Virus record (IMG/VR): IMGVR_UViG_3300003690_000002
Location: 1 to 64,000 of that record
Length of the DNA stretch: 64,000 nt
Strand: one strand, 5' to 3'
Origin: a virus
The notes below the pieces were generated by a model. It saw only the letters and a list, made by a program, of their open reading frames with translations. It was not told the origin of the DNA and did not search any database. Below are positions 1-64,000 of the stretch, piece by piece. The translations under genes were made by a program, and so were the position numbers. Each line of letters begins with the position of its first letter. Within the stretch, counting starts at the first letter, position 1.

Positions 1-600
1 GTTTGGTGTAAAAGTTAAACCGCTTAAGGCACCAAGAAGACCTGAAACTGCGACTCCTCCCGAACTTCTAACTTCACGAAGTGTACGTAAATTTTCTTTT
101 AGCGCTTGCATTTTTTCGGTCGATTTACTGGAGGCTATAGATTGCTTGGTCAGATCTCCTATTGTTTCACTATAGGCACTTTCTTGATCTAATGTGGCAG
201 CTCCGCCAACACTTTGAATTAAATTCATAAATTTAATTCTAAAAAGTGGTGGAGATTGAATTGCAGATACTGCATCTGGGTTATTAGAGCTAGCATCGCC
301 GCTATATGATGGGTACAGCATAGAAGACAGCAGCGCACAATCTCCTAAATTTGCAACAGCTTCTTCCGCTGTGCTGGCTAGAACAGTCCACCCTAAAGAA
401 ATTTTTCTTTGAGTTTGGGTAAAAACCATTATTGGATCCATCCTGCCATATACATCATGGCTTTCCCACTTAGAATCCCAGGTATCTGAATAAGTTGTTA
501 AAAAAGCTTTAAAAGAAACCGTTGATTTTGATACTAAATGAAAAAAATCAATTTTTAAGCCAAATTCTTTTTGTGAGTCTGTAAGGTCAATTAATGCCAT
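1..600 (-). CDS. Baseplate tail-tube initiator-like protein (gp48/gp54-like), 3' end outside window
   Basis: Not in the ORF track. Manual translation from ATG at 600 gives 200 open codons to the edge: MALIDLTDSQ...SFKAFLTTYSDTWDSKWESHDVYGRMDPIMVFTQTQRKISLGW. The FxAFLT..SD...W....YGR.DP...F....R.ISL pattern is typical of tube-fold initiators; it directly follows the tape measure gene. Confidence 0.6.
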   Translation of the reverse strand, partial: MALIDLTDSQKEFGLKIDFFHLVSKSTVSFKAFLTTYSDTWDSKWESHDVYGRMDPIMVFTQTQRKISLGWTVLASTAEEAVANLGDCALLSSMLYPSYSGDASSNNPDAVSAIQSPPLFRIKFMNLIQSVGGAATLDQESAYSETIGDLTKQSIASSKSTEKMQALKENLRTLREVRSSGGVAVSGLLGALSGLTFTPN

Positions 601-612
601 TTGTGCATTTCC

Positions 613-3603
613 TTATATAAATAATCCATGTTTGACAGCCAAGTACTCTTCGGCAGATTCTCCGATTTTAGTTCCATCTAGATTAACTTGTATAATAATT
701 GGCTGTCCTTTTCCACCTCCACCACCAGGCTTGCCAGCACTCTTTCCGCCAACTACTTCTGCTAATTTATCCAGCAACCTTTCAAACGCTGGGGTTGTTG
801 CTGCAGCTTCTTCTTGTATCGCATCCGAATATCTAACAGCTTGAGTTACGAGAGCTTTTGTATTAGTAACTACCTCTGGTGTTACATTTGCTCCAATGGA
901 CTCCATGCTTGTGCCCACGCCTTTTACCATTGTAGTAAATACAATGGCTTTATCAGTTGCTAAATCTCCAACAACATTAACAACTTCTTGCAGTGCGACC
1001 GCCATTAAGCCAATATTGCTAACAGTTTCAGCAGTTACAGTGCTTATTGCAGTAAACATTTCTGTTAGTTTAGCAACGGCTGCAACATTCATTTCTCTAG
1101 TGGCACTGCTAATTAACGTTAGTCCCCACGCGATAGATTCAATACCTCCTACTTTGGCGGCAAGGGCAAGGGCAAGAAAAAGACCTGAAAGCGCACCAAT
1201 AGTTGCAAGATCGATATTAGCCATCGATGCCATTGCTACAGAAAAAGCTTGGAGATCCTCGGTGCTAACTGTCCAAAAGGCAGCTGCAAATATTGCCATC
1301 CCGACTGCCATAGCCATTAATCCACCTGATGCCGCTACTCCACCCAAGCCAATACTGAACATTGCTGCTCCCAATAGGGTCATCTGAGCTACAACTTCTC
1401 CAAGAACCTCATGATTTTCAAGCATTACCGTAAATAACCCAGTAATTGAATCAACAAGTGCGGCAATTGAATACATGATTAAAGCAATTGCAGCGCCAAC
1501 TAAAAACAAAGCGCCACCAAATAACAACATTGGTATTGCAGCAGTCATTGTTACAGGGGCTAATGCCGCAAATGTAGATATCATCACTATCACCGAAGTC
1601 ATTATAACTGCTATAACAGCAACTAATGCCCATGCTTCATGACCCATTCCTTTCATTGCCTCGGCTAAATCGACAATTGCATAAACTAAAAGAACTACTG
1701 ATAATATCACTATCGCAATCGCAACTCCCATAGCTAATTTTGCAGCTACACCTGCCCAAGTTGCACTAGTATTTATTGTTTGTGATGTTGTGTTTATATT
1801 TGTCTGTATTGTATTTACTCCTTTTGCTAGAGAATCTACCTCTTCTGCCACGGTGGAAGCAGCTGTAGCAGTAGTAAATAAACCCTTTACCCAAGCTGCT
1901 GCCGCAGTTATTGCTGTCCATGTCTTTGTCACAGCTGTCCATATCTTTGTAGCTTTAGAGGCTACCCAAATGAATCCAATAAGTGTTATAAGCGTTGGTA
2001 TAAGCCAACCACCTAGCGTTTTATCAAGACTCATTAGTCCATCAAGGAACCAATGAATTGCATTTACCAATGGCATGATTGCATCAACTGCTAGTAATTT
2101 TAATAGCGCCATTTGCTTTTCAAAGACTGGCATGACTGCTCGCGCTCTTTCTTCCATTTCTTTTTGCGACAAAGCTTCTTGTTCTGCAGCTGCAGCAAAT
2201 TTCTCATATTCTGAAGCGCTTGATCCAAGAATTTTTGCTGCTTCGTTCATATCTGAAATTCCTGCGGCGGCTGCCAATGCTTTTTTCTCAAATTTGCCGA
2301 GACTTTGCCAACTTTTACCTGATGCTGTAACACCGTCGCGAAGTAATTGTATTCTTTCTTCTTCGTCCGCAGAGAGCATTTCTACCGTGTTCATATATGG
2401 ACCGCCCAAGATAGCATTTAATTTACCAACTGCCCCTGCCGCATCTTCAAATGTATCAAATTTTTCCATATATGAAATTAATTTACTAGTTTCTACGCCA
2501 GTTGCTTTTGCTGCGGCGGCAACACGTTTAAAAACTTCCGGAGCCTTAGTACCATATGATGCTAACACTGGCATAGATTTCTGCATGCCTTCCATCATTT
2601 CTCGTGGCTGCATATCGATAGCTTTAGCTGTTGCCATAAGTTCTTTTTGAATACGCATCGCCTCTTTACCGCTAAAACCGAGCCCTTTTGTAAAATCATC
2701 TTGTAATTCACCCGTAGTTTCAAACTGTATTCCAAGCTTTTCCATAGTTACAGTAAACTTAGTTACGTCTTCCCGAGCTTGGACATTTAATTCACTAAAA
2801 CCACTCATGCTTCCGTGTAAGGCTTCCATTGCGCCGCCGACATCTTCGAATGATGCTCCGATATCTCGACTAGTAAAATATACGTCATTTAGTGTTTCGT
2901 CATATTTTTGTGTTTGACCCGTAAGTTGCCGTAAAGAAACTCGCGTGTTATCATAAGCCCATAGTGCTTCCATCGTTTGTTCTTTGATACCTAAAAGTAA
3001 AGATCCAAACATGTTTGCTGGAGACATTTGTTCTGCAAACGCGGCTCCAATTGCCTTAAGAGAACCTGCCAAATCATCTGCGAGCATAACGCCGCCCAGA
3101 AAAGTATTTTTCCATCGATCCGTAACACCAGTTAGGCTTTGTAATACATCTTTTGTTATTTCATTCGTTTGTTCTAGTGCATTTATTCGCTGGTGATCTA
3201 GTCTAAGCTGCTCTCTGGATCCTTCTAGTGCTGCCTGTTGGTTTTGGAGTTCTTTGTGTTGTGCTTCAATATAGTCTTTTGCTTCTCGGGTTAACTCTCC
3301 ACGACTTTCTAATTGATCACGCAGTATTAAAAGCTCTCTTTCTTCTTGAGCAAGTGTATCAACTTTATTTTGTAAAAGATCTATATCTTGTTGAAGTTGA
3401 GCTTGGCGAAGCTCTTGATCTAGTTGAAATGACTCTGAAATACCTTTAATAACTTTAAGGCGGTCCCTAACTAAATTTAGTCGTTGCTTTTCTAGTGCAA
3501 TATCATCTTGAACTTGTTGAGCTTGCTGTTCACGCAAAGCCATATTCTCTTCAAGTACCCGTCTGATTTCCTCTTGAATATTTAGTTCATCATTTGGTGG
3601 CAT
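613..3603 (-). CDS. Tail tape measure protein
   Basis: 996 aa; N-terminal coiled coil, Ala/Gly-rich helical middle and several hydrophobic segments; located downstream of tube and chaperone genes. Confidence 0.85.
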   Translation of the reverse strand: MPPNDELNIQEEIRRVLEENMALREQQAQQVQDDIALEKQRLNLVRDRLKVIKGISESFQLDQELRQAQLQQDIDLLQNKVDTLAQEERELLILRDQLESRGELTREAKDYIEAQHKELQNQQAALEGSREQLRLDHQRINALEQTNEITKDVLQSLTGVTDRWKNTFLGGVMLADDLAGSLKAIGAAFAEQMSPANMFGSLLLGIKEQTMEALWAYDNTRVSLRQLTGQTQKYDETLNDVYFTSRDIGASFEDVGGAMEALHGSMSGFSELNVQAREDVTKFTVTMEKLGIQFETTGELQDDFTKGLGFSGKEAMRIQKELMATAKAIDMQPREMMEGMQKSMPVLASYGTKAPEVFKRVAAAAKATGVETSKLISYMEKFDTFEDAAGAVGKLNAILGGPYMNTVEMLSADEEERIQLLRDGVTASGKSWQSLGKFEKKALAAAAGISDMNEAAKILGSSASEYEKFAAAAEQEALSQKEMEERARAVMPVFEKQMALLKLLAVDAIMPLVNAIHWFLDGLMSLDKTLGGWLIPTLITLIGFIWVASKATKIWTAVTKTWTAITAAAAWVKGLFTTATAASTVAEEVDSLAKGVNTIQTNINTTSQTINTSATWAGVAAKLAMGVAIAIVILSVVLLVYAIVDLAEAMKGMGHEAWALVAVIAVIMTSVIVMISTFAALAPVTMTAAIPMLLFGGALFLVGAAIALIMYSIAALVDSITGLFTVMLENHEVLGEVVAQMTLLGAAMFSIGLGGVAASGGLMAMAVGMAIFAAAFWTVSTEDLQAFSVAMASMANIDLATIGALSGLFLALALAAKVGGIESIAWGLTLISSATREMNVAAVAKLTEMFTAISTVTAETVSNIGLMAVALQEVVNVVGDLATDKAIVFTTMVKGVGTSMESIGANVTPEVVTNTKALVTQAVRYSDAIQEEAAATTPAFERLLDKLAEVVGGKSAGKPGGGGGKGQPIIIQVNLDGTKIGESAEEYLAVKHGLFI

Positions 3604-3615
3604 TTATAAAATTCC

Positions 3616-3951
3616 CTATTTTAATGGCCATTTTAACCCAGTCGCTTTTTCGAACTGTTGTACTGCTTGGTCTAATTTGTATTTGCTTTGATATGTTTTT
3701 GGATCATTTAAACCAACTTTTTTAAAAAAGTTTATATAACGCTTTTCCCGACCAAGTACTTTTGTAAGCGATCCAAGTTCTGATTTGGTACCTCGAAGGA
3801 CAATATCTGTACCTGGTACAAAACCAAAGATACGCCTCAAAAGGAGCTTTATCTTAGCAGAAAACATATCAATCCAGCCTTCATTAAGTTCGCCTCTGCG
3901 ATGAGCACCCAAATCGATTATAACTGGAGCTAAATCCTTTTGCTTTTCCAT
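3616..3951 (-). CDS. Hypothetical protein between tail chaperone and tape measure
   Basis: ORF track gives 3981; the ATG at 3951 (MEKQ) has the SD AGGAG and is the likelier start. Ends ...FEKATGLKWPLK. Confidence 0.7.
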   Translation of the reverse strand: MEKQKDLAPVIIDLGAHRRGELNEGWIDMFSAKIKLLLRRIFGFVPGTDIVLRGTKSELGSLTKVLGREKRYINFFKKVGLNDPKTYQSKYKLDQAVQQFEKATGLKWPLK

Positions 3952-4014
3952 TTTTATCTCTCCTAAATTAGAATAAAACAACCTATTAATAATTAGAATA
4001 ATAACTATAAAATA

Positions 4015-4043
4015 AAAGCCGAAATATTAAATATTTCGGCTTT
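4015..4043 (-). terminator. Intrinsic terminator after the tail chaperone frameshift frame
   Basis: Perfect 13-bp inverted repeat aaagccgaaatat/atatttcggcttt with a 3-nt loop, followed by a T-rich tract on the minus strand. Confidence 0.75.
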
Positions 4044-4065
4044 ATATGGGTATTTTTAATATATA

Positions 4066-4282
4066 TTAGCGTCTTTGTGATGATTTACTCTTCGCTTTTT
4101 TCATAATTTTATCATGTTGCTCTTTTTCTTGTTCAAATTGCCTAGTCAGCCGAGCAACAAACCACTCTCTTATTGGTAGTGGTAAATTATATGCTTCAAA
4201 AAAGCTCCATCCGCCATAATATTTTAATAAAAAGAATTGTTCATATACACTTTGAATATATTCATCCTTTAGGCCAAAAAAA
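4066..4282 (-). CDS. gp51-like C-terminal extension of the tail assembly chaperone, probably made by programmed frameshift
   Basis: Open +1 frame FFGLKDEYIQSVYEQFFLLKYYGGWSFFEAYNLPLPIREWFVARLTRQFEQEKEQHDKIMKKAKSKSSQRR*. It has no ATG/GTG/TTG until near its end and begins at a T7 run overlapping the end of the upstream gene. Confidence 0.7.
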
Positions 4283-5134
4283 GTCTGCCGTAAACGGCAC
4301 CTCCATTTCTTGCTCTACATCACATTCTAAACATTCAAAATTTTGTGTTAGGTCTATATTTGGCACAATTTTACTGTAAGTTTCTCTTAAGTATTTTGCA
4401 TCAGATGCGGGCATATTATCAACAAATGAATGGACTGAGTTGCCATCGCTATGACCATTTACAGAAACAATCATTAATTTAAATTGATCTGTAACGGCTG
4501 ATTCTGGCAATTTATGCTTTTTTCTTTTTTCCATAAGTTGCAGTAGCTTTTTTTCATCTGTGCCCAACAACATTCGCATTTCAACATCGACTTTGGATCT
4601 TGGAAGTTTGAGCAAGTAAGTTCCATCGTCTGTTAATGTTGTGCTGTGTTCTTCAAGGTTTTCATCGCCATGCACAATTTTTCCACTGTTTAAATCAAAC
4701 TCAAACTGGGAAGATGCACCACAATTTGGGCATGTAACTTTTGTTTTATAATCGGCTCCATAGCCCGTAATTCTTGCAGCTACCAATATTGCATTTTTGT
4801 CCCCAACTAGAAGATTACTAATATTTATACCTTTATTAACTATAATATTTTGCAAAAACCGATCAACAGCCAAACCTTTTCTTAAAAGTGGCTTCGATGT
4901 TAAAATATCTTCATCTTTTGCTGTCATAAATCGAATCTCAACAGTATCAATCCTGTGTAAAGGATGACCTTCAGGATAAAATCTACCTTGTGATGGTAAA
5001 TCTACAAACTCCGTTGGAGTTGCAAAAGAAAATGTTGCTTGTGATTCATTTTGAGTGCCAGCTAACACTTCAGGTGGAAGAGCGCCAGTATCAGGAGTTT
5101 TGGCTCCGATACGCTCATCATTATTTCTGTTCAT
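4262..5134 (-). CDS. gp26: Baseplate hub / tail assembly chaperone (T4 gp26-like)
   Basis: TPTEFVDLPSQGRFYP, IRFMTAKDEDILT, DKNAILVAARITGYG, two CxxC motifs (CPNC, CLEC), terminal FFWP; follows the tube gene. Confidence 0.8.
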   Translation of the reverse strand: MNRNNDERIGAKTPDTGALPPEVLAGTQNESQATFSFATPTEFVDLPSQGRFYPEGHPLHRIDTVEIRFMTAKDEDILTSKPLLRKGLAVDRFLQNIIVNKGINISNLLVGDKNAILVAARITGYGADYKTKVTCPNCGASSQFEFDLNSGKIVHGDENLEEHSTTLTDDGTYLLKLPRSKVDVEMRMLLGTDEKKLLQLMEKRKKHKLPESAVTDQFKLMIVSVNGHSDGNSVHSFVDNMPASDAKYLRETYSKIVPNIDLTQNFECLECDVEQEMEVPFTADFFWPKG

Positions 5135-5156
5135 TAAAACCTCTTAAATTATTATA

Positions 5157-5762
5157 TTAACTTCCTAAACTAAAGAATTTACCTTTGCCATTCATCTCTG
5201 GATCTGTCGAGATATTTGCTTTGAATGAACCAACATTTAGTTCAGCCCAGTCATACCTTACCGTACATTCAATTTCAGATAGCCCATCTTCTTCATAGCT
5301 TAGTTCACTAAACGCCACTTTAGAAAGCCATGCGTTTTTTAAACTCCATTTCTCAACATCATCTCCATTCGAGTCGATTTGACGAATTATAATGTCTCCT
5401 AGTGATTTAATTGCTTTTCCTTTCGACATTGTAGTAGTATCATCAGCATTAACTGGAGGGTGATACCCAGCAGCAGTTATAATAGCCGCCATATTTGCGG
5501 ATGCATTTGGAGTAACAGGATCGATTAAAGTAAAGCTAACTTCCTCCCATGTAACTCTCCCAGGATAGTAAAAGGTATGGTTAATATATGCATGTTCAGC
5601 AGCGTTAATTGACAAAGTAGGTTTGCCTACCTTTTTAACGATCCATTGGTCGCCTGTTGCAACAACATTTAACAAAAATCTAAATGCTCGTTTTGGATCT
5701 CTTATTGGATTATTTGCGCCATCAACTGTTCTTGTCCAAAAATTTGGGGATTTGTCTGCCAT
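5157..5762 (-). CDS. gp19: Tail tube protein (T4 gp19-like)
   Basis: DPKRAFRFLL, YYPGRVTWEEVSFTLIDP, EKWSLKNAWLSKVAFSELSYE...TVRYDWA; directly after the sheath gene. Confidence 0.9.
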   Translation of the reverse strand: MADKSPNFWTRTVDGANNPIRDPKRAFRFLLNVVATGDQWIVKKVGKPTLSINAAEHAYINHTFYYPGRVTWEEVSFTLIDPVTPNASANMAAIITAAGYHPPVNADDTTTMSKGKAIKSLGDIIIRQIDSNGDDVEKWSLKNAWLSKVAFSELSYEEDGLSEIECTVRYDWAELNVGSFKANISTDPEMNGKGKFFSLGS

Positions 5763-5790
5763 TATTTTTACTCCTTCTGTCCTTCATAGA

Positions 5791-5798
5791 TAAATAGA
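5791..5798 (-). promoter_or_regulatory. Variant late-promoter-like motif (TCTATTTA)
   Basis: One mismatch to ACTAWTTA, 29 nt upstream of the tube start. Confidence 0.4.
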
Positions 5799-5832
5799 TT
5801 ATAATTTAAAAAATTTAAAAAATTAATTTTAT

Positions 5833-8781
5833 TTAATCTGCAAATGCTGCCCCTTGGTTTGTAATTGTAAAGTCAAGTGCTATAAATTCAATTGCTTTAG
5901 CTGGTTTCAAATATACCCGTGCATACATGATATTTCTATCAATTAAGTCAGGAGTTGTGGTAGTTTTATCTAAAACAACTTTGAAGTCCACTAAGCCAAA
6001 ACCAGCTTTAACGCTACCTAAGAATGGCTCAACTTCTGACAAGAAGCGATCCCAAGTAACTTGAATATTTTGATCAAATAATAGCCTCGAAGCCATTCTT
6101 GAGACCTCTTTTTTAACAAAGATCATAAGCCTGCGAATATTAATTCTGTCAAGCGCTGACGAGCGCGCTTGTAAAGTTTTTTGTCCAAAAATTACAAGCC
6201 CTTCGGCGGGGAATGAAGCAATTGGGTTAATATTTGCCTCATAGAGATCATCTCTATTATCCGCTGTTAGCTTATCTCTTACGTTTGTAACTGCTAAACC
6301 TGCAGCCCCTTCGCTTAAGCCGCCTCTTGTAAACCCAGCGGGTGCAAACCATAACGCTGATTGCGCTTCCGCACTTCCAAGGACTCCAAGTGCCACTACA
6401 GACGGAGGTACCCAAACCATAGCTCCGTTAATTCCATCTCGAATTTGGACCCATGGATAATAAGCGCACCCATAACTAGAATCTAACTCACGAGTCTTAA
6501 GGTTGTTGACTGCCGTAGCTACTGTCCCGACTCTATTCGTTAGCGTTGAATTTGTTTCATACTGTGTTTCAAAACCAGAATCAATATCGATTATGGCAAG
6601 AGCATCGCCACGATCTTCACAAGTATTAATTAAGTGCTCTGTTAATTCTGAATTCCGCATGCCGGGTATCGTTGCAACATTAAATTCAACAACTTCTGCA
6701 TCAGAAATTGTATCAATTGCTCTCTTAATTGAATAATACTCATAGCTCGTTAATTCATCACCAGAAATTTGATTCTTTTGAAATGGTTCTTTTTCTACAA
6801 CGTCTAGCCCATCAAACCCACCAAACATTACCGTTGTAAATTTATTGAACCCTCTATCAAGGACGCTTTGATAGCCCCCTGAAAGAGCATTGACCGAAGT
6901 ACCGGCGCCGTGGCTACCGGAATCATAATACATTACTGCAGCCCCAGGCTCGTTTGAACTAGCACTAAGATCATCCATAGTAAATAAGTATTGATATCCA
7001 ACTTTACTATCAGTTTCGGCATCGATTGAGTCTGTGAAGGCACGAATTTGATCTAGTGTACTATCGTCAAAGCGTTGGCTAGATCCCGACCTTGTTAAAT
7101 CAACCCCGAAATAAGCATTTTTCTCATTTGACAATCCGCCCGCTTTGCTGCTTGCTCTTAGAGGAAGTGCTGGGAAGACAAATGAGGCTGTGTAAGCTGA
7201 TTTCTGGCTGGTTTCGGGCTCTCCGGAGGACCCGTAGTACCCACCGGCAGCACCAACGGAGACAAAATTTTCATCTGCCACGCCAAAGGATTCGTTTCGT
7301 GCGCCGCCAGCAGCATAAATGTCATCTGCACCTGCGACCAGCGTCGAGGCGGCGGCGACGACGGTTCGATCCATACCAGCGCCATCAGTTGGAAACGAAT
7401 TTCCACTTAAAATTGTAAAACCATTAAACCTTGGTGGCCCATAGACACCCCAAGGAAGCGCTTCTGGATTAATCGTTCCAGCGTCAACATCTTGGTTCAG
7501 TTCAACCCGAACAAACTTCGACAGGTTTGGATGATTGCCATATTCTCTATATCTCTTATCCGTATCGCTCCAAACAACATGCGAGTCGCCTATTTTCTTA
7601 CCAACAAAATCCATTGAATGCGGATTTAAATTGCATTGCGAGAATCTTTCTATAACTTCCAGTCTATTATCTGTATCTCTTAAAGATCTTATTGTCAGCG
7701 TAAATGATCCATATTTATTGGTATGTGGAGTTTGTGATGCTTTAAGATTTTCAATTGAAATCTTAAGATTATCTTGATTCCATCGTCCAGTGTCTTGAGA
7801 CACAATACGGAAAAGTTTTTGCTGTGATAGAGCCTGGAATCCAGATCCAGAGACTGTAACAAGGTCTTGTCCAATAAACCATCCGGTTTTAGATGAAGCC
7901 ATTTCGCTGTTCATGTTGCCATGGTGATCAGATCCGCTAACTAGCGCAAGAATAACTCCATATTGCTGTCCAGCGGTAGAACTAGTAACATATTGAGCAA
8001 GCGATCTATCGTACGATTCACCAAGCCAATAAGATTCTGTATTGGCAGCTGTTGTAATATTGCTATTTGTTAAAGTTGGATTTGTATTAAAAACTTTTCT
8101 AATGTATTTCTGAGAGTTTCTATTAAAATTAAATGTGTAAGTCTTCGTACTGTCGCCGCCTTTATCAACGACAACTTTAAATTGTTTATCAACACCCGCT
8201 GACTCAATCAAAATAGCGGTACCTTGAGCAGTAATAGAGGCTGTATTGTCGGCTCTTGCGTTCCCGGTCAGTTGTACGCTTCCGGTGTTTAAATACCAAA
8301 CTGCAGCAAGAGAGCCTGTATGGTTAGCGGTTCCGCTCACAGTGGTGTCTTTTTCTACAATAAATAATCCATAAGCACCACCATTTGTAGGCTTAGCAGC
8401 TGTCGGCGAGAGGTTCGTCGCCCAACCTGCGTTACCTGCGTCGGCTCTACCACTATGGTGAGCACCTAAAAGCCTAATAACTGATACCGGATTATTATTT
8501 GTTAAGTATGCCTGCGCTGCATATGCTGCGTAAGTAGGGGCAATAGTATTTCCATTTCTCCACAAATCATCTCCGGAGCCACCAGCTACTGGTTCACCAA
8601 ATATTTCTATAAATTCAGAAAAGGAACTAACAATCACTGGACGCATCGCTGGTCCACGCGCTGTTCTACCAATAACAAGGGGTCCCATTCTCGCTGGGGC
8701 GTTTGGTAACTGGCTATTATCAATTTCATTAATAAAAACACCAGGTGAAACAAATTTAAATTTTTTCACTGTCTCAGACAT
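5833..8781 (-). CDS. gp18: Contractile tail sheath protein (T4 gp18-like)
   Basis: N-terminal FVSPGVFINEIDNS; C-terminal YYPWVQIRD, WVPPSV, WFAPAGFTRG, RDDLYEANINPI, VIFGQKTLQ, SALDRINIRRL, KPAKAIEFIALDF. Confidence 0.95.
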   Translation of the reverse strand: MSETVKKFKFVSPGVFINEIDNSQLPNAPARMGPLVIGRTARGPAMRPVIVSSFSEFIEIFGEPVAGGSGDDLWRNGNTIAPTYAAYAAQAYLTNNNPVSVIRLLGAHHSGRADAGNAGWATNLSPTAAKPTNGGAYGLFIVEKDTTVSGTANHTGSLAAVWYLNTGSVQLTGNARADNTASITAQGTAILIESAGVDKQFKVVVDKGGDSTKTYTFNFNRNSQKYIRKVFNTNPTLTNSNITTAANTESYWLGESYDRSLAQYVTSSTAGQQYGVILALVSGSDHHGNMNSEMASSKTGWFIGQDLVTVSGSGFQALSQQKLFRIVSQDTGRWNQDNLKISIENLKASQTPHTNKYGSFTLTIRSLRDTDNRLEVIERFSQCNLNPHSMDFVGKKIGDSHVVWSDTDKRYREYGNHPNLSKFVRVELNQDVDAGTINPEALPWGVYGPPRFNGFTILSGNSFPTDGAGMDRTVVAAASTLVAGADDIYAAGGARNESFGVADENFVSVGAAGGYYGSSGEPETSQKSAYTASFVFPALPLRASSKAGGLSNEKNAYFGVDLTRSGSSQRFDDSTLDQIRAFTDSIDAETDSKVGYQYLFTMDDLSASSNEPGAAVMYYDSGSHGAGTSVNALSGGYQSVLDRGFNKFTTVMFGGFDGLDVVEKEPFQKNQISGDELTSYEYYSIKRAIDTISDAEVVEFNVATIPGMRNSELTEHLINTCEDRGDALAIIDIDSGFETQYETNSTLTNRVGTVATAVNNLKTRELDSSYGCAYYPWVQIRDGINGAMVWVPPSVVALGVLGSAEAQSALWFAPAGFTRGGLSEGAAGLAVTNVRDKLTADNRDDLYEANINPIASFPAEGLVIFGQKTLQARSSALDRINIRRLMIFVKKEVSRMASRLLFDQNIQVTWDRFLSEVEPFLGSVKAGFGLVDFKVVLDKTTTTPDLIDRNIMYARVYLKPAKAIEFIALDFTITNQGAAFAD

Positions 8782-8843
8782 TCTTCTGTAATCTCCTGTA
8801 CTATTTGATATTTTTTACAAAATTCTACTTTTTTGTTCTTAAA

Positions 8844-8851
8844 TAAATAGT
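8844..8851 (-). promoter_or_regulatory. Putative late promoter motif ACTATTTA
   Basis: Intergenic, 63 nt upstream of the sheath start; the same 8-mer recurs before other late genes. Confidence 0.5.
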
Positions 8852-8902
8852 TGTAAAGTTCTTCAAAATCCTCTTTAAAATTTAAAATTAAAAATCATTC
8901 GA

Positions 8903-9736
8903 TCATTCGCGATAAGAAGTTTTATGAGAATCTCCGTGTTCGGGGATATCTCCCCATATGGCTCTTTCACGAGGTATTTTTACGTCAACTACGTTTTCTC
9001 TAATTATTACTTTAGGTTTTGATTGGTTATTTCCTTCGCCAATTAAATACCCTAAGACTTTAATATCTACTTTAGTTTTATATAATCTTTGTTCCTCTCC
9101 TATCGAAGCAATATTATTATTATAAGAAAAATTTGATTGTATAAATCCTGGATAAATGTGTTCATCCCTTCTCATAGTAAAATAATTTATACCACCTGTT
9201 TTTGTTATAAACGGAGTCAGCATTTCGTTCATTTGTTGTTGATATTCAGATATTAACTCAATTGAATAAATTATATCAATATATGCTGGCATTGGTATCG
9301 TAATTGTTTTATAAACTATTTTTTTATTTTTTCTTGGAAAATTAATCTGATTTCTCTTCCTAAGTGCATCTGCGTTTGCAAAATTTGATGTTTTTTCTTG
9401 CTGAATTGTTTGAACCCAAGGTATCGATCCTCCACGTTCATCATTAACTGGTGGAATATTTGCCCAAAATGCCCCCTTGCTTGATGGATTTTTTTCAGTT
9501 GAAGATCTAGTAATAGTTACTGTGGGCAAAATTAGTGTTCCGGAATCATCTCTTAGTTCTTTTTTATTTTTTGCATGGAATGCTCTCTCAGGTGTCGTCC
9601 AAGTGATAGGGGTTTTTTCCCAACCTTTATTGGTTGTTGTATGTAAATTTACTTCTTTATTAAGCCATTCAAATATTGCATAATCAATGCTTTCGAAAGT
9701 AGATGGTGTCATTGGAAGTTCTTTATGTGGCATCAA
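8903..9736 (-). CDS. Tail completion / sheath terminator protein (T4 gp15-like)
   Basis: ILPTVTITRSS, IPMPAYIDIIYSIELISEYQQQMNEML; positioned between neck genes and sheath. Confidence 0.65.
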   Translation of the reverse strand: MMPHKELPMTPSTFESIDYAIFEWLNKEVNLHTTTNKGWEKTPITWTTPERAFHAKNKKELRDDSGTLILPTVTITRSSTEKNPSSKGAFWANIPPVNDERGGSIPWVQTIQQEKTSNFANADALRKRNQINFPRKNKKIVYKTITIPMPAYIDIIYSIELISEYQQQMNEMLTPFITKTGGINYFTMRRDEHIYPGFIQSNFSYNNNIASIGEEQRLYKTKVDIKVLGYLIGEGNNQSKPKVIIRENVVDVKIPRERAIWGDIPEHGDSHKTSYRE

Positions 9737-10214
9737 AAACTCCCCTACGAGCTTTAATACACTTTGCTTCTATTTCTATTTTGTGATCTACTTGACCAAA
9801 TATTTGTTTTGGTTCGTTTAAAGATACTATTTCATAAAAATCATTTCCATATACTACAAAATCTCCTTCTCTTATAAATAAATCTTGATCCTCCGTTAAT
9901 CTTCGTTTATGAAAATGAATAATAATTGAAGGTTTCCTATCTATTCCCATATTTGTTGTTTCAGTGACAAACCCTTCCCAAACAATTAATGCATATACTC
10001 TTATGGCTGGTAAGAAACTCTTTTCTATGGCTTCGCCGTATAAAGGATGAAAATTTGTATGGGACATGCTTATAGGATAATAAACAATTTGTTGTCCAAT
10101 GACTCTTTCTATAAGTTCATCATTGACTTGCTTGACAAGGTTACGCTCTTTTTCGCCCAAAAACATTGGGGGCGGTGGTTGACTTGGTTGTGTCCATTTG
10201 TTTTCACGTGACAT
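9723..10214 (-). CDS. Neck / head-closure protein (T4 gp14-like)
   Basis: IGQQIVYYPIS...HPLYGEAIEKSF, IREGDFVVYGNDFYEI; follows the gp13-like gene. Confidence 0.65.
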   Translation of the reverse strand: MSRENKWTQPSQPPPPMFLGEKERNLVKQVNDELIERVIGQQIVYYPISMSHTNFHPLYGEAIEKSFLPAIRVYALIVWEGFVTETTNMGIDRKPSIIIHFHKRRLTEDQDLFIREGDFVVYGNDFYEIVSLNEPKQIFGQVDHKIEIEAKCIKARRGVFDAT

Positions 10215-10220
10215 GCTTTG

Positions 10221-11486
10221 TTATCCTACAAACACTTTTAATGGAATTCGTTCTTGAATTTTGTTAACAGAATCTGCAAGAGCCGCATCGTTTTCCATGA
10301 GCTTATTATATATAAGGTCGTCTAAAACTTCTTTTAATTCATCTCTAAGAGCTTTTTGCTCTTCCTTGGATTGTGTTATTAAATCTGCGCCATTCAAAGT
10401 TACAGATTCTCCAGGAATGGGAATTGCTCCAAATTTACTTCTTATATATCCAAGCATCTCCTTGCACAAAGCCAAAGCAAATCTACGAATCCACTGTTTG
10501 CCAATGGAGTTTATATTTTGATAAGGAAGATTCTCAAAAGGTAACGTGTTCATGTTATTAATACCCAATACTCCTGCCTCGGAATTCCCAGACTCTTCCC
10601 ATGGAGTCTCATCCATAAAAAAGTGAATCCAAAATTTATCTGGACTTGCATCAACAGGGCTTGGATATAATCTTATTTTATTATTTTTAAGTTCATATGA
10701 ATAGTGTGAATTTCGTGTATAAATTGCATCTTCAAAAGCCATAGCTTGCGCTTTGTTTTGCCATGCGGGGATAACTTCAAAAGTCGAGTCATCTGCAAAC
10801 TGCCCATAGCTTGCCAAATCACCAACTGTATTCAAACCGCCATAATAGCCATAAAATCTCCACATTGCATGCGGCGTTTTATAAAAAACATTTGAAATAT
10901 TAATTCTTTTGTTTTTCACCTTGCCATAATATTCTACAGATGAACTATATGCAGCACTAGAAGAAATAATTGTCTGCAAATCATAGTCTTGCACACCTTC
11001 TGTAACATCAAAAGAAGCAGAATATATTGTTTTTTCTCCACCAAATCCTGCCTCGGTTGACATAGCCATAGAAACACGGCGAGCATATGCAAATTCGAAT
11101 CTTGGATATCTTAAAGCTATGTTTGAGCCTGACAATGTTTCGCCACTTTGTATTTGACCATCTTCGTCAAATGATCCGGTGGGTGAGCCCAAAAGATCTG
11201 ATAGAACATTTTTTGATTGATGTATATTGACAATATAGGAATATTCTAATACTGACTCTTCATAAGCAGTATAAACTTGTTCTTTTGTCAATTCAACATC
11301 TAAAACATCTCCACCAAGTTTTTTATATGTATAGGCAACTTGATCTGCTGCCCCTGAAAGAAAATATGAATCGCCCTGATAAATTCCAAAAGGAAGTGCC
11401 GCAGATGCTACCGAACTTACTAAACTCGAAGATGGTAAAGTAATGGCACTAGTTTGCGATGCTGGATTTAGAGTTGGTACAGCCAC
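10221..11486 (-). CDS. Neck / head-tail adaptor protein (T4 gp13-like)
   Basis: LGGDVLDVELTKEQV, WIRRFALALCKEMLGYIRSKFGAIPIPGESVTLNGADL; GTG start; follows the capsid gene. Confidence 0.75.
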   Translation of the reverse strand: MAVPTLNPASQTSAITLPSSSLVSSVASAALPFGIYQGDSYFLSGAADQVAYTYKKLGGDVLDVELTKEQVYTAYEESVLEYSYIVNIHQSKNVLSDLLGSPTGSFDEDGQIQSGETLSGSNIALRYPRFEFAYARRVSMAMSTEAGFGGEKTIYSASFDVTEGVQDYDLQTIISSSAAYSSSVEYYGKVKNKRINISNVFYKTPHAMWRFYGYYGGLNTVGDLASYGQFADDSTFEVIPAWQNKAQAMAFEDAIYTRNSHYSYELKNNKIRLYPSPVDASPDKFWIHFFMDETPWEESGNSEAGVLGINNMNTLPFENLPYQNINSIGKQWIRRFALALCKEMLGYIRSKFGAIPIPGESVTLNGADLITQSKEEQKALRDELKEVLDDLIYNKLMENDAALADSVNKIQERIPLKVFVG

Positions 11487-11507
11487 TAGCTAAAGCCCTC
11501 CGTACAA

Positions 11508-11515
11508 TAAATAGT
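11508..11515 (-). promoter_or_regulatory. Putative late promoter motif ACTATTTA
   Basis: Just downstream of the capsid terminator and 22 nt upstream of the neck gene start. Confidence 0.5.
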
Positions 11516-11528
11516 CTTGAAAAAACAA

Positions 11529-11560
11529 AACCCCATATCAACGAATGTCAATATGGGGTT
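11529..11560 (-). terminator. Intrinsic terminator after the major capsid gene
   Basis: 10-bp inverted repeat aaccccatat/atatggggtt followed by a T-tract on the minus strand. Confidence 0.8.
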
Positions 11561-11585
11561 TCTTAAAAAATAATTTAGATTACTA

Positions 11586-13340
11586 TTAGCCGAGTAGATC
11601 AGCAACAATAACCACGCCGTACATATCAGGTCGAACCATCTTCTTCGCATACCGGGTCATAACTCCCTTACGAGGTACGAAATCTTCCGTACCGAAAATG
11701 GTGGGTGTAACCTGCAACGGTACATAAGGAGCATAAACGTAGCCGCTTTCAAGGAAGCTACCGCCCTTACGTCCAACCAGGACAACATTTCGCGGGAAAT
11801 ATGGGTCAACCCAAACGTCCCACTTCTTGCTGAGATTACCGGTTTTCACTGCACCTACAACACCCCTATCATCGTCAGCAGTAATGTTTGCGCGGAAGCC
11901 ACTAGTGAATTCCAAAACATTAGCAACCTCGGGGGAGACAACTAAGAAGTTGGCGCCGCCACGAAGAGTCTTACGATGAATCTGTGCGGATACATCATTA
12001 ATGGTTTCTACCAAAGTTTCATACCACTCTGATACTGTACCAGTAAAGTCTGGGTACAATGTCCCATTAGTCGACTTACCAGTGGTTTTATCTAAGAACT
12101 TACCTGGCTTGCGAGACCAGTAGTAAGTTGCCGCTTTAGCATCTTTCATCAAATCTTCAAGAATCTCACGGTCGATTTCGAGAGCAATGTGCTCTGAAAG
12201 GATACTTGTAAGCTCAACCTCTGCGTCAAGATTATGATAAGCATTCAAATCTTGACCCAATTCCGGTGTCCACTTAGCTTTAAGCTTCTTGGTGATTGCA
12301 GTGACGGACACTGAATCAACTTTGATGTCAAGTTCTGGAATATCTCGATTATCTTCGAGACCCCAACTAGTTTGACCAACAACGGCTCCAAGAGCATTGT
12401 TGCTACTAGCAGCTGGTGTGCCACCAAAATCATCGGTTAACGCAAACTTAACACCTGCATGCGGTATATCGTTGGTTGCGAAAGAGTATACCGTCTCAGA
12501 TCCTGTTGCTGCAACAACAATAAACAAAGTAGGATCTGATGGACTAGACGTACCACTAACAGTGGTCAACCTACGAATTTGTCTACCATCAACAATAGTG
12601 TTGCTAAAGTCAATAGTAACCAAGTTTGTCATGTTAAATTGATCAAATACTGTAGAAGCGGTCACAACTGTATAAATAGCCGCAACAGAACCAGACAAGT
12701 CCGGATCCCATCGAACAATACTATTCGCTATTTCGCTATCCATCGCAGCGTTGGCTTCAGCTTTCCAGTCGGTTCCACCGACCGTTCCACTAGCGTAAAT
12801 ATTCAAGAAACATGTTGCCGATCCGGTTGGAGACGAATAGCCTTGGTTTAATGCGTAAAAGCCCAATTGACTTCCAAGCGTTCCACCAATATTCATACCG
12901 CCAGTGATTGCCTGACCGACCAAATTATTGTCATCTCCATCAACGCCGCCGTATACCGAAGACGCACCATTTACCCCAAGACCACCTGGGGAAGCAGTAT
13001 ATTGGAAGTCCAAGAAGAACAGTAGCCCAGACGGCAAGCTCATTGGCTGTACCGATACCAGGTTGTTTGCAATCAAACCGCCGAAAACTCGACGAACGAT
13101 TGGAAACGCCACTGCCGCAAAACCTTCAACATCACCAGGGCTCGTAGAACCCATTGTTGAAGCCTCTCTTAAAAGCTCTTTTGCTTGATTTTCAAGTATG
13201 CGAGCCATGTTTTGTCTTTCGTAATCGTGTATGAGACCTTCTAAAAGTCCAGTTTGTTCCCACTTATCAAGTAGGGCTGCCCCTTCCTTTGACAGGTCTC
13301 TGTTAACGATTCCTTCTGTTAACTTTTGTAAAACAGACAT
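11586..13340 (-). CDS. gp23: Major capsid protein (T4 gp23-like, HK97 fold)
   Basis: AFPIVRRVFGGLIANNLVSVQPMSLPSGLLFFLDF, KLKAKWTPELGQDLNAYHNLDAEVELT, GYVYAPYVPL, PRKGVMTRYAKKMV. Confidence 0.97.
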   Translation of the reverse strand: MSVLQKLTEGIVNRDLSKEGAALLDKWEQTGLLEGLIHDYERQNMARILENQAKELLREASTMGSTSPGDVEGFAAVAFPIVRRVFGGLIANNLVSVQPMSLPSGLLFFLDFQYTASPGGLGVNGASSVYGGVDGDDNNLVGQAITGGMNIGGTLGSQLGFYALNQGYSSPTGSATCFLNIYASGTVGGTDWKAEANAAMDSEIANSIVRWDPDLSGSVAAIYTVVTASTVFDQFNMTNLVTIDFSNTIVDGRQIRRLTTVSGTSSPSDPTLFIVVAATGSETVYSFATNDIPHAGVKFALTDDFGGTPAASSNNALGAVVGQTSWGLEDNRDIPELDIKVDSVSVTAITKKLKAKWTPELGQDLNAYHNLDAEVELTSILSEHIALEIDREILEDLMKDAKAATYYWSRKPGKFLDKTTGKSTNGTLYPDFTGTVSEWYETLVETINDVSAQIHRKTLRGGANFLVVSPEVANVLEFTSGFRANITADDDRGVVGAVKTGNLSKKWDVWVDPYFPRNVVLVGRKGGSFLESGYVYAPYVPLQVTPTIFGTEDFVPRKGVMTRYAKKMVRPDMYGVVIVADLLG

Positions 13341-13356
13341 TTGTTAATTCCTCCTA

Positions 13357-14391
13357 TTATTTCTGTTTAATTCCTGCCAAAATTTGCATCCTATCCGCGA
13401 ACGAATTGGATTGTTTTACCTCCCGACGAGGCAAAAACGCCGAAGAGCGTTTATTAACCACTTCATTTAGTGATTTTGGTGCTCTATTTGAAGAAGCACC
13501 TTGTATTGCACTTTGAAGGGTCTCAAAGATTGTTTTTGTCTCTTCAACTGAAGTTGATTTTGTAATAGTTTCGACAATTTTATTTTTTTGTCGCTCATTC
13601 AAGGAGTCGCTATTCAAAATACGATTTGTATATAATAGTTTTGCATTTGAAAGATTCACTTTATTAAGCTTTTTCTTTAATTGCAAAGCTAAATTTTTAA
13701 ATTTTTCATTTTCCTCTTTCAAGTCTTTATATTTGCTTGAAAGTTCTTCTAATGATCGTTCGGCTGCAGAGCTTTCATCGGTTTCTTCAACCAGCTCTTC
13801 TTCTTGTTCTTCGGAAACTAACTGTCCTGTATTAATATTTTTAACACGGCGCCCTGGCTCTTTTCCGGTAGCGGTATCTGATGTTTTTGTCGCTTCTTCA
13901 AGTTCCTCATCATCCTTTTGGAGATCAAGCATGCCTTCTAATTCTTCCTCGTTTAATTCCACTTCCTCATCGACATCTTCTACTACTTCATCTAGAATAT
14001 TTTGTAGCATTTCTTCATCAATTATTACACCTTCTTCTAATTCTTCGAGTTCTTCACCTGCAAACTCTTCTCGATCTGCCATTTCTCCTGCCTCCAATTC
14101 TTCTTCGGCTTCTAGCCGTTTAGAAAGCTCATCAAAATCTATTTCAATCTCTTCTTCATCATCTGGACAAGGGCAAAGCTCTTCTCCGTCTGTTGCAGCC
14201 AAAGGTACTTGCTCTGCAAATTCGCCCTCTTCTTCATCAGTGGGAAGTTCTTCATCTTGTTCTAGCAACCTGTTAACAGCTTCTTTAATATCTTTTGAAT
14301 ATTTTTCAATCACTGCCAGTTCGGCGTTTTTAATGGCGGCATCTTTAAGCGCGTCTGCATCAATAATGGCTTGTTCAAGCAATCTAGACAT
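13357..14391 (-). CDS. Prohead scaffold / core protein
   Basis: Very acidic, coiled coil, NLSNAKLLYTNRIL, C-terminal RMQILAGIK; immediately upstream of the capsid gene. Confidence 0.8.
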   Translation of the reverse strand: MSRLLEQAIIDADALKDAAIKNAELAVIEKYSKDIKEAVNRLLEQDEELPTDEEEGEFAEQVPLAATDGEELCPCPDDEEEIEIDFDELSKRLEAEEELEAGEMADREEFAGEELEELEEGVIIDEEMLQNILDEVVEDVDEEVELNEEELEGMLDLQKDDEELEEATKTSDTATGKEPGRRVKNINTGQLVSEEQEEELVEETDESSAAERSLEELSSKYKDLKEENEKFKNLALQLKKKLNKVNLSNAKLLYTNRILNSDSLNERQKNKIVETITKSTSVEETKTIFETLQSAIQGASSNRAPKSLNEVVNKRSSAFLPRREVKQSNSFADRMQILAGIKQK

Positions 14392-14426
14392 TTATAAGCT
14401 CCTATTTAAATCATTTTTGTCTTAAA

Positions 14427-14434
14427 TAAATAGT
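14427..14434 (-). promoter_or_regulatory. Putative late promoter motif ACTATTTA
   Basis: 36 nt upstream of the scaffold start; would drive the scaffold-capsid transcript. Confidence 0.5.
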
Positions 14435-14469
14435 ATGATATTTGGTAAAATCCCTTATTAATTAATAAA

Positions 14470-15801
14470 CTATTGGACTTGCTCCCAATATCCATCTGGC
14501 TTAAACTTAATCACATTGGATTGATCTGTGCAGTAGCCAATAATTCTTTTTGCATCGCCACTTCCAGATGGAGCTATAGTATCCATATAGCCAGGAAGAG
14601 TACGAGAAAATACAGCCTTACCTTTATCGAAATTCATCAAATAAGTGTGCGCATCGAAATAGCCTTCTAATAGCATCCCGTTGGCTTGTGGATCTCCCCC
14701 TAGCGCTATTCCCAATAGTTGATTAGCACCTTCGTTGGCATCATCTGCATCTACGATTTGCCAACCGCCTACTGTGTTTAAGAAATAAAGCTTTCCTGTG
14801 GTTGTAGATCCTGTACCGTAATAAACTCTATGACCACCCCCAGTATCATTACTTATCTGTGAGGGATCATAAGCAACATCAAGCACTGTCGTAGGGCTAC
14901 CGACACGGATACCTACACCATTTTCATGAACAATCAGGGCGGGCTTACCGTTATTGCCAGTAGAGGATCCAGCTTCTATCTTAAAGACATCATAATCGCC
15001 AGATCCAGTCATTGTCGTCGGACCGTTAATATTTACTCCGGCATTTGCGCCACCAGCAACAAAGAAATCTATTTTATCATCGTGCGGATTTATAGCTATA
15101 ATATGTTGACCGTCAGCACCTCCAACTCCAGCACCAAAATAAACACTTCCTGAAAATTCTGTTCCTAATGTGGATCCTGAAATTCTTAATCTGTCCCTAT
15201 TATCTGCATCATATTCTATGAACGCATTTGCAGCGCTGCCAAAATATAAAAATTTGTCATCAACTATTTGTCCATTTTGATTAAAAATTACTCCCTCTTG
15301 ACCATTCGTTGTTTGTATAGTTAGGTACGCAGTTGAAGCTTCTTTAATCTCTAGCGCATTGGAATCATTGTCTGGTACTATTATATCTATGCCGCCGAAC
15401 GCACCGGATATGATAAGCTCATCTGTTCCATCTTCATCATATTCAATTGATGCATTTTGATCATTGCCAAACCAAAGCTTATTATCGTCTTTTAGAATAA
15501 TTCCCTTACCAGAAGTATCTAAAAATAAATTACCAATAGACGAAACCGCAAAATTTGCATAATTAGCTCCATCGTAGTTAATTTTAAGTTGAGGATCAGT
15601 AGTGCCTGTAAGTCGCATATGATCAACAAGTATAATTGAACCGGATATGGTTCCCGCGACGGTCAAATCATGACTCGGACTCGCCGTGCCGATGCCAACG
15701 CGGTCATTTGCTTCATCCACGACAAGCGTTGGGCTATCAACAGAAAGAGCACCAGAGATTGTAAGTGTTGGTTGGTCTCCTCGTCCTGATCTAAATCCCA
15801 T
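14470..15801 (-). CDS. Fibrous virion protein, possibly a head fibre or decoration protein
   Basis: RVGIGTASPSHDLTVAG and VGIRVGSPTTVLDVA fibre-type motifs, an internal duplication, and a C-terminal Gly-rich beta domain; located in the head module. Confidence 0.55.
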   Translation of the reverse strand: MGFRSGRGDQPTLTISGALSVDSPTLVVDEANDRVGIGTASPSHDLTVAGTISGSIILVDHMRLTGTTDPQLKINYDGANYANFAVSSIGNLFLDTSGKGIILKDDNKLWFGNDQNASIEYDEDGTDELIISGAFGGIDIIVPDNDSNALEIKEASTAYLTIQTTNGQEGVIFNQNGQIVDDKFLYFGSAANAFIEYDADNRDRLRISGSTLGTEFSGSVYFGAGVGGADGQHIIAINPHDDKIDFFVAGGANAGVNINGPTTMTGSGDYDVFKIEAGSSTGNNGKPALIVHENGVGIRVGSPTTVLDVAYDPSQISNDTGGGHRVYYGTGSTTTGKLYFLNTVGGWQIVDADDANEGANQLLGIALGGDPQANGMLLEGYFDAHTYLMNFDKGKAVFSRTLPGYMDTIAPSGSGDAKRIIGYCTDQSNVIKFKPDGYWEQVQ

Positions 15802-15815
15802 TTATAAATAATCTC

Positions 15816-16211
15816 CTAATCAGTTAGCCCAGAACCTGTGAGGGATCCTGGCACGATTTCTTCTGCAGAAATTCCAGTTAATTCGGCGTATAACTGCCAT
15901 GCGCTATTGGCTGTAACATTTGTTATATAAATTTCTTTACATCTAACATTAAAAGTCATTGCGTCTTCGTCTGAATCTAGTGTAATATAGTGTCCGTTGG
16001 ACATCACATTGCCATCAGAAGATGTGTTAAAATGCACTTTTATAATAGATGACCCGGAAGCAATCACGGTAACTGCTTTTGCAACAGCTGGAAAGCTAAC
16101 TTTAAATTCCTCGGCAGCCACGCCCCAGCCTTCTGAGCCTGTGATAAATGGCTTTCCCGACATTTGATAAGAGCCGACGCTTCCAAGTCCTGCTCTATAA
16201 TTATGTGCCAT
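15816..16211 (-). CDS. Hypothetical beta-rich protein, probable virion component
   Basis: 131 aa with SD AGGAG; beta-strand pattern; next to the fibre and scaffold genes. Confidence 0.6.
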   Translation of the reverse strand: MAHNYRAGLGSVGSYQMSGKPFITGSEGWGVAAEEFKVSFPAVAKAVTVIASGSSIIKVHFNTSSDGNVMSNGHYITLDSDEDAMTFNVRCKEIYITNVTANSAWQLYAELTGISAEEIVPGSLTGSGLTD

Positions 16212-16235
16212 ATTTGTCTCCTATTCTTCTTCTAA

Positions 16236-16469
16236 CTAGTTCTGTTTTGTCATATTTTCTGTTTCTATCTGAAGTTTTTCCAATGTTCTTATTCTTTTTC
16301 GTTTGTCTTTTTTTCTCTTTTCGGATGGTTTTTCATAATATCTTTTTTCTCTATAATCTTCCATTATTCTTTCTTTTTTAATTTTTTTTGTAAACCGTCG
16401 AATCATTCTATCAATGGGCTCATTTGGATATCGTGGCGTAACTTCAACATTAATAGGTCTTTTTGCCAT
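16236..16469 (-). CDS. rpsU: Ribosomal protein bS21
   Basis: 77 aa, basic; NEPIDRMIRRFTKKIKKERIMEDYREKRYYEKPSEKRKK matches the bS21 E..E..LRRF.K......I..E.R.R..YEKPS.KR pattern. Confidence 0.88.
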   Translation of the reverse strand: MAKRPINVEVTPRYPNEPIDRMIRRFTKKIKKERIMEDYREKRYYEKPSEKRKKDKRKRIRTLEKLQIETENMTKQN

Positions 16470-16492
16470 TTTTTTATTATTTCCTTTTTACC

Positions 16493-16915
16493 CTATCTAA
16501 GTTTTTTCCATATTTTGCTGCCGATAGATGCAAGTCCAGATATATCAACACCTGCGTCTGATGGACTGGTTCCGGCGAGCGCTCCGCGTCGTGGTGATGC
16601 TTCATTAAGAACTCCAACTTCTGTTATTGGATCGATCCCTTCAAATATTTCAGTGTCTAATCCTGTTGCATTTAAAATCTTTTTTCTTCTTTCCCTGTCT
16701 TGTTCCCATTTTTCTTCTAAAAGTTTTTGCTGTTCTTTTGATCGTACGGAAGTTTGTTGTTCTAATTGTACTATAGGTTGTGGTGTGTTAGATGGTCTTA
16801 TACCACTAACAACTTCTGCAATTACTTTCGAAAGGATTCCACCTTCCAACAGGCTTTCTTTTATGCACTCTTTGACAATTGGTTTAAGTATTTTTTTTAA
16901 TTGTGCTTTTTTCAT
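16493..16915 (-). CDS. Hypothetical head-module protein
   Basis: 140 aa; basic amphipathic N-terminus followed by IKE/LLE motifs. Confidence 0.7.
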   Translation of the reverse strand: MKKAQLKKILKPIVKECIKESLLEGGILSKVIAEVVSGIRPSNTPQPIVQLEQQTSVRSKEQQKLLEEKWEQDRERRKKILNATGLDTEIFEGIDPITEVGVLNEASPRRGALAGTSPSDAGVDISGLASIGSKIWKKLR

Positions 16916-16920
16916 TGCTA

Positions 16921-17532
16921 TTACTTTTGTTTTCTTTTTTTGGAGGGTTTTCGAGTTCTGCCTTCTGAAAAAGCGTGACGAGTTTTTATGCCTCCCTCAC
17001 GACCACGTGCCCGTGCCTGATATGCCTTCACTTCTTCTTCTCGGGCGCGATCAACTTCTCTTTTTTCGCCCATTAATTCATATGCTTGATCTGCAATCTT
17101 TCTCGCCCACTTGAGGGCTTCATCATAGCCTTTGTCTTCAGCCAAGTCTTTGAATGTAGCTAGTACTGCTGGTCGGATATGGCTTCCTTTTGGATAACCC
17201 TTCTCGCTGCCATACTTTTGTTCAATACGAGATCCCATATCTGAACCATATGGAAGCTTCGCATTCATAAGATGGTATTTGATTGGAGTTATTACGTCCC
17301 ATTTAATGCCGTGTTCTAATCCATAAGCTGCGTCTCGTGATAGTTGTTCTAATTCTTTATCAAGTTCTTTTTCCGCAGCTGCAGCTTCAGCAGGGTCGGG
17401 ACCGGATGGTTCTGGCTCCGGCTCGGCGGCGGCTTTCTTCTTTTTCTTGAACATATCAAAAAGGCCTTCATTCTTTGTGTTTTCTATTTCTTCTTTGATA
17501 ATTCTTCGTAATCGTAATTTTGTAATTTTCAC
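16921..17532 (-). CDS. Hypothetical protein, candidate internal head protein
   Basis: 203 aa; starts MKITKLRLRRIIKEEI; Ala/Glu/Pro linker; directly after the protease gene. Confidence 0.7.
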   Translation of the reverse strand: MKITKLRLRRIIKEEIENTKNEGLFDMFKKKKKAAAEPEPEPSGPDPAEAAAAEKELDKELEQLSRDAAYGLEHGIKWDVITPIKYHLMNAKLPYGSDMGSRIEQKYGSEKGYPKGSHIRPAVLATFKDLAEDKGYDEALKWARKIADQAYELMGEKREVDRAREEEVKAYQARARGREGGIKTRHAFSEGRTRKPSKKRKQK

Positions 17533-17535
17533 TTG

Positions 17536-18144
17536 TTATTCTCCTCTTAAAATTTCGTTTAATGTACGATTAATACGATCTGCTTTTGTCCATACTGTGT
17601 TCAAGTTTTGTTCTACATTTTCCGTCATCATATATGCACCTTGAGTTGATGGCTCTGAAACAAAATCAAAACATATTAATTGAAAATCATCTTCGACGAT
17701 TGTTTTTCCACTTTGTTCTCGGACGGAGCCTAATCCTCGGGAAGATATTCCAAGCTTAACTCCAGAATTAACTAAGCCTTTTAAAATATTTCCAGAAGGA
17801 GTATTTAATACTTGAATTTTACCCATAACCTCTTCACTATTCCACCAAACCTCTGTCACAAGATGGGAAGCATTTTTAAGGTTGATTACAGAATCTTCTG
17901 GGTGGTCTAGTTCGCCTAGTGCACGGCGCTCTTTCACAATTTTTTTATAATTTTCAATTTCTCTTTCTAATATTCGGCGGGGATAAATACGACCATTTCC
18001 ATTGAGTTCATCTGCCTTTTGTATGACACCGCTTAATATTAAAACACCATCTGCGACCAATCGTTTTTCATCTTCAGTTAAAAGATCTTCACACGTACCA
18101 CCAGGACAGAGTTCATAATATTCTTTAAGAAGCATTTTAGACAT
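17536..18144 (-). CDS. gp21: Prohead core protease (T4 gp21-like)
   Basis: LSGVIQKADELNGNGRIYP, ALGELDHPE, TPSGNILKGL, LGISSRGLGS, FDFVSEPST. Confidence 0.93.
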   Translation of the reverse strand: MSKMLLKEYYELCPGGTCEDLLTEDEKRLVADGVLILSGVIQKADELNGNGRIYPRRILEREIENYKKIVKERRALGELDHPEDSVINLKNASHLVTEVWWNSEEVMGKIQVLNTPSGNILKGLVNSGVKLGISSRGLGSVREQSGKTIVEDDFQLICFDFVSEPSTQGAYMMTENVEQNLNTVWTKADRINRTLNEILRGE

Positions 18145-18274
18145 GGTATTTTTGGGCTCTCCTTTGAACTATCTTGAGCGCGGGCGTTACCCGCTCGAAT
18201 CTAGAACCTTTGCAACAGTTGCGAACTGGCTGTAGTGTCCATTTCTCAGTCCACATATTATTAATATGTATCAT
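18137..18274 (-). CDS. Possible 45-aa Cys-Cys peptide overlapping both neighbours
   Basis: MIHINNMWTEKWTLQPVRNCCKGSRFERVTPALKIVQRRAQKYHV*; GGAGGA lies upstream; its stop overlaps the protease start. Confidence 0.35.
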   Translation of the reverse strand: MIHINNMWTEKWTLQPVRNCCKGSRFERVTPALKIVQRRAQKYHV

Positions 18275-18569
18275 TGTGTCTAAATCCTCCATCTCCGATT
18301 AAAGCGTTTAAAATATAAGAAGTTCCCGAGCTTAAACAACTTAAAATTAAAAAATTAGCTAAATTATACTCAAATGTAAATAGTTCTGTATATTCGTTTA
18401 TTCCAAATAAAAAAGCACCTGACCAAAACCCCATGCATAATGCACAGTGAAAGAGCTGTCCAAAGCCTTTTAGCCAATATGGAGGTGGACGTATTTTATT
18501 AAAAATTGAACCGTAAACTAAAATTTGTGTAAGCCCATGTGCACACAAAATAAAATATATTAAACTCAC
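18261..18569 (-). CDS. Small membrane protein with CxxC (DUF1360-like)
   Basis: Hydrophobic segments flanking LFHCALCMGFW; GTG start. Confidence 0.55.
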   Translation of the reverse strand: MSLIYFILCAHGLTQILVYGSIFNKIRPPPYWLKGFGQLFHCALCMGFWSGAFLFGINEYTELFTFEYNLANFLILSCLSSGTSYILNALIGDGGFRHNDTY

Positions 18570-18578
18570 AAACCCTCT

Positions 18579-19145
18579 CTATGCTCGATACATTCCCGTC
18601 AGTCCGTAGGCAGCAGTACTTCCTGGCCATCTATGATGAACACCTTTTCTTCGCTCATGCGGTATTTCACCAAGTTCTGTTGATTCGTCCTCGTTTGGTT
18701 CAAGTAGTTGTTTTTCCAAAGCCTCTTCATAGTCTTTTTCACGCATAAAATATGGTCTTTCCTCTTCAATAAACTTTCCGATTGAAAATACAGCAATTTG
18801 AATTGGATTTGATATATTGCTTTCTGGTATTGTTGCCTCTAAGGTCGCATATGTGTTTCCACCTCGAACGCTATCATATGCAACAACGCCCTTTTTTATT
18901 AAAAAATCAAAAAGGCGGCTCTGGGTGGCATATATATGATCGCCGCTTTCATCTTTAGAAAAAGCCACAATCTTGCTCTTTTCCGGCATCACTACAATAT
19001 TAATTTCTGGATGGTCAAAAATGATATAATTCCCATCAATCGTTCTTCGGATTTGTAGATAACTTTTTGCTTGCGATTTTTGTTTTGGATCTATCGGGTG
19101 CGCTTCGTCTGGTTGTCTTGCACCGACTGTAATTTTAATCGCCAT
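18579..19145 (-). CDS. Hypothetical protein
   Basis: 188-aa ORF coupled to the upstream gene by a TAATG overlap. Confidence 0.7.
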   Translation of the reverse strand: MAIKITVGARQPDEAHPIDPKQKSQAKSYLQIRRTIDGNYIIFDHPEINIVVMPEKSKIVAFSKDESGDHIYATQSRLFDFLIKKGVVAYDSVRGGNTYATLEATIPESNISNPIQIAVFSIGKFIEEERPYFMREKDYEEALEKQLLEPNEDESTELGEIPHERRKGVHHRWPGSTAAYGLTGMYRA

Positions 19146-19969
19146 TAGCTTCGTATCTCTCTAGCTAGATTTTGAATTTTTAATATGCTAGTTAATGTAT
19201 TTTGATTAATATCTTCTAATTTAAAATTTTCAATCAAGTTTAATACTTTTTTTGTTTTATTTGTCATTTCGGTATCATCTTTAATTTCGCTTATCCGTAG
19301 AGATTCTTTTATAATATCGCGAAGCCTTCCGATTTCCTCATTGAGAAAAATTTTCAAGTCGATGCCGCCGTCGCTGAATGATAAAACATAATTATTCAAT
19401 AAGTTTTTTTGCTCTTCAAAGAGAGTGCCGCTATATTGTTCATTAAACTTATTAATAAAAGTTTTATAAATCAAGTTGTTAATTGGTACAGAGTTTTTCT
19501 TATCCTCGCTATCTTCTTTAGATATTAATCTCTCAAATATCGTCTCTTCTAGAAGAACACGAGATTTAATTGAAGTCTCTTGATTGAATATTTGGGAAAT
19601 GGTTGCCAAATTTTTAAAGTTTGGAACAAAATTTGAAAAAGCATTTTTAGATAATGCTTTATTAATTTTAGAAATTAATCTGCTTTGTTCATTAAATATT
19701 TTCTTTCTATCAAGATTCTGATGTTCATATTTAATTTCCTGAATCATTTTCTCTGCAGTGTGGGGCGCTAACTCGTGCGTCTCGTTCAGAACGCGGAAAA
19801 GCTCTAACTCTTTATATAAAAAACTTTTTTTGTGGAAGTATTCTTTTATTAAAAAAGTTATGTGTTGTGCTTTTTTATCTTGCTTGTGCATTACGCCTTT
19901 AGCCAATTCTTTAATTAATATTTCAAATAAAAAAGCAGTATTCCTTTTTTTATTATGTTTCAGTGCCAT
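19145..19969 (-). CDS. Hypothetical head-module protein
   Basis: 274 aa, starts MALKHNKKRNTAFLFE; overlaps the portal end; several L/I-x-E motifs. Confidence 0.7.
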   Translation of the reverse strand: MALKHNKKRNTAFLFEILIKELAKGVMHKQDKKAQHITFLIKEYFHKKSFLYKELELFRVLNETHELAPHTAEKMIQEIKYEHQNLDRKKIFNEQSRLISKINKALSKNAFSNFVPNFKNLATISQIFNQETSIKSRVLLEETIFERLISKEDSEDKKNSVPINNLIYKTFINKFNEQYSGTLFEEQKNLLNNYVLSFSDGGIDLKIFLNEEIGRLRDIIKESLRISEIKDDTEMTNKTKKVLNLIENFKLEDINQNTLTSILKIQNLAREIRS

Positions 19970-21875
19970 CCTTTTTCAACTCCATTATTGATATTAAATC
20001 TTTAATTTCTCGGCTTACTTCTAAACATTGTTTTTCTTCTTGTTTATAATTAGTATCTATACTTTCAGAAATTCCTTTTCCAAGCCCTAGTATTTCCAAT
20101 GCGCCAGGGTATATTTGTCTTTTTGGAAGTTTGCCAGTCTCTGTTGAGCCTTTTGCTAAAAAATGTCGTTTTCTTGCGCCCATATCTCTTTTATCGTTTT
20201 TTGTTCGCTTATATAATTTCCCTTTTGATCCAGGTGTCAAATAAGGGTCGTCTCTTTTTCCCGGAGCTGCTAAAAGCGCGGATTCATCCTCCTCACCTTC
20301 TTCAGCCTCTTCTTCGGGAACTTCTTCACCCTCTTCGCCGAATTCTCCTTCTGCGCCTAATTCACCAAGCTCTCCTTCTGCGCCCAGTTCACCACCTGGC
20401 ATTCCACCTGCAGCCTCGGCGGCGGCTTCTTCACCTAGAGCTTCCAGAGCAGCCTCTATACTTCTATCAGAAAAAATTTCTCTTTGGTTACGTAAAAATT
20501 CTTCTTCGGATAAGTCAAATAGTTTTTGAGAAACCCAACGTTTTGAAAAGAACCCTTCCGTAGCATTGCTAGCAATTTCAAATTTAGTTCTCCAATGTTC
20601 AAGTTCTTGTAATTCAGCAATTTTTGATGGATTATTAAGTCGCAACGAGAATGATACTAAATCATCACCTCTGAAGCCTAAAGTATAAAGATGTATAATA
20701 CCAATTTTTTCCAATTCAGAAATAACCGATCTTTGAAGTCGCTGTACTGTTCTTGCAAAACGAATATCTTTCTGTGCTAACGTTGCTTTATCTTCTTCAG
20801 ACCCTTCTGCTCGGGACAAATAAGAAGCTGGAATTTTCAATGCCGAAAATAATTTATCTCTTAAATATTTAACATCTTCGATATCTCCAGTATAGGTGCC
20901 CCCTGGTAAGCTTTCTATTTTAGTTTGTGCTTGTCCACGCACTGGAATAAAATAGTCCTCATCAATACTCATAGGATTATAACGAAGGTCCACTCTTCCT
21001 GTCTCTGTATCGACAATTTGATTTCTTTTCATCGATGTTATAACTTTTTGCATATATTGTTCCACATCTTGTGGTGCAATATTTCCGACGTCAACGTAAA
21101 ACACTCTTCTTTCTGGGGAACGAACAATTCGGTATGCCATCATAGCATCCTCAAGTAGCGTTAATTGTCTCCATATTCTTCTTGCTGGCTCCAACACAGA
21201 TGTACCGTAAGGAGCATATTTATCATTTCCTAAAATTCTAAAATGCCCAATTTGCCAATTCTCAAATGTGATACCGCCTGAATTCCACTGAAACTGTACG
21301 TAGTTCGGATTTGTTTTATCTTCTCCTTCTAGTCTTTCTATATCCCCCGAGGGCAGACCAATGACATTTTTAATTCCCATTCCTTCATCAATATCTAAAT
21401 ATAGAAAAAAATCTCCATATTTGCACATGGTGCGACACCATCCGAATAGATTAAAATCAACATTTAAAATATTTTTATATAAAGATTCTAAAATAGATTT
21501 AATTTCTTCATTGTGACAATCAATAGTTAACATCTGTCGATAGCCATTGGATGTTGTCATCTCATCTGCGTATATATCAAGACCAGAAGCTATTTCCGGA
21601 GTATATTCCATTTGATCAAAATCCATATACCTTTGTACACGATTTTGAGCCGCCATTATATTGGCTTGTAGATTATCAAAAGGGTTATATGAAAGTCTTT
21701 GAAAGCTTTGACCCGCTACATCTTTAAAGGATCTTGCATATTTATCTAATCGCCGTCTACGAAGTTGCCTCGTTGTTTGAGATCTGTAATTTATTATTGG
21801 TCCAGAAAATAGGCGAGTTAGCCTTTTGAACAAAGGCGCAGTTGGATTTTTTGGGTTTTTGGTGGTATCAGCCAT
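19953..21875 (-). CDS. gp20: Portal protein (T4 gp20-like)
   Basis: MEYTPEIASGLDIYADE, RIWRQLTLLEDAMMAYRIVRSPERRVFYVDVGN, EDYFIPVRG, DIEDVKYLRDKLFSALKIP, QKDIRFARTVQRLQ. Confidence 0.95.
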   Translation of the reverse strand: MADTTKNPKNPTAPLFKRLTRLFSGPIINYRSQTTRQLRRRRLDKYARSFKDVAGQSFQRLSYNPFDNLQANIMAAQNRVQRYMDFDQMEYTPEIASGLDIYADEMTTSNGYRQMLTIDCHNEEIKSILESLYKNILNVDFNLFGWCRTMCKYGDFFLYLDIDEGMGIKNVIGLPSGDIERLEGEDKTNPNYVQFQWNSGGITFENWQIGHFRILGNDKYAPYGTSVLEPARRIWRQLTLLEDAMMAYRIVRSPERRVFYVDVGNIAPQDVEQYMQKVITSMKRNQIVDTETGRVDLRYNPMSIDEDYFIPVRGQAQTKIESLPGGTYTGDIEDVKYLRDKLFSALKIPASYLSRAEGSEEDKATLAQKDIRFARTVQRLQRSVISELEKIGIIHLYTLGFRGDDLVSFSLRLNNPSKIAELQELEHWRTKFEIASNATEGFFSKRWVSQKLFDLSEEEFLRNQREIFSDRSIEAALEALGEEAAAEAAGGMPGGELGAEGELGELGAEGEFGEEGEEVPEEEAEEGEEDESALLAAPGKRDDPYLTPGSKGKLYKRTKNDKRDMGARKRHFLAKGSTETGKLPKRQIYPGALEILGLGKGISESIDTNYKQEEKQCLEVSREIKDLISIMELKKDGTET

Positions 21876-21878
21876 CGT

Positions 21879-23453
21879 TTATCCTTTTAGTAGCCATGCA
21901 AATTCTCTAACTTTGCTAATCTCATCATCAAACTGTGTTGATTTAGGTTTAATCATTCCAGGAATTGTTGTGTCTAGTGTTGAATTAGTTTTTATCATCG
22001 CGTCTAAACAAGCCTTCTTGTATTCAGCATCTCTTTGATTTTCAATCAATGCAGTGTCGCGAACCCAACAGCCAATTGCACAAGCAATAATCAAATCATC
22101 ATTATAGGCTCTCATTGATTCTGGACGACCGTTGTGCCAAACAAAAGTTTCTAGCTCGCTGCATAACCTTTGTGAATGTATAGTAAGTAGCTTATTTCTA
22201 ATGAATTCTTCAAATTTTGCGACAATTAAAGGTCTTGTTTTCAACGATGTTGTAAACCCTGCAATAGCATTTGACCTACTCTCAGCTTGAATCTGATCAA
22301 TATATTCGTGCGATGATTTAATTGAGTGATAAATGTTTGAATATTCTTTTTCTTTTAACTTTTCTAAAACTGAAAACCCGACTGTGTTATTTTCAACAAC
22401 AATCATACAACTTCCATACTCGTTTCCGGCATTATATATAATTTCTGAAAATATATCTGGTGTCACTTTTCCTTGATATTCGGCAATAATCTCCATTGTC
22501 TCTATTTTAAAAATGTGAAAGACTGAATAATCCTTACCATCTCCTCGGGCAACATCTGCAGATAATAAATAATTATTATCTGGCTGGAATTCTTCCCAAA
22601 TCCAAAAATTTCTATCGAAGGCGGTTTTATATTTTGGTTCTCTCGTATTTTTCTTTATTCTGTTTATATCATCAGAATGAATAACCGTTTCCCCAGAAGT
22701 ATTAAAATTACATTCAAGCTCTTGTGCAATCTGTCGGCGTGACATATTTTTTGTTTCATTTTCAAACCATTCTTGATCTCGTTCTGGGTGTACATCCCAC
22801 GCAAGATCTATTGGATAGAAATCATTTTTACTAGATACCGAATCAATATATGTTTGATGAAACCAATTACCTACACCATTTGGGGTTGAAAGCGCAATGC
22901 AGCGACCACCTGTTGAGAGGGTTGGGTATAGACCGGTCCATAACTCCCCCAAGCCTTCAACATGTGCCGCTTCATCCACAACTAATAAAGATAGTGCTTC
23001 TGAGCGCCCTGCATCTGCAGAAGTTGTAGAGGCTTTAATTTGAGATCCGTTGCTCAGTTCAAAAGATGTTCTATTGTCGATAGAAACTTCTGCAATTCTT
23101 AACCAGGGTGGCAAAGTTTTAATTATTGTTTTAACTTTCCTAACAAGATTTGTGGCGGTACTAAATTTAGTTGCCATAACAAGAACATTTTTATCGCGAT
23201 GAAAAAGCATTAGCCAAACAACATATGCTGCAGTGATAGTTGATATTCCCAGCTGTCTAGCTTTAAGGATGATTGTAAACCTATGATCATTGAACTTTTC
23301 TAACAATTCAGTTTGATAATCATATGTCTTAAAGGAGATTTGTCCTTTTAGCGGATGAGAAATTTTAGTATAATTGTTAATAAAATAATCTGGATCTTTG
23401 CCAGATTTAACGACTTCTTGAAGAATTTCTTTTTTGGTTAATTGATAGCTCAT
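21879..23453 (-). CDS. gp17: Terminase large subunit (T4 gp17-like)
   Basis: Walker A-like ILKARQLGIST, Walker B LLVVDEAAH, coupling motif LSTPNG, nuclease SADVARGDGKDYS and NDDLIIA. Confidence 0.95.
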   Translation of the reverse strand: MSYQLTKKEILQEVVKSGKDPDYFINNYTKISHPLKGQISFKTYDYQTELLEKFNDHRFTIILKARQLGISTITAAYVVWLMLFHRDKNVLVMATKFSTATNLVRKVKTIIKTLPPWLRIAEVSIDNRTSFELSNGSQIKASTTSADAGRSEALSLLVVDEAAHVEGLGELWTGLYPTLSTGGRCIALSTPNGVGNWFHQTYIDSVSSKNDFYPIDLAWDVHPERDQEWFENETKNMSRRQIAQELECNFNTSGETVIHSDDINRIKKNTREPKYKTAFDRNFWIWEEFQPDNNYLLSADVARGDGKDYSVFHIFKIETMEIIAEYQGKVTPDIFSEIIYNAGNEYGSCMIVVENNTVGFSVLEKLKEKEYSNIYHSIKSSHEYIDQIQAESRSNAIAGFTTSLKTRPLIVAKFEEFIRNKLLTIHSQRLCSELETFVWHNGRPESMRAYNDDLIIACAIGCWVRDTALIENQRDAEYKKACLDAMIKTNSTLDTTIPGMIKPKSTQFDDEISKVREFAWLLKG

Positions 23454-23462
23454 GCATAACTT

Positions 23463-24041
23463 CTAATCTGCTTTTCTTGTTACGTTTTGTGGTTTTTTTG
23501 CACCTGGATATGTGTCTTTGCCAAAGGCTAACCACTTTTTAATCGATTGATCTAATCTCTCTTCCGGAGTATCTGTCTTTTTGGGCTCTACCGAATCTAC
23601 ATTCTTCAAATTACCAATTTGATATATCTTTGAGGATTGTACCCAAGAGCGTACTTGAGATAAATTTTGTGCCACACTATCAGCATCAGCCAATGAGGTT
23701 AATTGTAAAGAGCTTCCAGTTATCTTTTTATATTCTTTTTTAAGAAAACTTGAGATATCAGCAAATTTTTGTTCAATTTCTGTTTTAAAATTTTTGTCGT
23801 GGAGATCTTTAATAGATGCCTCTGCATGATAGCTTATTTTTAATTTGTTACCATGAAAATTTACTGCAAACCCATCCATTACTCTTGAATCAACAATCGG
23901 GTCGCCCTTTTCTCTTTCTAAGCCAATGGTTCTTGCTTCCCCGTCATATGAATAACGTTCATATTGCGAACCATCGTAAGCATTTGCTGCAGCTTGAGAA
24001 ATTCCTTGAACTATATCATATACAGATTGTTCTTTCGCCAT
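23463..24041 (-). CDS. Hypothetical protein
   Basis: 192-aa ORF directly upstream of the terminase large subunit. Confidence 0.7.
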   Translation of the reverse strand: MAKEQSVYDIVQGISQAAANAYDGSQYERYSYDGEARTIGLEREKGDPIVDSRVMDGFAVNFHGNKLKISYHAEASIKDLHDKNFKTEIEQKFADISSFLKKEYKKITGSSLQLTSLADADSVAQNLSQVRSWVQSSKIYQIGNLKNVDSVEPKKTDTPEERLDQSIKKWLAFGKDTYPGAKKPQNVTRKAD

Positions 24042-24047
24042 CCAATC

Positions 24048-24431
24048 TTACTCCTTGTTTGGTCTCCACCCAGTTAACCAACGGTCTTCCCTGCCCTCAA
24101 CATATTGTATATAACACTTAAAACAACATTGAAATTTATTTACATAAACATCATCTTTTAAGTCAAAAGAATAAATATTGCAAATAGGGCATTTTCTTTT
24201 GCTCGTCTTATTAATTAGATTCTTAGATATAAAAAAACCATCTTTTTCTATTTTATCACACTGTTCTAAAATCTTTTGTTCTTTTTTATAAAGCTTTTTT
24301 ATTTGTTGTAAGTGTTTTTTTTCTTTTTCTTTTGTCCACAAAGACTTTGGATTGATAATCGACCCTTTGCCATATTTTTTAGATATAGCTTTTTCTATTT
24401 TAACGATCTTGTCCAAGTCAATCTTTTTCAT
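24048..24431 (-). CDS. Hypothetical basic protein with putative zinc finger
   Basis: Lys-rich; CPIC...CCFKC; C-terminal YVEGREDRWLTGWRP. Confidence 0.65.
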   Translation of the reverse strand: MKKIDLDKIVKIEKAISKKYGKGSIINPKSLWTKEKEKKHLQQIKKLYKKEQKILEQCDKIEKDGFFISKNLINKTSKRKCPICNIYSFDLKDDVYVNKFQCCFKCYIQYVEGREDRWLTGWRPNKE

Positions 24432-24898
24432 TTATTGGTCATTTCTGAAGTGACGAAAAACAGAGCGACTGTTAGGGCAATACCCGCAGCGATGCCGCCT
24501 GTCAACCACCACATCGAATAATTATTTGAATTTTCAAGAGCTATTTTGTTTAGTCTATCGATTTCACTGCTCTTGATATCAATAATTGCTGTATATTTTT
24601 TATCCATCGTGTCTAAGCTAACTTTTGTAGTATCTAAAAGTAATTGCATTCGAAGATGTTCTTTTTGAACTTCGAAATTAATTCTCATTATACACTCTTG
24701 CGAAGAGAAATCTTTATCAGCAAAAATCTTGGCTGCCGCTGACGTGTTTAAAAGCACGCCATTATAGGGAGCTTCCTCACCTTTCTGTATCCCAGTAACT
24801 TTTGGAACCTCATCTGGACTTGGAGTGGTAGGAGTATCAGCAAATAAATGGGCTGGAAAAGCCAACATTGCAATTAATACTGGTATTATTATTCTCAT
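24428..24898 (-). CDS. Exported coiled-coil protein with C-terminal TM helix
   Basis: Signal peptide MRIIIPVLIAMLAFPAHLFA, central coiled coil, C-terminal WWLTGGIAAGIALTVALFFV. Confidence 0.65.
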   Translation of the reverse strand: MRIIIPVLIAMLAFPAHLFADTPTTPSPDEVPKVTGIQKGEEAPYNGVLLNTSAAAKIFADKDFSSQECIMRINFEVQKEHLRMQLLLDTTKVSLDTMDKKYTAIIDIKSSEIDRLNKIALENSNNYSMWWLTGGIAAGIALTVALFFVTSEMTNK

Positions 24899-25305
24899 TC
24901 GTTCTCTGTATACTCAAGCTCAAACTTTTCGCCAAGCATTTTAGCCAAAGTATCAGGATCATTATAATATTTTTCAACGATTTCTTTAATAGATTTTTTC
25001 TTTTTTTCATCTAATTCTTTATTATTTTTAGCAAACTCTTTTTCAAGATTAGAAACTGTCTTATTATATTTTTCTAGAATCTCATTCCTTTTTTTAATTT
25101 CTTCTTCATGTGCTTGGTTGATTGCATCAATTTGTGCTTTATAACTAGCTTCTCGAATTTTTAGAATCTGTTCAGCAACATTTTTTCTTCGTAAAATAAA
25201 CCAGGTAAATAACGCAAAAAGTACAACTAGTGGCGCTTTCCAATTGTGTTTAGTCCAAGTCCAGATTTTTTTAGACACTTTTTTTATTGTTAGCCAAAAT
25301 AACAT
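24895..25305 (-). CDS. Membrane-anchored coiled-coil protein (i-spanin-like topology)
   Basis: N-terminal TM (PLVVLFALFTWFIL) followed by a long charged coiled coil. Confidence 0.6.
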   Translation of the reverse strand: MLFWLTIKKVSKKIWTWTKHNWKAPLVVLFALFTWFILRRKNVAEQILKIREASYKAQIDAINQAHEEEIKKRNEILEKYNKTVSNLEKEFAKNNKELDEKKKKSIKEIVEKYYNDPDTLAKMLGEKFELEYTENE

Positions 25306-25308
25306 TTT

Positions 25309-25782
25309 TTATTCTTTTAATTTTAAAACCCAATGAACTTTATTATCTTTTTGAATTTCATATTCCGCGACGACTCGGCGTCCACGTTTAGCCCAATACT
25401 CAATAACTTTGGGGGATATATCTGGATCTTCTCCTTTTTGAATCAAGGCTAGATATTTTATAGAGGCTTTTATTAACTTTATATCTTCAATTACGTTCTT
25501 ATCTTTGGTTTTATTTTTTTTAAGTTCATGTTTTTTTTCATCTCTATGCTTTTTTTCTAACCACACAATTGTACGAGCAAATTTTGCAATAATCTGTTTT
25601 TTAATAGCAATCTCTTGAGTTTGTACCAAATCATATAAAAATCCCTTAATTGAACTAATATGAAAGTCTACTAACTCTTTATCATTATAAAAAAGCTTTG
25701 CTTGCGCTGGCACAGAAAGGCAAAGGGTAATAAAAAAGCTGAATATGATATTTTTTAATAACGTCACTTGCCATGCTTCCAT
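25309..25782 (-). CDS. Hypothetical exported protein
   Basis: Signal-like IIFSFFITLCLSVPAQA; the GTG at 25767 overlapping the upstream TGA is an alternative start. Confidence 0.55.
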   Translation of the reverse strand: MEAWQVTLLKNIIFSFFITLCLSVPAQAKLFYNDKELVDFHISSIKGFLYDLVQTQEIAIKKQIIAKFARTIVWLEKKHRDEKKHELKKNKTKDKNVIEDIKLIKASIKYLALIQKGEDPDISPKVIEYWAKRGRRVVAEYEIQKDNKVHWVLKLKE

Positions 25783-25955
25783 CTTCCAGCGATATCTGCC
25801 AAGCCTTCAATACCTATATAGGCTAAAGATATCGCAACCCAATCCGAAGATTCAAGAGGAACGACATCAAAAAGCATAAAGCTGGTTGCAGTTAGCCAAA
25901 CTGTTAATTTTCTAGACATTAATTTTGTTATTAAAGAATCTATAAAAGGTCTCAT
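25764..25955 (-). CDS. Small two-TM protein (holin-like)
   Basis: Start reassigned to ATG 25955 (SD AGGAG): MRPFIDSLITKLMSRKLTVWLTATSFMLF...WVAISLAYIGIEGLADIA. Confidence 0.55.
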   Translation of the reverse strand: MRPFIDSLITKLMSRKLTVWLTATSFMLFDVVPLESSDWVAISLAYIGIEGLADIAGRWKHGK

Positions 25956-25959
25956 AGAT

Positions 25960-26187
25960 TTATCTCCTATTAAATATTGCCAACAAAACTCCAACAGCTA
26001 CAAGACCTACAAGCCCCTCACTGCCCAAACTTTTAGTAACAGCAACAACGTTTCCAACAACATCTACCGGAAAAAATGGCTGCCCGGTGCCAAAAAGTAC
26101 CTGTGCAACTATTGCCAAAGCAAGAATTGCAATCCCCGCCTCTGTTAATTGTTTCATAACTTCAACCGTTTTTCTTAACCATTCCAT
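25960..26187 (-). CDS. Small hydrophobic membrane protein
   Basis: 75 aa with 2-3 hydrophobic helices; strong SD AGGAGG. Confidence 0.7.
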   Translation of the reverse strand: MEWLRKTVEVMKQLTEAGIAILALAIVAQVLFGTGQPFFPVDVVGNVVAVTKSLGSEGLVGLVAVGVLLAIFNRR

Positions 26188-26208
26188 TTTATCTTGCCTC
26201 CTTGTTTA

Positions 26209-26216
26209 TAAATAGT
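26209..26216 (-). promoter_or_regulatory. Putative late promoter motif ACTATTTA
   Basis: 22 nt upstream of the first membrane-cluster gene. Confidence 0.5.
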
Positions 26217-26229
26217 TAAATAATATTTA

Positions 26230-27612
26230 TTATTCATGCCCACCATCAGATAATAAATCTTCAGGATTTGTAGATCGCGAAGTAAGATATGGCTTTTTTC
26301 TATCTCTAAAAATAATCCCTCTAGTTGTCAGAGAAAAGGGTATAGCGCTTGGTTTTGTATCTCTTGTGTGGGTATATATAACTTTATTGGGATCTACATA
26401 TTCATGTGCTCCGACGCTGACGATAAAATTAGTAGGATCTGGACTTCTTTTATGTTGTTTATAGGCGATTTCGAATGCATTTATTGTAAAATTTTCCGCA
26501 ACTCTAGGAGTTGGTGTCGTCTCATATTCAATCCAGGTAACTGCACCCCGAGTATTTCCAGATATGTCAACAGAAGTATTACTAGTCTCAAAAGTACAAT
26601 CGCTTATGCACCCTCCACTAATAGCAGGAGATGTAGATGATAATGTATAATCCATATTACTTGGCGCACTAAAACTTATAGCATTGGATAGCCACCCAAT
26701 ATAACCGGTGTTGGTTGCTGTATCAAAAGATCCGGAAGATCCGTCTATTTTCTGAATTACTTGACTACTCTTTGGACACGATACAATACAATTTGCGACC
26801 GGATTAAGTGTATTAAATATATACTGGTCGGGCTGTGAACAACTAACAATACAATTATCTACTTGTCCCCACTCCAGAGCACCATGACTGCTAGGCGAAC
26901 CTGCACCTGTCGAGGAAGTCGTATGGAATGTACAAAAGCTTGCTGTGCAGTGGTGATAATATTGACCGCCAAACAGATGACGATCTAATGCCGGGGTTCC
27001 GCATGAAAATATACAGTTTATAATCTTAACATTACCCGACGTCGCAAGAATCTGTCCGCCGCCGCCGCCAAAAGCACTATTTCTAATGAATTCGCATTCG
27101 TTAACAAGTGCATAATTTGTTGCTTGAAAGCCGCTATGATCTGCTTGAGAATCGACTCCTATGTTGCCCGTATTTTCATCCCCTGAAATGCGAGAAACTA
27201 TATTTCCCTTATTATCATGTACATAACATCCTGATATGCTAAGTTTGTATCCTGCAACATTAGTATAGTGCCAAACTGCACTTTCAAAGTTTTTAATCTC
27301 TAAATTTTCATAATAAGTACCGCTATAAGCTGTACGGAAGCAGTATGCTTGCTGATTGGAAGCATCTATTGTTCCATCAAATATTGGTCTTTCGTCATAT
27401 TTTGCTATGATTTGTCCATTCTCTCTTACACTGAGTGAAGTGGGGTAATATGTTTGAGAGGCACTTACAATTATAGGCTCACCCTGACCGGCTGAATTTG
27501 TAGCGTGGGCTGCTGCATATGCTAAATTTTTAAAAGGAGTATCCCAACTTGTCCCGTAGTCAAATTCATCCTTGGCTGTTGCGGATCCAGTATCTACATA
27601 AAATATTGCCAT
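26230..27612 (-). CDS. Right-handed beta-helix (pectin-lyase-like) protein with choice-of-anchor-Q-like end
   Basis: IFYVD...GTSWDTPFKNL start; recurrent I.NC.F / NC.V turns; DYTLSSTSPAISGG...DISGNTR...VGAHEY. Confidence 0.6.
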   Translation of the reverse strand: MAIFYVDTGSATAKDEFDYGTSWDTPFKNLAYAAAHATNSAGQGEPIIVSASQTYYPTSLSVRENGQIIAKYDERPIFDGTIDASNQQAYCFRTAYSGTYYENLEIKNFESAVWHYTNVAGYKLSISGCYVHDNKGNIVSRISGDENTGNIGVDSQADHSGFQATNYALVNECEFIRNSAFGGGGGQILATSGNVKIINCIFSCGTPALDRHLFGGQYYHHCTASFCTFHTTSSTGAGSPSSHGALEWGQVDNCIVSCSQPDQYIFNTLNPVANCIVSCPKSSQVIQKIDGSSGSFDTATNTGYIGWLSNAISFSAPSNMDYTLSSTSPAISGGCISDCTFETSNTSVDISGNTRGAVTWIEYETTPTPRVAENFTINAFEIAYKQHKRSPDPTNFIVSVGAHEYVDPNKVIYTHTRDTKPSAIPFSLTTRGIIFRDRKKPYLTSRSTNPEDLLSDGGHE

Positions 27613-27618
27613 TATATT

Positions 27619-27849
27619 TTAATTAGTTTCTGGCTTGTTTTCTTTGGGGGATATTTGACTCTTTTTTTTCGTAGAATAACCATCTTTAAACCATCCACCG
27701 CCCTTAAGAGCAAAACTAGTTTTTGATACTATTTTTTTTATTTCTCCGTCGCACTCTTTGTTTTCACAAATTGGTAGAGGTTCATCGTATTTCTGAATTA
27801 CTTCAAATATATGATTGCACTTTTCGCATTTAAGTTCGTAAAGGGGCAT
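27619..27849 (-). CDS. FmdB-family zinc ribbon protein
   Basis: MPLYELKCEKCNHIFEVIQ...PICENKEC...SKTSFALKGGGWFKDGY. Confidence 0.85.
   Translation of the reverse strand: MPLYELKCEKCNHIFEVIQKYDEPLPICENKECDGEIKKIVSKTSFALKGGGWFKDGYSTKKKSQISPKENKPETN
27620..27627 (-). promoter_or_regulatory. Putative late promoter motif ACTAATTA
   Basis: Overlaps the FmdB stop codon, 8 nt upstream of the beta-helix gene, at the switch back from replication to structural genes. Confidence 0.35.
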
Positions 27850-27852
27850 TAT

Positions 27853-30800
27853 TTAATCTTCCATTACATATGCATAGTCATCTTTTTTATCAATTGTAAT
27901 TTGCATATCTACACAATCTTTAAGAGAGTCTAAATGTGAAATAAGGAATACTGTTTTAAAATAAGATTTTACTAAATCTAAAATACGAACAAAACCATCC
28001 ATATTCTCTGCATCTAAAGCTGCTCCCGGCTCGTCAAGGATAAAGATATTTGATTTTGGAAGATTAGAAACAGATAAAAGAGCTAAACGAATTGCCATTG
28101 CGGCAATTGTTTTTTCTGCTCCGCTTCCCATCTCAATTGGTCGAGGTTCATGGCTTGGATGTTTAATAAGAATTTTTAAATGTCTCCCATCATTCTCAAA
28201 AAACGCTTCAAAGTTCACAACATTGGCAAGAACTTTTGCAATCTCATTATTGATAACTGGAAGCTTCCTTTTAATAATATCATACGAAATTCCGTTACTA
28301 TGCATGCATCGCATAAATAAATCATAAGCCGAAAATTCTTCTCGCAAATCAACCAACTCTTGTTCCTGTTCTACGAGAGAAATGAGCTTTTGCTCAACAG
28401 AGCCGTGCTCTTTATAAAGATCTAAAAGTTTTTCTTGGCATTCTTCCAACTCTTCCTCTTTCTCTGAATAAAGTTTTCGTTCTTTCGCCAACTCTTTAAT
28501 AAACAATCCTTTATTTTCAATTACATCTTTATTTTTATAATATTCGTCTCGTGATTTATCCAATTCATCTAATTCTTTTTGTACTGCTTTGTATTCTATT
28601 TCATTTTTTCCAGCTAAGGCACTGTTTGTTTTAAGCTCTGCTTCAAGTTGTATCTTTTTATTCTTAACTTGTTCATATTTGTCCAAATGGCTTTCAATTT
28701 TCTCTGGATTTAACTCTGAGATCTCGTTATTGACTTTTTTTGAAGAATCTTGTAGCGAACTGCAATTTTGTTGTGTTAGAGATAATTTATCAACTGCAAC
28801 ATAAGCGTCTCGAATAAATTTGCAATGAGAGTATTCTGAACCGCAGGGCACTTCTTTTAATAGTTCTGCTTTTTTTTCTTGGTTCTGTAACTTAATTTCT
28901 TCGGTAGAGATTTCGCTAAGAATTTGTTCTAGCTCGTCGCGCTTTTCTTGTACATTCTCTTGTTGGTCTTCGAGTTCTTTTATGTTGAAGTCGTTTAAGA
29001 AAGTATTAATTTTATTTATTTTCTCTATGCCATCATTAACATTTCCATTTAATTCAATATTTTGTGCAATTAGTTCTATAGATTCTGTTTGTTTGCTATT
29101 TAAATCTCTTTCTACCTCTTCAATATTAATAACTTCGGCGCTAATAGAATTGATCTTGTCGTTTAATTTATCGCTAGATTCTTTAAGCTGGTTTAATTCT
29201 TCTTTTATTGTATCACATTTTTCAATGTGCTGTTCTGTAAAAATCTCATTAAGCGCAACTTCTCTTGTAGTGTTTGTAATATCTTCATCAAATTCTTTTC
29301 CTTCCAGTCTCTTTAGCGCTCCTCTTAAATCCGATGCGTCTTCTTTTGCCATCTTGTATTTTTTCTCAAACATTTCGAGATCAAGAAACTTGGCAAGAAT
29401 TTCTTTTCGTCTCGTTGAACCTTCACTAATAAATTGAAGCGAACCAAGTTGAGAAGACATTGAAGTTAAAAGGAAGTCTTCAAGTGTTCCAAAGTGTTTT
29501 CTTACAATCCTATCTGTTTCATTTCTTGTTAAGCCATTGAGGCTTTGCGTTTCGCCAGTGGCTTTATCGTAGCATTCAAAATTTAAATCAGTTTTTGCCT
29601 CAAGCGTTTCTTCACCCTTGAGTTTTTTTGTATACTTCTCTGTACTTCTTTGAATTGTGTATTTTTTATTTCCTATGGAAATCTCAACTTTTCCAGAACC
29701 ATTATTCTTGTTCTGATTAACAATGTTAAGATTTTTCCTCTCATTTTTACTAGTAGAATTAAAGAGAATGTAGAGTATACTGTCAACAATACTAGACTTT
29801 CCGCTGAAATTCTTTCCGAAAATACCAACGATTCCATTAAGATTTTTAAAGCTGACCCGATTCCCACTTCCATAATTAAATAAATTCTCCCACTCTAATG
29901 ATTCTAATTTCCAATTGACGTTTCTGCCTACCTCTTCCTGGTCTTCAACTACTATATTATATTTAGAGTTAAGCTTCTTGATACGACGTAATAAATCGCT
30001 GTCTAGTTGAAAGTCTTTTAGGTATTCTTCAATTAATTCTTCTTGTATGGCTGGATCACGAAGATTATCAATTGCCAACTCATCGGCAAACTCTTCTATG
30101 TTTCCATGTTCACCTACAGCACGATTTAAAAAGGTAATGCTTTCTGGTTTAAAGCGATGTTTGGCAATCTCTACTGCTTTTCTCATTGTGTTTAGAGCCA
30201 AATTATTATTAGAAACTAATCTCAACCTTGCCCCAGAGGGAATTTCAATCTTATTGGGCATCCTTCCTTTCGGAGTTAGCTCAATAGTGATAAAAGGTTT
30301 TGGGTTTTCTAATTTAATATGTTTCACGTCCCAATCATCACGATCACGAATATCCCAAATTAAAAAACCTTTATCGTTAGTTTCTCCGTGATTTTGTTGA
30401 ACTGTCGATCCTGCGTAGCGAATTCTACCTTCGAAATCTAATATTTGATTGGTTTTATGAATATCTCCAAGAAAAGCAAAATCATATCCATCAAAGATTG
30501 ATATATCATCTTCGCCGTGTTCCATTACCCACCCAAGATCTGTTTTGCAATTTGAAATGGACCCATGATAGAGTACAATATTAATACAGGCAGGATTGCT
30601 AAAAGGAATCCAATTATCGCGATCAAACACAGAAAGAACGTTAAGAGAAAATCTATCATCGAGTTGCACCTCTCCTGAATTTTTTAATAAGAAAAGTGAT
30701 GGATGCTCTAATGCTTTGACAATTGGCGTTAAAGCATCTTGCCTATTTGAATTTTTTAAATTACCATCGTGATTTCCTAAGATTATATATGTAGGGGCAA

Positions 30801-31011
30801 TATCTGCTAAGTTTTTGAAGAAATCTGTGCACATCTCTACAAACTCGGGAGACAGTTGCGTCTTAGTGTGTGCTATATCCCCACAATGAATTATATAGTC
30901 TACTTTTTCTTTGCGAAGAGTTTCATAGAGCTTCTTAAAAACCTCCCTATATTCACAATGATATTTTAAATTTTTTATATGTGTATCTGCGATGTGTGCA
31001 AATTTCATCAA
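27853..31011 (-). CDS. Fused Mre11/SbcD nuclease - Rad50/SbcC ATPase (gp47-gp46-like fusion)
   Basis: N-terminal phosphoesterase motifs HIADTH, GDIAH, GNHD, YHG, GDIH; then Walker A GKNFSGKSS, a long coiled coil, signature-position GSGAE, Walker B/D-loop FILDEPGAALD and H-loop ISH. Confidence 0.92.
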   Translation of the reverse strand: MMKFAHIADTHIKNLKYHCEYREVFKKLYETLRKEKVDYIIHCGDIAHTKTQLSPEFVEMCTDFFKNLADIAPTYIILGNHDGNLKNSNRQDALTPIVKALEHPSLFLLKNSGEVQLDDRFSLNVLSVFDRDNWIPFSNPACINIVLYHGSISNCKTDLGWVMEHGEDDISIFDGYDFAFLGDIHKTNQILDFEGRIRYAGSTVQQNHGETNDKGFLIWDIRDRDDWDVKHIKLENPKPFITIELTPKGRMPNKIEIPSGARLRLVSNNNLALNTMRKAVEIAKHRFKPESITFLNRAVGEHGNIEEFADELAIDNLRDPAIQEELIEEYLKDFQLDSDLLRRIKKLNSKYNIVVEDQEEVGRNVNWKLESLEWENLFNYGSGNRVSFKNLNGIVGIFGKNFSGKSSIVDSILYILFNSTSKNERKNLNIVNQNKNNGSGKVEISIGNKKYTIQRSTEKYTKKLKGEETLEAKTDLNFECYDKATGETQSLNGLTRNETDRIVRKHFGTLEDFLLTSMSSQLGSLQFISEGSTRRKEILAKFLDLEMFEKKYKMAKEDASDLRGALKRLEGKEFDEDITNTTREVALNEIFTEQHIEKCDTIKEELNQLKESSDKLNDKINSISAEVINIEEVERDLNSKQTESIELIAQNIELNGNVNDGIEKINKINTFLNDFNIKELEDQQENVQEKRDELEQILSEISTEEIKLQNQEKKAELLKEVPCGSEYSHCKFIRDAYVAVDKLSLTQQNCSSLQDSSKKVNNEISELNPEKIESHLDKYEQVKNKKIQLEAELKTNSALAGKNEIEYKAVQKELDELDKSRDEYYKNKDVIENKGLFIKELAKERKLYSEKEEELEECQEKLLDLYKEHGSVEQKLISLVEQEQELVDLREEFSAYDLFMRCMHSNGISYDIIKRKLPVINNEIAKVLANVVNFEAFFENDGRHLKILIKHPSHEPRPIEMGSGAEKTIAAMAIRLALLSVSNLPKSNIFILDEPGAALDAENMDGFVRILDLVKSYFKTVFLISHLDSLKDCVDMQITIDKKDDYAYVMED

Positions 31012-31016
31012 ATCAC

Positions 31017-31286
31017 CTAATTTTTTCTGATTTTTTCTTTTTTGATTATAGTAGGGCTATAACGCCAATCACCCACGTCTATTTTCTCTCTAATTTCTAG
31101 TCCGGAAAATTCATCGATCATATGTTCCGTCATGCCGATCCAACGTATTTGAAAATAAAACCTGTCTCCTGTTCTAATTTTCCTTAGCACAAATCCAACT
31201 CGCCTATCAGCAAACAATAAATCACCAGGATATATATTGATACCAGGAGGCGTTAAAATCTTTTTTAAAATTTGTAAAAAATTCAT
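31017..31286 (-). CDS. Hypothetical protein (SH3-like beta pattern)
   Basis: 89 aa: YPGDLL...VGFVL...YFQIRW; fills the gap between primase and the nuclease fusion. Confidence 0.55.
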   Translation of the reverse strand: MNFLQILKKILTPPGINIYPGDLLFADRRVGFVLRKIRTGDRFYFQIRWIGMTEHMIDEFSGLEIREKIDVGDWRYSPTIIKKEKIRKN

Positions 31287-31288
31287 AT

Positions 31289-32221
31289 TTAAAGCATCGA
31301 AGCTTGGTGTAATAAATAATTATCATGATTTATATGCGCTGCGTTATTTTTTCTAATTATAAACTCTTTTTTTGTCATCTCGCCAACATCTTTATATCCT
31401 GTAGTGTCAATTTTATGTAATTCAATATTGTATTGAAGTAACAAATTAATCAATTTTAATGTTTTATTATTGGCATCTGAATCTAATGCCAGAAATATAG
31501 AGAGGCTATTGTGAATAATTTTTTTAAACAATGTTGAAGTTTCACGCAGTGTTGACCCTAAAAGCGGTATTGCGTTGCTAGCCTTAATTGCATCGAACAC
31601 CCCTTCAACTAAAACCAAATCCTTCTTCCAATCGATGCATAATTCATTAAAAATAATGTCTTTCGATACTTGTGGATTTTTATATTTCATTTTATTATTT
31701 GTATATGACCTTGCAACAAAATAATTACAGTACCCTTCTTTGTTGAATGATGGTATGATAATTCTATTTTTAAATTCTCCATCTTCGCAGAAGCCCATCT
31801 TCCATTTCAAGATATCATCTTTTATAATGCCTCGTCTTTTTAAATATCTTAAAGGTATTTTTGCAAGTAGTGGTAAATTTTTATTTGCAAGACTAATAAA
31901 TTCTTGTGGGAGTTGAACTTTTTGTTCATACTGGTCTTGCCCTTTTTCTTTAAAAAGATCATCAAATTCAGAAATCTTTATACTATTTTCAAAACTTTGC
32001 CAATCTCTTTTTTGCAGATTCGTTCCAAATTTATTAATAAGATAATAAATATTACGCCCAAAGCTATCACAAATCCAGCATTTATAAGTATTTTTAATTA
32101 AATTTATAGATAATTTGCGCTTGCGGTGGTCGCAATTTGGACAAAAGAAAAGATATTCGTTATTGGAACGATAATATTCTCCAAAGATCTGTGCAAGGAT
32201 TTGAAGCTTTTCAAGGCTCAT
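31289..32221 (-). CDS. DNA primase (zinc-binding domain + TOPRIM)
   Basis: FFCPNCDHRKRKLSIN...YKCWICD zinc finger; RIIIPS; LVLVEGVFDAI; FLALDSDA; YKDVGEM. Confidence 0.88.
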   Translation of the reverse strand: MSLEKLQILAQIFGEYYRSNNEYLFFCPNCDHRKRKLSINLIKNTYKCWICDSFGRNIYYLINKFGTNLQKRDWQSFENSIKISEFDDLFKEKGQDQYEQKVQLPQEFISLANKNLPLLAKIPLRYLKRRGIIKDDILKWKMGFCEDGEFKNRIIIPSFNKEGYCNYFVARSYTNNKMKYKNPQVSKDIIFNELCIDWKKDLVLVEGVFDAIKASNAIPLLGSTLRETSTLFKKIIHNSLSIFLALDSDANNKTLKLINLLLQYNIELHKIDTTGYKDVGEMTKKEFIIRKNNAAHINHDNYLLHQASML

Positions 32222-32230
32222 ACTACTATA

Positions 32231-32259
32231 ATAGTATCAAAAATGATCTAAAAAGTAAA
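32231..32259 (-). promoter_or_regulatory. Sigma70-type promoter for the primase operon
   Basis: TTTACT-N17-TACTAT on the minus strand, ending 10 nt upstream of the primase ATG. Confidence 0.45.
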
Positions 32260-32269
32260 GAAATTAATG

Positions 32270-32824
32270 CTATTTTGTTCTTTTTATTATGTTAGATCGA
32301 TTTTTCTCTTTTTCAAGCAAAAAATATCCAGCACGAGCAATAATTACAGAGTCTGCCTTGTCATAACTACCTTTTACTGGATTTCCACGTTGTGTATATT
32401 TTACACTAAAGCTTTTTTCATTTTCATCTATAAATTTTAAAATAACTTTTTTTGTATTTTGTCCTCTTTTGATAGAAACTCCGCATAGTTTTCTTGCAGT
32501 CGATGCATTTATATATTGTGGATCTATGTCGAAAAGATCTCTTAATATCCAACAGACTATACCATTGAATCGTTGAATTTTTGAAATTACCTGTGCGGAG
32601 CTTCTTCCAGCTGCAAACATATTCAAAGGCTCCTCAACATAAATCTTTTCAATTGGATATTGAGACTTAATATAACAGAGGTTATCTCTTATAATATCAA
32701 GCTTTTGATAAAAAGAAAGATTTTTTTTATCCGTTCTCCATGCCGAACAATGTATCAATTCGTTATTTTTATCAAGTATTGATACACCAGTAGCACTAGT
32801 GCTTATGTCCATTCCTAATATCAT
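32270..32824 (-). CDS. RuvC-like Holliday junction resolvase
   Basis: ILGMDISTSATGVSILD, IYVEEPL, DKADSVIIA: RNase H-fold acidic catalytic residues. Confidence 0.8.
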   Translation of the reverse strand: MILGMDISTSATGVSILDKNNELIHCSAWRTDKKNLSFYQKLDIIRDNLCYIKSQYPIEKIYVEEPLNMFAAGRSSAQVISKIQRFNGIVCWILRDLFDIDPQYINASTARKLCGVSIKRGQNTKKVILKFIDENEKSFSVKYTQRGNPVKGSYDKADSVIIARAGYFLLEKEKNRSNIIKRTK

Positions 32825-32828
32825 TTTT

Positions 32829-34037
32829 TTAAAAGTCTAATTTTAATTTAAACGTATATTCATCATTTTCTTTTTTACGAAGAGGTGTAGCTAGCTTAGC
32901 TATAGCAATTAAGTTTCTATTTTCATCATAAACTCCAATTTTACTTATATAAGTTTGTTTAACAAAACTTGAGCTATAGCCAGAATATGAACTACTTTCT
33001 ATATTTTTAATAGTAGTGCTTCCTGTTTCTGAATATGTAAAACTGCTTGTTTCTGTAGTTAAAGATTGTCCCTGTGCAACGTATGTCATGTTGCTTGAAT
33101 GATTTAGTTTTCCTCTTGGTGCGTGTGCGAACATTGTAACGGTGGGAATATAGCTTGTTCCTTTAAAAGATAAACTAAAACTTGAAGAAGCTGCCGCCGC
33201 AGTGCCAGATATTGTTTGCGCAAAATATGTCCACTTTGGTGCTTCGACTGATGATATCCCCGACCCCGATATGTATATGTCATTTGATTGTCCCGATGAA
33301 AGATCCCAGCTTCCTGTGAGAAAAATAAACCCTTCATTATATAATACGACACCTGCAACAGAACCTGGTCTATTTGAGCCAGTCGTCTCAATTAATTCCC
33401 CATTCCCATTTTTATCCTGAAGTTCTCCCAGCAAGGTTCCTGTTAAATAAAACTTTAAATTTACTGAACCTTTTTTAATCATGGAGCCATAAAATATAGA
33501 TGGTATACTTATTAATCCAACCTCTTGTGTTGATTTGTCCCACCCCCGACCTATAGATGACGAATATGCATAATGTGGTGTTAATGGTTTATAAAAATTT
33601 AATGTATTTCTTAATGCTTTAATATATCGCCTAGTAGTATCTGATGTAAAAAACAACTCTTTTGTAATATTGGCTACCATCGGATAACTTCCAGTGATTT
33701 CATCACCATAGGCGAAATCGGAATTAAAACTACCTTTCGAAACTGTGGAAAAAGAGGTTAAACTTCCCTGTTTTGTGACAAAAGGGTATACTAGTGTTTT
33801 AGTCCCCACTCCGGTAGATGGGTTGTATAAATGACCGATGGAATCTCTATTGATGTTTATCTCATGTAAACTAACTGCTCCGGCTTGAGCCATAAGTGAA
33901 GATGAATTGTATGTACCGCTTATATTATATTTATTATTATAATAAGTTGAACCACTATAAAAATAAAATTCTAATCTCGGGTACGCTTTTATACGATTAT
34001 GAAAAATATCATTTTTTTTAAACTTATAATAGGGCAT
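32829..34037 (-). CDS. Baseplate/tail structural protein, paralogue of 34105-35235
   Basis: Shares IKKG, NxSSNxTY and the C-terminal YISKIGVYDENRNLIAIAKLATPLRK...LKLDF with its neighbour. Confidence 0.6.
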   Translation of the reverse strand: MPYYKFKKNDIFHNRIKAYPRLEFYFYSGSTYYNNKYNISGTYNSSSLMAQAGAVSLHEININRDSIGHLYNPSTGVGTKTLVYPFVTKQGSLTSFSTVSKGSFNSDFAYGDEITGSYPMVANITKELFFTSDTTRRYIKALRNTLNFYKPLTPHYAYSSSIGRGWDKSTQEVGLISIPSIFYGSMIKKGSVNLKFYLTGTLLGELQDKNGNGELIETTGSNRPGSVAGVVLYNEGFIFLTGSWDLSSGQSNDIYISGSGISSVEAPKWTYFAQTISGTAAAASSSFSLSFKGTSYIPTVTMFAHAPRGKLNHSSNMTYVAQGQSLTTETSSFTYSETGSTTIKNIESSSYSGYSSSFVKQTYISKIGVYDENRNLIAIAKLATPLRKKENDEYTFKLKLDF

Positions 34038-34080
34038 GCCACCATTTCCAAATATCTACTTGTGTTATTATATGTTATTA

Positions 34081-34088
34081 TAATTAGT
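34081..34088 (-). promoter_or_regulatory. Putative late promoter motif ACTAATTA
   Basis: Intergenic, 44 nt upstream of the 402-aa gene. Confidence 0.45.
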
Positions 34089-34104
34089 TAGTTTATAAAA
34101 TTGT

Positions 34105-35235
34105 TTAATAATCTAATCTAACACGAAGTGTTAATTCAGTATTTGGATCTTTTTTGAGCGGCTCGCTCACTTTTGCAACAGCAAGCAATTCATTATCTGC
34201 AGAATACATACCAATTGATGTAATATACGATACTGGCATATCACTTGTCGTGTTCTTTACTCTAAGCTGACTTGCGGTAAGATAAGTCGGGTTAGAACTA
34301 TAATTAAATTCATTGTGATTTGCTCTGCAAAAATAAATTGTTGAATTAAGCTCAGTCGTATTATTAAAAGCAATATTATGAATTCGATTCCGCAATCCAT
34401 CTGCGATATCTGTTATATTGGCACCGGTTATAACAGCTGCCATTGAAGAAGTATCATATGTTGCCCCTGCTGTGCCCCACTGAGAACTTGTTGAGTGGAC
34501 ATTAAGAAATGCCTCCGAAGAGTGCGATGCTGAAAACGCAGCAGTGGGAACAACTATAATTCCTGCTTGATAAAATATTAACCCAAGACCGCTACCTTCT
34601 ACAATATCTGCTACCACCGAAGATGTATATAGAATACCAAATTCTCCGGCTGGAGAAGTGGTTCGAAACTCATTTGCCGCATTTGTATCATATAAAGTTT
34701 TCAAATGAGGTCCAATATCACCGCTACCTGGTGATGCGGTACGGCTCCAAGCAGCATTAACATCAAATGGTATGCCCCCTGTATTAAAACCTATACTAAA
34801 AGTGCCTTTCTTAATTTCATCTTTTGTAAGAAGTCGAGAAAAGTTTACAAAATGAGTGTTTACAAACTTGCCTCCTGCTTGAGTCAAATCACCATCTGCG
34901 TCAAATTGTTGTATTCCTCCAGTATGATCATGACCCATCAAAACTTGTGCCATTTGATTGTATATATTTATCTTTTTGTTATTTTGTGGATTACCGACAT
35001 CCTGCAACAAAGAGCTAGAATGATAACCAAAGGTTATATCAAAAATATGATTTGCAGAAGAACTTAGATATGGATAATCATAAACAGATTCAAACATTCC
35101 ATGTGAATATTTTTTAATGTTTGCTTCGGCATAGGTTCCTGAGCCGATTGTTCCTGTAATTGGTATCGCCTCATGTAAAAGTGTTTTCGTAGATGTTCTA
35201 TCTGTATTTAAAAATGTTTTAAACGTTGTCGCCAT
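34105..35235 (-). CDS. Baseplate/tail structural protein, paralogue of 32829-34037
   Basis: C-terminal YITSIGMYSADNELLAVAKVSEPLKK...VRLDY. Confidence 0.6.
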   Translation of the reverse strand: MATTFKTFLNTDRTSTKTLLHEAIPITGTIGSGTYAEANIKKYSHGMFESVYDYPYLSSSANHIFDITFGYHSSSLLQDVGNPQNNKKINIYNQMAQVLMGHDHTGGIQQFDADGDLTQAGGKFVNTHFVNFSRLLTKDEIKKGTFSIGFNTGGIPFDVNAAWSRTASPGSGDIGPHLKTLYDTNAANEFRTTSPAGEFGILYTSSVVADIVEGSGLGLIFYQAGIIVVPTAAFSASHSSEAFLNVHSTSSQWGTAGATYDTSSMAAVITGANITDIADGLRNRIHNIAFNNTTELNSTIYFCRANHNEFNYSSNPTYLTASQLRVKNTTSDMPVSYITSIGMYSADNELLAVAKVSEPLKKDPNTELTLRVRLDY

Positions 35236-35255
35236 AGTTTATCCTTTAATTTTTC

Positions 35256-36203
35256 TTAATATTTTTTAATATATCGTATAGGAACATCAATTGAGTACCC
35301 AGTCGTAGCTCCTGAAATTTTTACAATCGTATCAATATAATAAACATTTGTGCCTGAAAATGTTGTTGTATCTGTTCCGCCGAGTTGAGTAAATAAATAA
35401 GTGCTTGTATTTAACTCAACAGAGGCTCGTACTTTAAATGTCATATATGTCCCTCTAGGTCCAGCTATGACCTGATCGGCTCCCCCTTCGGTTGCGCTGC
35501 TGCCATCTCCTGTTTCTGAATTATTATATACTAATCCGCTAGTCCCTAGTGAAAGAAAATAACTTGCAATGTTGTCATCATCAATAAATGATATCGGTGC
35601 GCCATTGCCAGCGATGTCGACAATACTGCCTAATCTATTATCCATTTCAACAATATATTGTCGCTCTTCTAAATCTGCATCAATTTGAAATTTTGGAGAA
35701 ATAGCTGTTGTGTCAAGCCCTTGATCAAGTCTTATATATGATACTGCCCCTGTGGCTCCTGGAGCTTCGCCGTTTAATACTCCATTAGTGCTGTTGCCTT
35801 TTACGTTTGCGTCGCCATATGTCTCTTGGTCAACACAAACAACAAATGTGCTCAAAGTAGAATGTCTTTCCGCTGCGCTGACATTGTCGGTCCCGGTAGT
35901 TCCATATATTTTAAGAACTGGAAGATATAATAAATTTGTGCGTGGAATAGAGATTAACTTAGATTTCATTGTCGAAGTGTTATTTGTAAATGCTTCCAAT
36001 ATCGGCGTTTGCAAAATCTCCAAGTCATAATATGCACTACCGCTCGAATGAGACTTATTATATGTACCATAATCAATTTCGTCATCACCAAAAGCGTATT
36101 TTGCGATCTTAAAAGAACCGTCGCCTTTTGCTAATCGAAATCGTCCGGTATCTGTTAACACTGCATCTAAAATAATATCACCAGAATTGTCCAAAAATGC
36201 CAT
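35256..36203 (-). CDS. Baseplate/tail structural protein with fibre-attachment-like N-terminus
   Basis: MAFLDNSGDIILDAVLTDTGRFRLAKGDGSFKIAKYAFGDDEIDY. Confidence 0.6.
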   Translation of the reverse strand: MAFLDNSGDIILDAVLTDTGRFRLAKGDGSFKIAKYAFGDDEIDYGTYNKSHSSGSAYYDLEILQTPILEAFTNNTSTMKSKLISIPRTNLLYLPVLKIYGTTGTDNVSAAERHSTLSTFVVCVDQETYGDANVKGNSTNGVLNGEAPGATGAVSYIRLDQGLDTTAISPKFQIDADLEERQYIVEMDNRLGSIVDIAGNGAPISFIDDDNIASYFLSLGTSGLVYNNSETGDGSSATEGGADQVIAGPRGTYMTFKVRASVELNTSTYLFTQLGGTDTTTFSGTNVYYIDTIVKISGATTGYSIDVPIRYIKKY

Positions 36204-36225
36204 AATAAGTTCCTTTTTTCTTTAA

Positions 36226-36233
36226 TAATTAGT
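36226..36233 (-). promoter_or_regulatory. Putative late promoter motif ACTAATTA
   Basis: 23 nt upstream of the 315-aa gene. Confidence 0.5.
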
Positions 36234-36234
36234 A

Positions 36235-39153
36235 TTATATTGTTGTTTTCGTACTACCATCTTCATTTTTTATTATTTCTTTTTGTCTTGTTTTAAAAAT
36301 GAGATTAAAATTTAATTTTCGCCCAGTTGATTTTGATGTAATTATAAATTTAAATTTCTGATCCCACACTTTTTCTCCCGCCACTATTCCAGGCATTATA
36401 GAATCCGGAACAACCCTAATATTTGGCGGCACCCTCTTTGGGGAGTCAACAATGGCGTCGTCAAGTAGGGTTTGACCCAGAGAAGGAAATATTTGAATAT
36501 ATTTTTTCATTGTCTTGGCTGGTTGTGAGTCTTTTCGTCTTTTTTCTTCTTCAAGATCTAAAATCTTCACACTTAAATATGCAGTGTGTGTTGCGCCTGC
36601 TTGGATCGCATCGGGCGGGGGTGAATTATCAACCAATTCAACTTCATATATCACTGTTGGGTTAGAAAAGAATCCATGTGAATCTCTAGTCCTAAATGTA
36701 TAATAATATTTTTTATTTGTTTCTTGAATTATATCTACAGTTGCGTTATACATTGGCGATAAAAGTCTTCCCGTCTCTGCAAAATCTTCATACTCAGTCG
36801 GTTTAATGTCGGTTTTAAAAATTTCAAACCCACCAATAGAGTTGCTTCCCAATATTGGATCGTCTGATTTAAATTTTATTTTCTCTGCTGATTTAAATAG
36901 AAGCCCAGTTTTATCATCATATATGGTACCGCCTTGTTGATTTAATCTTATTTTGTTTATAGCCTCTTCGTCTTCTTTATTTATTATAATTGGCTTAGCG
37001 GACATTTCACCCGTCGTGTCATTAAATGTTATTAATACTCTATCATTTTTGTCTTTATATGGAATCATTGCAACTTCTGGCGTGAGAGGTGGTTTGCTGA
37101 CAATAAGCTTATTATAAAATGAATAATACGGAACTTCAAATATTTTAACAGAAGGTCTTGTTGTAACATTAAAATTCGCAAGATGTGGAGTACCCTTGCT
37201 TTCTCCGTTAACGAAAGATACGTCACCGTACTTATATTCTCTTCCATATACCAATTGAAAAGCCACTATATTATATTTATATGTTTCATTGAACCTTACC
37301 TGCGTATCAATATATCGAAATACATCAACATCGTTCGAATTGGGGATGTAAAAACTCTGTATATGCTGTCCGCCGAGGTCTAATTTATCAATCCTATAAC
37401 ATATTGTTTCAGAAAATGCCTTTTTCTCGCCAAGCATCATCTCTCTATATGATATTCGATGTTCTCTTACTTTTTCTTCTTTTTTGGCTTTGAACATTAT
37501 TGGAAATATTTGTTGAAAAAACTTAATCTTTTCACCACTTTCAGATCCTGGCTCTTTCGTTGGGTCAAGAAAAGTAATAGGTCCTCCTTCTCCCATCGCA
37601 TCAGTAACATCATCCCATGTTGCCGGTCCGCCTAACCACATCAACCAGTCATCAAAATCCCAATATGTTCTAGTGTCCCCTTTGCTTAGGGTAAGCTCGT
37701 TTGCAAGCTTGGTCGTCGAGGTAGTTTCACTTCCGTATGATTCGATTGTTTGTAGTGTTTCTGTGTTTTGTTCCCCGTCTTGTGGTGCATTTGTGCTCGT
37801 ATAAGCAATAAATGTGTCCGTGGCAACATCGTATTCTCCTTTTTGTATAAAAGGTCGTTTAATTAATGAAGTGGTGTCCATTGTGCCGATGAACCCTGTT
37901 GACCATGGCGTGAGATGTTTTGGATATAGCGTTAAATAAGTAGTTAATAATTTACTCAACCCTGTCTTTTTAATAAGATCAGAAAATTCATTCGCACCTG
38001 TTGAAAACTCAATATCAACATACATAGGAAAACTTCCTCTGGTGTCAATATAATCTGTTAAAAGATTAATATCTGTTAATGTAAAACAAATATTCGTAAA
38101 TGAATTCGATATGTTCTCATATTCTGGTTTTAACTTTTGACCCAGATGAGATATTATAGTTAATCCATTTGGTTGAGTGTTTCCTTTCATTGTCTCTATA
38201 AGCAGTTTATGAACTATTGGCCATTTCTTAAAATAGTGATTAAAATTTAAATTTCTTGTTGCAACTGCGTCGATAACTTCGCCAGTTTCAGGCTTAGTAA
38301 CAGGTTCTATTTTTATATCTGAAAGACCAGACGAACCACCAATACCAGTGTCAACCTCTAAATTAAACAATGTTGTATGCTTCCAGAGGTTTTGTTGATA
38401 AATTGTCCATTTTGGATTGCCAATTTTAATTGTTTCTGTGTTTGGACCGGTATCGTTGATGGAGACAGTAGTGCTGAATATTTTTTCTTTGTCTGGCATG
38501 AGTTCTTGAGCCATTATTGCATATAGATTTGGTAACCATTTGACTGATATCTGGTTAGAATTAATATACTGTTCATAAAAAAGCGCCGTATGGTTATAAA
38601 CTGCTTCACATTTTGCATATATGGGTCTTCCTGGTAAATCTGTGTATCTATTAATTTCGCTAATAGAATATGGTACAGGAATTTCAATTGTATGGTCAGC
38701 AAACCACTGATTTGTTGCCACATCTGCATTAACAAATGCCTTAAACTGTTCAAAAGTTGGATGTTCGTGTTGAAGTCCAAGTTCTGCACTAAATAACTTC
38801 ATTGATTTTAATGTTACTTCTGCTGATCCAATGTTTGTTTCATGATTCCATGTATCTTGAGTGATCTCATCAGCTTTAGAAAAATCTACATTATATCCTT
38901 TGCTTTGACCGGTGGCACCTCCCTGCTCAGTTCCTGCTGTGTTTTTGGCAGCAGGGTCGGTATTTCCCCATTTATAATCAGATGGTCCCGTGCCGTTATT
39001 ATATATAAAATAACAAAAGCCATTATTATATCGAAATCTATCCCTGACTACATCACCTTGAGGGTTAAGAACTGTGTTCGCGTTCTTACCCCCTGTCGAG
39101 GTGAAGAGTTCAACTAATAAATTTTCTGGTGAGAAAATTACCGTTTTAGACAT
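36235..39153 (-). CDS. Large hypothetical protein with FN3-like signatures, probable virion protein
   Basis: 972 aa; FRYIDTQVRFNETYKYNIVA and NKKYYYTFRTRD...FSNP resemble fibronectin type III strand patterns. Confidence 0.55.
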   Translation of the reverse strand: MSKTVIFSPENLLVELFTSTGGKNANTVLNPQGDVVRDRFRYNNGFCYFIYNNGTGPSDYKWGNTDPAAKNTAGTEQGGATGQSKGYNVDFSKADEITQDTWNHETNIGSAEVTLKSMKLFSAELGLQHEHPTFEQFKAFVNADVATNQWFADHTIEIPVPYSISEINRYTDLPGRPIYAKCEAVYNHTALFYEQYINSNQISVKWLPNLYAIMAQELMPDKEKIFSTTVSINDTGPNTETIKIGNPKWTIYQQNLWKHTTLFNLEVDTGIGGSSGLSDIKIEPVTKPETGEVIDAVATRNLNFNHYFKKWPIVHKLLIETMKGNTQPNGLTIISHLGQKLKPEYENISNSFTNICFTLTDINLLTDYIDTRGSFPMYVDIEFSTGANEFSDLIKKTGLSKLLTTYLTLYPKHLTPWSTGFIGTMDTTSLIKRPFIQKGEYDVATDTFIAYTSTNAPQDGEQNTETLQTIESYGSETTSTTKLANELTLSKGDTRTYWDFDDWLMWLGGPATWDDVTDAMGEGGPITFLDPTKEPGSESGEKIKFFQQIFPIMFKAKKEEKVREHRISYREMMLGEKKAFSETICYRIDKLDLGGQHIQSFYIPNSNDVDVFRYIDTQVRFNETYKYNIVAFQLVYGREYKYGDVSFVNGESKGTPHLANFNVTTRPSVKIFEVPYYSFYNKLIVSKPPLTPEVAMIPYKDKNDRVLITFNDTTGEMSAKPIIINKEDEEAINKIRLNQQGGTIYDDKTGLLFKSAEKIKFKSDDPILGSNSIGGFEIFKTDIKPTEYEDFAETGRLLSPMYNATVDIIQETNKKYYYTFRTRDSHGFFSNPTVIYEVELVDNSPPPDAIQAGATHTAYLSVKILDLEEEKRRKDSQPAKTMKKYIQIFPSLGQTLLDDAIVDSPKRVPPNIRVVPDSIMPGIVAGEKVWDQKFKFIITSKSTGRKLNFNLIFKTRQKEIIKNEDGSTKTTI

Positions 39154-39167
39154 ATATTAACACTCCT

Positions 39168-42100
39168 TTAACCATATGTGCCACCACCGCCACCGCCACC
39201 CATCGTGCCTGCTCCACCACCGACAGTGCCCACAGTCTGCCCAGAGGCTACAGTGACTGCCGTTGTACTATATTCAATTTGCGATCCATCTATTAAGTCT
39301 GTAAATTCCTTAATCTGGGCAGTTATCTTCGTCATCATGCTTTCAAACGCCACGCTCTTAGAGCCAGCCATGCCTGTCATCACGGTCTCAAGAATAAATA
39401 TTTCATTAAAAGTTGGCAAGTCCAGACTTTTAGAATTTGTTGACATCGGAGGTGGTAATAAGTTATTAATATATTGTTTCAATCTGCAGACCATAATATT
39501 TCCGCTGTTATTTTCAAATTCTTGGAAATTTAAAGGCACCCAAACTGGTCGTTGGAGAGATCTTCCATTTGTTGTTTTCGCAAAACCAGTCAAGACCTCT
39601 ACTCTCATTATTCTTCCATAGTTAAAATAAAACGCACCAGCGAGCGAAGCGTGCTGCATTGGATCTGGTGGGGGGTTCACGTGTGGAGAGTCCTGGGGCG
39701 ACATATTATCAAGCTTTAACCGTTGTGTGATTTTTGAATCCTCTTCCAACCCTGATGAAAACCAATTATAATTGACGCTTTCGGGATCCGTACTTGATAA
39801 AAATAATGATTTAAGCTGATTTGGTAAATTTATTATAAAATTATTTAAAAATCTATTGGGGGGTACTGTACTAGAAAAAGGCTCTATATCCGCTGTATCA
39901 CTTGATGGTGGCAGTTTTGCTTTAATTGCTGTCAATATATTGTTTGTACTGTTTAAATTAAATTGTTGAATTGTTGCTATAGCTGGTGATTGGAATTTAT
40001 TTCCTAATGCTAATGGAGTGGCTGAGAATTCTGTACCAAATATTTTATCTTTTTGGAGCGTCAATAGCAACGAGTTTGGATTAGAATCTTCTTCTTTGGA
40101 TTTTTGCGAGTCTAAATTTAAGTCATCAAATTCATCTAATATAAAATCTTCTTGTAAAAACTTTGATTCTTTTCCTACATATTCACCTACACCTATCTTT
40201 TGATTGTTTGTTACCAGAAAATCATCTATAATAGCAAAAGAATTTGCAATTTTTGTAACTGGAGTTATCATCATGTTTTCATCTGCACTCATTGCGACTA
40301 AAGGTGCTTTTATGTTTTGTTGGTCTGTGGTTAATTTAGATTTTGAACTAAGTCCGAAATTTGGAATTGGTATTTGTGGAGACTTTTTTAGTGAATTATA
40401 GATCATAATTTTAGTTACAAGTTTTGAATAAACATCTGGGTCAAAAGCTTCTTTGCCGGATGGAACATCAACAATTTCATGCGGATCATCAAAAGATGGT
40501 AACGATACAGCAATTGGAGATAAATATGTTAAAGCTGTATTATTAAGACTATCATTTAATGAAGTAATATTTTCTGGGTGTGCTGCTAATGATGGATCAA
40601 CCTTATAATTTTTAAAATATTTTAAAACTTCTTTAGTTACTCTTTTAAAATATTGTGAGGCAGTATATGTAACAAGTCCACTACTCGCAAGACCATGGTT
40701 GGCGCCGCCGCCGCCTTGAAACATAGACCCAAAATAATTATATCCAGCTTGACTTCCGGCAACGTTAAGATTAGATTTAAAAATTGTTGGAAATGTTTTT
40801 TCAATTTTAAAAATTCTTCGGGGTGATTTGACCATTGTGCCAGAACTAGTCTTTCCGGTACGCTTAAATGTTGAAGTGGTTGATGCTTCATCCCCAATTT
40901 GATCTTCTAGGACTTTTAAAACTTTTGCCATTAGGTTTTCAAATAAAAGTAATGTTTCTATAGTCGCCGTCTTGGGATGTGCCATTAACCAAAAAATATT
41001 TAAAAGCGGGGAGAGGGCGCCCTCCACGCCGGGGGGGACGCCAAAAACATATTCCATTGTTGAATGTAATGTAGCTACTGCTGTCATGGCGCGTGCTGCG
41101 TAAGAGTTTACACCCACTCCGGCAGCTCTTTTAATAAAATCTTGAGTAAAAGTGTTTGTTTTATAATCATAGTTGCCCCCCGACATTTTGATAGTTGCAT
41201 CATGAAAAGATTCCTCTTCGATTTTCTTTGAATATTCCCAATCTTCTATGTGTGGACTTTGTAATGTGTTTTTTAATTGTTCAGTTGTTTGCCGAAAAGA
41301 TGGTATTTTTGCTTCTTCTATTAAACTTTTCCAACCGCTGTATGCATCTCGCAACTCCATTAGTTGTTCACTTAACCATTGAATAGACCCATCTTGCATT
41401 TCTAATTCAACTATATATTGATAATTGCTCTCTCCTCCATTTTTTGCAGAAGAATCAATTCCTTGAAAATAAATAATTTGATCAGTAGTGGTGGGAGACG
41501 AAAATGTCATATCAAATGAAAGATTATCTACAGAGATTAAAGGTTGCTCTGGTGGAGTTTTTTCCACATCTGGATTAAGTAGCGCTATAAGCTCTGGTAT
41601 TTGATTTTTATCGAGAGAGTATGCGCCAGATTTATTAACAGCTTGTGTAAGTTCGTTTTCTGTAACTTCTTCTCTAACTTTCTTTCTAAACAATTTTATA
41701 TCTATTATATGAGATTGTCCCATTATACTAGCCGCCACGGCATTGTTAATATCTAAAAATTTTGGATATCTCATATGGTCTCTCATAATATTATAAATGT
41801 CTATTCCAAAAAAGAATCTACAATTACCATTTTGATCTTTTGACGAAAAGAAATCTGTAAAATAATTATTTTTTAATACCTTATGACAAGGAGATGGATT
41901 GCGAATCGCAACATCAGGATTACTAAGTTCTTTTTCAAGTATTGTTTTAATTTGATCAAATTTAATAGTTTTATTAAATATTTTATTTAAAGATCTCATA
42001 TCTTGGATTTTAAAATTTGGAGTTTTCTTTGCTATCAAAGATTCTTCTGTCCCAGGGGTAGAAGTAGAATCTGCACTAGTCATCCATTTCCCAGATGGCA

Positions 42101-43052
42101 GTTGATGGACCTGCCCTGTCCATATTCTACCAACACTATCATAAAAAGTTGTAGAGAAAGGGTTAACCTTCCCATCGCTAATAACAACCTCAGAAGATAT
42201 TTTTCCATTAATAGCTTTAACATTCTGTGGTCCGCTATTCATAAAGCTTAATTGTAAATCATATAACTCTGCTAAATCTGAAAAGTCTATGAAGGCAAAA
42301 ACAAAATATGACAAATGAGAGGTGCTACTTGATATCGAACTTAATGGTGCGTTTGTCCATTCGAATAATATATGTTGAAACTTATTCCCGTCGTCATCAT
42401 ATTCAATTATGCCTTTAAAAGCATCTGGTTTTTTTTCATCAGGTTCTTCTTCGAGCCTATCTCTCAAAAGAAATCTCTCTTCTTGTAACATACCGATGGG
42501 TCCTGAATACATAATTTCCATATACTCGTCACTACCTATAATCAAACTTCCTGCTAATATTTTTTGTGTGGTTTCAGCAGAAGTACATTGAACTACTCTT
42601 ATTTTTAAAAAATCAAGCAGTCCGTGCCCGTCGCCTAATAATACATTTGAAAGCCATGAAGCTGCAGAGTTTCCATTCATTTTTTCTTTTAAAGATATTT
42701 GAAGCGTTGTTCCTATATCTTCTGTATTATAGAGCGCTGGATTGTCGGAAATAAAAGTTTCCATAGCTTTATTCTCGCCCATGCTTAAAACACCTTTTTT
42801 GTGCAATAGTTTATAAGCTTCGTCTGCAAATTTATTTATAGTTTCATCTGCTGATATTGTAATGCCTTCATTCGCGATGCCCCCCATATTAAAACCCCCC
42901 ACTGTTTTGTTGCGTATATGGGGATTGTTTGCGGACGATTGAGGAGATTTTGCAAATGTAGAAGATTGACTAGTCGTTTCTAATATAATCTTTTTTATAT
43001 TAACATCAGGGGTAAAATCACCTAAAAAACTTTTTTGATTAATAGCAACCAT
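39168..43052 (-). CDS. Large hypothetical protein, probable virion protein
   Basis: About 1294 aa; the ATG at 43052 overlaps the upstream TAA (TAATG) and is the likelier start than 43061; poly-Gly C-terminus. Confidence 0.7.
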   Translation of the reverse strand: MVAINQKSFLGDFTPDVNIKKIILETTSQSSTFAKSPQSSANNPHIRNKTVGGFNMGGIANEGITISADETINKFADEAYKLLHKKGVLSMGENKAMETFISDNPALYNTEDIGTTLQISLKEKMNGNSAASWLSNVLLGDGHGLLDFLKIRVVQCTSAETTQKILAGSLIIGSDEYMEIMYSGPIGMLQEERFLLRDRLEEEPDEKKPDAFKGIIEYDDDGNKFQHILFEWTNAPLSSISSSTSHLSYFVFAFIDFSDLAELYDLQLSFMNSGPQNVKAINGKISSEVVISDGKVNPFSTTFYDSVGRIWTGQVHQLPSGKWMTSADSTSTPGTEESLIAKKTPNFKIQDMRSLNKIFNKTIKFDQIKTILEKELSNPDVAIRNPSPCHKVLKNNYFTDFFSSKDQNGNCRFFFGIDIYNIMRDHMRYPKFLDINNAVAASIMGQSHIIDIKLFRKKVREEVTENELTQAVNKSGAYSLDKNQIPELIALLNPDVEKTPPEQPLISVDNLSFDMTFSSPTTTDQIIYFQGIDSSAKNGGESNYQYIVELEMQDGSIQWLSEQLMELRDAYSGWKSLIEEAKIPSFRQTTEQLKNTLQSPHIEDWEYSKKIEEESFHDATIKMSGGNYDYKTNTFTQDFIKRAAGVGVNSYAARAMTAVATLHSTMEYVFGVPPGVEGALSPLLNIFWLMAHPKTATIETLLLFENLMAKVLKVLEDQIGDEASTTSTFKRTGKTSSGTMVKSPRRIFKIEKTFPTIFKSNLNVAGSQAGYNYFGSMFQGGGGANHGLASSGLVTYTASQYFKRVTKEVLKYFKNYKVDPSLAAHPENITSLNDSLNNTALTYLSPIAVSLPSFDDPHEIVDVPSGKEAFDPDVYSKLVTKIMIYNSLKKSPQIPIPNFGLSSKSKLTTDQQNIKAPLVAMSADENMMITPVTKIANSFAIIDDFLVTNNQKIGVGEYVGKESKFLQEDFILDEFDDLNLDSQKSKEEDSNPNSLLLTLQKDKIFGTEFSATPLALGNKFQSPAIATIQQFNLNSTNNILTAIKAKLPPSSDTADIEPFSSTVPPNRFLNNFIINLPNQLKSLFLSSTDPESVNYNWFSSGLEEDSKITQRLKLDNMSPQDSPHVNPPPDPMQHASLAGAFYFNYGRIMRVEVLTGFAKTTNGRSLQRPVWVPLNFQEFENNSGNIMVCRLKQYINNLLPPPMSTNSKSLDLPTFNEIFILETVMTGMAGSKSVAFESMMTKITAQIKEFTDLIDGSQIEYSTTAVTVASGQTVGTVGGGAGTMGGGGGGGTYG

Positions 43053-44068
43053 TAATCGCACTCCCGAATTTGTTCTGGTGGTACAAGTATGTCAGATATC
43101 CCTGCCAGGGTCTCATCAGGGCAATCAAGGATATCATCAATGAAAACGTCCTCAGCACCACGACCTTTGACAGCAGCGCATAAAAACTCTTCATCAATTT
43201 CTTTGTCTACAAAAACATTAAAATAATATTCAACATAATTAGAATCAACGTCCATAAATTCTCCGCCAGCAAAATCATCTATATCTGAAATATATTCTTT
43301 ATCTCTTGCAAAATACAACGGTAATAATATCTCTTTTGTTGTCGCACTACCTGCTCCTTGATTAGATTCAATTATTTGTGTCTCGACTTTGCAAACTTCA
43401 ATTTCAAAATTATCTTTGTCAAACATAACATTTCTTTCATTAATTTGAAGTAACAAAGAATTTCCCTGGATAAAAACACCTGCCATTTCGGCATAAGCTT
43501 CTGGGCTTGAGACTGGAATTTTATCAACACTTTGCTGCCAAGTGTTTGGACTAAAGTCTAAGAATGCCTCTTTATCAACTGTAATATCATAATAAATTGT
43601 TGAATTCAACTGGGGGGTTCTTAAATTAAAGTTCGATCCAGTTGTAAAATTTGCGGATGAAGATAGATCAGCATCTAAATATTCTATAATCCATTGTGGA
43701 TTATATGGATTTCCAAGCTCTGATGTACCCAGCGGTGATGCTAGTGCATAGTGTTTTTCTGCCGTTGGTTGAATCGTAAATATTTCAGATAACTTTTTTT
43801 CATTTGAAAAATAATGTTCATTAGTTTGATGTACTCGGCTCTCGATTGAAGAAAAAACATATTGAGTTTTTGGGCGTAGAGCTTCTTGGATTCGTGGTTT
43901 TGCTTCATTTTGTTCTTCTATGATACCTGTATGTTGGTTATCGTATATAATATCATCATCAAAGAAGGCATAGTATAGAGGCTTAAGTTTGCCCAGTGAT
44001 AATAAATACTTTCCATGTTGAGTTAGCTGTAAATCTATAACGTCTTCTTTTCTATTAAAAAATCCCAT
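43052..44068 (-). CDS. Structural protein, N-terminal paralogue of 35256-36203
   Basis: MGFFNRKEDVIDLQLTQHGKYLLSLGKLKPLYYAFFDDDIIYD. Confidence 0.6.
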   Translation of the reverse strand: MGFFNRKEDVIDLQLTQHGKYLLSLGKLKPLYYAFFDDDIIYDNQHTGIIEEQNEAKPRIQEALRPKTQYVFSSIESRVHQTNEHYFSNEKKLSEIFTIQPTAEKHYALASPLGTSELGNPYNPQWIIEYLDADLSSSANFTTGSNFNLRTPQLNSTIYYDITVDKEAFLDFSPNTWQQSVDKIPVSSPEAYAEMAGVFIQGNSLLLQINERNVMFDKDNFEIEVCKVETQIIESNQGAGSATTKEILLPLYFARDKEYISDIDDFAGGEFMDVDSNYVEYYFNVFVDKEIDEEFLCAAVKGRGAEDVFIDDILDCPDETLAGISDILVPPEQIRECD

Positions 44069-44095
44069 TTATTAATATGTTTCCTATCCCTTGGA

Positions 44096-47000
44096 TCATT
44101 CGTCGTCTTCTTTAATTAGTGTATCTTGAACAGCTTTTTTATCTTCAAGTTGTGACGTTGCGATCTTCGCTGCTTTTGAGCTTGCTATCTGCGCTTCTGT
44201 TGGCGATGTGCTTATTGTAAATGCCTCTTTCGGAACAGTAGATAACGATTCATAAGGACTAACTTGTTCTGTAGTTGATGGAATCGTTACCCTTGCATCT
44301 ATTTTGACTAATTCTACTAACGAAAAATAATCATATGGCCAGTTATAACTATATGGTAATTCACCCTCTATTGTAGAGGTTTTTCCACCCTGTTCAAATT
44401 TAAACTTAAATTTTGCATCATCTTTTGAATCAGATGTTAATTTATAGTAGTTACTTTTTCCTCTTTGCTTAACTTTAAATACCATCCATCTTAACTTACT
44501 TGGCACTCTTCCATCTGTTGATTTATAAAATTCATTTGCCAAAAGTTGGTGATTTACTGTGGCGTGAGCTGTTTTAAATGGGGTTTTTGGATCCATTCCC
44601 ATATCTGGTGGTAAGTTCTGCCACATGTCTGCTAAGTCTTTTTGGGTAAATTTAACTCCAAAATTAAAAAGATACATCGCAATAGGATTTATATCTGGAT
44701 ATGTAAGAAAATCAAACTGGGGAGGGAATACATAATTTTTCATTGAATTGACCATGTGTCGTATAGACACTCCAGGTCTTTTTGCCTCTTCTATATCTTC
44801 AAGTTTGGTTGCACCTACATTAAGTGCTATAGCCTCTTTTATCATAGCTCTATCAAGAGTAAAAAACTTCTTCTCAACGCCTTCTTCAACAAAAGGTATT
44901 GCCACAACAGCTTCCAAAACTGTTTTCATTTCTGCGACTGTACCAAGTTTATATGATTTTTTTGTATCAAATCCGACAAGATCTGCTAAAGATTTATAGT
45001 TCGGGTATACTCCGATATCAGTTGGATCTATAATATCCATAAATACTCCTTTATTGGATCCAGTTGGAATTTGTCCATATTGGTGCCACATTCCTTTGGC
45101 AATCGAAGCAGTGCCATATTGAGGTAAAGTAACAATTGAGCCGCTAAAATCTAATATTGGACATTCCCATTTGGGTTGAATAGCCCATCGTTGGTTATCG
45201 GCAGAAGAAACTGAAGTTATATTTCCATCTGCATCAAATGTGGGGCTTGGCTCATTTGACAATTGGAGAAAATTTAAACACGAATCAGGTTTCATTTCAG
45301 GTGAAGGATCTCCCTTGTGCGCAGCATAGGGCGAGGCAAACGTATTGTGCACATCCGTACCGTTATCCTGAACCCAATAGTGAGACATCCATTTGGTTTC
45401 TTTAATCCGCCATGGGATTATATTGCAATTATTCATAATTTCTGTCAAGGTTAACCTAAGAGGTTTATCGGGCATGCCTTCTATTGGACCGCCGATTGCC
45501 CCTTTTGCTAGCGCGCCGGTTATTGTAAGTGTAAATTTGAGTCTTGATGACCCATTATAATAAGGTGGTGTGTGCGATGAATATGATGCACTAGTAGTCC
45601 CCTGGATGGTTAAGGAATTTGCTGGTCCGATATCGTCGCTGAGCAGCGAACCTACTGCATAAGGTGGTCCGAATGAAGAACCATAACTATCAATACTTGC
45701 TGTTCTTTCATACATTTTTATTGTTGGCGGATTATAAATAAGATTTGATTCGCGTTGTTCGAGATTCTTCAAAGCAACAGATGGTCGCCACGGAGTATAA
45801 TCTGAAAAACCGTCGCCACCGCCGTTGACTATCTCTGAATTTCTAATTGTGCCATGGCTAAGCTCTACATGCATCACATATGTTGCACCAGATACAACAT
45901 TAAAATAGTTTGGATCTTTTTCCGGAGCCGAAAGCGCTGTTGTCAGTTTTCCACCTGCTAAGAAAAAATCTGGGACTGCTGCTAGGAAGTTATGCATTCC
46001 CAATGTATATAATTGATTGTGAGCTGCTTTGATGGAGGCTGTGCTGTCAATATGAGCATGGGGGTGTGGTTCTGCATCAACAATTAAAATTCCGCCATAT
46101 TTACTTGGATCAATTATTGCTTCAAATGGCATTCTATATCGAGGAAGGGTTTTAATTCTCGGTATACCAGCAACAACAACACCGCCCCGATCAGATTCGT
46201 AGCTATCATTTCTTGAACTGCCAGTAGTAACAAAAGAACCAGTATGAACTGGATAATCAACAGACATGCCAGATTTAATACTATTATATAATATCCCAGG
46301 AGCAAAAAATGGCGTAAGTGCAGTTCTAAAACTTTTCTGAGTGCCGCTTAATTCCACCGTTGGACCATATGATTCTGAAAATAAAGTAGCTAATTGAAGC
46401 GTTCTTAAGGCAGGATAAAATCCATCATATGGTAAAAATTTCATGTAAGCCTTGCATTGCAAACCAAGGTAGTGAGGCTCGTCTGAAACGCTAACATGAT
46501 CATCATTTATTTGATCGAAATATTTTAAAAACTCTGTATTACTGTAAGTTGTATAAAAATTAGCCTCGCCGCTACTACTAATAGAAGAGCCTGTCAGCGA
46601 TAAAAATTTTGGATTTTCTGCTCTAAAGTTTCCGCCGTGTTCATTAATATAAAATGGCATATGCTCACTTATTCTAAATTCGGGAATAATTGTATAATCT
46701 TTACCACAGCGTCTCATTTGATCAGCCCATGTATTATAATTTTCTGGGAACGGATCTTTCCCTGCTTGCGCGCCTGCTTCCCAAAGAGTATCATTAGTAA
46801 ATATTTCTGCACGTGCAGATTGAGAGGTATAAACTTCACCAAAAGTTGATGCAATTGGTCTTGCGTAAAGTGCCCCATATGGTTTCGAGGCTGGTGTTGC
46901 CTGCCAATCAGAATCAGAACCAATATTCCCTGAAAAAACTTGATAATTATTTAATAATTCGCCCGCTCCAGTAAACCCACCACTCAAAATATCAGTGGAG

Positions 47001-50000
47001 GCTGTTAAAAACCCAAGTCTTGCATCTAATGGCCATCTGCTTTGTCTAGCAATAGTCAATCCTTGTGAGTTTGTTATACTAGCGGTTACTAAATCTGTTG
47101 CTCTTCCGTTTCCGGGGTTTTCATATGGTAATTCGACTCGTTGAGTACCATGTGTGGTGCCTCTATCTTTTCTCCAGAACGGCGCAACAAACATCTCTCG
47201 ACTTCTAGCTTTATTAAAATAAGTATATTTTTCTTTTGGATAGATTGTTTCTCGATATAATAATTTTCCAAACTTTTTAATTGGATTTGATTCTTTTGGC
47301 AATGTGATAAGATCGGGATCGTATAATGAAAGAAGCTTGTAGTATTTTTGATTTAGATTTGGTGAAGTAATGCCTAGCTTGTTATTTAATTCGCAGTTTA
47401 CAAATTTTACTAAATTATTAGCATAAGTGTGTCTAACTGACAGTGGTTGAAGCTTGCCATTCTCTGTCTCAATTACAAACGTTTGGCTAATTGGCTTAAA
47501 TTTTGATGTACAAACTGATTCTGAATAATGCGTAAAAGTATCACCTCTAATTGCTTTAGATGATGTAAGCACATTAGAGGACTTCCCCTTTCCATCGTGG
47601 GCAGATTTAATAATAAAAGTTTTTGTTTTTGGGGCGTCTTGTATTGATAAGATATTCTTTTTTCTGTGGAGACGTGCGACTGGATGCTCTCCAGTTCTAA
47701 TTTGCTTCCACGATGGATATCCATAGTTGCCTCCACGGTGGTGTAATAAACCGTTTAAACCACACATGCCTTCGTCGTAATTCACGTAATCTAAAGACAA
47801 TGAATAGCGAGGCTTTACCGCATCAGAAATTGATAAATAATAATTAGGTCCGATGGTAGTAGACGGTGAGTAAATGGTATGATTTCCCAGAATGCCGCTT
47901 ATATGACTAGCTGCGAGGCTGCGACCGTCAATTGAAGCTTCTGGCGGGTATCCAAGAGTGTTCTGAGATGCTGATATAGGCTCATGCATGACCAAATTCA
48001 TGCCGACAAAATCAACTTTTATTCTATGGTAATATGCGGCGCCGTATTGTAAGGCATTTGCCGTAAGCAATCGACTGCCCCCTTGACCCACTGCGGCCAC
48101 TTCGCTCTCACTAATGAATGTAATACTAGTCGATGCCCCGCCAGCATTGCTTCGATCAGGCTCTTCATAACCAAAAAATGGTAGATTCCCAGACATCGAA
48201 GCAGTAATCCATGCATATTGTTTGTCACTTCTTGGAATTTGATGTTGAACCCAATAATTATCATGGACCGTGGCAGTTAAATATGCCTCGCCACCGTAGA
48301 AAGGATCGCCAGAAAATATACTAGATCCAGTATGAGATCCAGAAAGCACTATCCGCTTTCTTGAATTTCTATTAGTTTTATAAAATGATGCGCTACTATG
48401 ATAAGTTGTTTCAGAAACGGATCCACTAGTGCCAGGAAAATATGTTTGATCAGCCAAGAAATAACTTGCTGAATTATGTTGGTCACTAAAATATCCAAAT
48501 TGTTTAACATGGTCTGTATATAATAGTCTAAGAGGTTCTCTGACTGTAAAGTTTCTATAATTTAGCATATTTTGTACAGCGTATTCTTCTGATTCAACAT
48601 CAAGATAACCTCTTGACATAACTTCCGGACCGCCAGGGGCAGAAAATCTTTCTACAAAAACAAACTTATTGGTTCCAGATACAGCCCGGTTAGGAAGTGT
48701 AAAATCGAAAACACCAGAAACGGCAGCAGATTCGACAATTTCTAAAGTAAAACCTTCATTTTTCACAAAAGCTCTATTGTTTGTTCTTCTTCCCGATGTA
48801 TGAAGTATCTCATAATCATGCATATAATTTCCAATTTGCGTCTCATATCTTACACCAGTTGAACCACTTGAACCTGTTGTTTGTCGAATATTTCTAATAT
48901 TCACTGGTCTTTTTGCAGTCCCATCTCTATAGAATGATGCTCTTGGAAGAGTAGAATCGAAACTTCCTATTGGATCACCCTCTCTAAAAGCGGGATTAAT
49001 TACGGAGATGTGATGATTAAGACCAATTCTAAATGCTTCGGGTCTATTATCTTTGGCATCCATTGCGCCGGAATTTATATTAATATGTCGATGTTGATTT
49101 CCTCCGACAAACTTTTCGGTAAATGGACCCTGCATTGGCGTTTCGTAGTCTGGTCCATATATGTCAGCGTGGATATTTGTTATATCATACGTAAACATAG
49201 GTCCGGTGGATGCAGTAGAAGGTTGGTAGCCATAATTGGTAAATCTCGATGACAAATAACTTGGCGAAATTGAAGAACTATGAATATTAAACGGATATAA
49301 AAGATCGCCCTTATATTTTTTATTGTCCTTATGTATTGTTGCTCCAAATCTGGCTTTTGTTTGATCATTTTTATACAAATCATAAGCATCAGTACAATCT
49401 TGAAATAATTCTAAATCTTGACCATATAATGGCGCTGCTGAACCCGTAAAAGAGCGACTAACTTGTGTATACAAAACTGGTTTCAATGAAGAGCTTCCAA
49501 ATCCTTGAAGCGTTTTATAAAAGTCCGGTTTCTTATTGTTAGAATAGTTAATACCGCCGTGTAAAACTTGTGTTTTTTTAACAAATAATTTGTATGGTTT
49601 GGAAAACTTTCTTAATGCGTATGAAGATCCTTCATAGTTATCAACATCATAAAAACTGCTCGATAGATTTGGACCACTCCTCGAAACTACAGTTGTAAAA
49701 GTTTTTAATATAGAGTTTTTATCAGCATCAATATTAGAATCTCCAGACGACAAGGAGGCATCACTTCGCTCTGCACGATCTTTCCACCAAAGACAATTAT
49801 TATATTGTGCTTGTTCGTCTGTTCCACCAGTTAAAGTTGCTGGTGATGATGACGCGCCGTTTTCAACCATAACCCCTATAATATCAGTAAACACAATGCC
49901 ATTGCCAGTTATACCTAGTTGAGTCGCGGTTATAGTTATCCGATTGGAAGTTCCTTCTGCGGCGGTAATCCCTGCGATGCCGTTAGTCACATCCCCGGCG

Positions 50001-53000
50001 CCTGATCCATACGCGACAGAATTGGAAGGCGAGGGAGTACCTCCAGCAATAGCAGTAACGAGGCGTGCGAGCAAGGCGGCGCCGGTTCCGGCTGTGCTAA
50101 CTTCTACTTGATTTGCGGTGGAGGACGAAGGTGTTCCAGCTACCAATTTAACTGTTATATCAACGCCAGTTCCGCCAGCAGCAGTGGGGACATTGACTTT
50201 AAATCTATCATTATTATTATTACCGGCTATTGTTAATAAATTAACTACTTCTGCTTTAATATCGCCGCTCGGTATCGGAGCATGCCCAAATTTCCAATTA
50301 TAGCGTGCGTCTTCTCCACCAAGTAAACTCGCTGCATCTGGCTCAGCGGTTTTCATCTCCAAAGTTGGGAATTTAGTCCAATATTTGTTTCTTTCCAAAA
50401 CATGGCTTTCAACAATCGTTCGAAGGTTTGGAGAAAAGTTTGCTGCGGCTGGGATAAGTTGTAATAACATATCTCCAATAGCAGAATCAACCCATTTATA
50501 GTAACTTACATACCTATCGATATCTGGGGTATTATCGATTCTTTCGAAAAATAATTGTCTTAATTTGGATAAATCTTTATATTCTTGACGATATCTGTTG
50601 ATAGGTTCGCCAATCAAATTATTAAAATCTTTAACTGAAGCAAAATATTTAATTACTTCATCAGAAATTGTTTGATACATGCTTTTTTCAAATGCAAAAA
50701 ATAAATTACCGGGTCGATGATCTTTTGTAAAAACTTTATCAATACTTAATTCAATATTGATCATGTCTTTGCTATTAAGTGTTTCTGGCAATTGGCTTTT
50801 TACGGAATGAACATACTCTCTTTCAATGGAACCACTATCGCTAGTGTAAAAGAAATTTCCTTTACCTGTGTGTTTATTTTTAATAATATTACCAAGCCAT
50901 GAATATCGACTTGATAATGTGGCTGAACCTGTGGCGGCATCTGGTACGAGAAATTGACCGTCTGAGTTTGATCCAGAAACGGTTTCGAAATCCCAATGAA
51001 GTGCCAATGTGTCTATTTTTGGAACATATATAGCTGTGGACCCTGTTGAAATGGTGTTTTGAAACAAATACGCATTTTTATAAGGATCTTCTGCTCCAAA
51101 ATTTAAAGCATCATGGGCGTGCAATTTGATGACATCATTCGATAAATAATCCATCCAATATCTTAATGAAGATATTTTAACATCTGTTCTCTGTAAAATT
51201 GTTCCTGTGAAGTTTGTTCTATGTGCACCAATATATAATCTTTTAGGGGTGGTCATAAAATTGATACCATTATCATATGACATGGTTCCAGTAACTAAAA
51301 ATTCTTCAGCAACAGTATCAGCCACTGCATTAACACCATAAAATTCTACAGTATATGTTTTGCTAAAAACAGCATCGCTTCCAGAAATAAAATCCACAAG
51401 AGGATAATTTGTTGGTTTGACACGAACTGCAAAATTCCATTTTTTATTAGTATACACACCTCTAAACACACTACTGGTAAGATCGGGAATAAAACCGCCT
51501 ATCGATCCAGTTAATCTAAAATAAGCATCCTCGCCGCTATATTGTTCAGTGGCACTATATGACCCTTGCGTAGCTTTTCTTACGGCATATACTTGAAAAT
51601 TTGCATAATCAGGCGCTACTACAGTTAGCCGCCCTGATGCTGTGTGTGCGGTGTGCATTCCAAATAGTGATGATGTATAATGTGGGTAATCAACATACAA
51701 ATCGCTGGCAGGTTCAAACTTTTTAGGAAACATAACTTCTGCTTCAACTGTTGCTGGGAAACCGGCTTCTTTTTTATTACCCCTGGAGGCAGAAATAAAT
51801 GCAACAGAACTAGGACTTTTACTAGAAGTTTGTTGATATACAGTTGCTTCGTATTTTAAATAAGTGCCCGGTGTAGATGCATTAAAATCTACATAATTTT
51901 TTCGTGCTAGAGTTGTTCTATAATTATCTTTAAGTTCATATGTGGCATTCTCACCATAAAGATTTAATTTAACAACATTCTCGTCGATTCCAAAACAATG
52001 TAATAAATTTCGAAACGCAGTCTCCGTTCCTTTTGATTTATAAATATGCGTTAAATTATTATAAATATTTTGATAAATTAAATTTTTAGTATCATGTAGT
52101 TTTTGTTCAAAAGCTTCAGTCTCACTGCGGGAACCAATATTCTCCAAAGTTTCTGCATCTGCAAACAAATCAGGCGTAATAAACCCTTTCGATTCCAAAA
52201 GTCGATGTGAAAAGGGAAGCGGTTTACGACTTCCTGTAGATGGATATGAAGTGTTTTTTAACTCTGTTAAGGATTCAATTTGTAAAAATAATGTGTCAAA
52301 GTAACTTGATAGAATCTGCGTTAATTGTAATAAAGTTCCGTCATCTTCTTCCGTTATCCATTGCGGAATCATATTATATAATCCTGCATTGTTTTCACGG
52401 TCGTAAAGCTCACCTATTTTCTTTTTTTCTACTAATAAATTATTAACTTCTGGATGTATTGAATATATAATTGGGTCTTTATATTCTTGAGTGGCAGCAT
52501 CAGCTTCAACAATTGCAGATGCTGTGTTCCTAGATCCAAGTACGTATCCAGTCCATGTTCCATTGGAAACTCTTCCAGAGTAATCTAAAACTGTCTTATC
52601 TTCTGTTTGTACACTAGAAGTATTGTTAATGCCTTCATTAAATTTATAATATATACCTAAATTAATATTTGCATCGATTGTATTTGTTCCACCTTGAACT
52701 TGCGTAAACCAATGCCTGCCGATATCCCTAGAAGTTCTTGGATTTTTCCAAAATCTAAATTCATCAATTGATGCAGATAGTTTACCCCATCCACGCGCTG
52801 GTGCATCTGCTGAATATCGGCGTTCTCCATCAGATGAGGCTGATGGCGAGGCAACAAGAGATCCGATTGTTGATACTATCGCTCCGCTAACATAGTTAAC
52901 ATTTGTTGAATCAGCAGTTATTTTATGATCATACTGTCCATCAATATATAATTTACAACTTACGTCACTTCCTGTGTTATGAAATACAAAAGCATAATGA

Positions 53001-53797
53001 TGCCATGTGTTTCCTGCAACGAACGTGGTAGTTGCGTTACTAGAACCGATGGATTGCTCTGCAAACCCTGATGTTCCAGACATATATGTAACAAGAAACG
53101 GTGTGGTTGTTAAACCACCAGTCATTTCAATTGTAAGCCTACCATAATTTGCACTAGAAGAATTGCTCGACGTAGTGTGCACATCAAAAATAACTTCTCT
53201 ACCAGTTTGATTTTCTGTATCAAAAGCCTTCTTTTTGAGCCAAAATTCAACTGTGTTTCCTAAATTAGGTCCTCCGCCGATTGCTAAATTTGATGTTCTC
53301 TGTTTTGAATCGTCCCAAATATTATTATTCGGAGAATCTGAATATTTTATATTCGTGCCTGCATTTGGACCACCATATGATAAAATATATTCATAAGATG
53401 CTGAAGCGGGGGCTGCATATCCATTTGATGATGTTCCTGCTAGTGTTCCCCAATCAGTAGGAGAAAATATCGCATATCCGTTTGTTGTTGGATATACATT
53501 GTTAAGAATATACAAATCTAAATATGAAGAACTATTAAACCACTGTGTGCGCTCAATGAGTGCACCATCGTAAGGGTACGTATTGTATATTCTTTTTATA
53601 CTATCTTCATAATATTTTTCTGCAGAGCCGAACTTAGTAAAATTTGATGCACTAGAAAAGTCTATATTTGGTAAAAACCTATCTTTATTGGTGTCGTGTA
53701 CGCCGATGAACGCCTCGCCCTCAATTTCAGATGTAAGATCTGCTCTATTTGTTTTAGAAAGAAGCTTATGTCCTTCGAAAAGTTTTTTAATTGCCAT
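44096..53797 (-). CDS. Giant baseplate wedge protein (gp7 / P2 gpI-like) with LamG-like domains
   Basis: 3233 aa; IYKSKGTETAFRNLLHCFGI resembles the gpI/gp7 KGT...LL..FG motif; LamG patterns TVEFWLK...WHHYAFVF...KLYIDGQ...IDEFRFWK and a second KWNFAVRV...LYIGA...ISSLRYW; downstream of gp25/gp6-like genes. Confidence 0.65.
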   Translation of the reverse strand: MAIKKLFEGHKLLSKTNRADLTSEIEGEAFIGVHDTNKDRFLPNIDFSSASNFTKFGSAEKYYEDSIKRIYNTYPYDGALIERTQWFNSSSYLDLYILNNVYPTTNGYAIFSPTDWGTLAGTSSNGYAAPASASYEYILSYGGPNAGTNIKYSDSPNNNIWDDSKQRTSNLAIGGGPNLGNTVEFWLKKKAFDTENQTGREVIFDVHTTSSNSSSANYGRLTIEMTGGLTTTPFLVTYMSGTSGFAEQSIGSSNATTTFVAGNTWHHYAFVFHNTGSDVSCKLYIDGQYDHKITADSTNVNYVSGAIVSTIGSLVASPSASSDGERRYSADAPARGWGKLSASIDEFRFWKNPRTSRDIGRHWFTQVQGGTNTIDANINLGIYYKFNEGINNTSSVQTEDKTVLDYSGRVSNGTWTGYVLGSRNTASAIVEADAATQEYKDPIIYSIHPEVNNLLVEKKKIGELYDRENNAGLYNMIPQWITEEDDGTLLQLTQILSSYFDTLFLQIESLTELKNTSYPSTGSRKPLPFSHRLLESKGFITPDLFADAETLENIGSRSETEAFEQKLHDTKNLIYQNIYNNLTHIYKSKGTETAFRNLLHCFGIDENVVKLNLYGENATYELKDNYRTTLARKNYVDFNASTPGTYLKYEATVYQQTSSKSPSSVAFISASRGNKKEAGFPATVEAEVMFPKKFEPASDLYVDYPHYTSSLFGMHTAHTASGRLTVVAPDYANFQVYAVRKATQGSYSATEQYSGEDAYFRLTGSIGGFIPDLTSSVFRGVYTNKKWNFAVRVKPTNYPLVDFISGSDAVFSKTYTVEFYGVNAVADTVAEEFLVTGTMSYDNGINFMTTPKRLYIGAHRTNFTGTILQRTDVKISSLRYWMDYLSNDVIKLHAHDALNFGAEDPYKNAYLFQNTISTGSTAIYVPKIDTLALHWDFETVSGSNSDGQFLVPDAATGSATLSSRYSWLGNIIKNKHTGKGNFFYTSDSGSIEREYVHSVKSQLPETLNSKDMINIELSIDKVFTKDHRPGNLFFAFEKSMYQTISDEVIKYFASVKDFNNLIGEPINRYRQEYKDLSKLRQLFFERIDNTPDIDRYVSYYKWVDSAIGDMLLQLIPAAANFSPNLRTIVESHVLERNKYWTKFPTLEMKTAEPDAASLLGGEDARYNWKFGHAPIPSGDIKAEVVNLLTIAGNNNNDRFKVNVPTAAGGTGVDITVKLVAGTPSSSTANQVEVSTAGTGAALLARLVTAIAGGTPSPSNSVAYGSGAGDVTNGIAGITAAEGTSNRITITATQLGITGNGIVFTDIIGVMVENGASSSPATLTGGTDEQAQYNNCLWWKDRAERSDASLSSGDSNIDADKNSILKTFTTVVSRSGPNLSSSFYDVDNYEGSSYALRKFSKPYKLFVKKTQVLHGGINYSNNKKPDFYKTLQGFGSSSLKPVLYTQVSRSFTGSAAPLYGQDLELFQDCTDAYDLYKNDQTKARFGATIHKDNKKYKGDLLYPFNIHSSSISPSYLSSRFTNYGYQPSTASTGPMFTYDITNIHADIYGPDYETPMQGPFTEKFVGGNQHRHININSGAMDAKDNRPEAFRIGLNHHISVINPAFREGDPIGSFDSTLPRASFYRDGTAKRPVNIRNIRQTTGSSGSTGVRYETQIGNYMHDYEILHTSGRRTNNRAFVKNEGFTLEIVESAAVSGVFDFTLPNRAVSGTNKFVFVERFSAPGGPEVMSRGYLDVESEEYAVQNMLNYRNFTVREPLRLLYTDHVKQFGYFSDQHNSASYFLADQTYFPGTSGSVSETTYHSSASFYKTNRNSRKRIVLSGSHTGSSIFSGDPFYGGEAYLTATVHDNYWVQHQIPRSDKQYAWITASMSGNLPFFGYEEPDRSNAGGASTSITFISESEVAAVGQGGSRLLTANALQYGAAYYHRIKVDFVGMNLVMHEPISASQNTLGYPPEASIDGRSLAASHISGILGNHTIYSPSTTIGPNYYLSISDAVKPRYSLSLDYVNYDEGMCGLNGLLHHRGGNYGYPSWKQIRTGEHPVARLHRKKNILSIQDAPKTKTFIIKSAHDGKGKSSNVLTSSKAIRGDTFTHYSESVCTSKFKPISQTFVIETENGKLQPLSVRHTYANNLVKFVNCELNNKLGITSPNLNQKYYKLLSLYDPDLITLPKESNPIKKFGKLLYRETIYPKEKYTYFNKARSREMFVAPFWRKDRGTTHGTQRVELPYENPGNGRATDLVTASITNSQGLTIARQSRWPLDARLGFLTASTDILSGGFTGAGELLNNYQVFSGNIGSDSDWQATPASKPYGALYARPIASTFGEVYTSQSARAEIFTNDTLWEAGAQAGKDPFPENYNTWADQMRRCGKDYTIIPEFRISEHMPFYINEHGGNFRAENPKFLSLTGSSISSSGEANFYTTYSNTEFLKYFDQINDDHVSVSDEPHYLGLQCKAYMKFLPYDGFYPALRTLQLATLFSESYGPTVELSGTQKSFRTALTPFFAPGILYNSIKSGMSVDYPVHTGSFVTTGSSRNDSYESDRGGVVVAGIPRIKTLPRYRMPFEAIIDPSKYGGILIVDAEPHPHAHIDSTASIKAAHNQLYTLGMHNFLAAVPDFFLAGGKLTTALSAPEKDPNYFNVVSGATYVMHVELSHGTIRNSEIVNGGGDGFSDYTPWRPSVALKNLEQRESNLIYNPPTIKMYERTASIDSYGSSFGPPYAVGSLLSDDIGPANSLTIQGTTSASYSSHTPPYYNGSSRLKFTLTITGALAKGAIGGPIEGMPDKPLRLTLTEIMNNCNIIPWRIKETKWMSHYWVQDNGTDVHNTFASPYAAHKGDPSPEMKPDSCLNFLQLSNEPSPTFDADGNITSVSSADNQRWAIQPKWECPILDFSGSIVTLPQYGTASIAKGMWHQYGQIPTGSNKGVFMDIIDPTDIGVYPNYKSLADLVGFDTKKSYKLGTVAEMKTVLEAVVAIPFVEEGVEKKFFTLDRAMIKEAIALNVGATKLEDIEEAKRPGVSIRHMVNSMKNYVFPPQFDFLTYPDINPIAMYLFNFGVKFTQKDLADMWQNLPPDMGMDPKTPFKTAHATVNHQLLANEFYKSTDGRVPSKLRWMVFKVKQRGKSNYYKLTSDSKDDAKFKFKFEQGGKTSTIEGELPYSYNWPYDYFSLVELVKIDARVTIPSTTEQVSPYESLSTVPKEAFTISTSPTEAQIASSKAAKIATSQLEDKKAVQDTLIKEDDE

Positions 53798-55314
53798 TAT
53801 TGTTCAACCCTAAATGAAAACAACTCCGACTGCTCGTGGTATGAATTATTAATATAATAAACAAATTTAATTCCATACTGATAATCTGGTTCTAATAGCT
53901 TCATATCTAAATCAAAATAATTTCCAGATACGTCAAAAGAAGTTTTTGTATAATTTGTGCTGCCAGAGCCATATTCTATAACATCTTTATCGTCAGAAAT
54001 TCTAATTATTTTATAATATGCATTATCAATTGTTGTTCCCGTTATAACCATTGTAGCTTTTGAATAAATTGTTGGGTTCCAATTTTTTTCTCTAATATAA
54101 AATCTAAATCTTGCATTTTCATCTTTATGATAGGTTGATTTAAGATTGGTGCACGCCGTAACAAATTTTGGGCTTGGATTATATCCAGAACCTAGTAAAA
54201 CGTCTGGAAAAATTGAACCACTATAATATTCTACACTAGCGCTATGCCAGACATCATTAAGTGTAATTAATGGGGTAGCTGTAGCAGTGATTGCCAACGA
54301 AGCAGAATAAGTTCCAGTTGTTACATATCCACCAGTAATATTTGTGTTACCATCATAAAGATATAATTTTGATCCAGATGGGGTTGTTGATCCAGAATAT
54401 AAACTAACTAATATCGTACCTGTATCCACACCCGGAATATTTTTCAATTGCCCTCTGACATAGTTATAAAGATATAAAGTATTTAAATTATCAGCTGCTG
54501 AAGCTAGTGAGCTACTATAGTAAAAATTACCCCTATCGTCTTGTGTCGAAGAATCCCATTGTGCCTCAATTACTGGTCGTTTATAAAAATACTCCGTTCC
54601 TTTTCCAAAAAATCTTTTTGTATAATAAGATCTTGATGCGCCTGTTACATTATGAAGAACATATTTGCTAGTACCTGATCCTGAGTTTTCTCCGGTGGAA
54701 CTTGAAAAATAAGCTTCATGACTAGCAGTTAATTTTATTAAAATGCCATAATTTGTTTTTGAACCCAGAACGTTTCCGGTGCTATTAACCCACTGTTCAA
54801 CCAATTGTGTAATATCAACTTCTAGATCTTCAGTTCCATTAAGAAATGACATTTCAAAAGATGAAGACGCATCAACATATACATCTGCTCCTGCCGTTAC
54901 CCACGATACGTTTTTTGAGGCTGTTAGCCAATTTGATAAATCTTCATCTTTATATGTTTCCATGTCTAGACCAAAGCCTTCACTCCAAGACGTCGAAACT
55001 GCGTTGACAGTTGCTTTAAAATCTTTAGGTAAAGTTAATGAATGTTCAGCATTATATAACTTTAAAATAAAATTAACGCTTCCGCTCGCTGGAATGGTAC
55101 TGCTAAGCCTATCTGTTGCAATATCAGCAGATGGGAATTGTATCAGAACTCTTGCCAATTCAGCAGAACTAGTATTTGCCTGTGCGTAAATTGAAAAAAT
55201 TTCCAAAGTATCGGAAGCGCCCATATTCGATCCTGTTCCCCGAGTAGATAAATTTGACTTATACGCATTTGTTATTGTATTGTCTTTGTTTGCTATATAT
55301 CTTTTAATAGCCAC
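53797..55314 (-). CDS. Baseplate-associated structural protein (DNRLRE/CBM96-like N-terminal region)
   Basis: ANKDNTIT...SNMGASDTLEI...ARVLIQF...WSEG.G...LEVDITQLVEQW...NYGILIK...RPVIEAQWD pattern; GTG start overlapping the upstream TAG. Confidence 0.5.
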   Translation of the reverse strand: MAIKRYIANKDNTITNAYKSNLSTRGTGSNMGASDTLEIFSIYAQANTSSAELARVLIQFPSADIATDRLSSTIPASGSVNFILKLYNAEHSLTLPKDFKATVNAVSTSWSEGFGLDMETYKDEDLSNWLTASKNVSWVTAGADVYVDASSSFEMSFLNGTEDLEVDITQLVEQWVNSTGNVLGSKTNYGILIKLTASHEAYFSSSTGENSGSGTSKYVLHNVTGASRSYYTKRFFGKGTEYFYKRPVIEAQWDSSTQDDRGNFYYSSSLASAADNLNTLYLYNYVRGQLKNIPGVDTGTILVSLYSGSTTPSGSKLYLYDGNTNITGGYVTTGTYSASLAITATATPLITLNDVWHSASVEYYSGSIFPDVLLGSGYNPSPKFVTACTNLKSTYHKDENARFRFYIREKNWNPTIYSKATMVITGTTIDNAYYKIIRISDDKDVIEYGSGSTNYTKTSFDVSGNYFDLDMKLLEPDYQYGIKFVYYINNSYHEQSELFSFRVEQ

Positions 55315-57116
55315 TATTTAATTGTTCCTTGTATATCAATGTTTGAAAATTTAAGTTCAATAACTGTATCATTTGGCACTATTAAATATCTTCCATCTTG
55401 GGATAAATTTTCTTCAATATCAAATGCCATATCTGAATAAGTTCCACCATATTTTCGTGTTATTTGAACCTTTATTGTATCAATAACTCCTGGAACCCTG
55501 TTTATTACTTGATATAGGTCTGTTAAAAAAACTGATTCACCTATATCAAATGGAGTTCTAAAATAATCGTTTATAGCATCCGATATACTGGTAAATATAC
55601 TTTGTTTCCCTGCTGTTTGGTCGCTTAAAACAACAAAGTTTATACCGATATTTAATATTCTTGTATCAAGTATGTCTATTGTATCATTAATCATTTTACG
55701 ATCATTAAGCCATATTTTTAGATTATTTTTTAGCACAGTATTTGATTCAACAAAATTACCGAATGCGTTTTCTGAAATTATATATAATTTTAAATTTCTT
55801 TTTGTTGAATCTGTATCTTGTACTATAGTACAACGCTTAATTGCCCCGAATTTTGTTGGCATCCTATAAACCAAAGCTACATAATCCTGAGCGGTGACTG
55901 CTCTATTTTGTGCAGCATGGACATTTAATATTCTTTGTTTCATCTCTTCGGCGGACATCAAAGTAACATTGCCGACAACAGGTTCTTCGTTTGTCACTTC
56001 CAAAGAACCGGCTACATCGCTTGTTTTAGATGTATCTAATACAGTATCAGTTGCAAATGAAAATCTTGGCTCAGAAACTGTTGTTACAGAATTGATAGCA
56101 GCATTAACATTAGTTGCTCTGTTCCTTCTATAAACAACCCTTAATGCTGTATTTGAGGGAGATACTCCTAATTTATCTGACGACAATAGATCTGATGGAT
56201 CAAACGACTCGTTAGAAAAATAGTTTTTTGCATGTCTTTGTAAAACTACATTTGCAGGATCATTAATGGTTTCACTATTTATTTCTGAGTCTGACCCGTG
56301 CCCAAATTGTAAAAATGTATTAGTTCTTGTTTGTTCAACAACAAATCTCCTTGGTACAGGCAACGGCTTCAATATTGACCCTGCTTGTTCTTTGGTGTTT
56401 GTATCGTAGTTTGTCACAGCTATATAAACAACATCCTGAGATAGATATTCTACTTCAAAGTATTCATGCCCCTCTGAGTCAACAACGGAAAGAACTTCAG
56501 AAACATTAGAAGAGCCTAGACTAATTCTTAAAAACTTTTGGAAATCACGAACAGTCACTATCTCAGTAACCAATTCTCCTGAAACGGCGTTTCCATATGC
56601 TTTAACTGCATAATGTGTTGGAGCTTGCGTTCCCGAGTCTACCCTAGCAACTATAGTTTCATTTGCTGTTTTTGAAAAATCAACATCTTCAATAAGCGTA
56701 TACATATTGCTTGGTGAAGCGAATCTGCTGCCAGCGGTTAATATTGGAATATAGTTTGTGTCTGGCGCTGTACCAAATGAATCTGCTGGTATTAAAATAT
56801 AAAATGCAAGTCTTCCATATGCTGTCATATTTTGAGAATATTTAAAGCCGATTTGTTTTCCTAATTGAATGATATTATCAAATTCATTTGCTGTATCTAA
56901 AAAATTTTCATTTGCTTGGAAATCTAAATAAAAAGATAGCATATCTCCAACATAAGAAACAAGATCTATCATTAATGATCCAAAAGAAGCTTCATTAAAA
57001 TCTTTATATGTGTCCGGGTAATATCTCTTTGTATAATTTAATAAATCGTTTTTTATGCTATTAAATTCTCTGTTTGTGTACTTAATAGCTTTTCGTGGTG
57101 ATACTCGGTCAACCAT
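55314..57116 (-). CDS. gp6: Baseplate wedge protein (T4 gp6 / P2 gpJ-like)
   Basis: YTNREFNSIKNDL...YPDTYKDFNEASFGSLMIDLVSYVGDMLSFYLDFQANENFLDTA; AQNRAVTAQDY. Confidence 0.88.
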   Translation of the reverse strand: MVDRVSPRKAIKYTNREFNSIKNDLLNYTKRYYPDTYKDFNEASFGSLMIDLVSYVGDMLSFYLDFQANENFLDTANEFDNIIQLGKQIGFKYSQNMTAYGRLAFYILIPADSFGTAPDTNYIPILTAGSRFASPSNMYTLIEDVDFSKTANETIVARVDSGTQAPTHYAVKAYGNAVSGELVTEIVTVRDFQKFLRISLGSSNVSEVLSVVDSEGHEYFEVEYLSQDVVYIAVTNYDTNTKEQAGSILKPLPVPRRFVVEQTRTNTFLQFGHGSDSEINSETINDPANVVLQRHAKNYFSNESFDPSDLLSSDKLGVSPSNTALRVVYRRNRATNVNAAINSVTTVSEPRFSFATDTVLDTSKTSDVAGSLEVTNEEPVVGNVTLMSAEEMKQRILNVHAAQNRAVTAQDYVALVYRMPTKFGAIKRCTIVQDTDSTKRNLKLYIISENAFGNFVESNTVLKNNLKIWLNDRKMINDTIDILDTRILNIGINFVVLSDQTAGKQSIFTSISDAINDYFRTPFDIGESVFLTDLYQVINRVPGVIDTIKVQITRKYGGTYSDMAFDIEENLSQDGRYLIVPNDTVIELKFSNIDIQGTIK

Positions 57117-57136
57117 ATTGTAAAAGCTCCTTTATA

Positions 57137-57144
57137 TAATTAGT
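57137..57144 (-). promoter_or_regulatory. Putative late promoter motif ACTAATTA
   Basis: Overlaps the gp25-like stop codon, 21 nt upstream of the gp6-like start. Confidence 0.4.
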
Positions 57145-57547
57145 TAAAAGATACAGGTAAGTCTATATCTAATATTTGAGGTTTATCTAATGGTACAAGC
57201 AAATAACGTATTCTAATATATAAAGTATTTATTGCTAACGTCTCATATCCAGCATCTTCTGATGTAAAAAAATTCATATCTATTATTTTTATAAATGGTA
57301 AATATTTTGTAATTTGCTGATTAATTTTCGCATATATCTCTCCCTCTATCTCATTTCCCTTGTGTTTAAATAAATAGTGCTTAAGACCTACGCCAAAATC
57401 TGGATTCATGACTCTTTCACCTGGGCTTGTTAAAAGTAACATTTTAAAATTTTGCTGTACAGTCTCTTCAAAATTTTTATTTAACTCATAGGCACCATCA
57501 GTTTCATCAGTCGCCAATGGGAGCTTGGGAGAAATTCCTATAGCCAT
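57140..57547 (-). CDS. gp25: Baseplate wedge / sheath initiator (T4 gp25 / P2 gpW-like)
   Basis: VQQNFKMLLLTSPGERVMNPDFGVGLKHYLF...INQQITKYLPFI. Confidence 0.92.
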   Translation of the reverse strand: MAIGISPKLPLATDETDGAYELNKNFEETVQQNFKMLLLTSPGERVMNPDFGVGLKHYLFKHKGNEIEGEIYAKINQQITKYLPFIKIIDMNFFTSEDAGYETLAINTLYIRIRYLLVPLDKPQILDIDLPVSFN

Positions 57548-57646
57548 TTTTTAATATTCCTCTTTTATACTAGTAAATACTATTTTTATTCATTTTTCTT
57601 AATGTTATTGAACTATAAAAGGCTTTTTATTTAGATTGTTTTGTGA

Positions 57647-60600
57647 TCAACAACCACCTGGATGTCCTGGGCAGCCTGCAGCAACCCATGCCTCAACGTC
57701 GCCTTCCCCGGTGCCGTGGTAATAGCCATGTTCAAATGCGAGCTTTTTTGCATATTCTTGAGCGACGGTGCCTGCGGTTTCTTGCAGGTCGTCCACTGGG
57801 TCAATCCAGGCTCTTAGTTCTGGCTCTAAATCATTATAGTCTTCGCCAAAAGTTGTAAGTATTGCATCTGTTAATTCTTCTTCTTCTTGCGCACACAAAG
57901 GCTCTTCAAGGGGTGAATCTGTAGAATCTTTACCTTTACAGTCGGGATATATATTCGTATATTTACAAAATGCCCATGTAGCCCAACCGATTGGAGTCCA
58001 TGGGCCTGGTCCGAATGGTGGGGGTATTCCGCTTTTCCATTTTGGATCAATCAAATCCGCTATTCCTCTTATCATTGTTATTGGAGTAGCTGTAATTATT
58101 GACATCAAATTAAATGATATATTTGGAATGCCTAGTGCTTTTTGTTCTTTTAATTGTTCGGGTGGTTGGTTTTGCCCTGCGGCTTCAAATGTATAATCAT
58201 CACTATTTAATAACATATCAAATAACTGCATCAAAGAATTCTTGGTGGATGCAAATGTCTCATCAAGCAAATCAATGTCAGACATATGTCTGTGATTATA
58301 AATTGCAAAGAGTGTCATTAACTTTTTCAGTGGAAAAGCTGAATCTGGAAGACCGGCGGCGGCCGCAGTGGCGGTGGCACCTGTAGTTGTCTCACCGGGT
58401 GTGTCAGTAGCTGTTTCAATGGTGTCTCCGGATGGTGGTGACTGACCCGTGGTGGTACCAGTTATGCCACCGATAGGACTTGATTCATTGGCAACACCAT
58501 CATCAGGCTGTATAGGTTGTTGAATAAGCCATGAAGCTTGTTCGCTGAATAAATTTTTCCACGTTTCTGTTTGATGTAATTTCTTTAATAGTTCCGCTTC
58601 AGGGTAAGTTATATCGAGATCTGTCCTAAATGTATCTTCTATTGGTATTTCAATGCTGATGAGAGGAACTGGAATGAATTTATACCTTTGCTTTGCTTTG
58701 GCGGCTATCTCTCCCTGCGCCCATTCATTAAGTGACCATCTTTCTATTGGGTTATGGTATACATAATAGCTTTTATTGTGCACATTACGAGGGACCTCAT
58801 AAGTTCCTTCTGTATGTGGGCTTCCGGCGTTTTGCTTGCCTTTGTCCGATGCCTGCGAGCCTTCCCACCCTAACGAACCGAGGTCTCCCAAGAGACCTCG
58901 CCCTTCCATGATGGCGCCCTCTGGGTAGTTTATTTTCATCATATTTGTCAAAGATAGAGTGAGGTCATTGTCGTTCTTGATGATCTTATCTATATCTTCT
59001 TTTGCCATTTCATAAGTATTTTCTAACTCATTTTGTGTTGGCATAATGTATACTAATCTTAATCCGTATTTTGCCTCTTTAAAAACGTCACTATATGTAA
59101 GATCAAGAATTTGTGGATAATTTTCTAAAGAATCCTTATAAGCGTCCACAGAGTTTTCGCTAGTATGATACTCTTGCTGCTCCGGGGGCATGGAATCGAT
59201 ATCGACGATCCAAGAATTTATTGGGTTGCCGTCAGCATCGGACGTATTATAAAGTGCCATGTTCTTTCTCCACTTTACTAAGTTTTCAAATCCAGGCATT
59301 GCCCAATTTATATATCTCATCCATTCCTTTATATTTACAACACCATAATAGTTATGGGTCTTCGAAGGGACAGAATATGTGTATCTAATCTTAACGGTGT
59401 CTGAAGCTGCACCTGGGGGGCTTAATTCTGTGGTTTCTTCGAAGTACTTCGCGCTCAGCTTGGCACCCCATGGTATATATGGGCTTAAGTCCTTTACACT
59501 AGATGGCTTGGTTCCCTCCGTTACACTTGGAAAACTTACTGTGGCGGGACCATGAGCCGATCTCAATCCCCACTCTTGAATGTCTCCTTTTTTGAGACCG
59601 GAGTAACTAGTTGATGGTCTTGCTCTTCTCGTAATACACTCAAGGAACATTTGGTATGCATGGCCTTGCGAACCGAGAAGATGTCCCTTTTCTAAGAGAT
59701 GAGGATATTTTGGGACTTTATTCACCGTTTTTGCGGCAGCGTCGGTCCAGTATATCTCTTTTTCATCATTAAGTTCTCCGCTTATCTTAACATAGCGCTC
59801 TAAAATAAATTTTCCATACATACGTTCATTAGTTCTATCTTCAGATACTGCGGAAACTATGCCCTCAAGTGCTTTTTGGTTTGCTTTTACTTCTGGAACA
59901 CCCGCCGGAGCAGCAAACCTTGACTCAAGAGCATGGTCAAATGTGGGCACAAAATCATCTAAAAACCCACCTACCCAGTGATTTGTTTTTGCGTTCGACT
60001 TTGTTTCTGTTTGACTCGGGGTATCTGTCCCAGGTGCAGTGTGTGTAGTAATTGCTGTTTGATAAAAAATGGGAGAATATATAGGTGTATCATATATTTC
60101 CAGAGCATCGCTTGAAAAGATTAGTTTAGAAAAAGCTTCATTAATTGAATTATACGTATTTGCGCTTACTTTTCTCAATGGTACTTCAAACTTTTCATTC
60201 AAGTCTGTGAAATCGCCCTGTGCGATATATCTTACTGCATCGGCAGAATCTTTAATTTCTATCGGGTTTCCCAAGCTATCTTTAAATACATATCCTAATT
60301 TTCTCATTCTTTCAATAGCATATTGTAAATGAAGAAAAAACTGTTCGCTTAATGGAGGAGAACCTAGTCGCATTCTATCTTTATCATCATCGAGCGTATC
60401 CGGAATTAAATTAATTAAATATTCCATAAAAATCTTATCATCAAATATATCTTTTGAATTAAATTCCGAAAATAAAAATATATTTTTAAGAATAGCTTCA
60501 AGAACGTGTAGACGAATTAATAAACGAATAATTACTTCCATGTTTGCTAAATTAAACACTTTATCAACCGGCTGTAGACCTGGGATGTTTGCTGTAATAG

Positions 60601-63600
60601 CAGAAAAGTCTTTTGTGATACAAGCTAATTCTTGCATAATTTGATCTGCAAGTCCGGGAGATTTACTAATTTGAAGTAAATCTCCTTCTAGTAAGCAATT
60701 ATCTTCTACAATATCACCTATATCCATGCCAACACTCGGCGTAAAAGCTCCTTCTAATTTTCTTAGTGTTGGCTCTTCAAAAACTTTAGAATTTGTTATA
60801 TCTCTTGCTATCTGTAGCAATACACCTTTAAGTGTTTTTTGATATAACTTCTTTTTAATCATGGCAGTAAAATTTATAATATGATTGTTAGACACAATAT
60901 TGGAATTTGCAAACCCAAGTCCTGCCATGATGGCTTGAGAGAATAATTCTGCTTGTGGTGAATATTCAGGGTTCCCTTCACCATGATAACTTGCCCCAAT
61001 AATATCTGTTTCGTTAAAAGTCGGAGCTGTAAACATCGCATCTCTCTGTGGGTATGCTACTTGACTAATCCCATCTTCCAATGACAGTTGCCACTTTCCT
61101 TTAACAAATTTGGTTATTGCCGAGATATCGCTTGATTGGTGTGGTAAGCGTAAAATAATTTTCTTTCCAGACATCCAACCATCCGGGGCAAAGGCTATTG
61201 TTGTCATAGCTGCTGCCACGCCTGTTTCAATATAGGCGTTTTTAGCATAAATACTGTTTCTATCGATTAATTTTTCTCGAAGTTCTGGCAACACCTTTGC
61301 CTTTTTCACTTTCATATCTGCCAACATTGATTCCGGGGACGTCTCAGTCCCACCCGCCAAACTTTGAAGGGTATTAGTCGTCTGCATATCCATAACGCTT
61401 ACACCTCGGCTGGATAAAATCATAAGTGGAACAAAAGATTCAACATCTCCGTTAAAAGATAAAGATACAGTTCTATACATTCCATCCATTGCCACTTCAT
61501 TTGAATATTGTGATGAAGCTGGCAATGGTACTGCTGCACCACCAATACATGGAAAATCTATCTCTATGTCTGGATTTTCCATAAATCCCATTAAATTTCT
61601 AATTTGCTCACTTTTTCTTTTTTTTGCTGAATCGAGCTGCAATCTTACTAATTCAGGATCTAAATTATTTGTCCCGAGTTGGTCTCTAAAGGTTTTTTCA
61701 ACATTGATTAAGTCACATTCATCTATTGCAGGATGTTCCAAAAAGGCAGAAAGCGGGTTCAATAGCTCACAAAAATCTAAATTAACAATCTTTCCAAATT
61801 CCACAAATAAATCTATAACTTTATTTCGCGATCTTAGTTGCTCTGCAAGGTGTGGATATTTAGCTTTAATAATGTTTTGTACTCTTCTTACGGTAGTTGA
61901 GCTTGCATTTCCTTGTAACATATCACAAAGTTCTGTTGGTAATAGCACTAATGAAATATCTTCTAACATTGCAGGCAGAGTATTAATATCAAAATTTAAT
62001 CCAAATTTTGCTAGAATATTAGCGGCAGCGGCAAGATTATAGTTGTCATTATTATAATCTGAAGCTTGATTAATAAGGTCCATTAAATTTTCTTGTTCTA
62101 CGTATTCCTCTTCATCGAATAATCCAGCCAATTTATCTCTAAGCCACTGGCAGGCTGCCAATAATTCTTCCAAAACCCATTTTATACCATCCAATATTAA
62201 ATCAGTTAATAGATCTATCAAAAATTTTTCTAATTTTTTATAGAACCACTTGTTCAAATCTTCCATATTTATTGTTTCAGGTATTCGAGTTTTAATCTGA
62301 GGAAGTTCTGAAGCTTTGTTACTCATAGCTTCGTCGGCATTTTTTGCGCCCTCTTGGGCATCTTTTGCCTTCTCTTCCTCTTTTTTCTCCGAGGTGGGCT
62401 CGCCCTTAATTGCGCCCTCAGCAGCCTCTTCCACGTTTTTAAGCCCTTTTCTGTTTAAATATGGTGCTATTAATTTACCAACCTTTGGAAAAATTATAGA
62501 CATCTTTTGACATAAGCCTTTTTTTGCCAGGTCGTCTAAAAATTTCAAAGCATCTAAAAACCGCTGATTTGCATACTCCAAGTTATCAGAACCCGGATTG
62601 AGATTAGCATAAAGAGGAGTATTAAGATTATGATCTTTTAGATTTTGTTTTAGTTTCTTTTCTTTTGCTCGGTTTGATCTTTCTTCCGCTTCCAAACCTT
62701 TTACTATTAATCTTTGATTCTCTAGATCTAATTCTAAATTTTTCAGCTCTTGCAATTGAGGGGCAACGGTGTAGCTCCATTGGTCCAATTCATATTCTGA
62801 CATGGCATCAGGCGCAGTTGCCAAGAGTGGGAGTGATAGAGAGGCTTTCATTTCTTTTAATAATGTTTGAAGTTGTTCATACTCTAGATATGCCTCATTG
62901 GCTGCTATATACGATTCTAATGTAGCCGCTTTTGCGTCTAGCCTTTGTAAGTTTATAGCTTGGCGTTTACTCTCATGATTTTTTTTGTTTGTGTGTACTT
63001 GATTAATAGCATCTGCTAACCCTTCGGAATTGTTCATCATTTGATGTAAAATCCCGTCTGGCTCTCTAAAGAGATAATCGGAATATCCAGCTTTTTTAAA
63101 CGCTTCAACAAACTCCTCAAATCCAATTTTATCCAGAACAAACTTACATGCTATCACTAACAGCTCTTCTAGTGTCATATCCAAAGATAAACATGAAGCT
63201 AGTTGAGAAGCTAACATTGTAATATCTGTCCTATTTAAAAGATTCTTATAAAGATGATCCAACTCTGGAACGCCTTGAACATCTCGTTCAAAATCTTTAG
63301 CTAAGTCATCAAAAACTAACTCGGCTACTGGTTTTTGAGAAAGTGTTATCCATTTTTTAACATTCTCATTTAATAGTTCTTCTTCGGTTTTTTTTTGTGT
63401 GGCTGTTTTGTAAGGCTTGTTGTTCATCATTCTCTCAAGCCTTTCGGTTTGAGCATTTCGTTCCTCTTTGGATATTTTTTCTGGTGCTCTAGGTGCTGAT
63501 GGGCGTGGGGTTGCCATCCAACGAATAGTTACCGGTGGAACTGTTCTTATATATCTTCTAACAAACTCCGTCCATGGAACTTCACTTAATGGTTTTCTGG

Positions 63601-64000
63601 TAAATAAACCATGAGTCATCCAATATGTATAAAATGCTAATGCATTTGTGGTAGGAGAATCGCCAAAGTTCAAATGTATACAAGACAATCCTATGCCACA
63701 GAATGTCCCTGACCATGCTGGTGACTCCGGACTGTCTGGATCTCCATATGTCATTTGTATTAACTGCGGTGCGCCAAGAACCATTGCTTTTTTTACTACT
63801 TTAGTTTCTGATTCGGGTGCAGGCCCCAAAGTGTTATCACCATCATCAACTGCTCTGATTGCAGTTTGTGTCTCGCTATCTTCTTCGTCACCCCAGACAG
63901 ATGGTAATTTATGACCTGTAGCAACTGCCTTCGGATCGTTATGAAAAAGTATGTATGATATATTAAATGGATGACCAGCTAGGGTTATTGGGTCTTCATA
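57647..64000 (-). CDS. Very large hypothetical protein, 5' end outside window
   Basis: The frame of ORF 57647..63829 stays open for 57 more codons to position 64000 (YEDPITLAGHPF...DNTLGP). The tracked start is an internal TTG, so the protein is over 2117 aa. Confidence 0.8.
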   Translation of the reverse strand, partial: YEDPITLAGHPFNISYILFHNDPKAVATGHKLPSVWGDEEDSETQTAIRAVDDGDNTLGPAPESETKVVKKAMVLGAPQLIQMTYGDPDSPESPAWSGTFCGIGLSCIHLNFGDSPTTNALAFYTYWMTHGLFTRKPLSEVPWTEFVRRYIRTVPPVTIRWMATPRPSAPRAPEKISKEERNAQTERLERMMNNKPYKTATQKKTEEELLNENVKKWITLSQKPVAELVFDDLAKDFERDVQGVPELDHLYKNLLNRTDITMLASQLASCLSLDMTLEELLVIACKFVLDKIGFEEFVEAFKKAGYSDYLFREPDGILHQMMNNSEGLADAINQVHTNKKNHESKRQAINLQRLDAKAATLESYIAANEAYLEYEQLQTLLKEMKASLSLPLLATAPDAMSEYELDQWSYTVAPQLQELKNLELDLENQRLIVKGLEAEERSNRAKEKKLKQNLKDHNLNTPLYANLNPGSDNLEYANQRFLDALKFLDDLAKKGLCQKMSIIFPKVGKLIAPYLNRKGLKNVEEAAEGAIKGEPTSEKKEEEKAKDAQEGAKNADEAMSNKASELPQIKTRIPETINMEDLNKWFYKKLEKFLIDLLTDLILDGIKWVLEELLAACQWLRDKLAGLFDEEEYVEQENLMDLINQASDYNNDNYNLAAAANILAKFGLNFDINTLPAMLEDISLVLLPTELCDMLQGNASSTTVRRVQNIIKAKYPHLAEQLRSRNKVIDLFVEFGKIVNLDFCELLNPLSAFLEHPAIDECDLINVEKTFRDQLGTNNLDPELVRLQLDSAKKRKSEQIRNLMGFMENPDIEIDFPCIGGAAVPLPASSQYSNEVAMDGMYRTVSLSFNGDVESFVPLMILSSRGVSVMDMQTTNTLQSLAGGTETSPESMLADMKVKKAKVLPELREKLIDRNSIYAKNAYIETGVAAAMTTIAFAPDGWMSGKKIILRLPHQSSDISAITKFVKGKWQLSLEDGISQVAYPQRDAMFTAPTFNETDIIGASYHGEGNPEYSPQAELFSQAIMAGLGFANSNIVSNNHIINFTAMIKKKLYQKTLKGVLLQIARDITNSKVFEEPTLRKLEGAFTPSVGMDIGDIVEDNCLLEGDLLQISKSPGLADQIMQELACITKDFSAITANIPGLQPVDKVFNLANMEVIIRLLIRLHVLEAILKNIFLFSEFNSKDIFDDKIFMEYLINLIPDTLDDDKDRMRLGSPPLSEQFFLHLQYAIERMRKLGYVFKDSLGNPIEIKDSADAVRYIAQGDFTDLNEKFEVPLRKVSANTYNSINEAFSKLIFSSDALEIYDTPIYSPIFYQTAITTHTAPGTDTPSQTETKSNAKTNHWVGGFLDDFVPTFDHALESRFAAPAGVPEVKANQKALEGIVSAVSEDRTNERMYGKFILERYVKISGELNDEKEIYWTDAAAKTVNKVPKYPHLLEKGHLLGSQGHAYQMFLECITRRARPSTSYSGLKKGDIQEWGLRSAHGPATVSFPSVTEGTKPSSVKDLSPYIPWGAKLSAKYFEETTELSPPGAASDTVKIRYTYSVPSKTHNYYGVVNIKEWMRYINWAMPGFENLVKWRKNMALYNTSDADGNPINSWIVDIDSMPPEQQEYHTSENSVDAYKDSLENYPQILDLTYSDVFKEAKYGLRLVYIMPTQNELENTYEMAKEDIDKIIKNDNDLTLSLTNMMKINYPEGAIMEGRGLLGDLGSLGWEGSQASDKGKQNAGSPHTEGTYEVPRNVHNKSYYVYHNPIERWSLNEWAQGEIAAKAKQRYKFIPVPLISIEIPIEDTFRTDLDITYPEAELLKKLHQTETWKNLFSEQASWLIQQPIQPDDGVANESSPIGGITGTTTGQSPPSGDTIETATDTPGETTTGATATAAAAGLPDSAFPLKKLMTLFAIYNHRHMSDIDLLDETFASTKNSLMQLFDMLLNSDDYTFEAAGQNQPPEQLKEQKALGIPNISFNLMSIITATPITMIRGIADLIDPKWKSGIPPPFGPGPWTPIGWATWAFCKYTNIYPDCKGKDSTDSPLEEPLCAQEEEELTDAILTTFGEDYNDLEPELRAWIDPVDDLQETAGTVAQEYAKKLAFEHGYYHGTGEGDVEAWVAAGCPGHPGGC

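What the first reader, a model, noticed from the sequence alone, without database searches (positions are those of the whole stretch)
32829..44068. Tail-fibre attachment domain apparently split into N-half and C-half genes, each duplicated
The N-terminal baseplate-binding domain of P2 gpH-type fibres (DUF3751) starts with LT..G...LA......I..MA.GD and ends with I.E.GL.D..G.LIAVA....K. Here the first pattern opens two paralogues (315 aa: LTDTGRFRLAKG...KYAFGDDEIDY; 338 aa: LTQHGKYLLSLG...YYAFFDDDIIY). The second pattern closes two other paralogues (376 aa: YITSIGMYSADNELLAVAKVSEPLKK; 402 aa: YISKIGVYDENRNLIAIAKLATPLRK). They lie downstream of gpW/gp25-, gpJ/gp6- and gpI/gp7-like genes, where gpH would be. 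This suggests heteromeric adaptors assembled by strand complementation, giving a branched platform for docking several large appendages (972, 1297 and >2117 aa proteins).
Basis: inference. Interest (0 to 1): 0.7.

Follow-up and report, generated by a model that had tools for sequence, protein, structure and literature searches.

The report
Two-piece tail-fibre docking domain in phage
In this abundant marine T4-like phage, the two parts of the small domain that phage P2 uses to fix its tail fibre to the baseplate lie on separate, always-neighbouring structural proteins, which probably plug into each other; that binding could not be tested here.

Summary
All four quoted motifs are present at the stated coordinates. 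Profile-profile comparison links them to the two parts of DUF3751, the N-terminal adaptor domain of P2 gpH. The last ~95 residues of p376 and p402 match DUF3751 columns 68-129 (hhalign 94.9%, E 4.8e-8). The first ~45 residues of p315 match columns 5-46 (73%, E 3.1e-5). Reversed controls score 0.1-0.2%, but no protein reaches Pfam's cut-off.

The "paralogues" share only these end modules. A gene with the N-module sits directly next to genes with the C-module in 80 related marine contigs. The same holds in four distant phages: Flavobacterium phage immuto, Microcystis phage Mel-JY01, Rhodothermus phage RM378 and a 484-kb uncultured phage. Copy ratios vary (2:2, 1:2, 1:5, 2:1, 1:2), so fixed pairs are unlikely.

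In AlphaFold2 monomer models, p315's highly conserved N-module is poorly defined. p376 folds well, and its end domain also uses its own N-terminus.

The best reading is a plug-and-socket, akin to the published "beads on a rope" fibres and the proposed gpI-gpH attachment in P2. Direct binding is untested because the complex predictor was unavailable. The "branched platform for giant appendages" has no support.

First-stage notes from this scan describe the same pattern in several related genomes.

The parts
35256..36203 (-). p315 (P0003). It has the N-module (residues 1-~95, nt ~35919-36203), which is the most conserved part, followed by an Ig-like beta-sandwich (residues 91-315).
   Evidence: Translation. 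Family of over 8000 clusters, 57-63% identical. Per-block conservation is 0.98-0.82 over the first 100 residues. AF2: residues 91-315 have pLDDT ~90, residues 1-90 have 36-62. hhalign of residues 12-49 against DUF3751 columns 5-46: 73%. The C-terminal domain gives only generic Ig/pilin-like matches, Z <= 6.
43052..44068 (-). p338 (P0004). A second protein headed by a diverged N-module (residues 1-~68, nt ~43865-44068); the rest is unrelated to p315.
   Evidence: Family profile against the p315 family: 49%, E 1.8e-4, 65 columns. Found with the joint N-module model at E 1.3e-26 (the model includes this sequence). Conserved at this position in 71 related loci. On its own it shows no similarity to DUF3751.
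34105..35235 (-). p376 (P0002). It carries the C-module (residues ~283-376, nt 34108-34389). The AF2 model has an end domain (residues ~1-30 plus ~285-376) and an inserted domain (~20-296).
   Evidence: 3032 clusters at 50% identity with E <= 1e-3. AF2 pLDDT 82.9, pTM 0.80. Domain ranges come from VIA rows. hhalign against DUF3751: 88.7-94.9%.
32829..34037 (-). p402 (P0001). A second protein ending in the C-module (residues ~286-402, nt 32832-33182).
   Evidence: Family hhalign against DUF3751: 81%, E 1.2e-5. Conserved full-length immediately after the p376 homologue in related loci.
57140..57547 (-). gp25/gpW-like baseplate wedge protein (context).
   Evidence: Pfam PF04965, E 1e-12.
55314..57116 (-). 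gp6/gpJ-like baseplate wedge protein (context).
   Evidence: PHROG 219 and 10646, 'baseplate wedge subunit'. About 30% identical to the Mel-JY01 and immuto homologues.
44096..53797 (-). 3233-aa protein at the gp7 position (context). The assignment rests on position only.
   Evidence: Residues 449-621 resemble the 1265-aa and 1336-aa proteins that follow gp6 in immuto and Mel-JY01. No Pfam or PHROG hit.
36235..43061 (-). p1297 (39168-43061) and p972 (36235-39153). Large conserved structural proteins lying between p338 and p315. Neither carries either module.
   Evidence: Gene order p338-p1297-p972-p315-p376-p402 is conserved in related loci. No N- or C-module hit. No Pfam or PHROG family.

Best explanation
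The phage is a distant T4-type myovirus, and the four genes encode parts of its baseplate periphery. p376 and p402 end in a ~95-residue beta module homologous to the core of the P2 gpH adaptor domain (DUF3751). This would be the 'socket'. p315 and p338 begin with a ~45-95-residue strand-helix-strand segment that corresponds to the N-terminal part of the same domain. This would be the 'plug'.

Most likely the plug segment lies against or within the socket module of a neighbouring protein by beta-sheet completion. That would tie p315, and probably p338, to p376 and p402. The simplest unit is the conserved triad p315 + p376 + p402.

The principle is the one seen in 'beads on a rope' fibres, where an extended chain completes incomplete sandwiches of bead proteins. 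It is also proposed for P2, where the gpI tail inserts between gpH adaptor domains.

Shown: the module boundaries, their likeness to DUF3751, the strict gene adjacency, and the portability of the plug. Inferred: that plug and socket touch, and in what stoichiometry.
For: 1. The two modules cover consecutive parts of DUF3751. The N-module aligns to columns 5-46 (73%, E 3.1e-5). The C-module aligns to columns 68-129 (94.9%, E 4.8e-8) and to ~50-130 in a greedier alignment. Both similarities strengthen as more divergent members are added, and both vanish with reversed or shuffled controls.
2. Adjacency. In the 80 related IMG/VR loci, those that extend far enough downstream show an N-module gene followed by two C-module genes in the part of the tally printed. 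Both modules occur only in one cluster in immuto, Mel-JY01, RM378 and LR756508, although gp6 is only ~30% identical between those lineages that have a full-length match.
3. The modules are the most conserved parts of their proteins. The N-module is 46-50% identical to immuto and Mel-JY01, against ~30% for gp6.
4. In the AF2 monomer model the near-invariant N-module is not confidently folded (pLDDT 36-62), while the rest of p315 is at ~90. This is as expected of a segment that folds on a partner.
5. The first ~50 residues of the plug also head two fibre-like proteins (557 and 815 aa). One of them lies in a cluster with Peptidase_S74-type fibre genes. The plug therefore behaves as a portable anchor.
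6. The C-module is conserved across phages of Flavobacterium, Microcystis and Rhodothermus, and at the ends of otherwise unrelated 591-954-aa Mel-JY01 proteins. This fits a virion-attachment module, not a receptor-binding one.
7. Published precedent for trans completion exists in Bas63 (PMC12609058), A1002/GP4 (PMC13730344) and the P2 preprint 10.64898/2026.09.14.750843.
8. The end domain of the p376 model gives weak matches to those bead proteins: Sf14 9c39_K Z 3.5, GP4 8jou_a Z 3.2, Bas63 9mt4_K Z 3.1.
Against: - No direct test of binding was possible.
- The AF2 monomer model of p376 is confident (pTM 0.80). It appears to close its end domain with its own N-terminal strand (VIA ranges 1..376). 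C-module proteins also share an N-terminal motif of their own. So the socket may already be complete in cis.
- N:C gene ratios vary (2:2, 1:2, 1:5, 2:1, 1:2), which rules out simple one-to-one gene pairs.
- The N-module similarity rests on ~38 columns and reaches only 73%. The p338 family alone shows none.
- No protein reaches the Pfam DUF3751 cut-off.
- All structural matches are below Z 5 and could reflect only a common beta-sandwich arrangement.
- No DUF3751 structure was found in the PDB copy to compare with.
Confidence: 0.45

Rival explanations
1. The two modules are independent attachment modules. Each fixes its protein to the conserved wedge (the gp6-like, 505-aa or 3233-aa proteins) but they do not touch each other. 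The socket domain of p376/p402 is a complete fold closed by the protein's own N-terminus. Adjacency would then reflect only the usual clustering of baseplate genes.
For: The AF2 model of p376 is confident as a monomer, and its end domain uses residues ~1-30 together with ~285-376. C-module proteins share their own N-terminal motif. Copy ratios do not match. Late structural genes are syntenic in any case.
Against: This does not explain why the two modules map to consecutive parts of one known domain. The own N-termini of C-module proteins show no similarity to the DUF3751 N-part (0.2%). In five lineages that have diverged deeply, the N-module gene lies beside a C-module gene rather than elsewhere in the baseplate block.
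Confidence: 0.33
2. The plug is a rope, not half of a fold. The C-modules are complete DUF3751-like adaptor domains that pair as a p376/p402 heterodimer. The extended N-terminal ~95 residues of p315 thread between them as an extra strand. This is the role proposed for the gpI C-terminal extension between two gpH chains in P2, and for the collar rope in Bas63. The N-module's likeness to the DUF3751 N-part would then be secondary.
For: The triad of one N-module gene plus two C-module genes recurs here and in immuto and LR756508. The conserved N segment is long (~95 residues), which is more than the ~40 that align to DUF3751. See also the P2 preprint (10.64898/2026.09.14.750843) and the Bas63 paper (PMC12609058). 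The end domain of p376 gives weak bead-like structural matches.
Against: RM378 has two N-module genes and one C-module gene, and Mel-JY01 has one and five. The C-module lacks any detectable counterpart of DUF3751 columns 1-46 in cis. The structural matches are below Z 4.
Confidence: 0.15
3. The likeness to DUF3751 is convergent or due to chance, for example common beta-hairpin motifs. The C-module would be a distal tip, an oligomerisation knob or an assembly chaperone rather than a docking module.
For: No hit passes Pfam's cut-off. The aligned stretches are short. No solved DUF3751 structure was found for comparison.
Against: Two independent paralogue families both hit the same DUF3751 columns at 81-89%. 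The score rises to 95% with added diversity and falls to 0.1% when the alignment is reversed. The module is conserved across phages of unrelated hosts, unlike receptor-binding tips. There is no Peptidase_S74 or other chaperone signature.
Confidence: 0.07

Closest known systems
P2 gpH N-terminal adaptor domain (Pfam PF12571, Phage_tail_fib / DUF3751) and its proposed attachment to the gpI C-terminal extension (bioRxiv 10.64898/2026.09.14.750843)
   Same: Profile-level similarity of both modules to consecutive parts of the domain. Location in the baseplate gene block after gp25/gpW- and gp6/gpJ-like genes. Attachment by beta-sheet interaction with another chain is proposed for P2.
   Different: In P2 the whole domain is one N-terminal piece of a homotrimeric fibre. 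Here the N-part heads one set of proteins, while the core ends another set and sits at their C-terminus. Neither set consists of long fibres in this phage. The Pfam threshold is not met.
'Beads on a rope' fibres: the Bas63 collar rope with gp5 whiskers (PDB 9MT4; PMC12609058), Sf14 (9C39), GP4 Fiber-1 with its rope (8JOU), and the A1002 nozzle-rope with gp40/gp41 (PMC13730344)
   Same: The principle: an extended segment of one protein completes incomplete beta-sandwiches of small proteins encoded nearby. The end domain of the p376 model gives weak structural matches to these beads (Z 2.9-3.5).
   Different: Those assemblies sit at the neck or on podophage tails, use homodimeric beads, and have repetitive ropes. 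Here the location is the baseplate block of a T4-type phage, the 'beads' are 376-402-aa two-domain proteins, and the 'rope' has no evident repeats. No sequence similarity was detected.
T4 gp8 (baseplate wedge protein of 334 aa)
   Same: Similar size. Position after gp7. The termini look similar by eye.
   Different: A 49-sequence gp8 profile shows no similarity to any of the four families or to DUF3751 (hhalign below 0.4%). gp8 did not appear in the structure-search lists.

Membership tests
Pfam PF12571 Phage_tail_fib (DUF3751) | Match to the curated HMM at or above the gathering cut-off (23 bits) | tested here: not met
   The best hit is 12 bits, E 0.019, on p376 residues 337-366. Searches gave no hit. 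Only 4 of 79 family members matched, at E >= 0.12.
Pfam PF12571 Phage_tail_fib (DUF3751) | Remote homology by profile-profile comparison | tested here: met
   C-module 94.9%, E 4.8e-8. N-module 73%, E 3.1e-5. Controls 0.1-0.3%.
Pfam PF12571 Phage_tail_fib (DUF3751) | The whole ~150-residue domain in one chain, at the N-terminus of a fibre protein | tested here: not met
   The N-part and the core are on different proteins, and the core is C-terminal.
Rope-and-bead fibre assemblies (GP4, Bas63, Sf14, A1002) | The bead protein has the incomplete-sandwich fold of Bas63 gp5 or GP4 Fiber-1 | tested here: inconclusive
   9c39_K Z 3.5 (72 residues aligned, rmsd 3.8). 8jou_a Z 3.2 (77 residues, rmsd 3.5). 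9mt4_K Z 3.1 (71 residues, rmsd 3.9). All are below the level at which a match is informative.
Rope-and-bead fibre assemblies (GP4, Bas63, Sf14, A1002) | A segment of another chain completes the bead's sandwich in trans | not testable with these tools
Indirect evidence only: the N-module has low pLDDT as a monomer.
T4 gp8 family | Sequence-profile or fold similarity to gp8 | tested here: inconclusive
   hhalign of a 49-sequence gp8 alignment against all four families and DUF3751 gave below 0.4%. gp8 is absent from the structure-search lists, which does not exclude it.
T4-type contractile-tail baseplate module | gp25- and gp6-like wedge genes directly upstream, within a T4-like structural gene set | tested here: met
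   gp25 by Pfam and gp6 by PHROG. T4-type portal, large terminase and major head protein.

The most novel reading that the evidence does not exclude
'Far-T4' phages (this abundant marine group, immuto, Mel-JY01, RM378 and a 484-kb phage) use a true split-domain connector. A DUF3751-type fold would be assembled from a plug on one protein and a socket on another. This would make a universal, exchangeable joint through which different baseplate proteins and fibres are mounted, with fibres carrying the plug in some phages and the socket in others. P2-type fibres would represent the fused form of the same joint.
Probability: 0.3. Interest if true: 0.7.

Novelty: new variant of a known kind. Interest (0 to 1): 0.55.

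Why it matters
The four protein families are very common in ocean metagenomes. Each of the two searched returned more than 8000 clusters, and the p376 family alone has 3032 clusters at 50% identity. All are annotated only as hypothetical.

If plug and socket do join, this would explain how a whole branch of T4-related phages mounts its peripheral baseplate proteins and fibres. It would tie the P2 fibre adaptor domain, for which no solved structure was found, to the recently described rope-and-bead principle. It would also give a simple rule, a plug or socket at a protein's end, for recognising virion-attached adhesins in uncultured phage genomes.

Three cultured phages (immuto, Mel-JY01, RM378) make it testable.

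Tried and rejected
- **Family libraries.** Pfam and PHROGs on all four proteins and the large neighbours gave nothing apart from gp25 and gp6. Pfam on ten distant homologues gave nothing.
- **PDB by sequence.** Profiles of both families, and of DUF3751 itself, gave no relevant hit. No solved DUF3751 structure was found.
- **Fold searches.** Foldseek against the PDB found no match with E <= 0.001 for either model. BFVD returned only uncharacterised homologues from uncultured phages. VIA-align found nothing above Z 4.7 for p376, or above Z 6.0 (generic Ig/pilin folds) for p315.
- **ESM Atlas look-ups.** Only unnamed viral clusters.
- **T4 gp8.** My own idea that p376/p402 are gp8 homologues, based on similar-looking termini, found no support in a 49-sequence gp8 profile.
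- **In-cis N-part.** The idea that the C-module proteins carry the DUF3751 N-part at their own N-terminus found no profile support (0.2%).
- **Fused N-module + C-module protein.** A search among longer proteins found only two plug-headed fibre-like proteins without the C-module. The search is weak for long proteins.
- **Tools unavailable.** The 'atlas' fold library was unavailable. The search for related loci with the DUF3751 alignment failed for lack of a conserved stretch.
Full report
**Context.** The window is the first 64 kb of a complete 186,398-bp virus record with direct terminal repeats. All genes of interest are on the minus strand. The phage is a distant T4-type myovirus. It has a gp25-like protein (Pfam PF04965, E 1e-12) and a gp6-like wedge protein (PHROG 219, E 1e-20). 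It also has a T4-type portal, large terminase and major head protein. Its nearest cultured relatives in the gp6-like protein are Microcystis phage Mel-JY01 and Flavobacterium phage immuto, at about 30% identity. In transcription order the block reads: gp25, gp6, p505, p3233, p338, p1297, p972, p315, p376, p402. A RuvC-like resolvase, a primase and a fused SbcCD-like nuclease follow. The end of the structural block is laid out the same way in Mel-JY01.

**The observation.** The four ORFs and all four quoted motifs are present. p402 and p376 are related only in their last ~115 residues (E 1e-11). p315 and p338 are related only in their first 50-65 residues (E 2e-4; family profiles 49%, E 1.8e-4). 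They are better described as two pairs of proteins that share an end module. Within the whole genome the C-module occurs only in p376 and p402, and the N-module only in p315 and p338.

**Is the likeness to DUF3751 real?** No protein reaches the Pfam threshold. The best hit is 12 bits on p376 residues 337-366, against a cut-off of 23. I built a 10-sequence alignment of gpH-type N-termini from P2 and nine diverse phages and compared profiles with hhalign.
- The p376 family aligns at residues 313-374 to DUF3751 columns 68-129 (88.7%, E 2.6e-6). The p402 family aligns independently to the same columns (81%, E 1.2e-5).
- Adding C-modules from immuto, Mel-JY01, RM378 and the 484-kb phage LR756508 raises this to 94.9%, E 4.8e-8.
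- The N-module scores only 12-17% with close relatives. With the homologues from immuto, Mel-JY01, LR756508 and the two from RM378 it reaches 73%, E 3.1e-5, aligning p315 residues 12-49 to columns 5-46.
- A reversed DUF3751 alignment gives 0.1-0.3%. None of 25 block-shuffles reached the real scores: 43.8 against a maximum of 27.5, 43.6 against 36.5, and 24.7 against 15.5.
- The two modules therefore map to consecutive, non-overlapping parts of one known domain.
- The C-module proteins' own N-termini show no likeness to the DUF3751 N-part (0.2%).

**Conservation and linkage.** All four families are conserved full-length in related uncultured phages. For the two searched directly (p315, p376), all 8000 scored candidates were significant. 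The p376 family has 3032 clusters at 50% identity with E <= 1e-3.
- In 80 IMG/VR loci retrieved through p315, the tally as printed shows a p376-type and then a p402-type gene directly downstream wherever the contig extends far enough. p338, p1297 and p972 homologues lie upstream.
- In four deeply divergent phages both modules also occur in a single cluster, with an N-module gene next to a C-module gene. Genome-wide N:C counts are 2:2 here, 1:2 in immuto, 1:5 in Mel-JY01, 2:1 in RM378 and 1:2 in LR756508.
- In Mel-JY01 the module ends two small proteins and three otherwise unrelated proteins of 954, 718 and 591 aa.
- The modules are the most conserved parts of their proteins. The p315 N-module is 46-50% identical to immuto and Mel-JY01, where gp6 is ~30%.
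- A search among longer proteins found two fibre-like proteins (557 and 815 aa) that begin with the first ~50 residues of the N-module and then switch to fibre repeats. One of them lies in a cluster with Peptidase_S74-type fibre genes. The plug is thus a portable N-terminal anchor.

**Structure.** AlphaFold2 with a 120-sequence alignment models p315 residues 91-315 confidently as an Ig-like sandwich. It leaves the near-invariant residues 1-90 at pLDDT 36-62. The sandwich has only generic matches, with Z at most 6.0.

p376, modelled with 79 diverse sequences, gives pLDDT 82.9 and pTM 0.80. The aligned ranges in the fold searches nevertheless fall into two groups, 1..376 and about 20..296. This indicates a small end domain built from the first ~30 residues plus the C-module, and an inserted domain.

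No solved structure matches well.
- The end domain gives weak matches to phage appendage proteins: phi812 baseplate 9euf_b (Z 4.2), Sf14 whisker 9c39_K (Z 3.5), GP4 8jou_a (Z 3.2) and Bas63 whisker 9mt4_K (Z 3.1).
- The inserted domain gives a weak match to the C-terminal part of T4 gp6, 3h2t_B (Z 4.2).
- All of these are below the level at which a match is informative.

**Comparison with what is known.** A 2026 preprint on P2 (10.64898/2026.09.14.750843) proposes that the gpH adaptor domain is held by beta-sheet interactions, with the gpI C-terminal extension lying between two gpH chains. It calls this a 'rope-like' interface and modelled it on GP4 entry 8JOU.

In Bas63 (PMC12609058), whisker monomers have an incomplete sandwich, and the collar's N-terminal rope runs through them and completes it. 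GP4 and A1002 (PMC13730344) use separate or fused ropes. Trans completion of small beta domains is thus an established way of hanging appendages on tailed phages, and the DUF3751 adaptor has been proposed to belong with it.

The arrangement here would be a new variant. The N-terminal element of the adaptor domain sits on one set of baseplate proteins, and the core sits at the C-terminus of another.

**Judgement.**
- The homology of the C-module to the DUF3751 core is likely (about 0.8).
- The homology of the N-module to the DUF3751 N-part is plausible (about 0.55).
- Direct plug-socket binding is the best single explanation, but it is unproven (0.45 in the split-fold form, plus 0.15 for the rope variant).
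- The main rival (0.33) is that both are independent wedge-attachment modules and that p376 closes its own end domain in cis.
- The variable N:C ratios argue against fixed heterodimer pairs. They fit a promiscuous joint, or a unit of one N-module protein and two C-module proteins.
- Nothing supports docking of the 972-, 1297- or >2117-aa proteins on these modules.
- The complex predictor was not available, so the decisive in-silico test was not run.

**Relation to the rest of the scan.** First-stage readers made the same observation on several related genomes. One follow-up (e1-5667337) judged a similar split docking domain supported. Those notes are leads only, not evidence. They gave me the Bas63 paper, which I read myself.

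Noticed in passing
window 53797-55314 (-): The 505-aa protein after gp6 has no Pfam or PHROG family. It shares conserved N- and C-terminal strings with the 386-aa (Mel-JY01), 369-aa (immuto) and 420-aa (LR756508) proteins at the same position, for example '...F/YF D..M..L.PE..Y.I.....' near the C-terminus. It is a conserved, unnamed wedge component.
   Followed up: partly
window 34105-35235 (-), residues ~20-296 of p376: The inserted domain of the p376 model gives its best, though weak, structural match to the C-terminal part of T4 gp6: 3h2t_B residues 483-629, Z 4.2, 111 residues aligned, rmsd 5.1. 5iv5_A and 5hx2_D also match. p376/p402 may be distant derivatives of wedge-ring proteins.
   Followed up: no
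L151 (LR756508.1) ~11990-12627: The N-module gene of the 484-kb uncultured phage has no ATG, GTG or TTG at the expected start. The conserved 'GYLQSEE...' sequence begins 39 codons upstream of the first standard start codon. This suggests an unusual start codon or a sequence error.
   Followed up: no
L016, L018, L023 (IMG/VR relatives), ~12100-12860: In some relatives the two C-module genes are separated by ~700 bp instead of ~20 bp. In LR756508 a 451-aa ORF lies between them. These look like inserted genes, perhaps homing endonucleases, inside the triad.
   Followed up: no
L152 78-2525 and L153 40-1713: Two metagenomic fibre-like proteins carry the first ~50 residues of the p315 plug. In one the plug is fused to FG-GAP-like sequence, in the other to 'ITLSDFTNDAGFL' repeats. 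Only the first contig has Peptidase_S74/Mtd_N fibre genes as neighbours. These are natural chimeras at the plug boundary.
   Followed up: partly
window 27853-32824 (-): The structural block ends directly against a RuvC-like resolvase (184 aa), a primase (310 aa) and a single-chain SbcD+SbcC-like nuclease of 1052 aa. Mel-JY01 has the same junction, with a GIY-YIG protein, a primase and a partly read 'AAA domain' protein that looks like the counterpart of the nuclease.
   Followed up: no
window 34105-35235 (-), residues 282-314: 34 of 79 p376-family members give a weak sub-threshold Pfam 'ig' hit on the 'NSTIYFCRANHNEFNY' stretch at the start of the C-module. This is probably only a Y-x-C beta-sandwich signature.
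   Followed up: no
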